The position numbers and the translations under genes are program-made. A stretch of 62,803 bases of DNA, the filler included, from Dugesia japonica (taxonomy: Eukaryota), in assembly GCA_001938525.1 (NCBI GenBank). It is 5 parts of 5 records of this genome, joined end to end, with 100 filler letters (N's around TTAATTAATTAA, not from the genome) between each part and the next. Parts side by side here need not be neighbours in the genome. Positions count along the whole stretch, not along the records: positions 10,098 to 20,648 come from MQRL01639175.1; 4 more parts are not named here. One strand, given 5' to 3'. Position 1 is the first letter of the stretch, and the number at the start of each line of letters is the position of its first letter. The notes under the pieces are model-generated. The model saw only the letters and a program-made list of their open reading frames with translations, ran no database searches and was not told where the DNA came from. This document shows positions 1 to 62,803 of this stretch, one piece after another.

Positions 1-599
1 ATTGATTACAAATATTACAAATTTCATCTATAGTTTTTTAAAACGCACAAACTTTGTTTACTATTTTACTCAAAATTACTATATTTTTCAGTTGGGTTTT
101 GTTTGATCTTCGACAAAAGTGTTATTTTATTCACCAGTGTTTCTAAAATCACAAATGACTCGCAAAACCATTTTTTCACAGACCTCTATCATCAAAATTA
201 CATTTTCTTTGCATTTTCTATCCATAATTCTTTCACATCTCGTCTCTTTAACATATTTAACGAGGATGATAGATCCATTTGATTAAACAAAGCCAAATCT
301 TTTGTCGTTTGAATCCATTCATCAACTACTTCAGATGAACCCTTGAAAAAACTTCGTTTTAGGATCAGCAATTGTTGTGTCTAAGATGGCGGCTTTGCAA
401 AAATCTTTTGGCAATTATCTTTTATTTTCGTCAGTACATTTATTTTGGCGTGGCCGTCAGTTAAAAGACTTGAACTTTTCTTAATTATTTATTTAAACAA
501 AATTATTTATTAATAATGAATTATTTAAACAAATAATATCATTTAATATTAACAAATTTAAAACTTTATATGTTTAAATGATATATTACTGGACGTATC

Positions 600-2365
600 G
601 TCAGTACTTCTTTGCGCAACAACATCGAACCATTTCTTGACAGAATTGTGGCATTTGACGATAAGTAGATAATTATAGTCTTTTTAACTAATCAAATGTG
701 TCAGGAATACTATTCCAAGTGTTAAAAATTATAATTTCTTCCTTCTTTATGTTTTTCAAAGTATACCACTTATGTTGTGAACTAAGCTCATATTTGTTTA
801 TCTTCAATATTTCCATATCATCAAAAAAGGCTTTTGAACTTGGAGTTCTATAATTCTTTGTTCNNNNNNNNNNNNNNNNNNNNNNNNNNNNNNNNNNNNN
901 NNNNNNNNNNNNNNNNNNNNNNNNNNNAATTATAAGTTAATTAAATCTATAAGTTTTTTTTACAAATGTCACTTTGCTGTTTTTGAATTTTTGAAACTTG
1001 TTGAGAAAAGGTTCCTATATGTTTAAAACTGTTGTTTTGAAAAAGCAATATCAGAATTATTTTTTTGAAAATTATTCAGAGCTTTAGCTATAATGAAGTT
1101 GATAATCTTAATCACCAATTCTATAATTTTGCAAATTTATTCTGGAAATATCTGCGCACAAAAGCAATTCTTTATGAACGATACAATAGTAAGCCAGTAT
1201 CTCGTGATTAATATTTTTTTCATAAGGGCAACAGACCCTTTTCTTAAGCTAGTCATGATTTATGCGCCTTCTGTTGAAATTGATTTAGTTATACCAAGGG
1301 GAGTATGATATTTCCCATGTACTCAATTTTAGCATTTGCAATATCCTCTTCACGTGTTAGACCTTTGTATTGGCAACAATCCAAAATGTTCTTCTTTAGA
1401 GCATGTAGATAAAATAAATCGTATAAAATGTGAAACATTTGTGGTATCATTTATGTTACATGACTCGTTAACTGCTATTAATAATGCTGAAGTTAATTAA
1501 AGATCTTCGACTTACTGTTTGGTTATATTTGAAGACATCTTAACTATTCTATCATCAACTGTTTTAGCAGACAATGGTAACTCTTTAATTTCTTTAGAAT
1601 ATCTTANNNNNNNNNNNNNNNNNNNNNNNNNNNNNNNNNNNNNNNNNNNNNNNNNNNNNNNNNNNNNNNNNNNNNNNNNNNNNNNNNNNNNNNNNNNNNN
1701 NNNNNNNNNNNNNNNNNNNNNNNNNNNNNNNNNNNNNNNNNNNNNNNNNNNNNNNNNNNNNNNNTTTTTCTTCTCCTGAAGTCACTAAACTACTTTCTTT
1801 CTTGGGAAAAGTATAACAAATATAATAAAAGTATCAGTTGTCATTTTGAAAGCAAAACTTATGTTTCAAATATTAAGTTCTGAATGAAACATGTTTATTT
1901 GTAAAGTGTCTTTCTAAATGTTACTTTTAGTTAAGTGCCACCTTATTCAGGCAAATAAGGTCGTAAAGCCAATAAAGTTTCAAACAAACGTAAAGGTCAT
2001 AGTCAAAACAACTTTAAATTAAAGGTTATTTTCTTCAATATTTTTTCTTTCTTATAGCCATGTCAAATGGGTTGCATAAAAAATTATTTTATTTTATAAA
2101 AATTAAGCCAAAAAAATACAATTTTTAAATGGATGACGAAATTATTTGTTGGATTTGCAGCTGTTTGGACAAATACAGATAATTTTATGCATTGAATAGG
2201 TAGTTTTACTACCAATGGACAAATTATGGATTTGATGAACAGTGACCACTGTACGCAACGAAACTAACTTATTCAACTTAAGCATGAGTCACAAGTGATT
2301 ATTTGTGGCAGAGCCGCATTCATGAAAGAATAGTATTAAGCTGGCGAGCTGCGATTAGCCAACTT
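600..2365 (-). mobile_element. Degenerate hAT transposon, Buster/Charlie (GTF2IRD2/SPIN-like) transposase
   Basis: Broken minus-strand frames give ..LERHFTNKH, AVNESCNINDTT (cf. ALDESTDINDTA), KEEHFGLLP..GLTREEDIANA, SISTEGA (cf. SVATDGA) and YCIVHKELL (cf. HCIIHQEAL). A Charlie-like end (gttggctaatcgcagctcgccagc..tgcggctct) lies at ~2305-2365. Many stops and frameshifts. Confidence 0.75.
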
Positions 2366-2789
2366 ATCCCCCAGAATAATTACTGTAAATAAATGTGTTA
2401 AATTAACATTGAAGTACAAATCATAGATCATTTCAAACTATGTGAATTCATTTTAATAAATAAAACTATGTGAAAAAACATGTTAAGAAATTTTAAAAGA
2501 TTAAATTCAAATCATTTAATTAATTGAAATACACAAACCATAACAAATAAAGTTAATGAGAGTTGTTTACTATATTTTATTAGAGATATGAATTTTATTA
2601 AATTTATGAATTTGATCACAAACCGTCTCTTGTTAATGAACTATAAAAAAGTTGATGTTTGATCAATGGGAAATAAGTATGGCTGAAACATTTTTATTGG
2701 TAGACTAAAGTGTGTAAAAATCATCTCGAAAACCTTGTATATATTAATTCATTCTACTAGTTTTCTTTCTGTGTAATCCTGTCGCATAT

Positions 2790-2975
2790 GTGCATAAAAG
2801 AAAATTTAAATTAGTTACATCATTTTACAATTACAATTATTGCGAGAAAAATTGTTGGACGTAACCGTTGACCGTTTTTCAGAATTCATTTTTAAAAAGT
2901 TAAATTCCTGACGAAAACTAAGTCGAAAATTTGAAATATTACCCAAAACAAAGAAAATTGATCGAAGCTTTTATT
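2790..2975 (+). repeat. Penelope-like pseudo-LTR repeat with minimal hammerhead-like core
   Basis: Clearly homologous to 29755-29960, which abuts a Penelope RT fragment. Contains CTGACGA-aaactaagt-CGAAA at 2908-2928. Confidence 0.55.
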
Positions 2976-3033
2976 TTAATGAGTTACATCATAGTAAAAA
3001 TTTGCGAAATCTTTGTCACAGAAATTTAGTGTA

Positions 3034-3218
3034 TGTGAGAATGATATTTGAATTTTCTAAGATCAAATTTATATGCGTAATTAAAATATTTCAAGAAAAT
3101 AATTAAAATAATTATTGCGCATATTTGTTTGAATATTAAAACTTTTCTAATTATTTTTTTTGATAGCAACTTTGTCTTAAATAAATGTTTTATGAGGATA
3201 GCGTTTTTATTGCTAATA
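3034..3218 (+). repeat. 5' LTR of Gypsy A
   Basis: Begins tgtgagaatgatattt, ends ctaata; aligns with 6786-6966. Confidence 0.85.
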
Positions 3219-3930
3219 TGGCAACCACGTCAGTTTCAAACTTAGTAACCGATTTGTTACGCACAAGACCTTTCAAGTTAGGCAACAATCTGGACAGATT
3301 CTTGAGGGATGTCGGTCGATTCTTCAAAGCGGTCAAAATTCCAAAGGATTTACAAGAAATTGTAATCGTTAAGATGATTGACCCGAAGCTTGAAGAAAGA
3401 TATGAAGCATCAGAGAACAAAGTCAAGGGGTATGAAGCTAGGCTACGACTACTGGTGGAAAGACCAAGAGACCTAGAAGAATTCATTTGTTGCAGTCAGG
3501 GTGATACCGATAATGAGGTGTTCTTTCACGACGTAGAAAAACTGGCAGATAAACTGCTTAGCCATAATCTGTCAAATGAGTCGTTAATATCAGCACTCCT
3601 GATAAACGCTACGGCACAGAAGAATGCAAAGAAAGAGATTTTGATGAAAAGGTTTCCGAACCGGAAGAAATAAAGGAAATTATCAGAGACATTTCAAGAA
3701 TCGCCAAAAAGACAAAAAGAAGAACCGTGATGCGTAGCTTTAAGGCGTCATTATACATGGAACCAAAAAAGAACGATTCCAAGGATGCAGGAATCAACCT
3801 TCAAAGGGCCAAATACCAGAGGAGAGTTCAGAACAGAGAAAGTAGAATGTCGGAGCTGTCAAGGAGAAACCCAAACGGAGAAGCTCCGCCAACAGGGGAG
3901 ATGGTAAGAGCTGTAGAACTCAAAATCTAA
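3218..3930 (+). pseudogene. gag of Gypsy A (frameshifted)
   Basis: ORFs 3185-3673 and 3727-3930 lie between the PBS and the protease region; likely start MATTSVSN at 3218. Confidence 0.7.
3219..3229 (+). promoter_or_regulatory. Primer-binding site, tRNA-Arg(TCG)-like
   Basis: TGGCAACCACG directly follows the LTR; one mismatch from TGGCGACCACG, the complement of a typical metazoan tRNA-Arg(TCG) 3' end. Confidence 0.6.
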
Positions 3931-3989
3931 TCGGTGATCCCAAAAAATCGATAGTTATAGTAAAATATAGAAGATGATGTCAAAGAATT

Positions 3990-6785
3990 TTTTAAAGAAA
4001 GAGATATCAGTAATCAAGAGAGAAACATGAGTGAAACCAACTATTGCAGGAGTGGAAGAATGAGGAAAAGGTATGGTTAGATATGATATAATGCAGGTTA
4101 GATTAAGTATTGCGATAAAGATCCAAAACATGGAGCTTAAATGCCTACTGAATGCCGGAGCAAGAATTAATGTGATGGGTTTGGATGTGTTTAACAAATT
4201 CAAGGATGTCTCATTGTAAACAACCAAGGAGAGACTATAGTGCGCTAACGACAGTTCATTAAGCACCAAAGGAAGATTTGAGGTGGAAGCGAGGATCGGC
4301 AGTTCGAATAGATGGATTAATTTCATAGTTGCGGAAAAGATAATCACTAGCATAATTGGTGGCATTGAGTTGCAGACCAGTTTTGGATTAGAACTACAAT
4401 AGATAGATACAGCAGAAAGAGATAATCAAGATCNNNNNNNNNNNNNNNNNNCGCATTTTGGAAGGATTATTACAGATGAAGAAAGATATCAAAAAGCTAT
4501 GAGTGAGATAAATACATTGGAAAATGGCACAATCAAGAAGTTGATAAGAAAACATTTAAATATCTTTATGGCAGACAAATGGGACATAGGATGAAGCATA
4601 AAATAGTAACAAAAGGAAGACCTATAAATGTTAAGCCATGGAGGACACCTATGAACCTTGAGGATAAGATAAACAAAGGAGTACGTAATCTTTTTGAAAA
4701 TGAAATTATACGAAAGTGCAATTCAACATGGAAAACCCCGTTGATATGTTACTGGAAAAAAGAAAAAAAAATACATTCGTCTCTGTCTGGAATTTAGACA
4801 GCTGAACGCTATTACGCAAAGACAAGCATTTCAAATGCCAAATGTAGAAGAGATTCTGGATAGATTAGGTAATGCTTACNNNNNNNTAAAGCTAGAAGAA
4901 GAATCATAATTTAAAACAGCCTTTTCAACAAAGTCAGGTCTATACTGTTTCAATAGAATGCGTTCGGCATATCATCATAAGAGATAAAGGAGTTCAGACC
5001 AATACAGCAATATTGATGAAAATACAGACATACAAAAGACCCAAATGCGTAAAAGAATTGAAAAGTTTCTTCGGGATATCTTGCTATCACAGAAGATTCA
5101 TAAATGAGTACGCAAAGAAGACTAGAGTACTAGAAAAACTGTGCAGTGTAAGTAATAATAAGTTAATATATACACAGAGCTGCGAACATTAATTCAGAGA
5201 TATGAAAGAAGCATTGACGAAGCCACCAATTTNAGTGTTTCTAGATGTCAGGAGAAAATTAATACTGGATACGGATGCAAGCTACAATACAATTGATGCC
5301 GTATTATCACAAATTGACAACAATGGACAAGAAAGGGTGCTAGCGTATGGATCACGCGCAATGAATAACCACAAATTGGGGTACTGTATAACAAGAAAGA
5401 AGTTGTTGGCGATATTCTATTTTTGCAACCATTTCAGTCACTACTTATATGGGCGAAGGTTCACTCTACGAACAGATCATAAGGCGATTACGTTTCTGTT
5501 AACTACAAAGAAATCTATAACGGCACAGTTTCAAAATTAGATCAATTACCTAAGTGGATTAGACATTGATTTACAGTATCCGAAAGGTGACAAACATGGT
5601 AATGATGATTTTCTCTCAAGGCAGGCATGTGGCACTTGTGTACAATGCATGATGTCCCACAAAAATCTTATAGGAGGCAAATTAAAAACGAGACGTTTGA
5701 ATACAATAAGAGAGACATCAAAATGGCAAGGAGATAGCGAAGAGATACGAATAATATGAGAACAGATAAAATATGGTAAGGAAGAGAGATTTCAATAGAT
5801 AGGCAGTCAGATATTAACACAAAACAGAAAGATTTGGATACCAACAGATAGAAAATTGGATATGATCAGAATAATGCATCAGTTGCTAGCACACGCCGAA
5901 ACAGAAAAAGTTGCCAAATATATTAGAGAACATTATGACATGACTAGGTTGTGGGGAAGTGTAAAAGAAATCGTGGACAGATGTGAAGCATGACAGCAAG
6001 TGAAAGTCTTAAAAACTAAANNNNNNNNNNNNNNNNNNNNNNNNNNNNNNNNNNNNNNNNNNNNNNNNNNNNNNNNNNNNNNNNNNNNNNNNNNNATTAA
6101 AAGAAATATATCGTGGCTATTATCGACCAGAATAGTAAATATATATCATTGACAGCCACAGACAAACAAGATGAAGAGTCAATAACTCGAGTATTGAAAG
6201 ATTACTGGATATTAAAGGTAGGAGCTCCGAGATATATTCATACAGATTGTGGAAAGGTATTTGAATCACAAAAAATGAAGAAATTTGCAGATTAGATGAA
6301 TATAAAACTATGTTTCTCAAGTCCTTATCACCACAATACGAATGGACAGATAGTAAAGGCAATTTTGGACTATCAGAGACTGGATTAGGCCATAGCAGAC
6401 AAAAATGCGAAGAATTGGGCAGAAATTCTACCAGAGATTGAATTTACGATGAATGCGACAGTACAGAAAATAACAGTTAAAAGCCCGGCGAAAACGGTGT
6501 TTGGTAGAAAAATCAGCAGAGAAAAGTGGTTTTCACCTAGACAACTAGAGTTGGGGAAGATAGACAATATACCAAAGATTATGTATCCAACCAAAAGAAC
6601 TTTCGCTATTAGAGATGTAGTGCTTATCAAGGTGGAAACGAGAAATATGGATCAGGATCGTTTTGTAGGTCCATTCTTAGTAATAAAAAAAGATACATGA
6701 CAGAAGATATCTGGTTCGAGATGATCTGGGTCGGACAATCAAAAGAAATGTTGAAAAGATCAGAAAATTTCTTAAAGAACGGGGA
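3990..6785 (+). pseudogene. pol (PR-RT-RH-IN) of Gypsy A
   Basis: CLLNAGARINV (protease site), HKIVTKGRPINVKPWRTP (RT N-terminus), RNase H ORF 5202-5540, integrase ORFs 6113-6295 and 6449-6700. The RT core is partly deleted. Confidence 0.9.
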
Positions 6786-6966
6786 AGTGAAAATGATATT
6801 TAAATTGCTTAATTTCAAATTTATATGCGAAATTAAAATATTTCAAATTAAAATAATTATTGCGCATATTTGTTTGAATATTAAAACTTTTCTAATTAGT
6901 TTTTTATTTGATAGCAACTTTGTCTTAAATAAATNTTTGATCAGGATAGCGTTTTTCTTACTAATA
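6786..6966 (+). repeat. 3' LTR of Gypsy A
   Basis: Follows the PPT; direct repeat of 3034-3218. Confidence 0.85.
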
Positions 6967-7479
6967 GAGTATATTTTAAATATATCAGTAAAGTTTAGTT
7001 CAGAGGTCAGTGTATTATTTTGAAAATATTTCAATTTGAGTGATATTAAAATTTGATTGAGGAAAATATTTACGCTCTTTCTGCAAAACTTAATTGATCA
7101 ATGAAGACAGGTAAGTTTATTTGTAACTGTTAAGAAAATACTTCATTAGGAGTTTTTGTGTTGGAAACCCCAACAAATTATACTTATTTTAGGGTGACTT
7201 ATGCTGATATAAGTAAATATTCTTGCAAAAAAAGGCTAAAATGATAGTCGAAAATAAAATAAGTATTTAGAAATATTTAATTGAAACAACTGGCTTCTTG
7301 GAACTCGGTAAAAATATATAATTAATAATTTTCATGAATAGTACCGGATTAAATTAGATACCAGTAATTCTGAAGTCTGGAAGAGTCAGCAGTCACGAGA
7401 GTCACGTGTGAAATACTTTTTTCTTTAGCTCATAAAATTGCATTGTTCTTGATGATTAAATCAGGTTAAAGTTTTCAAC

Positions 7480-8314
7480 CATGAATGGCCAACCTAAATT
7501 ACAAATTTTAATTGTGTAATTTTTTTGAGATTTTACACGCTTATTTAAATAATTAATTTTTACATAGATTTCTACGGAANNNNNNNNNNNNNNNNACCCA
7601 TTCACTCCCGGCAAGCCTATTTTTTAATTTTTGGCCTCAAATGATTGACTAAGTTTGCTTAACAAAGTTTTTAACAAAAACAAAATTTCATAAAGATGGC
7701 AACATTTTACAGAATTTTGAATGTAAAATTAACAATAGAAAATCAAATATAAATGTTTATTTTTTACAATTTGGGTATAAAATTGTTCGTTCGTGTTAGT
7801 CGTTACATTCTTTTATACTTTACAACTATATGATAAATTCTAAAGCACTCAGGGAAACACAAAGGTGTTCCATTTTCACATTACTGCACACTAAAACACT
7901 TAGACCTTTTGTGTGAACCATTTGAAATCAAAACAACTTATGCATAAGATTGTTAAACCATTTAAATGATATGTAAGATGACAACCTTCTGATTACTGTT
8001 TATCCGGAAATTCCAGTGTTTCCGATTGGATACGCCTGGAGTGAAAAATTTAAACATAAGTTTTATAATTTTAATTTCTTATTCTATCTACTAAAATTTA
8101 GTAGTTTTTAATGATATTTATACTATACTTTAATATACATAATTAATGACACTATTATTATAATTATTAAATGATTTTAATGAACATGTGATGTTTCATC
8201 CCACATTGATTTTCACTACTTTGACCATTATAAAATAAATATATTTGTGAAAAGTATGATGAATCTCGCGGGCCAAAACAAAGTTCAAGGCGGGTCTCAT
8301 GTTGGCCACCCATG
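7480..8314. mobile_element. Non-autonomous hAT (Charlie/Buster-type) element
   Basis: Imperfect TIRs catgaatggccaacc / tgttggccacccatg; subterminal cgcgggcc..gcggg motif; right flank ttcTAaat fits the nnnTAnnn target. Confidence 0.5.
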
Positions 8315-8399
8315 TTCTAAATTATGAAAACTTGTTAACAACTAAACTAATTTCGATGACTTTCAATGATAGATGATCATTTCCCAGACAGCAACTCAA

Positions 8400-8555
8400 T
8401 CTTGTAGTTGACAACGAATTTCTTGCAAGCTTTGTCAGCAAAACACCAACCAGGCGTCCAGAACGTGCATCATCTACCAAACTTTTATTTCCTCCTCTAA
8501 AACAGTCACTGAAATTTTCGGGCCTGTATTGCATCTGGCCCAAAAAATAGCACAT
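8400..8555 (-). mobile_element. mariner transposase fragment (HTH/GRP region)
   Basis: FRGGNKSLVDDARSGR resembles the mariner FKEGRESLEDDPRSGRP motif. Confidence 0.6.
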
Positions 8556-9234
8556 TAAATTGGGGTTGTCAAAGTAGCGTTACTATCTTTCTGTAACTTC
8601 TAAATACAGTGTCAAAAATGCTTTTCGTCACACAAACTGGGATTTTAACTGTATAATAAGTTTATTTTTCATGCTTCTACATTTTAAACTTCACTGATGT
8701 TGTTCGAATTTATTTTGATCAATTTGTACTACAATCGTCTATTACGTTTATTTTGAATTGGATTTGAGGTTTTTATTACAAAATAATCAATAAATTTAGT
8801 TGTAAATTACTAATAAAAATAATACGTAATAATTGTTTCTAGAAACCTCAAAAATGATAGAATTACATAATAAAGATAGTAAATAATTTTATAGTATGAG
8901 GATTGTCTTATACGTAAATTAACAAAATACCAAATTTGCTAAAAAATAAATTACAATGCAAATTTTATAAATATGATTATTTGGATTTTAGAAATTCATT
9001 AAAACGTTTCATTTTGTTAAATTGCGCTTGAATTAGAATTTAATATTATCTTAAATTTCTATTTAATCGGATCTGTCGATTTTGAAATACTTTTATTAAA
9101 TATTCATTTGTAAATTATTTTTCATCATCATAAAATCATAATTTTATTAATTAATTAAAAATAGTTAATTATTTGTTTTAATAATGAATTAAAAAATTCA
9201 TTTGATTTTGCTTGAAATTTTAAAGTATTAAATA

Positions 9235-9720
9235 ATGACTTTAGAATTATATCGCAATACAAATATCGGGTTGACTTTTATAGAAGCTCTAAATGAAATA
9301 AAAAATTTATGTTCAATATCTGAAACAGCGGAAGATAATGTTATTTTTTTTCATAAATTTATTTTACTTTGTAATTATTTTTCTTTAAATTAGATACTAA
9401 AAAAGTTCGATGAAGTTATTGAAAATAAATTTAAAGATGTGAAAAATACGTTAATGATGAATGGAAAATTGTTATCTTATCGATTTTGCGACAATGTATG
9501 GTCATTTATAATGACAAATGTAACAATTAAAGATGACAGCCTTCCGAAGATATTGGAACTTGAAAAGGTTAAAATTGTAGCCATTCTTGCAAAACCATCT
9601 CATATTGTTAATAATGGTCGACCAGTTTCTTCTGGGAAAGCAAAACGAAGCAAAAATGATGAGATAGATGATGATGACGAAGAATGTGCTATGAAACGTT
9701 CTAGAAGTAGAAATATGTGA
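9235..9720 (+). CDS. GTF2A2: Transcription initiation factor IIA gamma subunit; exons 9235-9339 and 9394-9720
   Basis: Exon 1 MTLELYRNTNIGLTFIEALNEI (cf. YQLYRNTTLG..LQESLDEL); 54-nt GT..AG phase-0 intron; exon 2 with the hallmark YRFCDNVWSF and KVKIVA. Spliced frame is open, 143 aa. Confidence 0.92.
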
Positions 9721-9997
9721 ATAAATTTCATTTGAGATTAAGATAATAGATAATTTAAATATTGATTTGTTATTTACTGTTATTATTACATGAAAACGAT
9801 TTCAGTTTGATTTATTTAATATCTATTAATAGAAACTCTTGCTATTTGAGTTAAAATAATAGAATTCATCAATAATCGATTATTTTAATAAAATTAAATT
9901 AGAGTTTAATCTCTATTTCAATAAATTAATATTGATTCTGAATTTTTAATAAATTACAATTAACATAAAACTGATAAGAATTGTATAACCAATTAAG

Positions 9998-10097
9998 NNN
10001 NNNNNNNNNNNNNNNNNNNNNNNNNNNNNNNNNNNNNNNNNTTAATTAATTAANNNNNNNNNNNNNNNNNNNNNNNNNNNNNNNNNNNNNNNNNNNN
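9998..10097. other. Artificial contig spacer N44-TTAATTAATTAA-N44
   Basis: Six-frame stop linker flanked by 44 Ns; same design four times. Confidence 0.95.
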
Positions 10098-10424
10098 TTT
10101 TAGTAGATCCTCATACAATTAAACCGGTTAGCAATCACATGACTAATCAATATGAATGTAAGGATAATATTATTTCAAACGTTGTCAAGTCGATAAAAAT
10201 TCGATAAAGATGTCGATAAAGAGAACAATAAAGAAATCTATTGAGAAGTCGATAAAACGACGATCAAGGAAGCAATGAAAGAAAATGAACAAGGATCAAA
10301 CAATGAATGTGAAAATGAAAAAGCCAAAGAAGTAGTCAAAGAAGAATGAAAAGACGAAGATTCACTCAACTGGTAAATGGTTCAAGCTGTAAACAGTCTA
10401 ATCATATGTTAATTAATAAATAGT

Positions 10425-10742
10425 ATGGCATTTGAACAAAGTCTTCCTTATTTAAAATTATTGTTGAAGGCTCCACAAGAGTTTACAATGACAATGTTAC
10501 AGTCATTTCCAAAGTTTGTTATTGATAATTTATTAGAGACAGTTGTAAGTATTGTTCGAGGAAATGTAATTCTCAACCAAGATAAAAAACTTATATTTCA
10601 ACTTCATAAATAGCCGTTACTTTCAATTGTTAAAACTAAGAATAAGAAATTAATGAGAAAAATAATCTATAAACAAAAGGGGGGAGTTATTGCTGCATTA
10701 TTACCAATAGCATTAGCATCATTAGAATTAAATTTATTATAA
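10425..10742 (+). pseudogene. Small Polinton protein with QKGG motif and hydrophobic C-terminus
   Basis: MAFEQSLPYLKLLLKAP...IIYKQKGGVIAALLPIALASL with one internal stop; homolog at 55828-56153. Confidence 0.65.
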
Positions 10743-10809
10743 ACAATGGTTTAATTTAGAGTCATTATCACGAATTTATCTGAAATTTATATCAAACTGT
10801 TGTAGTCGA

Positions 10810-11838
10810 AACAATATGGACATACCCAAAAAATCCAGCAGGATTCAATGGAGTGGAAAAACTAGGGTTAGCAACAAAAAGTTCAAAAGCGAGACGAAAA
10901 AGTGGTTATCGAACCAGTTTGCGTACAGTCTGAACAAACCAATGTTGAAAAGATTCCCAATAAGACCGTATAAAACATATGGATTGATGATTTATGGCAA
11001 TTAGATTTGATGGAAATGATTCCATATTCAAAAATTAATAAAGGATACAAGTATATTTTAACATGTATCGATGTATTTAGTAGACTTGCAAGAGCTGTAC
11101 CCAATAAAATTAAAATCATCTATCGAAATTGAAGCCGCAATCAAGATAATGCTTAACGACAGTCACCCAGATGATTTGCAAACTGATTTAGAAAAAGAAT
11201 TTTATAATTCANAAGTCAAAACTATTATTAATCATCTAAAAATGAACCATTATTTTGTATTTTCACAATATAAAGCGGCATACATTGAAAGATTTTATCG
11301 AGCATTGCGAATTGCATTGAAAAAGTACTTTGTACATACAGATAATAAGACACGAATTCATGTATTAATAAAAATAATTGACAGTTATAATCATACAAGT
11401 CATAAAGAATTAAAGACTCGTTGATATATCATCTAACAATTCAATGAAATTATGCTTATTGAAACTAAAACCAAAAGCAATTATGAAACCTTAATATAAA
11501 GTTGGTAATTATGTAAGAATCTCAAAGATATCAGCTTCACCATTCATCAAAATTTCAATAATAATTGGAGTGATGAAATATTTAAAATTTTAAAGATCAA
11601 TACCAAGCAGAACCCTGTCATGTATGTGATTAAAGATCATGAAGAAAATATTATTGTTTTTAAATTTTATGAACAAAAATTACAAGTCATAGAACAACCA
11701 ACAGTATTTAGAATAAAAAAGATTTTAAAGTCAAAAGGAACTGGAAAGTATAGACAATTATATGTAAAATGGCATGGATATGAAAAACCTACTTGGATGT
11801 CTGCATCTCAATTAGTTAACAATGAACAACACGAATAA
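10810..11838 (+). pseudogene. Polinton retroviral-like (rve) integrase with C-terminal chromodomain
   Basis: WTYPKNPAGFNGVEKL, KWLSNQFAYSLNKP, IDDLWQLDL, YKYILTCIDVFSR, LQTDLEKEFYN, KAAYIERFYR, NWSDEIF, FRIKKILK..LYVKWHGY..TW. Confidence 0.92.
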
Positions 11839-12827
11839 TTTCTATACAATTTTACCTTGTAATAGCTGTCCACGTATTCATCCAGATAATAATGCTAGTA
11901 AATTTATAGTTGAACTTGAAAATCCTATTTACTTGAATGGTAATTGGGAAGTAGCATTGATGGACTTTACTTTTCTATATAATGCATTTTCAAACTATAG
12001 CAATGCATCGTTTGAATATGTAACTGGATATCAACAATCAAGGGAAATATATTTCACAATTGATAAAAATGCAAAAATATTAATTGTTGTTGTTGATGTA
12101 TTTGATAAATAAAACTTGTTAGTTATAATCAAACATCATGATTATGATTTAATATTTGAAACTCTCGAAGAAGCGAAAAGATTTGGATTTGATAGTTTCA
12201 GTAGTGATATTTCAAATGGTGGTATTATTCCTTTTCGAGACTTTAAAAATAATGGAGAGCTAGATATAATGAAAGTTATATTAAAGTATTCATTAGAAAA
12301 TACCGCTGTATTATCTTTTGATGATCATTTGTACATTACAGATATACCACAATTAAATGAATACATCATAAATGCTTTTTAGTTTAAAGAAAAATCAACC
12401 ATTTAAATTCTGGTTAGAAACACATATTAAAAGAATCACCTTTGATAAACTCCTGATAAAAACATTATGATTAGATAGTCAAACATATTCCCAAAGTAAT
12501 ATAAATATAGTTCATAAAGAGGAAATCATCAGAGGAAACCCTAAAATAATCACCAATCCTTATCAAATGTTCATCTGTAGTAATATTTTTGAACCTATAA
12601 TAGTTGATTATGCAAATGTTCCTTTATTGAAATCAGTATGTTTGGAGAGTTATGAAGATGATCAACCCGTTCAAATTATAGTTAAGAATCCAATGTATCT
12701 ACCAATTGCTACTTCATTTATAAACAATATAGAAATCAACATCATAGACGATAACGGCGATTATATTAGATTTGGCTCTGACGCAAAAACTCATTTAACA
12801 TTATACTTTAGGATAATAAATGTCTAA
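11822..12827 (+). pseudogene. Minor capsid (penton) protein
   Basis: N-terminal FYTILPCNS..HPDN..SKFIVELENPIYLNGNWEVAL and C-terminal MFICSNIFEP..VPLLKSV..NPMYLPI..INNIEINIID..LTLYFR match Polinton penton motifs. Confidence 0.85.
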
Positions 12828-13194
12828 TCGTAATATTATAGTTTTATATAGCACTGGACAATCTGGTGGTGAATTGCCATACTTTGTAGGAAAACAGTAT
12901 GGATCCGGATGTTTGCAAACAATTGGCCGATTTGATTTACCAATTCTTAGACGTATTGGTGCAGTTGAAACGGAAACATCACAAGATGTAATAAATAATA
13001 AAGCGAAAATTTTTCCATCACTCAAAAAAAATGCTATGAATGAATTTAACAATTTTTTGGATTTAGATGAGCTTACAGAAAGGCTCTCAAAACCAAAGGG
13101 TGAAGGAATTCTTAAAGGAAATGGAATAAAACGTAAGAATTCTATCTTGATGGGTATAAACAAACGAATGAAAAGATGTAAAAACAATATTTGA
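12820..13194 (+). CDS. Polinton GG-motif protein (putative protease-processed, membrane-active core protein)
   Basis: 124-aa open frame; GQSGGELPYFVGKQYGSG followed by an amphipathic segment, and basic tail KPKGEG..LKGNGIKRK; lies between penton and MCP. Confidence 0.65.
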   Translation: MSNRNIIVLYSTGQSGGELPYFVGKQYGSGCLQTIGRFDLPILRRIGAVETETSQDVINNKAKIFPSLKKNAMNEFNNFLDLDELTERLSKPKGEGILKGNGIKRKNSILMGINKRMKRCKNNI

Positions 13195-13197
13195 CTA

Positions 13198-14409
13198 ATG
13201 ATTTCTGGAAAAACAGAAATCTGCATTTTCTATCGTCCATCTCATCAAGGTGTTATTGAATATGGAGTATTTGAAGATGCATTTCAAATGAATAATACTT
13301 CTGAAAGTATAAATGATGTAGAACTGTTTATAAATGGATCGCAAACTGAATATTTGGATTTAAATGATACTCTCTTGTGTGTTCAAGTGAAGGTAGTGGA
13401 TAAGAATGGTAAGAATTTGAAGAAACGTCTGATGTAGTACCAGGGAATTTCATATTGCATACTCTATTCAAAGATGTAATTCTTCAATTAAATAATTTTG
13501 AAGTTGAAGGTGGAAATGAAACTTATGTATCTAAAGTAATAATTGAGACTATTGTGACTTATAATGGAGATACAAAGGATGTTTCTCTTAACGCAATGGG
13601 ATTTGGAAATAATACTTTTAGACAAACAAGCATTAGATCATCAAAACCATGGTCTCTATGTGGTCTTCTACAACTAGACTTCATAGATCAACCGAAATCT
13701 CTTATTCCAAGTGTCAATGCTTACATTCAATTGAAAAGATCGGAAACAAGGATTTTTTAGAATCCAAACTTGATGAACAAAAATATAAATTATTGGATGC
13801 AAAATTAATGATTAGAAGAGTTCGAGTGAATTAATCAGTACTAACAGCTCATTAAATTGGATTAACCAAACAAAATGCTATTTATCCTATAAAAACCAAG
13901 GAAATTGTATCGTATGCAATTAGTAAAGACCTTTCATCATTTTATAAGGAGCAAATCTTTGGAGATTACTAACTTTTATTCTGGTTGAATTTCAAGACGA
14001 AGAAAGATATAAAGAAATTTATCAAATACAAAGCTCACTTTTCAATAATTTCAATATTAAATCTTTGACATTGTTTAAGAATGGAGATTTCAGAGAGACT
14101 TACACGCACGATTTTAAAAGTAATGATTATAGTACATCATATATGCAGTCAAAAGTTAGAAATATGGGATATCTAAACAAGAATATGAATTGTGGAATAA
14201 CACTAAAAGATTTTAAGACCAAATATCCATTTTCCACTTTTGTCCTGGCTCCAGACTTTGATATAAATCAGATTCAATTACCGATGCAGGTTAATCTTAA
14301 TCTAAATATAAAATTCGATTCTTCATTAGTGGCACCAGCACATGTAATAATCTACGATGTTTTTGAAAACGAGATTCAAATTACTGTCAAGAGACAAATA
14401 TTGTTTTAA
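13198..14409 (+). pseudogene. Double jelly-roll major capsid protein
   Basis: KTEICIF, VELFINGSQTEYLDLNDTLL, HTLFKDVILQLN, LQLDFIDQPKSLIPSVN, NAIYPI, GITLKDF..FVLAPD..NLNLNIKF..IIYDVFENEIQI; frameshifted. Confidence 0.88.
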
Positions 14410-14499
14410 ACAATCTACTTTGGTTTAAACAATCAAAATGTAGTGAAAATTTTAAGAAAATGAAGTAAAATTTTATTATTCATATAATGTATTTATTTA

Positions 14500-14898
14500 A
14501 TTAGTTCAATTCAGATCAATAAAATCGGAAAAGAATGGTTAGTATAAGATTGGTTAGGAGTATTTCCATTAGACAAGATTTCATATATTCCAGTTAATAG
14601 AGCACTTGCGATGAACAATCAGAGCTCTAACCTCGAAGGTGAGCATGTGTTAGTGGTTTATCATAAACCTGAACATATCCTAATATTTGATCCATTTGGA
14701 TTTTATTATCCATCAATACTAGTATCGCAACTATCGAGTTTATCCAAGCCAATTATTTATAATAGAACACAGTACCGGAAATTACTCTCTACGAATTGCG
14801 GTAAAATTTGTCTGTTATGGTTAAGAAAACAACATGGCGGAAGTAAGAAATATTCTGGAAAAGTATCAAATATGCAGAAAAATCAACATGGCAGATGA
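14500..14898 (+). pseudogene. Adenain-like (C5) maturation cysteine protease
   Basis: WLGVFPLDKI, N..SNLEGEHV (catalytic His, usually HW), IFDPFG (Asp), YNRTQY...STNCGKICLLWL (Gln, Cys). Confidence 0.85.
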
Positions 14899-15799
14899 AT
14901 TTTGTATTGAATAAATGTATTGAATAAAAACGTGTTATTTATTAAATTTATAATTATTTACTGTGTAAACTTTTAATATGAATATTTTTTATTGTTAAAT
15001 TATTTAAATTAATATTTTATTGTTAAATTATTTAAATTAATATTTTATTGTATATGTATTTATCTTTGAATAAATTCTATTAGAAATAATATTTAATTCT
15101 ATTTGTATTACTATTTAATTATACTCAATTAATATTGTATTCTATTTGACTTTATCTTTGAATAAATTGTAATTGAATTTATCTTTGAAGAAATTATAAT
15201 TAAGTTTTTTTTGTTTAATCACATCAATTATTTAAAAAACATTATTAAGTAAACACTTGGTATATAAAGTGTTCAACATAATGTTCAATTTTTCAAAAAT
15301 CAGCATGTAACGCATTTTTAAATTTTTATTATTTTACATTTTTTTAGTTTTAGATAATGTCTGGTAGCAATAATAATAATAATAATATTAATAATAACAA
15401 TCAATGAATCAAAACAATAAAAGAACATTTCAACAAGTATTTTTATTCTTTTTTAATCTGTTTTATTTTCATTTAAATTTATTACAGTATGAATGGAAAT
15501 AATTCTAATTTTCTTGATCAAATTAATATGATGAATCAAATGTACTTAATGATGTAACAAAATATGATAAACCAGAATATGATGTTTTCAAATATGAATA
15601 ATGTAATTCCGAATTTTCAACAATTTATGCCAAATATTTCAATTAATTTGCCAAATACCACAAATTATGCTTCAAATATGATGAATGCAATGCCGGATAT
15701 GACAAGCTATGGTCAAAATTATATGAATGTCAAACAAAAAGATAGTATTTTATTGATTATTATTGTTATTACTATGATAGATCTAATACCATAAATATC

Positions 15800-16230
15800 A
15801 CATTTTGGTTCACTGATGAAGATATTGTTATCTTTGCAAACATATCACCAATACTCAAGTTAAATACCTTTCTCCTTGCATTCAATTCATAATTGCATAT
15901 TATAAAGAACCTAGTACACTGTCCAGTGTTAATATTTTGAAAGCTAAAACTATTCTTTGTCCAGTAAATATTGAGAATATGCATTGGATCCTATTCGTCT
16001 ATCAAAAATTTTGATAAAAATTAGTTTTTACATTGATCCTATTCAACAAACTGAAAATAACTCATTTAATAGAATAATCTCAGAAAAACTTATAACAGCT
16101 TTCAATTTCTTATCTACTATTGAAGCTAAAGTAGTTCATCATCCATTGAAATACTAGCAACATCAGTACAACAACTATGATTGCAAACCATTTACCTGTG
16201 CCTATGCTATTCTAATACACAATAAATTAA
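15800..16230 (+). pseudogene. Ulp1/SENP-like (C48) cysteine protease remnant, probably transposon-borne
   Basis: Across frameshifts: FWFTDEDI (cf. WLNDEVI), TILCPVNIENMHWILFVY, FYIDP, QHQYNNYDCKPFTCAYA (cf. QxNxYDCG). Confidence 0.7.
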
Positions 16231-17497
16231 TATCATTACCAGAAAACTTTATTAACGATATTCGAACAGAAACTTATCAATTATAAATGAAAATTGTTAA
16301 TAATAAAACAGCAGAAAATCCTGGTGGTGGTATTCTGATAATTAAATCTAACAAAAACAACTAAAAAACCAGCAACTCCTCTTGTAAAGATTGGGACTAC
16401 CAAACTCTGTGAAGCCTTGCATAACGACTCTACTTCAATATTGGTACCTCAAACATTTAAACTTGTTAATCTTATCTGAAGATCTAACNNNNNNNNNNNN
16501 NNNNNNNNNNNNNNNNNNNNNNNNNNNNNNNNNNNNNNNNNNNNNNNNNNNNNNNNNNNNNNNNNNNNNNNNNNNNNNNNNNNNNNNNNNNNNNNNNNNN
16601 NNNNNNNNNNNNNNNNNNNNNNNNNNNNNNNNNNNNNNNNNNNNNNNNNNNNNNNNNNNNNNNNNNNNNNNNNNNNNNNNNNNNNNNNNNNNNNNNNNNN
16701 NNNNNNNTTCAAAAGTCAAATGTGAACACGGTTTTAATGTCATTCATTTCTCTTCAACTGATCCAATTTACTTTCCAGCTGTATTTATTGTACAAACAGA
16801 AAAAATATTGTTCAATATTAGAATTGACAATGCAATTGTGTATGATTTATTGCATAAACTGAATGAAAAAATTGGTGACGATAACCTTCTCTTAGCTGGA
16901 TTAATGGGGAAAAAAACGAAAAAATTATCCAAATGTATTTCAACGGCCTCAATTTGCCGATCACGTCTATGCTACTAGGAACTAGTGGTTTAGAGAATTT
17001 TATAAGTTTGGCTGTATATTTTTAATATTCGTTTTTGTAAATTCATTAATATTTTGTTTAATTTAACACTGATAATTATGCCGACTGTATGAAACCAAAA
17101 TTAAATAATATTTTTCAAACTTGTTCAAAGTTTCCTCATTATTGCATGCATTGAATCTTTGGAATAATCTTTTCGGTCAATCAAGCGTTTATTTTATTTT
17201 TACTAATTTCATTAAATCATATTTTACAGATCACTGAACAAATAATTTAAAATGTTTTTAATTAGTCATGTTTGTAGTTATTTTCATTTACTAATTGAAC
17301 AAAAAAGTCCTTTATTTTTAGTAATGATTTCTTTTGATCAGTTTTCACATGAAAAAAGAGAGAATTTTTTAAATTAAAATTCGAAAAACAAATAAAATGA
17401 AATAAAAAGAATAAGCAAAAGAGAAAAATAATTTTGGCAATAATAATATTATTCTAATCATTAATAATAAAATTGAGGTGCCTAGATGCAACCCAAA

Positions 17498-17498
<1 letters not shown>

Positions 17499-17563
<65 letters not shown>
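17499..17563. repeat. (TAT)n microsatellite running into a gap
   Basis: Direct reading; source of the poly-I/Y/L/N pseudo-ORFs. Confidence 0.95.
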
Positions 17564-18830
17564 NNNNNNNNNNNNNNNNNNNNNNNNNNNNNNNNNNNNN
17601 NNNNNNNNNNNNNNNNNNNNNNNNNNNNNNNNNNNNNNNNNNNNNNNNNNNNNNNNNNNNNNNNNNNNNNNNNNNNNNNNNNNNNNNNNNNNNNNNNNNN
17701 NNNNNNNNNNNNNNNNNNNNNNNNNNNNTATTAATAATCTTAATAATAATAAAGATAATAATAATATATGGATAGATAGAAGCCACAATCATGGCTACTA
17801 TCTTTGTGGTTATCTAAGATGCTCGTTTCCTCAACCAATGCTATGTGATCTTCTAAAGGTGACCTCTATTCTCCAAAAAATTAAAGCATCATCAATAATT
17901 TCCAAGGTACATCATGAAATGCATGAAGATTTGAGTCATGGCAATTATTATCATATTATTATCATATTGACATATTTTATTAGTAATTATCATTACAAGC
18001 TGTTTACATTATTCATTACTAAGCAAGTGTTTNNNNNNNNNNNNNNNNNNNNNNNNNNNNNNNNNNNNNNNNNNNNNNNNNNNNNNNNNNNNNNNNNNNN
18101 NNNNNNNNNNNNNNNNNNTGTAGAAGAAACTTTGCTGTAGAATTTGATTGGTTGAAAATGTATGGATAGAAAACATTTTTGGAGCAGAATTTCATTGGTT
18201 GAAAATTTTTTCCAGCTGCTTTAAAATTTTTTTTATTTATTTAAAATAATTATTTGTGGCCCTAATGAGGACCGACATACGTGCTTACGTGCATTATTCG
18301 TTTACTTCATTAATCTTTTCGTTCTTTAAATTAACTAATGGCCGTTGCTTTTTTCCCCATAGAAAATGAATAATTTATATCAATAAAATTTTCAACCATG
18401 TCATCTATTATTTTACTAAATTCATTATTGTGTTACGTGCATATCAAGTGGGTTTATAATGGTTTTTTTCATAATTTCTTTATTATTTTTGCACTCGTAA
18501 TGCATTTGTATCGCAATACAACTAAAATAATAATATTAAAACAAATCTTTTCAAATTTAACTTTTAAACTAAATAAATAATCAATTAATTAAGCAAATAA
18601 AACTAAATAACTAAAATAAAAAAGAATTTCTAAAAACAAGATTTATTGAATAAAATGTTCTCTTTTTCACAATGTCTGAATTTTTTTTCATGATTCTTTT
18701 GAGATCACTAAATAAAAATATATTAATACATTTTTAATACAATAACTTTATATTTATCAATGTCGATTGACTTTCGATTGAACTGGATTGAGCTGGATGG
18801 ATTGTCTCCAGTAATTTATGAGAAAAAGTA

Positions 18831-18940
18831 CTACATATCTAGTGTGATATGACCATATGGTACACTTATATTCTTTTCTACCAATAATCTTTTATTGTCG
18901 ATATTTGATCATGTCACTTTTTGACTCTTTATACTGTAGA
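18831..18940 (-). pseudogene. C-terminal tip of protein-primed family B DNA polymerase (pPolB)
   Basis: YSIK..KVT.S.IDNKR.......SVPYGH fits the Polinton pPolB terminal motif (YTIxxxKxALSxxDDKR...TLPYGH). Short, but in the expected context. Confidence 0.7.
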
Positions 18941-19670
18941 GTAGACACCTAGTCATGCCGATCCAAGCCACTTTGATCCAATTTGATTAATATGAATAGA
19001 ACTTTTGAAATAAAATAATATTAATCTAATAATACTTACTTCATAATTTTAAAGGAAATATGCAAGATATTGTTTAAACTAATACTGTTCGGTTTGCATT
19101 TTTTTGGATTTCGGTTTCAAATACTCCATTAATAATAACATATGCCGGTACAATCAAACCTGTTGCAAATTTTTTATCCAATCACAAATGTCATTATTGT
19201 TTCAATTGGCTCTGATTTATATCGAAATAGGGATCTAGAACAAATGTAAAAAATGGATATTTAGTTTTAAACTCCTCAAGTTTTATTCAGAAATTCATAT
19301 TTTTTGTATCAAATTATTCCATATTTCGAACAATTTATTGTATGTATGTTGTGCTGTAATTATCGTTTTGAAAGTCTTGAGTATATGTTTCTCGATAATC
19401 AATATTTTTCAATAGGGAAATAGAAGTAGTATTTAAATGTTGAAATGTTGAACTAAATGTCTTATAACTATCATTAAATTGATCTCCATTTTGAAATGTA
19501 ATTAAAATAAAATTAGGTAAACGACGATTACCAAAGATTTTTTCCTTATAAGATGATGTACTTACTAATTGCATAAGCTACAATATCCTTGGTTCTTATT
19601 GGATAAAAATCATTTTGCTTGTTTAGTCCTATTTGGAAGACAAGCAAATACTGAAGATTCAACGCAAACA
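18831..19670 (-). mobile_element. Polinton copy 3: MCP C-terminal part, protease start, pPolB C-terminal tip
   Basis: 19074-19670 aligns to MCP (KEKIFGNRRLPNFILITFQ, DYRETYTQDFQND); ~18941-19005 aligns to the protease start of copy 1; 18831-18940 reads YSIKSQKVT*SNIDNKRLLVEKNISVPYGHITLDM*. Confidence 0.82.
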
Positions 19671-20648
19671 TAACCTTTTCTGAGAGAAGCAAGCATATTT
19701 TTACAGAAGATCCTATACAAAAAAAGTTCAGACTTTTATTTTGAGTCGATTAGTATCAAAAATTTTAAAAATATTAATCAAATGATTATAAATATAATTT
19801 ATAATTAATTACATAATTATATATTATTTCCTGAATGAAGCAATTGAATACAGCAAACCCCATATGAAATATGTTCAGTCTTTTAATTNGAGTTCAAGGA
19901 TACCAAATTGGTTTGGTTATCATAAGTATTTCCAGAGTAAATAATTTCTTTTATCCAAGGTGGGACATGTCACCTGACAATTTTCTGTCTTGTGAATGAA
20001 GCATATATATTCAGCAGACCTAACATAAAATATATTTAGAATTTCATTCTAAATCGAATGGTATCATTTACGACGCGATACGATGGGTCTTGACCGAGAA
20101 ATTTTTAGATCAGGGCCAAGTGATTCTGTGCTTCAATGCCTTTTCTGAAAATACCAAGCATATTTATACAGCAGATCCAAAACAAGAAATGTTTAGTTTC
20201 AAATTCTGAGATCAACGATACTAAACTTGTAATCGTACGATAAAAATTATCCAAAATAATTATCCATCTACTGTATAAATAGTAAGAACTATCTATATTA
20301 TATGAATAGGATTTATATTTTCACATCATTTAAAGATACGTTTGAAATTCTTTATTCCATGAAATAATTTTATATTTTTGAATACTCAATTTACTTTATA
20401 AAAAAAATTTTAAAAAAATAAAACCACATGTGAATAAATTATTTATAATAAACATAAATATTTATTAAATATATTATAATATTTTGTATGTAATAATTAT
20501 ATGTCCTTGTTAAAAGTTGGTATCATTTAGATATCATTATGATGCGTTGTGGTATTTAATAATTATGTAAAATCAATCATTCACAAATTTTCAATTTTTA
20601 CCAAATTTTACAAATTTTTACAATTTTTAATGAATACGAAGTAAATCA

Positions 20649-20748
20649 NNNNNNNNNNNNNNNNNNNNNNNNNNNNNNNNNNNNNNNNNNNNTTAATTAA
20701 TTAANNNNNNNNNNNNNNNNNNNNNNNNNNNNNNNNNNNNNNNNNNNN
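20649..20748. other. Artificial contig spacer
   Basis: N44-TTAATTAATTAA-N44. Confidence 0.95.
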
Positions 20749-21432
20749 ATATAAATATTACTTCAAAGTATTTATTTTATTAGAAGAAACTCAATAATAG
20801 AGATTATTTACTAAAATATGAGTTATGTTTATTATTTTGATAATTGGGAAAAGAATAAAGAAAAACTCCTGATTTTATTGATGAAAATCGAGAAATTGGA
20901 ATATACTTTTGTTATTGATAACGAAAATTGATAATTTACAATTTAATTAGATTAAATCAGTTTGTATATTTTCGTATCTTCTTATGATTACCAATTTAGA
21001 ATTTAAATTTAGATGTAAATTAAATAGAGAAAAGTAGAGAGTTAAAAAGAATTAAAACATCTGATTAAGAAGACATTGATCACTTAGAAAAAGTTCAATA
21101 ATAGCAATAGAATTATTAGAATTATTATTANNNNNNNNNNNNNNNNNNNNNNNNNNNNNNNTCTAGCTAATTTTTAAATTATTTGTTAGTAATTTCAATG
21201 CTATGCAACTAATTTTTGTTTGTAATTACACGTATAAAAGAGAAAATTAAGTTAATTACATAATTTTAGTTTGGTTTTTTTATTATAGGAATAATTTATT
21301 TACATACATTTCACATTTTATTATCAAATAATGAAAGTAACAGTTAATAATTTCAAATTTTCACGTTAATACAATTTAATATAATAATATTACGTAACTA
21401 GGGAATTAAAAATAATTATCAAAATATAATTA

Positions 21433-22100
21433 CAGGAAAACCTCATTTAATGCTCAAGATGGGTTCCAGAAAAAATGAGCGTTAATAGAGGTACTGAAAT
21501 ATGGAGTTTCGTTCATATTAGATTTGAGTTATTAAAGCAAATTTTAAGAATAAAAACAAAGTTTGACAACATTATACTTTTTATAAGTATAATACGTATC
21601 ACATCGTAACTAGAAAATAAATTAAAATTCAAAAAAAAAAATATAATAAAAACATCAAAAAAAGTTACATAACACAATGTACATAAATGATCATAAATAG
21701 AATTCTTAATTTATTTTTCTTTCATAAAGTTGTCTAAAGTTGATTGGTTAGATATCATACTTTTTTTCCTATAACAATTCCAAGTAGATTGATAGTGTGT
21801 TAATAACTCCTCCTTTATCGAGCAAGACCTTTCAAAGTTGGGATACTTTTTACATAAATTTTCCAATGAATTCTGAATTATCCCAATATAATGTTCTAAA
21901 CATGTTTTGTCAGGATTTTTTCAAAAGGATCTTCCAATTCTGAAAATTTCTATTGGTAATTTCTGTAATTGTCTGTAATTTCTATTGGTAATTGTACAAA
22001 ATGTCAATTAGGTAGAGCACGACGATAATCTTCAATTAATTCATGCACACTTGCCTCATCAACTTCCTCAAATCCAATTTCAGTAAAGGTGAGCTATAAC
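21433..22100 (-). mobile_element. Tigger/pogo element right-end remnant
   Basis: TA|caggaaaacctc TIR-like end at 21433; the minus strand encodes NQSTLDNF, like the Tigger KQxTLDxF C-terminus. Confidence 0.5.
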
Positions 22101-23649
22101 NNNNNNNNNNNNNNNNNNNNNNNNNNNNNNNNNNNNNNNNNNNNNNNNNNNNNNNNNNNNNNNNNNNNNNNNNNNNNNNNNNNNNNNNNNNNNNNNNNNN
22201 NNNNNNTTTTTTTGTACTGACTTGCAACCAAAATAGGTTACCCGGACCTGATTTATTAAAACAGAATTTTTCTTCAAAAATAATTTTAACATTATCCATT
22301 TGAAACAAATTTCTGATTTTTTTAAATCTATATTTCAAAAGGAAAAAGAGTAATAATAGAAATATCAAAAAACAGTATTTCTTTTTATTTTTTTTTAATC
22401 AAAAGCCATTTACAAATAATTGAAAACTTAAAATTTATAAAAACGAAAAGATTTTGATCATATATTAAATATTCATTTTCAAAAAAAAGTAATCTAAAAT
22501 TTTAAAATTACAATTATTTTTAAACTAATCGTTGCAATTTAAATTTATAAAAATGAAATAATTTTGATCATATTTTATATATTCATTTTCAAAAAAGTAC
22601 ATCTACCACTTTAATTTTAATTATCATTTTTATCATTTTTTATACATTTATGAAAATAAATATACAAATAATAAATTATTTTGCGTTGAGGAATAAGTCG
22701 TTAGAGTATTTTGAATATTGAAAATGTAAAAGATTGCATGTTTGATTTTTTTTTAATTTCATTATTTTTGATTCAATTTCACGCGATTATTGTGTTTTAG
22801 TGTGTAATATTCAAGGTCACAAATTTATACGTCATCTTTATACAATTACCTTTCTTTTTTAAAATCGCTTTCGGAAAGGTGATTTGTCCATTTTTTGTTT
22901 AAAGTTAGTTTTGTNNNNNNNNNNNNNNNNNNNNNNNNNNNNNNNNNNNNNNNNNNNNNNNNNNNNNNNNNNNNNNNNNNNNNNNNNNNNNNNNNNNNNN
23001 NNNNNNNGTCCAACCTTTAGCTACATTTGCCATTAATTTCAATTTAAGATGATCACATTTGATATATAGTTTTTTTGTTTAAGTTAGATGAATTTAGAGA
23101 AGTCGGATTATCAAAATCAAAATTTAACTCCAAAAAATTTATTTCAAAATAAAAACTATGCTTAACACTATTTGTTTATTTAAACAAATTAAAATACCGT
23201 GTTTTCATTGGTGATCATTTTTTAAAATTAATTTACTTTAATTTATTTAAAACATTTTATTNNNNNNNNNNNNNNNNNNNNNNNNNNNNNNNNNNNNNNN
23301 NNNNNNNNNNNNNNNNNNNNNNNNNNNNNNNNNNNNNNNNNNNNNNNNNNNNNNNNNNNNNNNNNNNNNNNNNNNNNNNNNNNNNNNNNNNNNNNNNNNN
23401 NNNNNNNNNNNNNNNNNNNNNNNNNNNNNNNNNNNNNNNNNNNNNNNNNNNNNNNNNNNNNNNNNNNNNNNNNNNNNNNNNNNNNNNNNNNNNNNNNNNN
23501 NNNNNNNNNNNNNNNNNTAAAACCACTCATCAATATATTCATCAATTTTTTTAATTTTCTTCGATTTTGAAAATGAGTGTTTTATTTGATTAAAGGTACA
23601 TTAATCTTTCTGTGAAAAATTACAAATGTTTAAAATGACGCAGCATTTG

Positions 23650-24101
23650 GTGATCAATCACTATCGAGAAAAACTGTATTGAATTGGTAAAAGCTCGACA
23701 GAAAAAGTCGTAAATAATTAAAAGATGCAAATCGTTCTCGTTTTTCATCAATATCATTGATTGAAGAAAATGTCGAAGAAATTAAAAGGAAAGTAATGTC
23801 GAATCGATATTTGATTATGAGAGAACTTGCTGAAATGGTAGCTTATCAACAAGTATAGTTTTAATTTTAACTGGTGGTTTAGGCCTGGAGCCTTTGGGAG
23901 CAAAATACATTCCAAAATCATTGAATTTTTTGCAAACACAACAGGCGATTAACGAAATTTCAAGTAAAATTTAATTATGTGGAAATTATTAAAAGTAAAT
24001 CAAAAATACAACTAAAAGTTTTATTAATTATAAGTTAATTTCATCCTCCTCATTAAGTTATTTGGAGAAATTAATCACCACATTTGAATAATATGTATTT
24101 G

Positions 24102-24136
<35 letters not shown>

Positions 24137-24652
24137 NNNNNNNNNNNNNNNNNNNNNNNNNNNNNNNNNNNNNNNNNNNNNNNNNNGTGATCAATCACTA
24201 TCGAGAAAAACTGTATTGAATTGGTAAAAGCTCGACAGAAAAAGTCGTAAATAATTAAAAAATGCAAATCGTTCTCGTTTTTCATCAATATCAATGATTG
24301 AAGAAAATGTCGAAAAAATTAAAAGGAAAGTAATGTCGAATCGATATTTGATTATGAGAGAACTTGCTGAAAATGGTGGCTTATCAACAAGTATAGTTTT
24401 AATTTTAACTAGTGTTTTAGGCCTGGAGCGTTTGGGAGCAAAATACATTCCAAAATCATTGAATTTTTTGCAAACACAACAGGCGATTATCGAAATTTCA
24501 AGTAAAATTTAATTATGTGGAAATTATTAAAAGTAAATCAAAAATACCACTAAAAGTTTTATTAATTATAAGTTAATTTCATCCTCCTCATTAAGTTCTT
24601 TGGAGAAATTAATCACCACATTTGAATAATATGTATTTGAATTATATATATA
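23650..24652 (+). repeat. Two near-identical ~465-bp copies (23650-24136, 24187-24652) containing a mariner transposase fragment
   Basis: ENVEKIKRKVMSNRYLIMRELAE..ILTSVLGLERLGAKYIPKSL is the mariner second HTH/WVP region. The copies flank a (TA)n tract plus gap and differ at roughly a dozen positions. Confidence 0.8.
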
Positions 24653-24841
24653 AATTTATTATTGGATAGATGAGGGATTAAAATATATTTTTAGAAATAC
24701 TTTAAATATTAGGTTGTAACATATGAAATGTCTAATTATGTAATAAAATAATAAATATATATCCATATATTTGATGGGGAATTATTAGAGGTTTTGCAGT
24801 ATTTAATTAAATATCTTCAAAATAACTTGTAAAATTTATAC

Positions 24842-27800
24842 CTGTAGACAAGAGCGAATATATTTTGTAAAGTAGCTATGTCTAAACTGTATAATTCAGT
24901 TCCAATAGCTTCATCAGCAGTATTTTCATCTTCGGTTAAAATTTTCTTTTTAGAAGATAAAGTATTTATTTCATTTTGAATAGCTTGTTTGCATAATGCC
25001 ATCGCAACTTCAAATCGACCTTGACTAGAATACTCGGTAACCAATGAATGAAGACTTTTCAAATGATCGGGTAATTCGTAATTGCTTACATTTGAGCTTT
25101 CTGAACCATTGGTAATTTTTGAATCATTATTCTTCGAAACTTTTCCACCTATTTATAAGCGCAACAATAAACTTTTTCTTAATTTAAATCTCAACCATTT
25201 TTCTTGAAAGAACAGTTAATTTCATTATATACACTTTCTGCTAAATTTCCTCCAGACAATGTAGACTCCGATAGATTAACTGAATCTGATAACTGACTGT
25301 TTGAATAACTATTTGGCAATGGTTGATCATATTTTTTTAAATCCTAAAAAAATTAATAATGAAATTTAACTTTATTAAAACTAAAATTTAAACACTTTTA
25401 TAAAAGAAATTAAAAATCGGTTATAACATTTGTGATTTATCAAATAGAACCGTAAATGAGTGTCGATATCCTAGCAATAATTAGTTGATATTTAGGAAGA
25501 AATATAGTAATACTATTTCTGCCAATGTTCTTATTTAATTCTTGATTAATATTAATATGAGGAAAAGAATTCAAGACATACACATTAGTAAACAATTCCT
25601 TTTTAAGAGATATATCCTGACTTTAACTAAAAGTTATTCTTTAAAAATACAAAATAATTAATAGTATTTTTTAGTTTGTTTAAATTGACATTATAATTAA
25701 ATTTAAACATGCAAAGTCATTTAAAATCAAGAAGGTGAGGAAACCTAAACATCGATTTTTGAATTCTTAATTAAATTATAAATTCTTAAAGTTCATTTTT
25801 TCTAAAATTCTTTTAAGCTCTTTAATTATGAAATTTAAATTAATTGACAAAACCCAAAGAATTTTAACCTGAAATTTCCAAAAGCAATACAGAAATTTTG
25901 CAATCGTAAATCTGTTTAAAATGTATTAAATTATTGTTTTTTATGTAGTTGTGATTATATTTTTGGTGAAAAATACAAGTTATTATTGGGAGTAGAAATT
26001 ATTTAGTTTCGGTAAGACTATTAAAACTATTAAACTATTAACTTTTACTTTTTTGGTTCTAATAAAGGGGTTTAAAGAATGTTGACAATAGTATTACATT
26101 AATACTTGGAAAAACTAAGATGTTCCGTTGTAGCTCGACGTTAATGCGAGTCATACGTGTAAATTGTTATATTATGGTTTTTAAATTTATGAACGATATT
26201 TACGATAAAAATTATTTTAAAAAACTAAAAAAAATTTAAATACTTTGATTTACGAATTTTACTTTTATTGAAAAACGAAAAAGTCGAACCTCTATAATTT
26301 GACGGATATATTAACATTATACAGGCCGCTAATTATCTTCGAAGAAAAGATTTTTTTCTTTTGATTGCCTTGATAAATAATTATTTTTTTATAATGATTA
26401 TTTAAAAAAATAGTTGAAAAAAACGTTAAACGGAACATAAGTCATTGGCCTGTAAAATTTTACTATCAGACAAATATTTATGTACACTATTCATCACATG
26501 TTTAATAAAATAATCTCAAAATTCGTTAGTTTTTTAGTTCAGAGTGGTGTCGAATTAAAAATATTTAAAGGTATTTACTTCAAATAGAAATTGGTATTCT
26601 AACTGTTATCGAAGAGACAAAGAATTAAAAACGAAATTATAATTGGATAGTTCATTTTGAAAAAATGTGCTCTACTTACAACGGTTAAAATAAAAGTGAA
26701 ACACATTATGAGTCGGTTTTGATCAATACAAGTTTTGTTATAACATTTTAAATAATGTGTTTTATTATTATTAAATATTTTAGTACTGATAGTAGGTAAA
26801 TATTTAATTTACTAGGTANNNNNNNTCAAAAATGACGGTTTGTAAATAAAATTTTAGTGGTCTAAAAATTTCAGAATGGTCTGAAAAAATACACTAAGTT
26901 TTTAGGATCAACCGTCAAAAATGTTAACAAAATTAATTGAATTGTATATCAAAAGAAAGAGCGTAAAAAGCTGAGTAAGAAATAATTTAGAAATATAAAA
27001 AAATGTTAAATACGCTCAGAGTTATGCCAGATAAAAACTTTAGTTTGGCAATATTTTAAAATATTTTATAAAAAGGTTGTAAAATATTTTGACATCACAG
27101 CATTTAAGCAGCCTATATTATTTATTTATTTATAATTAAAAAGGAAATTATATTATATGTATTTATCGATTATTTCTTAGTTTATCGAGATTTTGTTGAT
27201 TGTTTAAATTTTTAGATAATTTAAATTGGTTCAAATATAGATATTTGGAATATTGAAATTTTACTTGATTTTCGCTAATATAAAAATTAAAAGTTTTTTT
27301 ATTATTGAACTTCAAAGCGAAATCTTTTTTTCAGTATTATAATTTTTTTTAAATTATTTCCAAAATTTTGAAATTTATTTTCCAAATTTGCAGAATTTGG
27401 AATATTTTCAATGAAGATTCTATTATTATTATTGAAATAATTTTTATTTTAACTAATAAAATTTTTAAAAGTTAAAATCTATGTTAGTCTTTATAACTCA
27501 GATGTACAGACAAATTCACATATATATAGACGTAGAAATTATATATATATATATATATATATAATTACTCCATCCCATAAAAAAGTGGATTTTTAAAAAA
27601 ATTAAATTTGTATTTTTCAAATATATATGAGATAAAATGTTAATTTTAATCATTTAAAATTAAAATTAAATGTATTAAATCCACTTTTTTATGTGATGGA
27701 GTATAAGTTTGTGTGTGTGTGTGTGTGAATTGGATGATTGGTCCATTTTATCTATACCAGTATATAATTTATTATATAATTTTAACGATTTTTACAATGA

Positions 27801-30800
27801 TACTTTTAGTTTGAATAGTTTATTTAAATAGATTTTAAAACAAACTAAATGCTGTTTCTTAGCTATTACTGAGAAAATCTCACAAAAAAAGAAGTATTCT
27901 CGGTAATCATAATTTACTGCAATTTAGACAAAATTTTAACGTTATTAATTTTTTATATCTTAATTAATTTTAGATACCTCCAGGAAATAAATTTCAAGAA
28001 AAAACCAGATCACTTTTAAACCACAAACATTGATCCCAAGACCGTAAATTTACTAATTCTGTAATAGTAAAACTAAAAACTAAGAAAATAAAATCCAAAT
28101 TTATAATTAATAAAATTTGAAATAAAAATGTAACACTTTTTAAATTAATTTACTACTTACAATTTGATAGTAATTTGTTATAAATTATATATATAAAATA
28201 TTAATTACAATTTATAACTGAAAACAGAAATAATCATTTATGTTCCAAAGAAAACGAAAACATGCAGAAAAAAAATTATTGAAATTAAGAGCACAAATAA
28301 TAAATTTAACTTATTAAACTCCTCAAACTCTGTTTTATTATATTTAGTACATGAAGAAAATATGGAGTTTACTTAGTGTAATATTTTTAATAATTCAACT
28401 AAAGTATTTAAATAGCGTTTACTATCAATTATGGCCTTGATGGTGTCCAAGTCTGCGGTGATCCAGCGCAATTGCATTTTTCACTTCAAAATTCCTCTCT
28501 AAATTGCGGAAAGTATTCTATGCATATTGAATCATTTTATGGATTAGCTCGAACTACAAATATTTCACAATTTTGCAATGCGTTCTTTTCTTTGGTAATA
28601 TTAATTGCTAGGTTGAAATACAAAAATAACAAATAATCACTTTTTTGTAATAAAAATAAATTGAAATTAAAATTTTTAATAATATTATTCAGTTTTTTTC
28701 CCAAATTCGATTATGCCCAGTATTTATATAATTTTAGGAAACTATGGCAAAATTTGATGTTTAACTGTATTTAAATAATACTAATAAAATTATATTCTGT
28801 AATTTCATACGATCATTTTAATACTTGTAGATGAGATTGTTACACTCATCGTTGAATTCATAAGACCAATATATTTCATTTAAAAATTAATTACAAACAC
28901 AAGACAACACAAAAAACAGAATATAACTTTGTCTTTTTAAACATATTTAAAAGAAGCTTAACATTTTTTTAATCACTTACAAAAATTTAAGAAGCACTTA
29001 TTAAGTTTTAAATGACTACCAATTCATTTCACTTATATTATATGGATCCAATCGAATTGCAAGAATGTATTACTAGGTTGGTAATTATTTTTATTCAAAA
29101 CTTTCTATACTGTATTAAGTGTAATTGATGTTTTCTCTACTATTTGAAAGGAAATTTTCATTTCATTGATTTTTTCATCATGTTTTAATTGCCAAAGAAA
29201 TTCTTTCATTATAATAAATACCATGATGTTATTTTTATATTAGCATATTTCCATTTTTATATTATCAAATGGAAAACAATAGTAACCGTGGTCATCAAAA
29301 ACAAGGGAATACAGCCAACAAGATCAAGCTTTCAATAAACAATCGTTCGATACATTTTTTCAAGAAAAATTNATTCCATATTTTGAACAATTTCTTGATA
29401 AAAAATATTGATCCTCGTTTTATATATCAACTGAGATTATACAAGTTTTACNAGAAAATAATATAATTTACAAATATTTAACAACAAATTCCGCACAGTC
29501 GAATCCAAAAAAGGAATTTTTCTTTATGATTAAGACTACATTTAAAATAAGGAAAAATGGTGCAACATTAACCATCGAGCAAACAATTTATATGGTTCTA
29601 TCAACTAAAAATGACTTTTCCAATAAATTATCAGGCTTTTATCCAAATATGAGAAATTGTTTAAACAAGACAAGAAAAGAGCCTTTTATTTGATTGAATA
29701 AATTTCGAATAATCTTAAATGTTTTTTATTTTGTAATTTTTTGATATTTATTTTTTTTAAAATTACACTGGCCAACATCAAATTCATTTTACAATTACAA
29801 TTATTGTGAGAATAATTATTGGACGTAACCATTGATTGTTTTTCAGAATTCATTAAAATAAAAGTTTTGATCAAATTTTTTTGTTTTAGATAATATTTCG
29901 AATTTTCGACTTAATTTTCGTCAGGAATTGACTTTTGAAAAAAAAATTAGATCGAAGCGATAATTCTATTCTGGCGATAATTTTTATGAACTTCATTGAA
30001 AATCAAATAATTCTCAAAGCAAAGAAAATACTTCTATGGTTTAGATACATAGACGATATTTCCTTTTAATTAAAATAAAGTAATGACTTCGATCAAATTA
30101 GATTTTTGTTTTATAGATAATCAAATTTTCGACTATTGTCCTGAAGAAGACAATAGTCGAAAATTTGAATATAACATGGAAAACATTAGGAACAGACCTC
30201 ATTTCGACACTTCACAGAAAGAAACATGAAGAAATATTGATCAAAGAGAATAAACCTACAATCAGTATAGTTTATAATAATTCTAATTAAAAACTAACTT
30301 AAATAAATTAAAATTATCCAATTAAATTTCAATAAAATGAAAAATATTTTGTAAAATTTTATAATATAGATTACATTAATGGAAAAGTTAAATTTCTGAA
30401 GACAATAGTCGAAAATTCGAATAACTACCAAAAAACGAAACAAAAAACATTTTGATCAAATGTTTTAATTTAATGAAAACTTTAAAAAAAATTATTTTGT
30501 AACTTTATTATTCAATTCAAAATTAAAATTATACTAATATAAAAATTAAATAAATTATGAAAGTGTTTTTTTAATTAAACGCGCCTTTGAGGAAAAAACA
30601 AACAGCATCTAGTAGAAATTGTAAACCAGCATCATATTTAAGTAAAATAAACGTTAGTATTTGTTAAATATAAATTACGTAACTCGTAGCTTAATTAAAA
30701 ATTAATTGAATATTATAGTGCATTTCTCAAATAATCTATCTACATTTTTAGTGATTAATGCAAAGAGAATTAACTGTTCTATTGAATAGAATGACTAACG

Positions 30801-32977
30801 AGTCTCAAGAAGAACGAAGAAGGCGAATGGCACGTGATAACGAGCAAAACTAAACCAGGAAACTCTCATCATGATAAAGAAGCCAAGCATCAAAAGAATA
30901 TGTTTAATTTTATTATTATGCATTTTTTAGTATAAATCTTTTAACATGTATTATTTTAGAGTCATTTTTGAATAAATTTAATTTTAAGGTCAAACTTTTA
31001 ATATGTATTTTTTAAATCAAAGGAGTTACTGATTTCATCAATACAATGTAAGTACTGTGAAATTGAGATGTATTTGTCAAAAAAGGCATCAATAATAGAT
31101 CGGTTTTTATGGAAATGCCAAAATAAACATTGTAGGCCCTATAAGACTACAACATCCATAAGAAATTTGTCATTTTTGGTAGTTCCACAATCAATCTTAA
31201 AACTTGGTTGGAGATTTTATATCGATTGGCAGTTTACTAGAGTATTTGTCAGATTAAAAATTCGATATCGATTGCGTCATCTACAATAATTAAAATCTTC
31301 AAACTATTGAGAACTTATGTTTCCAACTATTTTCTGAGGCATCCAATTAAATTTGGAGGAGAAAATGTTGTATGTTAAGTTGACGAAAGCTTATTTTGTC
31401 ATAAACAAAAGTATCATCGAGGCAGATTGTCAGATTCCCAAATATGGGTATTTGGAATTGTAGACTGTAGTTATGTTCCAGCTTTATGGATTTATGCAGG
31501 TGGTACCTGATAGAAAAGCTGATACTTTATTGCCAATAATTACTCAGAGAGTGCGTCCAGGTAGCATTATCCATAGTGATGAGTGGAGAGTTACATTGGA
31601 ATATGAACACCTGGCAGTTAACCATCAAATGAACTGTATTAACCCTCAAACAGGAGCTCATACCCAGAATGTCGAATCATATCGGAATAAACAAAAATCC
31701 CGTTGTAACAATATGCGAGGAATTAGAAAAGAATATTTACAAGATTATCTTAACGAATTAATAGAGCTTGTAATGAATTTGTAATTTATTTGAATTGTGC
31801 ACTTTTGGGGTGATTTTTTAAATATGATCCATCAAAAGCGTAATAATGAAACAGCTAAAGAGAGATTTTAACGATTACCACAAGTAGTTCTTCAAGCAAA
31901 TGAAATCAGAGAGATATTTTATGCATTAAAGACTGAAGAATGAGGTGAAACACGACGTATTTAGTTCCAAGTGAAGAAATTTCACTATCGAAAACATCAA
32001 TATCCAGCGGTGTTAGTATTTCCAATGACAACTAATAAGGTGCAAAGACAATTGTTTGATCAAGTGGGAGTTTATTTGCCAGAAATAGTTTTTTTATAGT
32101 CGCAACGATGAAAATTTAAAAGTGCTTACCAAAAATGCAATCTACAAATGAGTAATTTTAAATAAAAATAAAATTAAAAATAAAATTTTTTCAGTTTATT
32201 CATATTTTTGTAATCCTTAGTAAATTTAGTATTGATTTTTTCAGACAAATATGGACCACTTTTAGACTACTAAAATTTCAATTACTAACCTATTCATTTT
32301 TGACGGGTAAAACACCAGTATTATATTAAATTTAAAAGTTATAATTAATTATATATAATTAATTAAATAAATAAATGTACTAAAAAATCTAGTAATAAAA
32401 TATTTCAAAATTCTTCAATATCCTGATAATAATTAATATGAAATATGAAAAAATAATAAACAAATTTTAATAGTAATATCAAATAATCAGTTTTGAAGTT
32501 TAATTCAAATAATATTACTAACCAATTTTAATTCGTAATCTTTAATCTGGCTTTCTAATTCTATATTTTGTTCTTCGGTGGCACTTAGTCGTGAATGTGT
32601 TGCACTGATTTCTTCTCTGAGCCAGTAGTTTTCTTCAGATAATCGAGAAATCATGGAATTCAATTTCATTTGATTTGCTTCAACGAGTTCAAAGTAATCA
32701 GACAAACTCAAAATTAGCTAAAAAAATATAGAACTTTTAATGAATATTACGAAGAGAAAAAATTAGGTTCAACCTCAATTTCATCGATGCCCAATTCTAT
32801 TTTTTCCAAAGATTTTTTTAATCGGTAAGATTTTTCGTTATGTGATGCTAAATTTTCATCATTACAATCAGAAATAGAATTCGTTAGGTTAAGATTATCA
32901 ATATGATCTGATCTTAATGATTTCAATGCAATTAAAGAGGTTTTAGCGAGACTTATGATATCTGTTGATTTTTTCAT
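24842..32977 (-). CDS. KLC: Kinesin light chain, 5' part; exons 32977-32774, 32717-32523, 25343-25196, 25148-24842; remaining TPR exons not seen in this contig
   Basis: Heptad region LEKIELGIDEIE|LILSLSDYFELVEANQMKL..RLSEENYWLREEI, then DLKKYD, YELPDHLKSLHSLVTEYSSQGRFEVAMALCKQA and DIATLQNIFALVYR. All introns are GT..AG and phase-compatible (56, 7179 and 47 nt). Confidence 0.92.
26322..26452. mobile_element. Small Tc1/mariner-superfamily MITE
   Basis: TA|caggcc..ttat.ttc ... gaacataag..ggcctg|TA: imperfect TIRs with TA on both sides. Confidence 0.5.
26810..26915 (-). repeat. Helitron-like 3' end, inverted homolog of ~32210-32318
   Basis: The reverse complement aligns with 32210-32305 and ends in CTAGT. 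Confidence 0.5.
27568..27701. mobile_element. Stowaway-like MITE (134 bp)
   Basis: TA|ctccatcccataaaaaagtggattt ... aaatccacttttttatgtgatggag|TA: 25-bp TIRs with one mismatch and TA TSD. Confidence 0.8.
28600..30480. mobile_element. Penelope-like retroelement debris (RT core, possible GIY-YIG region, inverted pseudo-LTRs)
   Basis: ~29955-30062 (+) ILAIIFMNFIENQII..LLWFRYIDDI is a Penelope-type RT core; ~28690-28880 (-) KYIG..NTGHNRIWEKT resembles the GIY-YIG region; CTGA..CGAAA repeats occur in both orientations. Confidence 0.65.
30790..32318 (+). mobile_element. Helitron remnant with nested Merlin
   Basis: MTNESQEERRRRMARD resembles Helitron N-terminal repeats; ~31985-32095 YRKHQYPAVLVFPMTTNKVQRQLFDQVGVYLPEIVF matches the Pif1 motif RRQFP..LAFAMTINKAQGQT; 3' end gacgggtaaaacaccagt. 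Confidence 0.65.
31000..31790 (+). mobile_element. Merlin (IS1595/ISXO2-like DDE) transposase remnant
   Basis: WKCQNKHC..TTSIR, GGENVVC*VDESLF..KYHRGR..WVFGIVD, VPDRKADTLLPII..GSIIHSDEWR, VNH..NPQTGAHTQNVES, YLQDYLNE. Confidence 0.9.
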
Positions 32978-33303
32978 CTATTACGCAAATATTTCAAAAA
33001 TGTATACAAATAAAAAATTGCAACTCTTATTAGCTTGCTTTTACAATTTCAAAACCACATTTAATAAATCATAAATTTTAATGTTTATTTTAAAATTTCA
33101 AATTTTGCATTATTTATCATAATGATTAAAATGTTTTCTCAAATTTATTAATTTATTATTTTAAGCCAAAAATTTTATTTCTAATTTAAGTTTAGAATAA
33201 TAACATAAAATTAAATTGCTACAAATTTGAATATTTCCATTAAAAATTAGTTTTCTTATAAAATTTGATATTTTGATAGATCTAATAAAATTTGAAAGGA
33301 AAA

Positions 33304-33403
33304 NNNNNNNNNNNNNNNNNNNNNNNNNNNNNNNNNNNNNNNNNNNNTTAATTAATTAANNNNNNNNNNNNNNNNNNNNNNNNNNNNNNNNNNNNNNNNN
33401 NNN
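33304..33403. other. Artificial contig spacer
   Basis: N44-TTAATTAATTAA-N44. Confidence 0.95.
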
Positions 33404-33448
33404 TATCAACATTATCATTAGTAGAATAATATACTTCATTATTTTTAG

Positions 33449-33543
33449 AAATTGCATTTACATTCACAGCTATTTTGTCAATAAATTCTGTAATTGGAAC
33501 AATCGGAAATATTTTAACAATAATAGTAGTTTTTACAACAAAG
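33449..33543 (+). CDS. Isolated exon encoding TM1 of a class A (rhodopsin-like) GPCR
   Basis: ttttag|..IAFTFTAILSINSVIGTIGNILTIIVVFTTK|gtttg: GxxGN TM1 signature with canonical splice sites. No other exons found. Confidence 0.65.
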
Positions 33544-33949
33544 GTTTGTTAATATTAAAAATTTGAAGTATGTTGATAAATTTGATTTAATCAAAATGAT
33601 TAACTATTTGAAAAGTATGAATTGTGTTGAACATTTGTGAAAAGAAGAATTTTTTTTACACTTAAAGAAATTTATCTCATAAATTAAATACAAAATATTT
33701 TGTTTTTCGATTGTTTTATTTGACAAATAAATTTCCAAAATTAAATCTTCGATCGAAAATTACTGCCTAAAATTATTTTTTCTTTTACAATGTTCAATTT
33801 TAACAAAAATCATTCCAAATATTTATTGAATTCTTGTGTGTCTTTGCCGTTTCATTTGTTGGTGTGTATTCTTAACCTACTGTTCAATATTTCTTATGAC
33901 TTGAAGAGTAAAAATATCGGGTGCGCGTGTTCTTGTACACACATGCGGA

Positions 33950-35129
33950 TGTATAAATTGGGTTTTTAAAATTTTTTTTTAATTATTTAAAATCAATTTT
34001 ATTAAATCAAATATTGTATATTATTATTAAATTCCATATACAATTCAGATATAATATTATTTGTTTGTTCAAAGTCTTCTTTATTAAACGCAAATTCCCC
34101 TAAAAAGTCTTCATGAATTTGATTGCATCTTCTGCATTTTTTCTTTATTAATTGTATCGTTCAGATTTATTTCATCGTTTTTTTGTGTTAAAAACCAGTT
34201 TTAAGCCAAAAATTATCAATCGTTTTTTATATACTTCACTATTTGCCTTGCTCGAATTTCCAATTAATATCAATTTCATATTTTTCACTTTCAAAATGCA
34301 ATTCTTATCCTTTATTTAATCATTTTATATCCTTTGTTGCCTTTATTAGAAATGGTTTTAAAGGAATATATCAAAATAAACAGGTTTCATCCATATTAAA
34401 ACATCATTTCTGTTATAATGATTTATTTTAATCTTTCTTCCATAAATTCTTTCTTTAAATATTTCTGGATCGATGTTACCAGTTTCTAATGATTTCAGTG
34501 AACGTGTATATTCTTCTACAAATTTATTCAGCGAACCATTACTAGCATCAAAACCAGATATTTTGTTTTTCAGCTATTTCAAAAGCTTTGGATTTTATTG
34601 GATCTTAAAATAAATCCACATGTTACTATCAATTCAATCCATTCCGTTAATAAAGCTTCCAAAGTATCGTAAACCATTTTTTTAAGATTGTATCTTTTGC
34701 GAACAACGTTGTCAATAATTTATCTCAATTTATTAAAATATCGCTGATGATACATTTATTTATTTTCAAAAATATAGAAAAATGTTTTGCTATTTTTTCA
34801 CGTGTTATTGAAGTATTGTTTGCTTTGAAGTCGCAAATTTTAAGTTTTTGTAAATTATTTATAGTTCAGCTATTTCTCATATTCTAGGGATAATAACAAT
34901 TGAATGAATACGATTAAAATTTATATATTATATAGATTGGTATTTATAGATTTGAATATTTATATAATCATTTTTTAAAAGGTTTATTCTTATGCTGAAA
35001 AGCGTATGATGCATAATGCTTTGACGCCATTTTTATATAAATTCTGCTAAAATTGTAGACATTTTTTCTTTGGGCTGTATACAAAAGGATAGTGAAATAG
35101 GGATGTGGTGTTCTAGAGGAGGTTGACTG
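33950..35129 (-). mobile_element. Tigger/pogo (CENP-B-like) transposon remnant
   Basis: TA|cagtcaacctc TIR ending at 35129; QKLKICDFK..ITREKIAKHF..IISDIL (HTH-psq), LEALLTEWI, FDASNGSLNKF, CFNMDETCLF. Confidence 0.8.
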
Positions 35130-35166
35130 TAATTAATAATTTTACTTTGATCTTATTCCTAATAAT

Positions 35167-35680
35167 TTGAAAAATTTGAGAATATTTTGTAAAACTTTAA
35201 ACACTGCATTAAATCTTGAACTTTTTTCCTTTGATGAAATTGTATATGAACTTAGACGTGCCGAAAATACTACACCAGGTACTGATGGTGTACACTATAA
35301 AGATATTTCTAAACTAGATTATAAAGATGAACTTCTAACTCATTTCTTCAATAAAATTATATTGAGTGGTCAAATTCCATCACACTGTAAATCGTTTAAA
35401 ACTGTTCTTATTCCAAAATCTTATAAAGAAGGCAATTACGATAAAATCTCTTCATGTAAACTGATTGCTTTGCTTTCTGTTATTTACTAAATATTTGCAT
35501 CAGTCTTGAAACGTAGATAAACTGAGTGGACAAAATGTAACAATTTGTAACATATTAGTCAAAAAGGAGGGTCTAAACACAAAGGCTGTGTTTAACATAA
35601 TCCCATTTTATCTTCTGCTTTTGAACACTCAAGAAATTAGAAAAATTGTTCTGCCACTATTGCATGGTTAGATATTATAT
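35167..35680 (+). mobile_element. Non-LTR RT fragment, NeSL/Utopia-like (R2 group)
   Basis: LRRAENTTPGTDGVHY, FNKII..GQIP..KTVLIPK, IALLSVIY*IFASVL, SQKG..GCV*HN, IAWLDI span the N-terminal RT domains; the AENT.PG and GCxEHN patterns are typical of Utopia/NeSL. Confidence 0.8.
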
Positions 35681-36634
35681 AAGTAAATGGTAAATGGCTA
35701 CTTCCCTTCAAGGTTCTACTCTTCACATTCATGTAAATGTTAATTACTATATAAATTTTGTATTATAAATAAAATAACTCCTGAAGAAGATAAAATCGAA
35801 AATTTGGAAAAATAAAAACGATTTTTCGAAAAAGGTTTTGTAACTTGAATAAAAACTTTACAAAAGAAACATTTTTTTGAAACGTTTTTGATCTACGCCT
35901 TAGTTTATTTTCGTAATTTAGAAAATATTAAATTTTTTTATGAATAAAAATTTTAAAATCAAATGGAATCCATCATGTACCATTTACTTATGTTGGTGTC
36001 TTAGATTTTTTATTTTTGTTGTTAAAAAATATAAGAAAATATTTTAGATAACCAAAACTTGATCTTTATAAAATGAGTATCACAAATGAAATGAGTGCTT
36101 CAATGGTGATTTTTTGTTTGTAACAAAATCTTTAAAAATAACGCAAGGTTGTTGTCACATTCAATCTTAAGCATGTATAAGATCGTTAAAATCTACAAGA
36201 CAAAATCATGCATGTTAGTTGGGTTTTGAAAACTCATCGAATTATTAACATCAGAATTCGATTTCATTACAACGATTTATTAATATAAAAAAAACTAAAA
36301 CATCATTAGTGGTTTAAACAAACAAATTGAAAAATTCATATTCAAAAAAGGAAAATTCAAATATTTAATTTTATATTTTATTATATTTAAAATATATTTG
36401 ATTTCAAAAAATACATAACAATAAAAATTTAATTTTATATTTTATTCTTTTTAAAATAAATCTGATTTAAAAAAATAAAAATCTTTTATTCATTTCATTT
36501 TATATTTTAAAAGTCAATAAATTTTAGTAATTTATTTTTTAGTTTATTTTCTTGATATAATTTTAAATATTTTTTTGATTTACTAAATTCCGTTTTCAAA
36601 GATGAAAAATTTTAAATCTATTCTTTTAAAAAAC

Positions 36635-37372
36635 TATCTTATATCCCCTTTTTTAAGAATTTATTTTATCTTCTCTACGTTTCTTTCGAACCTTTTTCCA
36701 TTTGTATCTTCCAGAGTGTTACGTCTGTCATGAATCTTCCACTTGATCTTATAGGGTCCTTCATAACGATCTTGGTTCTTGTTTCAGCTTTCACTAAGAC
36801 CTCATCACCGATCTCGAATTGTCTTTTGGTTAATATTTCTTCTTCTTGTTCTTTGCGCACTCTTTGAGTATTGGTTTAATACTATTTTTCTCTGCTTATT
36901 CTCGTCCCAAATACGATTTTAGCAGGGCTTTTCATGATATTTTTCTGTTTTGTAGCATTTACGGAAAATTAATCTCTAATAATATATCTGCGCCATATGA
37001 AGTTTTCCTTTCTTTAAGCGTTATATTAATCATTTCACTATAGTTCTAAACTGCCCCTCGAGTTTGTATTATGACGATATGGACTCGAAACCTTAGGGTA
37101 ATTTCATGTTAAGCTGCAAAATCTTTCATTGATTTTGACTCTAATCCTCTTCCACTATCAACTCAAACTTCTCTCGGACACCCGAACTTTAATATCCACT
37201 TCTCCAATATTGCTTTCCGTAAGGTATCTTCATCTTGTCTTGTCATTGCTACCAAGTCTACATACTTGCTGTATTGGTCTATTATACCGAGAACATATTT
37301 CTTCCAACCTCTTGTCTCCGGTAGTGGTCCATACACATCTATAAATAACAGTTCAAACATTTCGGCTGGACA
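36635..37372 (-). mobile_element. Gypsy integrase 3' fragment with PPT
   Basis: FELLFIDVYGPLPE..KYVLGIIDQYSKY..WILKFGCPRE, FEIGDEVLVK; ends ttcttaaaaaaggggatataag on the minus strand. Confidence 0.88.
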
Positions 37373-39320
37373 ATAATGTTTTAATAGAATGCCATTTGGC
37401 ATCGCAGCGGCACCAGGGACATTTCAAGAGATGACAAAAGTGGTAGGCGGAATCAATGGAGCCATGGTTTATCTTGATGACATCCTGATATTTACGAACA
37501 ATAAAGATCAACACTATGAAGTCATTAAAAGAGTATTGGCAGAAATAACGAAGGCTGATCTAAGAATTAATCCTGAAAAGTCTCAGTTTCTTCAAAACAA
37601 AATAAAATTTCTTGGACACCTAATTAGCAAGGATGGTTTTAAAACTGATCCGTCTAAAATAGAAGCAATAAGAACATTTGGCAAACCTAACTAGGGAATT
37701 TGTAATTATTACAGGAAGCTTATAGAAAACTACGCAAGAAAATCAATGATATTAGAGCAGTTGTGTAGTGGGCCAAGCAACAAAAAATTAGAATGGACAG
37801 ATGAAATAAATGATACTTTTGAGAGTCTTAAGAAATCTCTAATTACTTCACCAATATTGTGTTTTCTGGACATAAACAAAGAATTTATATTAAATACAGA
37901 TGCCAGTTTTGATACTATTGGAACAGTATTGTTACAGAGAGATAAAGAAGGAAGAGAAAGAGTTGTTACCTAAGGATCAAACTCAGTGACGAGTCATAAA
38001 AAGGGATTTTGCATCAAACGAAAGGAATTATTGACTGTTTATTATTTCTGCAAGCACTTCAAACACTATTTATACGGTAAAAGATTTACTCTTAAAACAG
38101 ATCACAAGGCTCTAACCTTCATGATGATGACGAAGAAACCAATTACATCGCAATTTCAGACATGGATTAATCATCTGAGTAGTCTAGACATGGTTTTGGA
38201 ATATATAAAAGGAACTGAACATGGGAATGCAGATATGTTATCTAGACCAAGATGTGATGTATGTGTACAATGTCTAATGTCACATAAAGATACCAAGAAA
38301 GGGAAGATTAAAACGAAAATACTAAACATGATTGTAAAGGAAAAAGAAGAGCAATTAAACATTTCTGAGGACACAGATTTAATCAAGAAAATAAAAATTT
38401 TGGATGACAAAATACATGAGACAATAGAAGAAATAAATAAATTATTATGTCATGCAGGAGTTGAAAGATTGTACGAATACATAAGAAACAAATACATTGC
38501 GAAGAATTTGTGGAGCCAAATACAGAAGACAGATCGTGGCTGTGAAATTTGTCAGAAGATCAAAGTAGTGATGACAGCAACTAAAGAGAAGACAAAGAGT
38601 TTAGAAGCTTCCAATTTGTTTGAAGTCACATTCACAGATATATGTGGGCCTGTGCGGGAAACAAGTGAACGAAAAAAATACATTCTTGGAATAATCGACC
38701 AGTACAGTAGATATCTGGTTCTTATACCATTGTTTAGACAAGACGAGGAAACAATAAGAAAAGCTATTTTTGAAAAGTGGATATTGAGATTTGGGTGTCC
38801 AAGAGAAATGAGACTCGATTATGGAAAAGCTTTTGAATTCAAAATTATGGGAGAATTTGGCACTGAAGTTAGATATTAATGTTTGCTTTTTGAGTCCCTA
38901 TCAGGACAATTCGAAATTTAATTAATGCAACACTTCAAGAAAGAAAGACAACAGATTGAGCAGATCTTTTACCGGATATAGAATTTACAATGAACGCAAC
39001 AAAGCAGAAGACGACTGGAAAGAGGCAAGATAAGATCGTTTTTGGAAAGTAGATTAGCAGAGAAAAATGATATGAGTCAGATGTTTCCGGTTAAACTAAA
39101 GAAAACCCTTCAAATGGGAATACAAATAGGGAATTCAAAGTGAGCGATTTTGTACTTATAAAGATAGAAACAAGAAATAAAATTCAAGACAGATTTGAAG
39201 GACCTTATCGAATAATTGGGCGAATTCATGAAAGACGGAATGCGGTACAACGAGTAAATGGACAGCAATTAGAAAGAAATGTGGAAAAACTTAGAAGTTT
39301 CTTAAGAAGGGGGATATAAG
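37368..39320 (+). mobile_element. Gypsy B: RT core, RNase H, integrase, PPT
   Basis: RMPFGIAAAPGTFQ, VYLDDIL, NTDASF, LKTDHKAL, DICGP, IIDQYSRY, FEGPY; ends aagaagggggatataag. Confidence 0.92.
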
Positions 39321-39719
39321 AAAATAATTATTATTTAATATTTTTAGCCCTTAGAAAGTGAGTTAATTCAGTCCTCAGTTTTAATAAGTTATTTTCAATG
39401 ATAATTATTTCTAAATAGCAGAGTTGTAGTAGTAAAATAAATGATGTCTCAAAATATTAATTTTTATTTGGAAAATGAATTACTAATTGAAGCTTTACCT
39501 AACAACGTTCTTTAAAATATTCAATTTTATAATATTTTATATTCTTTAACTGTTTGAATAATTTTCTTGTTTCATTCATTTTAAAATCAAATACCTTTAC
39601 ACCAAGTAATTCATCAAAAAATTTTTAGTTTCTTTTTATTTTAGTTTCAAAACTTGTGTTTTATGTATTTCACTGTTAAAACGTAATTGTGTATAATTTT
39701 GTCAAGTAAATTTTAAATT

Positions 39720-42700
39720 ACAAATATTTCAAGAAAAGACGTATATATCAAGACAGTAGATTCTATAGTGGACAGAATATTTTGGAATAATGATTTCACA
39801 AAGGAAAAGTTAGTTGCTATGGTTCTAATATGGAGAACTGAAAACAGGAAAGTAGAAAAAGAGGTAGTATTGCGGAGGTTAGAAACTCTGGAGGAAATTG
39901 AGGAAACACTAGTTCTACTAGATCGAGTAGAGAAGAAATGGGAGCAAATTAACATTATACGTAGCTACGTGAGAGTAGTGAGTACACATAAAACGGAACC
40001 AAGATGATTAGACACTTGACAAATACGTGGTTAAGACGTAAGACGAGAGAAAGAATGTTGGAGATGTCATAAAAAAACGTCACATGAGAATACAGTGCTC
40101 AAAACAATGCAAACGACGAGGTCACCTAAGTAGAGATTCTCTTCTCACGAAGAGAACAAAATAGATGTTTTGGATGCAAAGAAATGGGACACATGAGAAG
40201 AGATTGTAAAAAGAGAGATGTTTTTAATGTGGTAGAAGCGGTCACAGAGAATCAGAGTGCCGAGAATATAGAGAAAGAAACATAATAAAAGATATAAAAA
40301 TTTGAAAAAAGGAACAGAAAAATTGATATGGTTATTTTAATGCCGTAGAAACACAAGAAGAAAGAGATAGACGAGGAGATGAGATAAATGAACATGGATC
40401 AGAGACACTGTATCTAAATGGGAGGGCTTCACCAAGAGAAGAAGTAATTGGAGCCATTTATTAGAAAATTCAATCAAGGAAGATCCTCGTGGAGTAGAGA
40501 AGTGGGGAAATAGAGAGAGAATCTATGAGAAAATATATAGTTTTCTGAAGAAAGAAAAGTTTGATTTGGTTAATGTTGAGGAGTGAGTGGGAGTATTGTC
40601 AGGAGGTCAACAGGTAAAAATAAGTTTCGATAAAATGCAGGGCAGACCAAGTGTAACAATATTTATTGGTGAAGTTGTAATTGAATGTCTTTTGGATATG
40701 GAGCTCCTATTATTGTGATTTACGATTCATACTTAGAGAAATGGCCGAAGTAAAAGTAGAACCTAGTGGGTTAAAGTTACATTGTGCAAATGCAGGTGGC
40801 TCAAATACTAAATGGATCATACGATTGGAAGTTCACTGGAAGAGAAAAGAGCAGAAGTTGAATTTATAGTAGCGGAAAGTGTGTATCCAAATACTATTGG
40901 AGGAATAAAATTTCAAAAAGTTTTTGGGTTTCAACTTAATAGAGAAAGTAAAGCAAATGAAGAAATTGGCAGAAGAGAATTGATAGAAAACATTGAAGCA
41001 AGGTTGGGTAGGGAAGCTGCAGAAGTAAATAGATGGGAAAGAGTGCAGAAACCGATATGTATTGTAGATGGAAGTAAATTACAAGCGATTTGCAAGAAGA
41101 GTGTAAATGTTTTTATGGCGTTGACAGGGGGATGTTGGTTGTTCTCATTTGGCTAAACATAGAATTGTGACAAATGCAGAGCCAATTAAATTGAAACCAT
41201 ATAGAATTAGATTACACCTAGAAAATTCTGTTAAAAAGAGAATTCAGAACCTGGTGAAGAATGAAATTATTCGGAAGTGTAATTCAGCTTGGAATGCGCC
41301 GCTAGTATGTATCTGGAAGAAAGAAAAAAAGGATATTAGACTGTTTGGATTTTAGGAGATTAAATGCGATAACTGAAAGACAAGCATTTCTTATGCCAAA
41401 TATAAATGAGATGTTGAATGCGTTACACGGGAATAGATATTTTAGCTCAATTAATTTAGGTAATGTAACTTACCAGGTATAACTCAAGAGAAAACCGCTT
41501 TTTCGACAAAACACGGGCAATACTGTTTTACCAGGATGTCATTTGAAATAGCAGCAGCGCCAGGTACATTACAGGAAGTAATGGAGAAATTGATAAATAA
41601 TCTGAAGGGAGCAATGTTATACCTTGACGATATATTAGTTTTTTCGAAGGATGAAGTGAGTCATTACATTGTAGTAAAGGAAGTATTGAAACGGATAATG
41701 AATGCGGGGTTAAGAGTTAATTCTGAGAAGTGAGAATTTCTAAAAATAATAAATTAGATTTCTGGGTTATATTGTGAGGGAAAAAGGTATACGAACGGAT
41801 CCCGCAAAAATTAAAGCTATTAAGGAGTTTAGTAGACCAAATTTTGAGAAGAAAATGCGCAGTTTTCTCGGGATTTGTAACTATTATTGTAAATTTATTA
41901 TAGCTTATGCGGCTAAATCTAGAAAATTGGAACAATTATGCAGCATTTCGAGTAATACAAAATTGATTTGGAATGAAGAATTGGAATTAGTATTTCAAGG
42001 ATGGAAAGTTGCGTTAATGGCGGCACCAATACTAGCATTTTTGGACTTGAAAAATAAATTTACAGTAGATACAGATGCTACTTTTGATACAGAGATTTAT
42101 TGTGTATCGATCGCATGCAATGACCAGTCATGAGAAAGGTTTATTGTATCACAAGAAAGGAATTGCTGGCAGTATATTAATTTTGTAATTTGTTCAAACA
42201 TTATCTTTATGGGAAGCGATTTAGACTGAGAACGGACCATTAAGCCATCACGCTCATGTTAGGAACAAAAAAGCAGTAACGCCACAATTACAGACGTGAA
42301 TGAACTATTTAAGAAGCTTGGACATAGAGTTACTTTATAGAAAAGAGGAATTTCACAGTAATGTAGATAAGTTATCACAAACCATAGCTTTGGTGAAAAT
42401 TGAGTAAGACATAGAAAGAAATTCGGAATGGTGTAGTAAGGAAGTGTCAAGGATACACAAACTGTTGTGTCACGCTGTGTTAGGTTAAGTAATTTTTCAA
42501 ATTACATTAAAAGACAATGGCTGAAGGTAAAATGGGGAGGCAAGATCAAAGAAGTGATTCAAAGTTGCGACCATTGTCAGATAACAAAAATTTGTATGGA
42601 CGTAACAAAGGAAGAAGTAATGAAAACAGAAGCAGGTTTTCCAGTGGAAACACTGTGGATAGATATATGTGGACCGTGGAGAGAAATACCAGGAAGGAAA

Positions 42701-43672
42701 ATAAATATTGGGTATAATATATCAATATACCGAATACATAGTCTTAGTAGCACTGTCTAGGCAAGACGAAATAACGGTACAACGAGTGATTATGAATCAG
42801 TGAATGTTGAAGTGAGTTTGCCAGAAGATGACTATAGCAAATGGCGGCTGGATTTTGAATCCAAACTTATAAAGGATTTTACATCACGTTTGGAAATGAA
42901 ATTACAGGCGTCTATTCCGTACCATCACAAAAGAAATGGTCAAATAGAACGGCAATTCAAAATGGGTAGAGAATGGATAAATGCAACTCTACGAAAAAGA
43001 AAAAAGTAAGATTGGGCCGAAATATTACCCGAGATGGAATTCGTGATAAATCCAACGAAGCAGAAAACAACATAGAGGAGTCCAGTGGAACTAATGATGA
43101 GAAGATGTATCAGTCGGGAAATTGGCGAGAAAACTGAGGAAAACAACAATATAGATGAGAAAATGAAGAACATGACTCGAAGAAACTTTCAAGTAGGGCA
43201 GTGGGTATTAGTCAAGAGTGAAGGCGTCGATTAAAATAAAAAAAACTTTATTGGACCTTACCGAGTGATAGAAAAGCAACACGAGAGGAGATATGTGTTA
43301 CAAGATAAGCAGGGGAAAAAGATAGAAAGGAATATGGAAAAGTTAAAAATTTTCTTAAAGTAGGGGGATGTGAGGAAAATATGATAAGTGGAAATTTTTA
43401 TTCTTTGAATTTTTTAAAAAACTGTTGGTATTTTGAATTGGAATTTTTAGTGGAATTAAGAATTAAAGATCGATATTAAGATAATCTCGTAATTTTTTGT
43501 AATTGCTTGTAACTGTATTTAATCTTATTAAACTGTAAATTTTATCTGTAAAATTTTTTATTATATTTTTAAACGCTTTTACATTTAATTGAAAGTAATA
43601 AATCTTTTATAAATAATTTTCTTTATTATGTTAAATGAAAATTTAATAAATTCTGAGGTATGTATGCCTCAC

Positions 43673-43673
<1 letters not shown>
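39720..43673 (+). mobile_element. Gypsy C: gag with CCHC knuckles, PR, RT, RH, IN, PPT and 3' LTR
   Basis: Zinc knuckles 40050-40262; CLLDMG protease site; HRIVTNAEPIKLKPYR; LYLDDIL; VDTDAT; WIDICGP; FIGPY; PPT taggggga followed by TG. Confidence 0.9.
43369..43673 (+). repeat. 3' LTR of Gypsy C
   Basis: Perfect 7-bp inverted termini TGTGAGG...CCTCACA immediately after the PPT; internal AATAAA. Confidence 0.8.
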
Positions 43674-43721
<48 letters not shown>

Positions 43722-43771
43722 NNNNNNNNNNNNNNNNNNNNNNNNNNNNNNNNNNNNNNNNNNNNNNNNNN

Positions 43772-43838
<67 letters not shown>
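43673..43838. repeat. (AAT)n microsatellite spanning a gap
   Basis: Direct reading. Confidence 0.95.
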
Positions 43839-43840
<2 letters not shown>

Positions 43841-43843
43841 CAT

Positions 43844-44317
43844 TGTGATGAAATGTTAATTAAAATTAAAGTTGATTTAAAGTGAAGAATGTTTTAAATT
43901 ATAAACGCCTATATTTTCAGAGTATTTTTTGTAATAATAGCAAATAATAAAATATTAAATTATAGGATAAACTTAAAAATATATTATCGTTGGAAATTGC
44001 AGTTATTATTATTTCTATTGTTGGAGTTGTAAATTGGAAGTATAGTGTAATTTTGAATTTATATTATTGAAGTTTTTAACATTTTATTATTGGAGTGTAA
44101 ATTGGAATTCTTCTATTAACATTGGAATTAACATTTGTGTTCATTATTGAAATATTGTCAAGTTTCGTGTAAGTTATTAAAATTTAAATCTAGTAATAAC
44201 TATAATTATTTATTTTCTATTATCATTTTAAAAATTAACATTTTATTATTATAAATAATTAACATTATTAACATTAACACTATTAACATTCCTCCAAATT
44301 TACTCGGTGCCATCATA
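43844..44317. repeat. Possible solo LTR
   Basis: TGTGATG...CATCATA termini, flanks acat/atat, internal attgga repeats; no partner copy in the window. Confidence 0.35.
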
Positions 44318-44968
44318 ATATCTATTACACATAATTGGTAATTCTGTATAATATGTTAGAGGAATTATTGACAGCTAACAAACATAATGAAAATAATAAT
44401 AATAATAAATCAAACTTCGTATATTGCTGGTATTCTAACTGTGGTTTTTCGACTAATAGTATATTAAAAATTGGGAGTATTATAGTTATTATAAAGCTAT
44501 CATTTTGTGCATAGAGTACTTTTTTCATTACTTTCTAGTAGATAGATAGTGGCAGTTAAGAACAGCACACATTCAGCAAGCCCCCCCTACGTAATCGGAT
44601 TATTACATAACTGTTTTTAAAATTTTCTAATGTAAATAGGCGGCGAACAAATTTTGCACACAAATTATGTCATGAGATTAATTTCATCGGCGAAATTTTA
44701 TGTAATAGGATTAACTGATTTTAAATTTTTCTAATGTATTTAGTTGGGAAAAATTTTTAGGCTTTTTAAAAAGCAATATTTTATAGCCTTTTTAGTTAGG
44801 AATTTATTCGGTGAGGTCAAAAAAGGTCAATTTTTTATTGGTTTTAAGTGGTTTTTGTCCAAAATTTATTCGGTGAAGTCGAATGTGAACAATGTTTGGC
44901 TGGTTCAGGTGAATTTGGTCAATTATTTCCTCGGGATTGGTTGGTTTGGGTAATTTTTGGGCGTTTTG

Positions 44969-45068
44969 NNNNNNNNNNNNNNNNNNNNNNNNNNNNNNNN
45001 NNNNNNNNNNNNTTAATTAATTAANNNNNNNNNNNNNNNNNNNNNNNNNNNNNNNNNNNNNNNNNNNN
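44969..45068. other. Artificial contig spacer
   Basis: N44-TTAATTAATTAA-N44. Confidence 0.95.
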
Positions 45069-46005
45069 TATTGTTGTTGTATTTACAATGCAAAGTAAGT
45101 ATCAAAATTATTTTCGAATTTAATCAATTAAAAAATCGATTAATTCGTTGAAAAGTAATTACTAAATTCCATAATGTTTAAACCAATCAACCAATGAAAT
45201 TGTCTTATTTTTATAAAGAGAATATTATTTCAATATTTACACTAAAATATATTAAACATCAAACGTGCTTTTCGAATTCAATTCATGGACCTTTTTGTTT
45301 TTATAATAAAACTTAAGTTTTAAAACCAAACAAAAATATATTTATTTATTTATTTATGCATATTTTCTTTACCTTTTTTCTGTAAACAATAAAATTTAAC
45401 AAATACACCACCAAATAAATATTTCTCGATATTTGTTACATTAACAAAATCAAGAGTTACTTTGGTTTTGTCAATGATAAGAGGACAATGTGATGAGTAT
45501 ATAATTACAATTTTATACCGATTCTCACATGGTTGATGTAACTGACTGCTTTGCTGGGATTTCCAGAGAACACACAGGTGCCAATGCTACCCGCAGCAGG
45601 GGAGTTATCCAATATCTGTGGTTTGGCTGTTTCCGTATTACGGTATCCTCAGCCCCGGTTAAGTCAAGACTGTTTCAACAAATGCTTGTTCACAAACTTC
45701 ATGCTATTACTTGAAGCAAGTAGGGAAATTGAGAACTGAAAATTTGCAACGTTTATTTTTTTCGGATGATAATTTTTGTTAATTAATTTGCATTGATTTA
45801 ATTGAATTAATAACATGTAAAACAAAACAAAAATTAATTTATTGAAGTTTTTAATCAATTTTGTCAAAATTTCTACAAATAATATTTTATGTAATTTAAG
45901 AATTATTAGAACAATTGATTTTATCAGTGAAATGTATTTAGGTTCTGTTGAAAAATTGCAAAATAGAATAATAAAGATAATAAAGATAATAATAATAATA
46001 ATAAT

Positions 46006-46050
<45 letters not shown>

Positions 46051-47330
46051 NNNNNNNNNNNNNNNNNNNNNNNNNNNNNNNNNNNNNNNNNNNNNNNNNN
46101 NNNNNNNNNNNNNNNNNNNNNNNNNNNNNNNNNNNNNNNNNNNNNNNNNNNNNNNNNNNNNNNNNNNNNNNNNNNNNNNNNNNNNNNNNNNNNNNNNNNN
46201 NNNNNNNNNNNNNNNNNNNNNNNNNNNNNNNNNNNNNNNNNNNNNNNNNNNNNNNNNNNNNNNNNNNNNNNNNNNNNNNNNNNNNNNNNNNNNNNNNNNN
46301 NNNNNNNNNNNNNNNNNNNNNNNNNNNNNATAATGATAAATAATAATAATATTGATTTATAATAAGTTGTCTAGAATTAATAATTGATTTCATAGTTTTG
46401 GCCAAGTTTTTTTCTAGTAATAAATTTTATTTCTTATTAATGTGAATGTATTGTTTTATTTAAATTAAATTTTAGTACATAATGAAAACCAAACAATGTA
46501 TTACGTCTACAATTTTTTTCGCTTGATTAATTTAGAAAAATAAACAAATATAAATATAAATTTTAAAAGTAATTCTGAATTGAAATAAATATTGAAAAAA
46601 CTTCCATAAAAAAAACGTTATAAATTAACTTTAAATTTTATTGTGAAATTTTAACGAAAATATTGATACACATTTATTCATAAAATTTAGTCATAACAGC
46701 AAACAAAATTTCAGTTTTTTGAAGATTAAGCAAAGATTTATTTAATTTATTTAATGAAATTCATAAATTCTAAAATAACTAAATAAAAAAAAGTTTCAAT
46801 CTTAGGATTTTGTGCAAATTTTTTATGGTTCAGATTTAACTTAATTCTTTGTTTCCAATTTCAAAAGCTTGCAAATCGAAATTAGAAAATTTTTTTCTCT
46901 AATAATTTTAAAACAATATTAATTAATTTTTCAAATTTTNAAACAAATTTAAAATAATCTAAAACTATAATAATTAATTACAAAAAAATAAAAAATAAAT
47001 TTTTAGAGTTTCTTTAAAATATTCATTAAAAAACATACACAATTTCGTTTTCTTGCATTTAATTCAAAAAATTAAAATTTAAATATAATTTGTAAATTGA
47101 AATAATATTGAATAATTAATAAAACAATTTTTTATTGAAAATTAACTAAGTAAACAGCAACACATTTTCTTGAAAAAAAAACAAAAACAATATTGAGAAC
47201 CACTGAAAGAAAATTTAAACAGAGATCAAATTAAAACAAATACTTTTCGATAATATATTTTAGGGTTTGGTGTTAATAATAATTTATTAATAATTATTAA
47301 TAATAAATTTTGTATATTATTGATAATAAT

Positions 47331-49366
47331 TAGGGATGGGTAGTAATTAATAATTATTAATAATAAATTATTGATAATAAATAGAATTATTTTTATTATC
47401 TTCAAAATGAATTTTAAAACAGAAAATATAATTCCAATGAAAAGACGAAGTAGCGCGTGGAATTATTTCTGACAGTGCTAAATGCAAAGAATGTAACCAC
47501 ATTTTATCAATAAATTTACAGACAGATGGTATGCTGTATCATATTTGTTAGGAACATGAGCAAAACACAGCCTTAAATCACGCAATCCAAGTAAGCGAAA
47601 ATTCTGAAAAGATACTTTATAAATTAATTTTACAAGACTTTAATTTTTAGATTTAGTAATTTTTTTGCAAAATTGAATCCAGCCTTCAAAATCCCTTTAA
47701 GACGTCATTTTACTAGTTCTATTCTGCCTAATATTTTTTCGACATTTCATAAAAAAATATATGATATCTTACATACGTCTTCTTTTGTTAGTTTTACAAC
47801 AGACACTTGGACGTCAATCGCCAATGAATCTTATATGGCAATTACAACCCATTTTATCAATAATGACTTTGAAATGAAAACCTTTTTAATATCGATTGTT
47901 TCTTTTCCTGAAAAACACACTGCTCAAAAATTTATTTGAAAAATTTTCAGATGAATTAAAGAAATATAATTCACTATCTAAATATGTTTCAGTGTTGTAA
48001 TGATAGGGCAGCAAATCTTTTAAAGACAATGTCTGAGGGATTAGGTAACAATATAAAATGCTTTGCACATCTTTTACAGTTATGTATTACAAATGCGTTT
48101 AAGAATAGAGAAGTACAAGTTATTGTGAAAAAATCAGACATATTGTAGGTCATTTTAAGCATAGTTTATCTGCTTCCACTTTATAAGAAAAATATCAAAA
48201 ACAATTAAATAAGCCTATTCATGTATTAATGCAAGATGTTGCAACACGGTGGAATTCCGTTTATTATATGATAGTAAGAATATTGGAACAAAAGCAAGCT
48301 ATATATAGCGTTTTACTGAAGCAAAATAAAATTGATATTTTAGGAATATTAAAAGATGAANNNNNNNNNNNNNNNNNNNNNNNNNNNNNNNNNNNNNNNN
48401 NNNNNNNNNNNNNNNNNNNNNNNNNNNNNNNNNNNNNNNNNNNNNNNNNNNNNNNNNNNNNNNNNNNNNNNNNNNNNNNNNAAATTTAATAATTAATGAA
48501 ATTGATTGTCTTGATAATACTCACATATTAAGTAATTTCTTAAATACATTATATTTAGAAATTGAAAAACTGCGAACAAAATATGATAATACTATTATCA
48601 TTTTAGGTAAATGCTCGTTTCTAGATCCAAGATTTAAGAGTTTGAAATTTTGCAGTGATAGCAAACAACTATTGATTTTAAATGAAATTTGTTCGGAAAT
48701 GAATTTACTATAAACAAGCAGTGATTTAACAATCAGTCAAAACAATAAACCCAAAGACTCTTTACTTTGGAATGACTATAGTGAAAAACCAGAAATGTTT
48801 TTTGATGAAATCTCAAAATATAAAACGCTATCGTTACTAAATATATTTGATGACCCTCTCATCTTTTGGAAGAAAAACAAAATAAATTTACCGAAATTAT
48901 CTAAACTTGCAATGAAATATCTATGCATATCAAGTTCATCTTCTGAAAGAATATTTTCTTGGGCCGGATTTATTGATAACGAATTAAGAAACAGATTGAC
49001 GCCTAACAATGTCAAAATGCTTGTTTTCTTAAAGAATAACTTATCTCATGTTGATGAATAAATAAACATTATTATTAATTATTATAGTTAGAAATAAAAA
49101 TAATATTTTTTCTAATTCATGTTTTCATATTGTTATTATTTCTAATAGCCAAATTATAAATGTAACTGAACCAGAACATCTATTAAATTTTTTTATAAAA
49201 AATATTTTAATTTACAAATATGACAGAAATTTTTGATATTGACAATTTAGCCGGGTTTCAATCTTTTTATATAACATAATCAATGTACGATCTCATTTTT
49301 TTATTTGTTTCCAATGTTATTAATTAAATGTATATATACATATAATTATTATTAATCCCATCCCTA
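47331..49366 (+). mobile_element. Ac-family hAT transposon (ZBED1/4-like transposase), degenerate, both TIRs present
   Basis: TIRs tagggatggg / cccatcccta; BED finger RSSAWNYF..AKCKEC; FTTDTWTS; KCFAHLLQL; QDVATRWNS; FLDPRFK; dimerisation domain DPLIFWK..LPKLSKLAMKYL..SERIFS. Confidence 0.92.
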
Positions 49367-50363
49367 ATAAATCACAAGTTACTATTTTGAAAAATCTTAT
49401 CAAGGATAATTGGTTTTACGAGTTTTCTTTACTGTCAAAATGTCAGTAGAAGTATTTATTAAATTAACTTTTGATAATTTTGTTTAGTAGGATTTTTTTC
49501 TAATAAAATTTGATTTTTAAAAATTTTTTCAGTTATGTAATTAATATTTTAATACAATTTGTGAATAATTATTTACATTATAAATCATTGTATGAATTAT
49601 CCAGTTTACTTATAAACTAAAAAATTTCAAAATTCATTGAACCATAAAATTCTCAATTCAACTATTTATTAAAACAAATTAATTTTAATATAATAAAATA
49701 ATAATAGTAATTACAATTTNNNNNNNNNNNNNNNNNNNNNNNNNNNNNNNNNNNNNNNNNNNNNNNNNNNNNNNNNNNNNNNNNNNNNNNNNNNNNNNNN
49801 NNNNNNNNNNNNNNNNNNNNNNNNNNNNNNNNNNNNNNNNNNNNNNNNNNNNNNNNNNNNNNNNNNNNNNNNNNNNNNNNNNNNNNNNNNNNNNNNNNNN
49901 NNNNNNNNNNNNNNNNNNNNNNNTCTTGAAAGGGTTCCCCTGAGGACTGTTTTTCCCCAGTCACCACATTTTTCAACTCAGGTGGAACCCCAACAATTAT
50001 AATATTATTTTTATTACTATTAATATTATAATTATTACTAATTATTTATTATTATTAATAATTATAATTATAATTGCCATAATTATTATTATAACGACAT
50101 TTTTTACTACAATTATTATCCTTATAATTATTATTTGCTAGGGTTATTATTGTTAGTATTCCGTAAAAATTCAAACAAAATTACATAAAGTAACTTTTTT
50201 CTCAACATAATTGCTAAAATGCTGGCACTAAAATCCAATTTTTTATGGTTCTTCAGAAATTTGCCATTACTTAATTAAATGAAAATATCTGTTGTAAAAT
50301 TTAATTGCTATTTTGAATTATTTTTTTTATCAAAAAAACNNNNNNNNNNNNNNNNNNNNTTTC

Positions 50364-52812
50364 ACTTGAATATTTAAAAAAACTAAATATTTGTTTAAAT
50401 ATTGTGTTTTAAGATTTAGTTATACATTGAACTTATTGAATAAATTAAATTTATTAAATTTATAATGAAAACTAAGACTTTTTATTTAACTGGCGATCCA
50501 GCCCAGCTGAACCCAATTACAGAAATCAAAGCGAAAAAGGAGCCATCAAACTTTGCCCAAGGAGTCTAAGGAATTACTAACCCCTAAAATTTATCTGGGA
50601 ATTGTAACAAATTTCCAGCAAAATGGTTAAATGAAATTTCAATCTTTGCAGAATCAAACAGTTTCGATTTATTATCAACCTTTGAATTTTTATTAGATGG
50701 TGAGGCAAAAGACCTGTGGCAGGCATTTAAAAGTCGATAGAATGTCAGCGATAAAGTGGCTAGCGAATGGTTTAAAGGGAAATTTATAAAAGAAAAGTCA
50801 TTTCTTCGAATTATTGAAGAATGTAGTGGAATACGACATAAAGAAAATGAACTTTTCAAAAACTTTTAATTAAGAGTTTTAAGATCAATCAAAGAAATAT
50901 TTGAATCAGGATTGACTGTGGAGGAAATTGCTGAGCAAATAATCAAGAAAAGAGTTGGTTCCGAAGAGCTAAGAAAATCATTTGCTCTTAAACCAGAAAT
51001 TAAACCGGATGAAATTAGAAAGTTGGCTGAAAACTTTGAGAATAACGATGAAAAATTTTGTGGGTCACAGATAAATAAGGTGACTTACTCAGAAGTGGCC
51101 GCTACAAGTTACATACCGAGAATTAAGAAAATTGATTTAAAAGGTTCAAACTATCATAAACCCAGGAATAATGAAATTGAAAAAGCAATTACAATTGCTG
51201 AAGAATTTAAAGATTCCAAAAACAGCAGAAAAGATCAATTTAGGAATATGCTAACAGTTTCCATGAAGTTTATTACAAGGAAAGTGAACAATAGATAAAA
51301 GAAGACTCCCTCCACTGAAAGAAGAACAATTAAAGAAAGGCTCACGTTTTTGCTGAATAAGATAAGATTAAAACGGCATTTTCAACAAAGAAGCTCAATA
51401 TTACTACAATCGTAGTCCATTTGGGTTATCAACTGCTCCAGCTACATTTCAGAAATTGATGCATACAATTTTGGATGGGATTTGATTTAAAGGTGTAGTT
51501 GCATATATTGACGACATTTAATATTTGCAAAAAGTCGATTAGAACATGATAAAATACTTGAAAATGTATTTCAAAGAATTTGGAATTCTGGTCTCAAAAT
51601 CAATCCAAATAAATGTATAAAAGTGAATTGTTATTTTTGTACAATACAGTTAGCAAAGACTCTCAATGTCAAACCGAATATGGGGATGCTAAAGTCAAGA
51701 TGTCTAAAGTAAAATATTTGAGGGCTTTAGATAATTCTGTAGATAATGTGGATGGCTATATTAACAGATTTAAGAGCATAAAAAACTATAAAATATGTAT
51801 CAGATTATATCTTCTGGCCAAATTTGGTAAGAGATATTCAAAATATAATACGATAATGTCAATTTTGCCCGTGCAGGAAAAAAATTAGTGAAAAGGTTCC
51901 AGAGAAATTTATTTGGCGTTTGAACAGATAGTAATGGATATAGCATATATGGATATTGGTCGATCAAATAAAAGATATATGATTGTTATCATTGATCAAT
52001 CTAGTAAAATGATTTTTCTTACTGCAATAAACAATCAAAATTAAACCGCTGTAAAAAGCACTCTACTAAACACTGGATTTATAAATTTGGAAAACCACAA
52101 AAATCGTGTCAGACCGTTGCAAAGTATTTGAAGAAAAATTATTCCAAATTCTAGCTAGCAAGCTTAATATTTCATAGATCTTTACGTCTCCATATGAACA
52201 TAAATCTAATGGATTAGTTNNNNNNNNNNNNNNNNNNNNNNNNNNNNNNNNNNNNNNNNNNNNNNNNNNNNNNNNNNNNNNNNNNNNNNNNNNNNNNNNN
52301 NNNNNNNNNNNNNNNNNNNNNNNNNNNNNNNNNNTATCAAAGTCAATGTGATTCCCACCAATAGAAATAATTTATAGGAGGAAAATAAATATTCACACAA
52401 ATAAAGAACACAACTTTGGAGAGAACAAAACTATAAAAAAGGCTTTCGATAATATTTAATGAGTATCGCAAACAATGATAAATCAATGAAAATCGTTTTA
52501 GTTGTGAATTCGAAGTAGGTGAAGACGTGTTAGTAAGGAAAGACCCTCAAAAAACAGAAGAAGAATGATTTACTCTATGAAGGTACTTATAGAATTACTG
52601 AATTTCTAAAACTTTACCAAGTTCGGTTAGAAAGTCCAAAAGGTTCCGAATGTAGAAGAATCAAATGGTTAAAGAGATGCAGATTCTAGAAAGAGGGGGA
52701 GAAGTTGAATATTAAAAAAACTAAATATTTGTTAAAACATTGTTTTAAGATTTAGTTATATTTTGAACTTATTGAATAAATTTGTAATGGAAATAAGACT
52801 TTTGATTTAACT
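50364..52812 (+). mobile_element. Internally deleted Gypsy D with AGTT..AACT LTR termini
   Basis: LTRs 50364-50491 and 52703-52812; PBS TGGCGATCCAGCC (tRNA-Arg(ACG)-like) sharing the LTR terminal T; PPT agaaagagggggag; TSD (n)tttc/atttc; gag remnant, RT PFGLSTAPATFQ..YIDD, integrase remnants. Confidence 0.88.
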
Positions 52813-53689
52813 ATTTCTAATGGCTAGATCAAATATCCATCAACAGCGTGGTTTCAATAAAATAAAAAAATATAAAGCTAAGTTGTTATTTCTGACTTAC
52901 CTGATCAAAACGAATTATATGAATATAAAATAGAAATAAAAGAAATCCAACGTTGACCAAATTTAAAATTAAAATTATTTCATAAATTTTTTGAAAACAA
53001 TTTAAAATTTAGTAGTGTGATCTATTTAAAAACTCTTATTTCTCTATAAACGAATAAAACCTATGAAAATTGGATTCTGAATGACAAGTAACAAACCCGA
53101 TTATCATTTAGAAAATATTCCAGATCAATTAACAATTAAAAATGAAACATAAGTAAAAAAAAAGCTTATTGAATAATTTTTTTAGATATTTGATTTTGAT
53201 GATCAAATAAAATCATCAGTATTTGTCTAATCAATGAATGAAGAAAAGTTAATAAAATATTTTCTTATCCAATCAAAGTTTATTGATGAAAATCAGTGGG
53301 AGATTACTACAAATCTGGAAAAATTTAGCAAAAATCTAAAGTTAGTACTATAAAAAAAACAATTTTCATGTTGATAAATCAAATAATTAAAAATAATTAA
53401 CATATGTAACATTATTAACTCCTTATTTTTATTTTTTACTCTCAAATGGATAAGAAAAATTCCATCATATAAAAATTGTTTTTCCTACTTTATTGCATTA
53501 TTATTATTATTATTATTATNNNNNNNNNNNNNNNNNNNNNNNNNNNNNNNNNNNNNNNNNNNNNNNNNNNNATTATTATTATTTTATTAATTTATTTACA
53601 GTAATACTGTGACACCTGTCTGTAATCTGTACTCTCAGTACACTAATTTTTCTGATGTCCCATATTTCCCTTTTCTTTTTATGCCCTCA

Positions 53690-53933
53690 AATTGGTGCTA
53701 ATTATATTCCAAAAACATGCTCGATTTCATGTTAAATACCACAAAATGCGTTGGTGTATGGGGCTCCGCCACAGACCTCGTTGGGGGTACATACAATGCT
53801 ACCCAGACACCTTAATCGCGTACGCTCGTATTCGTTGACATAAGGATCCACAGTTTCGCAACACCAATATCAAACTGCTTACAGCTAGCGTTCCGCTTAC
53901 TTAAATTTTCAATTTCGAGCATCTCCCCGGGCC
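53690..53933. mobile_element. GC-rich non-autonomous DNA transposon fragment (hAT-type internal motif)
   Basis: ggggctccgccacagacctcgttggggg..acccagacacc resembles the widespread ggctccgccccagaccccgctgggg subterminal motif. Confidence 0.45.
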
Positions 53934-54889
53934 NNNNNNNNNNNNNNNNNNNNNNNNNNNNNNNNNNNNNNNNNNNNNNNNNNNNNNNNNNNNNNNNNNN
54001 NNNNNNNNNNNNNNNNNNNNNNNNNNNNNNNNNNNNNNNNNNNNNNNNNNNNNNNNNNNNNNNNNNNNNNNNNNNNTTTAATAACAAAATAAGCCTGTAT
54101 CAAATTAAATGGCTTCAAAATGACATGTACTGCATTTGATATTGCAAAATAATATTCAAATATTCTAATTTTTTTTATTTAGACTATTTTGAAATTAAGA
54201 TTCATAATGATCATTGCGAGATGAAATAAATTAAATTAATTATAATTAAATACTAAATGTTATATAATTATGTTTGTTTGTGTTGTATGTATTGTATGTA
54301 TTGTATGTTTGTATGTTTGCGTTTACTTCATAAAAAACTTGTGTTTGACTTTTTGATGATATAATTTGGCCAATTGGGTAATTGCTATAACTGGTACCAA
54401 TTTAGAGTTTATAATTGTTGTATAATACACATTTTGATTATCAGTTCTTATTCTATTCTCATTTATATTTAACAATCATCATCAAAGAACAGAAAATAAT
54501 TTTCCCAATAAGTTTTGGAAAAAATTTACAAAAAAATCTGAAAATATGTCTCGAAAAAAGTACTTCTTATTTTTAGAATTATTAGAGCTAACGATTGCAA
54601 CTGAATGTTTTTAATGTTGTTGTGTAAATGCGTCATTTCTATTGGTTTCTTGAATCATGATTCTACAATTCCTTGATATAAAGAAAATAATCTTTTACTT
54701 TCTACTTTTATCAACGATTTATGATGGTTTACGTATAGGAAAATTCATTTCACTAGTCACTTCTTGAGATATGTGTTCTTTGTAATTAATATTGCTAATC
54801 ATTATTATTAATAGCTTTCAAATATGTGCTTTCTTGTAAAAAAATTCGTTTAAACAATATAAACAAGGTTCTAAATTATTCATTTTTAA

Positions 54890-55520
54890 ATGAATAAAAT
54901 TAAGAAATGGTTCTTTATATCAAATTGTTGGTCCCAATGGTAGTGGAAAAACTTTGTTTGTATGCAAATTACTGTAATCAAATTTATTTAAATCAAAATT
55001 CAATAAAATTTACTGGCAAAGAGGAGCAAATGAAGAGCATGAATTGACTCAGTCAGAGTTTTCTAATATANNNNNNNNNNNNNNNNNNNGATTTGATGAT
55101 AATTAGAGCAAGAGATTGAAACCAGGTGATGTAATTGTTGTTGATGATCTATACAAGGAAGCAAACAATGAATAGGACTTTAAAAATTTATTCATAAATA
55201 TATTAAGACATTATAATGTGACTGTGATTTTTATTAGCCAAAATTGTTTTTATAAAGGACGTGGTCAAAAAACATGTATTTTAAATGTACAATACTTGGT
55301 TTTATTTAAAAATTCAATAGATAAAACAATTGTTGATTTTCTAGCAAGTCAGGCTTATCCTAATAGTAGAAAATTTCTTATGTAATCATTCAAGGATGCA
55401 ACAGTACATTCAAATGGGTATCTATTTCTCGATTTTTCACAGCAATGTCCAGATGAACTTAGAGTTCGATCTGATATTTTTAATCAAAGTGGATATAAAC
55501 AAAATATAAACAGTATATAA
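54890..55520 (+). pseudogene. A32/FtsK-like packaging ATPase
   Basis: Walker A IVGPNGSGKT, Walker B VIVVDDL, LRHYNVTVIFISQN, NVQYLVLFKN, GYLFLDF..PDELRVRSDIF. Confidence 0.92.
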
Positions 55521-55827
55521 AAATTGAACAATTAAAATAATTATTCGATTATAAAATGTCTGAATTTAAAAAAGTTTTAGTTTATCAGGTAAATGACGGT
55601 TCAAAAATAGAAAATTATTCTAAAATGAGAGTTGAAAAGCTAACTGTAAAAAACAAGAGACAAAAAATGAAGAATTAAGTAAAGCAGATCCATATAACAA
55701 TGAAACAAGTAAAAAGAACAGTTGATCGAGTTCAAAAAACAATCAAAAAGCTTTAGAAAGAAACTTTCAAATGTTAATGGAAAATGAATCAAAATATAAA
55801 TAATCTCCCTGTTTGTATTAAATAAAC

Positions 55828-56153
55828 ATGAAATTTAAACACAGTCTTCTCTTTTTTAATATATTGCTAAAGGGTCCAAAAGAGTCGACAAGGAATGTGT
55901 TACAGTTATTTCCAATATTTTTCATAGATAATTTGTTGGAAAATTTTGTCAATATGGTTAGTGGTAATTTAATTAGAAGTATGAAGAAAAAGCTAGAATT
56001 NNNNNNNNNNNNNNNNNNNNNNNNNNNNNNNNNNNNNNNNNNNNNNNNNNNNNNNNNNNNNNNNNNNNNNNNNNNNNNNTAAGCAAAAAGGAGGATTCCT
56101 TGCTGCATTATTACCAATCGAATTAGCAGCATTAGGACTAGTAAATTTTACAT
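55828..56153 (+). pseudogene. Small Polinton protein, homolog of 10425-10742
   Basis: LLKGPKES..LQLFPIFFIDNLLE..VSGN, then KQK-GGFLAALLPI across a frameshift. Confidence 0.65.
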
Positions 56154-56229
56154 AAACAATGGGCAATGTGGAATCATTGTCACATATTTATCTCAAATTT
56201 ATATCAAATTGTTGTAATCGACAAAATCG

Positions 56230-59200
56230 AACCAATATGGACAGTCCCGAAAAATCAAGCAGGGTTCAAAGGCGTGAAGAACTATGGAAAGCAACACACA
56301 ATTCGAAAAGCGAGACGAATAAGTGGTCATCGAACCAGTTAGCGTATAGTCTAGACTAGCCAATACTGAAAAGATTCCCAACAAGACAGTATAAAACATA
56401 TGAGATTTATGATTTATGGTAAATGGATTTGATAGAAATAATACCTTTTTCGAGAATTAAAACAGGTTACAAGTATATTTTGACATGTATTGATGTATTT
56501 CATAGATTTGCAAGAGCTGTAAAATCAAAATCCGCTAATGATATGGAATATGCAGTCAAATCAATCTTTAAAGAGGGCCATCCGGATAATTTACAAACTG
56601 ATTTGGGAAAAGAATTCTACAATGCAAAAGTCAAGAATTTTANNNNNNNNNNNNNNNTTAACCATTATCCTGTATTTTCACAATACAATATTTTGAAAGA
56701 TTTATTCGAAAATTGAGAGATGCATTAAAAAAGTACTTTGTACATACTGGTAATAAAACCTGGATACATATATTACCGAAATTAATTGACAGTTATAATC
56801 ATACAAGTCACAAGGGATTAAATGGAGTGAGACCTATTAGTGTATCATCTGATAATTCAATGGAATTGTTGGAGTGAAACACCCGGGTTTAAAAGGAAAT
56901 TAGAACCAAAGGCCTAAATCAGAAATTATAAAGTGAAGAAGTGGAGCCGGAGAAAACTAATTAGGAATAGTGTCGTCTGGATAAAGTTTTAATGATTATA
57001 TCAATAAAAAATCTGAAGAAAATACAAAACGTAGAAAAAAAATACCAGTTGGATAAAATATTAGCTCAAACCAAGTTCAATAATTAAAGGAAATATGATT
57101 TATTATTAAAAACAGAAAAATTATCATTAAAAATGATGTTTAATTATCAAGAAAAAATTAATTAATTTTGCCCAAAAGAGAAATTAAATTAGGCGAAAAT
57201 TTGTTTTTGTAGAATATGGAAGATCATAGAAAAACCCAACAAGAAAATTCAGAAAAAAGAAGTAACAGGGCAATTGAATTTTCTTACGGGAAAGTCCTAA
57301 CATTATCAGGATGGTCTACGAAAGGGTTTGAAGAATAAGCTAATGACAGACCAGAAAATAAAGAAACAACAAAAACATGGAAAACACAAGATGTCCAAAA
57401 AAAATTGGCACTAATAGTGCAGCAGAAAGTTGTAAAGATTTTTTAGAATTTTAGACAGAACCTCAATAAGAAACAAGAATGGAACAACAAAAATAGATAG
57501 CCAACAGGAAAGTAGTCGGGTGCACGCGAAATTTAAAAGAAAAATCATCTTTTTTCTGAATTTCAATATTAGTACAATAGTCATTATAAAACTGTACTTT
57601 TGCAGTAACTAGTTTTCGGGGAGAAATTTCGCAAGAAAATTTTGTAACCAATCATCATCACAAAAAAACACAATTTCAAGAATCTTAATTGCCTGGAGTT
57701 TAATCACTAAACCTTTCAAATTAATCGTATCACCATTTGGACGAGCACTAAAGTAAAATCGCCTACATTTTAATTTGAACTAATTTGAAATTAAAGGAAA
57801 AGGAATTCACTACTAGTTTATTCAGCTACATCGTTACTATTGAAAGAAATTGACAGAAAACCCGTTGCAGAAAACTTACACTGAGAAAAGTAATTGTTAA
57901 TTTAATTATAACCTTATTTAATTCTTTGTGTTTACCAATTAACATAATGTTACACAAGAAGTTCATATTCTATTAAAATTTTATTTCATTCATTACAATC
58001 GTAGGAAATTCCAATGATTTAGGTCGACAGCTAGTGATAGATAAGAGAAGATTGAATGGTTATTGATGTTCCTCAGCATGAATTCCTTGCAGTTTTTAAT
58101 TCCTAATGAATACATAATTGGATAATCAGTCACTAACAAATGAGGGGAAAAGCGATATTCATTACGCTGTGTTTCATTTTATCACTAAAAAATCAACAAT
58201 CATACTACAAAACATTTTCTTTAAAAAAGAAAAAACTTTTTACCGTAAGAATTAGGAGTCTATCCGATTTTTCAGATAAACCCAGAAATTCCATGAATTG
58301 ATGCATAACATAGAACTCCACGAGAATGAGAATTAGGCTCTGGAGTAAATTCTGCTTTAAGGCTACTCATAGTATAAAACCCATGTAAGTAGATGATTCA
58401 TAAATTTTACTCAGTAGATAATAGTATCTCATACATTAGGGGAATAACTTGGTTGAATACCTGGTACAACATCCCCACACACCTCATTTTCACAGTTGAG
58501 CATGTTGACTTAATTTTCGTGTTTTTTCCACAAAATAGACTGTGAAAATATTTGACATTACATTAAACAATATTGTATAGTGATTCGATAATCAAATCAT
58601 ACNNNNNNNNNNNNNNNNNNNNNNNNNNNNNNNNNNNNNNNNNNNNNNNNNNNNNNNNNNNNNNNNNNNNNNNNNNNNNNNNNNNNNNNNNNNNNNNTGG
58701 TCACCCAGAAATGCTGCATGTGTGTTTAGGTAGGAATAAACTAAATTAGTTAACAGATGAACATTGGAAGGTGGATTATTCTCATGCAATTATCGATTAT
58801 TTTAAGCATGTGATTGTTAACAAGTTAAAAATTACTATTATTTGCAGAATGCGTTGTTGGAATCTTATCTAGTTATGCCGTAGTAACATTTTTGCGTTTT
58901 TTGACTTTTCAATGATCAAGGTGATTGAAATTGTCGTTTTCACATTGTTATTTTCTCTTCACAATTAGTTTTCCTTTATCACCACAAATAACGTTGTTAT
59001 TGGCTCTAATATGAATTATCCCTTGGAAGAGTATTGTCCTTAATGTTATTTGTATTAAATTAATAAAGTAAACATACTTTTCCGAATGAATTTACTAAGG
59101 TAAACAGTACTCATTTTAACCGGCTCAACATTACCAATTATTATTTATTATCATTATTAGTTGCACTATATTATCACCGTCGCCCAGAGATATGCAAATC

Positions 59201-60040
59201 CGTATAACCGTAATGCGGGGGTTCTGGTAGAACGCTCTAACGTACCGGCTAGAGTGACATATGAGGAACGAAGCTGGGACGCTACTGAAAAGCAGTCGTA
59301 TTATGATTGAACTGGCCCAGATCGCAGCCGTATCACGCTCTCTGCAGTAACTGTTTCAACGCACAACGAAAATGGCATGCAACGCCAACATCAAATATGG
59401 AGGAAGAACACACCTCCCTCGGAACCTGTCCTCTTACCAGTAAGGTTAGAAGGATTGATCAATGATGCGCTGTGGAGTATCAGAAATACAAGGAGTGGCG
59501 GTAGTACAGAAGATACTGAACCGTCCACTAATGATGAAACTTAATTGTAACTAATGTTCCTCAGCGGTTATTTTTTGTATCATGAATAAATCATATTTTC
59601 TCCTAACTTGAGCCTTCACCTTTTAAATAATTAGGTTCACTTGTTTTAGTGAAATTAACTTCGTTATCTGGTAGTCATATTTAAGTAATACATCTCTATT
59701 AAATCTGGCTATCTATTAATCAATTTAAAATTTAACCATTCATCAAGAATCTTGACGGTAATTGGAGTGATGAAGTGTTTCAAATATCAAAAATCAATAC
59801 AGAGAAGAACCCAATCATGTATGTGATTAAGGATCATGAAGAAAATACTTTTGTTGGTAAATTCTATGTTCAAGAATTGCAATTTATTTCACAACAGACA
59901 CTAGTTAGAATAGAAAAGATTATCAGATCAAAGGGAATTGAAAAATATTAAAGAATTATATGTAAATTGGCATGGATAGGAAAAACCAAGTTGAATATCA
60001 ACATCTCAAGTAATAAATTCAACAAAAAAGAAGAAAAATG
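56230..60040 (+). pseudogene. Polinton integrase+chromodomain split by an insertion (parts 56230-56866 and 59735-60040)
   Basis: YKYILTCIDVFHRF, LQTDLGKEFYN, YNHTSH; homology to copy 1 resumes at ccattcatcaag..NWSDEVF..LYVNWHG. Confidence 0.88.
56867..59734 (+). mobile_element. 2.9-kb foreign insert, possibly a decayed LTR element with an env-like gene
   Basis: Absent from copy 1; starts TGTTGG; A-rich pol-like part, then Cys/Trp-containing fragments, a TM-like segment and a GC-rich tail frame ending at 59544, then AATAAA at 59585. The insertion is clear; its identity is not. Confidence 0.45.
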
Positions 60041-61255
60041 AGCAAAACGAATAATGTCTATACACTATCACCTAGTAATAGTTGTCCACTTATTCATCAT
60101 GATAATACTACTAGTAATTTCATTGTTAAGCTTCAAAATCCGATTTAAATGGATAGTAAATGGAAAGCAGCCTTGATGAATTTCACCTTTGTGTACTGGA
60201 TTTTTCCATTTTATAGCAAATCCCATATTCAATACGTAACATGAAAAGATGACTGGAAGGAAATATTTGTTCCAATTGATAATAAAGAAAAAAGATTGAG
60301 TACCAAGGGTGATGATGTTATTCAAATATATGAAACAGAAGACTTGTACATTAAATTGTTACATNATGNTAATGTATTGGAATTTGAGAATCTTGAAGAT
60401 TTTGGATTTGGCAATTTAAATATGACATTGAAGACACAACTTTTATTTTGATCTATTAAAAACAATGATTCGATAGAAACCATAAAAATAAAGTTATTTT
60501 ATTCCATAAAAACTGTCAATGTTGTTCAGTTCAAAAATGATTTGTACATATCGGAAATGGGTCAGTTGAATAAATATTTTATGGAAAATGGTTATAATAT
60601 ATTTAAAACTCTTCATCTTAAGAAGGATGAGCTATTTAGATTTTTTTGTTAGATGATCTTAAAAGTGTAATATTTGATGGAATCCTAACAAAAACCCTTG
60701 GATTAGTCAAAAAATAGTATTTCCGGGTCAATATAATCGAAACACAAGGAGCTGTTGAATTCACTGCACATAAAAAGCCAAATTTGTTGAATTACAATCA
60801 ACAAATGTTCATCTATAAAAGCATTTTTGAACCTGTCATTGTTAGTGATATTAGTGTTCCTATTGTTGGAAAAGCATGAAGATGATCCAAATAACTTTTG
60901 AAAATCCAATGTATTTACCAATTTCTACATCATGTATAAACAATATTGAAATCAACATACGCGATGAAAGTGGAGTATTAATTAACTTTGCGCAAGACTA
61001 AACAACTCATTGAACCCTTTCGCACCGACTTTCCGCTGATGACACTAAGTTAAATTTATATATTGGAACTTATTCATATTGACGTAAATATGAAATATTC
61101 TCATTTTGTGTAATCGTGGCGCTTCTGAATATCCTAACAAACTCTAACACCGCAAATTGCTTTGAATATATCCCAGTAGAATCATGATTTAAGTTTCTGG
61201 AACGTATTATCCCAATAGGGGAAAAAGTGTTAAGTCAACATTTTAGAAAATTAAA
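60038..61255 (+). pseudogene. Penton of copy 2
   Basis: MSKTNNVYTLSPSNSCPLIHHDNTTSNFIVKLQNPI..KWKAAL; NPMYLPISTSCINNIEINIRDE. Confidence 0.82.
61015..61229. mobile_element. piggyBac-type MITE in the 3' end of the penton gene
   Basis: Absent from copy 1, which has catTTAAca at this site; here tgaa|cccttt ... aaagtg|ttaa, i.e. a TTAA target with CCCTTT-like ends. Confidence 0.7.
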
Positions 61256-61630
61256 TGTCTAATCCTGATATTATTTTACCATAAAGTACTAATCACGCTG
61301 GTGGATAATTGCAGTACTTTGTAGGAAAACAGTTTGTATCTGAATGGTTGTAAACAATTGGTCATTTGATTTGCCTATTCTTAGACGTATTGGAGCTATC
61401 AGAATGAAAACAGCACATGATGTAATAAATAATAACGCAAAAACTTTGCAATCCATGAAACGAAATGCAATGGATGAATTCAAAGATTTTATGACCTCTC
61501 CTGAAGTAAAGAAAATAATGCCAAAAGATAGCATGACAAATAAATAAAAACGCAAAGGTTCTGGAATAAAACGCAAGCATTCAAGTATAAACAAACAACT
61601 GAATGATTATGAAACTATATTTGAAAAATA
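61255..61630 (+). pseudogene. GG-motif protein of copy 2, homolog of 12820-13194
   Basis: MSNPDIILP.., HAGG*LQYFVGKQF, FDLPILRRIGA, KRKGSGIKRK. Confidence 0.75.
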
Positions 61631-62803
61631 CTTTGTGGATAAACTAAGCTATGTATTTTTGGTCATCCACCTCCTCAAGGTGTTATTGGATATGGATCAT
61701 TTGAAGATGTGTTTCCAATAAATTCAATTTCTGAATGTAGAAAGGATGTAGAGCTTTTTACAAAGAGATCGCAAACTGATTGTCTCGATTTGCATGATAC
61801 TTTATTGTATGTAATAGTAAGAGTAAATTTGGAATAAATTTGGATAAATTTGGAAAAGACTTGGGTGAAAAGTCCGATGTAATACCAAGCAACTTTGTGT
61901 TTCATATTCCGTTTAAAGATGTTATCCTTTCATTAAAAAATATCAAAATTGAAGGTTGCAACAAAACTCATACACAAAAAGCTATGATTGAAACTGTTTT
62001 GAATTATAGTGTTAACAGTAAGAACATTTGTCTTGCAGCAGTTGATTATGGTGATAAAGAAGACAAACAAAAGTCAATTAAGTTATCACAACCGTTGTCA
62101 CTATGTGGTTCTTTTCAACTGAATTTCATAGATCAACCAAAATATCTTATTTCTGGTGTTAATGTTTACATTCGAATGAAGAGAGCAGCCAATAGATTGG
62201 GCTTAGAATCTGTTACTGAGGAACCTAAATTTGTATTGCTTGATACAAAATTGATGGTTAGAAGAGTTTGAGTTGAATTATCAGTATTGGCAGGTCATTA
62301 AATAGGACTTTGTAAAGAAAATGTGGTTTTATCCAAAAGAACCAAGGAAATTGGGGCTTATACAATCAGCAAAGATAATATAACGTTTTATAAGAAGCTA
62401 ATTTTCGGAGATCTTCGATTACTCCACTTTTTGTTGGTAACATTTCAAAGCAGAGATCCATATAATGGACACTTTAAAACATCAAGCTCGAATTTTGATC
62501 AATTCAATGTCAAATCTATAACTCTATCAAAAACCAGCGATTATCGAGAATCATATACTTAAGACTTTGAAAATAATAATTACAGCACATCATACATGCA
62601 ATCAATAATTAGAAATGCGAGATATCTAAACAAGAATATGAATTATGGAATAACACTAGAAGAGATTAAAAATGAATTCTCATTATTTACGTTTGTACTT
62701 GCTCCAAATTTCGGTATAAATCAGAGTCCTTTACCTCAACATGTGAATATGAGATTGGATATCAAATTTGGAAATTCTTTGACTACGCCAGCATATGTAA
62801 TAA
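61631..62803 (+). pseudogene. Major capsid protein of copy 2 (truncated by window end)
   Basis: KTKLCIF, DVELFTKRSQTDCLDLHDTLL, FQLNFIDQPKYLISGVNV, LMVRRV, FVLAPNF. Confidence 0.88.

Follow-up and report, generated by a model that had tools for sequence, protein, structure and literature searches.

The window analysed here, a stretch of 62,803 nucleotides of Dugesia japonica DNA with filler included, contains three genuine Polinton/Maverick relics, which are very probably dead, independent insertions from three subfamilies of a single Polinton/Maverick lineage, highly abundant in this host, to which Polinton-1_SM also belongs. The copies, termed A (10098-14898, plus strand), B (18830-19743, minus strand) and C (54577-62803), are homologous, have each decayed differently and lie near the coordinates given for them in a preliminary description of this DNA. 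In blastn alignments the identity is 69-76% for segments of A with C and about 71% for A with B and for B with C, which, with the coordinates, bears out the earlier picture of three divergent copies carrying different inactivating lesions. Nearly every gene in them is broken, and gene identities were assigned by homology to intact relatives (P-numbered proteins and L-numbered loci), with 13 related loci taken into the comparison of gene order and strand. With Pfam, 85 fragments of the window gave no match for capsid, penton, ATPase or protease, and matches to rve, Chromo and Adeno_PX that fall below cut-off, while Rfam gave 0 matches in the window.

At its start copy A abuts a scaffold gap, with N runs at 9998-10041 and 10054-10097; its features are as follows.

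10098 to 10420, plus strand: decayed basic-ORF (pm-position) region, covered by family contigs; its start is the gap edge, not the element end
10413 to 10742, plus strand: PZ or protein-X-like core protein ('QKGG'), 46% over 92% of the L009 protein, one in-frame stop
10784 to 11838, plus strand: frameshifted rve integrase that ends in a chromodomain, 40% to the L002 integrase over 94% of its length
11816 to 12827, plus strand: penton (minor capsid protein), broken; matches to profile A2 at E 1e-18 and 5e-21
12820 to 13194, plus strand: PW or cupiennin-position protein ('QSGG'), 53% over 91% of the L009 protein, no stop
13155 to 13161, plus strand: TATAAAC box, 43 nt before the capsid ATG
13198 to 14409, plus strand: double jelly-roll major capsid protein, spread over four frame segments, 65% over 99% of P0003
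14487 to 14898, plus strand: adenain-type protease, one in-frame stop, 45-48% to three relatives

A K/R-rich ORF of 50-70 aa occupies the basic-ORF position in all five of the intact loci, and the likeness between A and C at this position is weak (z 2.5). The Pfam matches below cut-off are likewise weak, both for Adeno_PX (E 0.0075 in copy C, E 0.011 in L002) and for the Chromo domain (E 0.017 in window fragments, E 0.004 in relatives); rve is above cut-off in the integrases of relatives. The PW gene of copy A, at 124 aa, is the sole open reading frame there. The L006 protease matches Peptidase_C5 above cut-off, and the window's protease fragment, searched by itself, matches nothing in Pfam, PHROG or the PDB. 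A TFIIA-gamma gene at 9232-9720, across the scaffold gap and with an apparent intron, was excluded from the element.

Copy C retains the packaging end of the element, together with a gene on the other strand.

54577 to 54802, minus strand: TBP-like gene, N-terminal half, 70% over 49% of P0204 (E 5e-21), head-to-head with the ATPase
54858 to 54864, plus strand: TATAAAC box, 32 nt before the ATPase ATG
54890 to 55505, plus strand: A32/FtsK-type packaging ATPase, 4 stops, 56% over 98% of the L009 ATPase, which itself matches Pox_A32 above cut-off
55828 to 56149, plus strand: PZ or protein-X-like protein, interrupted by an N run, by homology to relatives
56210 to 56907, plus strand: integrase, 5' part, by homology to relatives
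56907 to 59703, no strand assigned: 2.8-kb insert inside the integrase, unrelated to the element, holding a 95-N gap
59703 to 60015, plus strand: integrase, 3' part, collinear continuation of the 5' part
60029 to 61028, plus strand: penton, broken, by homology and profile match
61255 to 61628, plus strand: PW protein, broken, by homology to relatives, with a TATAAAC at 61586
61628 to 62803, plus strand: major capsid protein, broken, 74% to P0001 over 387 columns; it leaves the window before the protease

The 2.8-kb insert has no match elsewhere in the window, to ORFs of the loci, to the fetched proteins or to Pfam. Copy B is the shortest of the three.

19077 to 19743, minus strand: capsid protein, C-terminal half, 72% over 46% of P0003, with 6 stops within the alignment
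18938 to 19012, minus strand: protease, first ~25 codons, by homology to relatives
18830 to 18962, minus strand: pPolB, last 34-41 codons, fused directly to the protease stump, 39-47% to the L005, L008 and L009 polymerases

Both this homology to intact relatives and protein folds support the Polinton/adintovirus call of the preliminary description, along with its capsid, penton, ATPase, adenain and integrase; the folds were modelled on the relatives rather than on the window's broken genes and at middling confidence (pLDDT 61.5 and 73.5). The P0010 capsid model folds like the capsids of PBCV-1, iridovirus and virophage (against the PDB, E 4e-13), and the capsid copies of the window match the P0010 profile at up to E 5e-69. 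The L009 penton model resembles the mavirus penton (Foldseek E 5e-7; Z 12.2, rmsd 7.4, 235 aligned). The models thus give the lineage jelly-roll folds in both proteins, a double one in the capsid protein and a penton fold in the other. The single jelly-roll penton lies one gene upstream of the capsid gene, its usual position in Polintons (PMC4028283), and the A32/FtsK ATPase is found in copy C only. An Atlas search with the penton fragment returned unnamed clusters, the nearest named family being Sputnik V18/19 at 0.94, which is a lead only. With regard to the other Polinton/Maverick hallmarks, namely TIRs, a 6-bp target-site duplication and a length of 15-20 kb, no convincing TIRs or target-site duplication are present in the window, the element ends being lost, in a gap or off-window.

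The complete virion module claimed earlier is found in no single copy: A is without the ATPase, C ends before the protease, and B comprises the C-terminal half of the capsid gene and some 25 codons of the protease. The proposed order of ATPase, basic ORF, QKGG protein, integrase, penton, QSGG protein, capsid and protease does stand, as the virion block has the same order in L002, L006, L009, L011 and L012 and no conflicting order in any of the 13 loci; what fails is the placing of pPolB as its co-oriented end. The junction between capsid and protease in B resembles that of A (z 8.7), and the pPolB remnant beyond it scores 38.5 bits against at most 26.9 in 30 shuffled windows. The pPolB named previously is thus present, although as 34-41 C-terminal codons (3% of the protein), and there is no further pPolB in the window outside 18840-18962. 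That this tail lies on the capsid strand in B is what would be expected if the lineage were undescribed and had a novel architecture, with all genes on one strand and pPolB last. However, the tail is joined to the protease stump at codon ~25, so that its place and strand in B reflect rearrangement, and in all three relatives that reach pPolB (L005, L008 and L009) the gene lies beyond the protease on the opposite strand, convergent with the block. The TBP-like remnant on the minus strand at 54577-54802 likewise contradicts the statement that all genes are co-oriented, and a lineage both undescribed and built in this way is improbable.

How the copies relate to one another is seen from their rate of coding change and from the capsid tree. 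Between A and C dN/dS is 0.36 over 748 codons, in segments picked from tblastx matches, which favours conservation, while shifted frames give 0.97 and 1.0. In the capsid tree A, B and C never form one clade (0% of 200 bootstrap trees); instead, each stands beside a different intact protein, A with P0002 (92/33), B with P0003 (94/87) and C with P0001 (98/96), of which only the last pairing is strongly supported and the first two are weaker. The branch of each copy is longer than that of its intact neighbour. The copies thus represent three subfamilies that diverged under purifying selection. Their location within 63 kb of each other might suggest local duplication of one insertion and subsequent neutral drift, but they share no flanks, lie on opposite strands and are each nearer to a different database protein than to the other copies; the dN/dS value and the capsid tree refute such a duplication, which is left with a negligible probability. 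Several subfamilies that replicated independently are supported, and for these the repeated colonisation of the host put forward earlier and amplification within the host lineage are equally good explanations. The abundance of the family in the host is very high: 14,121 and 11,624 contigs from two DNA runs lie on copy A, some 90% of them less than 99% alike.

In its ancestral state the element would have been inserted by its integrase, the rve-chromodomain of which is observed, and may have been copied by pPolB through protein priming, as is established for Polintons, here with a remnant of the enzyme. The one-strand block would have encoded a packaging ATPase, basic and protein-X-like core proteins, penton, double jelly-roll capsid and adenain, presumably for virions. 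After insertion each copy appears to have decayed by stops, frameshifts, deletion and nested insertion. Being fossils, the copies themselves give no indication of virion formation at the present day.

The TBP-like remnant and the TATAAAC boxes had been missed in the preliminary description. The likeness of the remnant has a z of 9.1 (0/200 shuffles), and its locus in copy C is matched by 43 of the 83 proteins of the TBP-like family and nowhere else in the window, which keeps only the broken N-terminal half. A second TBP remnant beside B was rejected, as z stays at 3 or below in the expected frame and the DNA does not resemble that of the remnant in C. The TBP-like proteins of L009 and L002 are above the Pfam cut-off (PF00352), and with profile A3 the matches to TBP structures, archaeal as well as eukaryotic, range from E 1e-21 to 2e-13. 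In contrast to the cellular and archaeal TBPs of PF00352, that of the lineage is ~150 aa long, is without an N-terminal extension and has a divergent first repeat. PMC8502044 labels a TBP in elements of this kind; in the literature searched this naming was found only there and in the preprint of that paper, in figure legends. Of 11 related loci, 8 have the capsid TATAAAC box 42 nt ahead of the ATG, and of 5 related loci, 4 have the ATPase box 33-41 nt ahead of it. From gene and boxes together, the element-encoded mini-TBP would probably drive the structural genes from the TATAAAC boxes. A tentative extension of this is that the lineage supplies a basal transcription factor of its own: a TBP of 150 aa would bind TATAAAC boxes 32-43 nt ahead of the packaging and capsid genes, switching on a late virion programme. 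With its abundant copies, its several subfamilies, a penton domain that changes fast and a host that is much sequenced, this could be the first animal system to show Polinton particles and their regulation.

A related question is whether the window holds fossils only of a lineage that is still an active, particle-forming virus, with intact copies elsewhere transcribed via the TBP/TATAAAC switch. For each copy, public assemblies contain a 406-aa capsid relative that is free of interruptions and 65-79% identical to it, these relatives not being tied to this host; the purifying selection points the same way, contig depth falls 100- to 1000-fold over the middle of the penton (12042-12527), as expected of a fast-changing spike domain, and family-like reads occur in two RNA runs. 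Yet these reads lie on both strands, 62% of them continue into unlike sequence, and those at least 99% alike number only 10 of 1,338 and 0 of 80, which fits read-through or DNA carry-over. An active virus is therefore rather unlikely. The dead insertions found here matter little in themselves, since decayed Polintons that carry all the virion genes are commonplace and the lineage is catalogued; the main value lies in the element-borne TBP, which, if the proposed role is true, would give with its matching promoter box a testable model of late-gene control in Polintons. How abundant the family is in its host is also relevant to whether animal Polintons form particles.

The gene arrangement is not unusual. 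In vertebrate Mavericks the blocks atp-pm-pz and int-mCP-pw-MCP-pro have both been published, and both are on one strand in Xenopus tropicalis (PMC8097293), which argues further against a new architecture. The lineage is like these Mavericks in both gene blocks, in its chromodomain integrase and in its mostly degraded copies (96% in vertebrates), virions never having been observed for Mavericks (PMC8097293); the virion module of Beta-class adintoviruses (PMC8502044) is similarly alike. It differs from both in having a TBP-like gene and a shorter capsid protein (~406 aa, 26-37% to most of the next representatives), and pPolB, which is in the ATPase block in vertebrates, is beyond the protease and on the other strand in the lineage's relatives. 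The polymerase is full length in L005 and L009; that of L009 matches a PHROG DNA polymerase (E 5e-20), whereas that of L005 does not, neither has a PDB sequence match and neither matches DNA_pol_B_2, which may point to a PolB of the kind described for Beta adintoviruses, not of the pfam03175 type (PMC8502044).

Whether the lineage is undescribed is a separate matter. Its capsid was missed by Pfam in 10 of 10 relatives, and scans of viral contigs gave no relative by capsid (0/82 candidates) or TBP alignment (0/38). The nearest catalogued elements are Polinton-1_SM and Polinton-2_SM of Schmidtea mediterranea (Repbase), listed with a full virion gene set in Table S1 of PMC4028283; sequences of these elements are in supplement file 3 of PMC4642659, from which the capsid of Polinton-2_SM and of two other SM entries is absent. 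By hand counts on a trimmed alignment of the C-terminal capsid block, Polinton-1_SM is identical to A in 62 and to C in 64 of 94 columns, and to the intact neighbour P0003 in 73 of 94. Near identity to this catalogued family is thus lacking, as an undescribed lineage would have it, but other catalogued capsids are far more distant, Pln1_DR sharing about 19 of 94 (hand count). The capsid protein therefore appears on sequence grounds to belong to the Polinton-1_SM lineage as a sister family. ATP-1_SM and POLB1/2_SM also share motifs, by eye, with the copy C ATPase and the L005 and L009 polymerases, and this resemblance of capsid, ATPase and polymerase to Polinton-1_SM/-2_SM indicates a lineage that is already described.

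The window is AT-rich eukaryotic DNA of draft quality, with numerous N gaps, in which self-comparison delimits three Polinton/Maverick copies, referred to as A, B and C:

10098-14900, plus strand, copy A
18830-19745, minus strand, copy B
54577-62803, plus strand, copy C

With 69-76% DNA likeness among them, these bear out the preliminary description of three related copies. The complete virion module that it ascribed to the lineage is found in none of them. Copy A begins at a scaffold gap with the ATPase missing, and spans PZ (the 'QKGG' protein), integrase, penton, PW (the 'QSGG' protein), capsid and protease, each at 81-99% of reference length, with PW as the sole open frame. Copy C retains ATPase through capsid, every gene being broken, and runs beyond the window end; its integrase is interrupted by a 2.8-kb insert (56907-59703), and neither this insert nor the 230-bp spacer before PW (61030-61260) has a match elsewhere in the window. 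Copy B is reduced to the C-half of the capsid gene and about 25 protease codons, fused straight onto the final 34-41 codons of a DNA polymerase, pPolB (38.5 bits versus 26.9 for the best of 30 shuffles). No TIR or TSD was seen at the copies.

Elsewhere in the window Pfam detects decayed Gypsy-type, hAT and ISXO2-like transposons. The Gypsy-type copies (RT, RNase H, integrase) lie at 3000-6970, 36600-39320, 40800-43420 and 51500-52220, with an inverted piece at 36600-37370; the segments 3035-3218 and 6787-6966, possible LTRs, show 87% likeness. Further fragments are an ISXO2-like transposase of Merlin type (31464-31784), a hAT dimerisation domain (48714-49061) and a TPR-like stretch (24817-25152). 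A divergent TFIIA-gamma gene with Pfam N and C domains and an apparent short in-frame intron is found at 9232-9720 (+), with a scaffold gap between it and copy A, and downstream of copy A, 15558-16014 (+) contains part of an ORF rich in Asn, Met and Gln, along with a fragment weakly resembling Ulp1 proteases (E 0.03). An identical pattern of 44 N, 12 nt and 44 N recurs at 9998-10097, 20649-20748, 33304-33403 and 44969-45068; the one that was read contains an all-frame-stop linker, and the four gaps are therefore scaffold joins. On either side of another gap, 23650-24121 and 24187-24659 are 97% alike and may be an assembly duplicate.

What, then, do the broken genes encode? Among 85 window fragments, the only Pfam matches within the copies were to rve, Chromo and Adeno_PX, all below threshold, and annotation was therefore made through intact natural relatives. 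A 153-aa capsid fragment retrieved 10 proteins of 343-409 aa (52-65% alike), the profile of which recovered 7,170 representatives and 13 metagenome loci from 229 candidates. The predicted model of one intact capsid protein, P0010 (pLDDT 61.5), resembles the capsids of PBCV-1, iridovirus and virophage (best E 4e-13), and that of the penton candidate from locus L009 (pLDDT 73.5) resembles the pentons of mavirus, Sputnik and adenovirus (E 5e-7; Z 12.2, rmsd 7.4, 235 aligned). Pox_A32, rve and Peptidase_C5 are also recognised in relatives above their Pfam cut-offs, and a PHROG DNA polymerase is matched by the L009 polymerase (E 5e-20) and not by that of L005. Both polymerases (L005 2818-6474, L009 9125-12391) contain an endonuclease VII/HNH-like insert just under the Pfam cut-off; 10.1101/2023.08.22.554363 describes an HNH insert as a peculiarity of the pPolB2 of nematodes and oomycetes. 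One relative encodes a RING-finger protein upstream of the ATPase (L002 1710-2171).

In five loci (L002, L006, L009, L011 and L012) the ATPase, PZ, integrase, penton, PW and capsid genes follow the same order as in the window, with a short K/R-rich ORF between ATPase and PZ in all five and the protease after the capsid wherever the contig extends that far. The preliminary description held all recognised genes to be co-oriented. This does not extend to pPolB, which is on the opposite strand in 3/3 loci whose contig includes it, such that the co-oriented pPolB tail of copy B is best read as a rearrangement, nor to a minus-strand gene of copy C that the description had omitted. This remnant, at 54577-54802 (-), is the N-half of a TBP-like gene (70% to the relative P0204; matched by 43/83 family members), which points away from the ATPase and is separated from its start by 88 nt. 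In L009 and L002 the TBP-like gene is upstream of the ATPase and on its strand. The family profile matches TBP structures. In the related loci, a TATAAAC box at most 70 nt from the first ATG (background 231/3,900 windows) accompanies 4/5 ATPase, 8/11 capsid (always at 42 nt) and 5/7 penton genes, but only 1/9 PW, 1/6 integrase, 2/5 PZ, 0/6 protease, 0/3 pPolB and 0/2 TBP genes. These counts include the near-copy pairs L006/L007 and L011/L012, and there is overlap between the capsid box and PW codons. Within the window the box precedes the ATPase start of C by 32 nt and each of the two capsid starts by about 42-43 nt, and A and C hold 9 of the 13 plus-strand boxes. We infer that the TBP-like protein binds this box. 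In PMC8502044 and its preprint, TBP is already labelled in figure legends on MELD viruses.

Comparison of A with C, over 748 codons in segments picked from tblastx hits, gives a dN/dS of 0.36, against about 1.0 in shifted frames, and the two diverged under purifying selection. In a capsid tree of 50 rows and 138 columns, from which L013 and partial and lower-ranked representatives were left out, A, B and C never group together as a clade; each has its own intact partner protein, strong support being confined to the pair of C with P0001. Copy A is covered by 14,121 and 11,624 contigs of two DNA runs, about one-tenth of them at least 99% alike, which shows that the family is very large and diverse in the host, although these totals are no copy number. 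At 85% likeness, the middle of the penton (12042-12527) has a contig depth 100- to 1000-fold below that of its flanks, placing the most variable domain there, a putative hypervariable insertion domain. RNA reads on A, numbering 1,338 and 80 in one quarter of each run, lack strand information and derive mainly from other copies, and do not show expression of A.

The architecture is a familiar one. [quoted passage not shown] The gene order in the window matches these published blocks and is thus a joining of known ones. As to lineage, a motif search of supplementary file 3 of PMC4642659 returned the capsid protein of Polinton-1_SM, one of four SM Polintons listed in Table S1 of PMC4028283 and the one covered by the capsid comparison here. 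By hand count, its C-terminal block is identical to A in 62/94 columns, to C in 64/94 and to the intact protein P0003 in 73/94, compared with about 19/94 between A and the Pln1_DR capsid; the ATPase and polymerases of SM families in that file look equally close by eye. The block is close to A and C yet not near-identical, which argues that the lineage is already catalogued and that these subfamilies are distinct from Polinton-1_SM itself. Maverick expansions in planarian genomes are reported in a preprint (10.64898/2025.12.11.693146). Copies A, B and C are Polinton relics of known lineage and known architecture.
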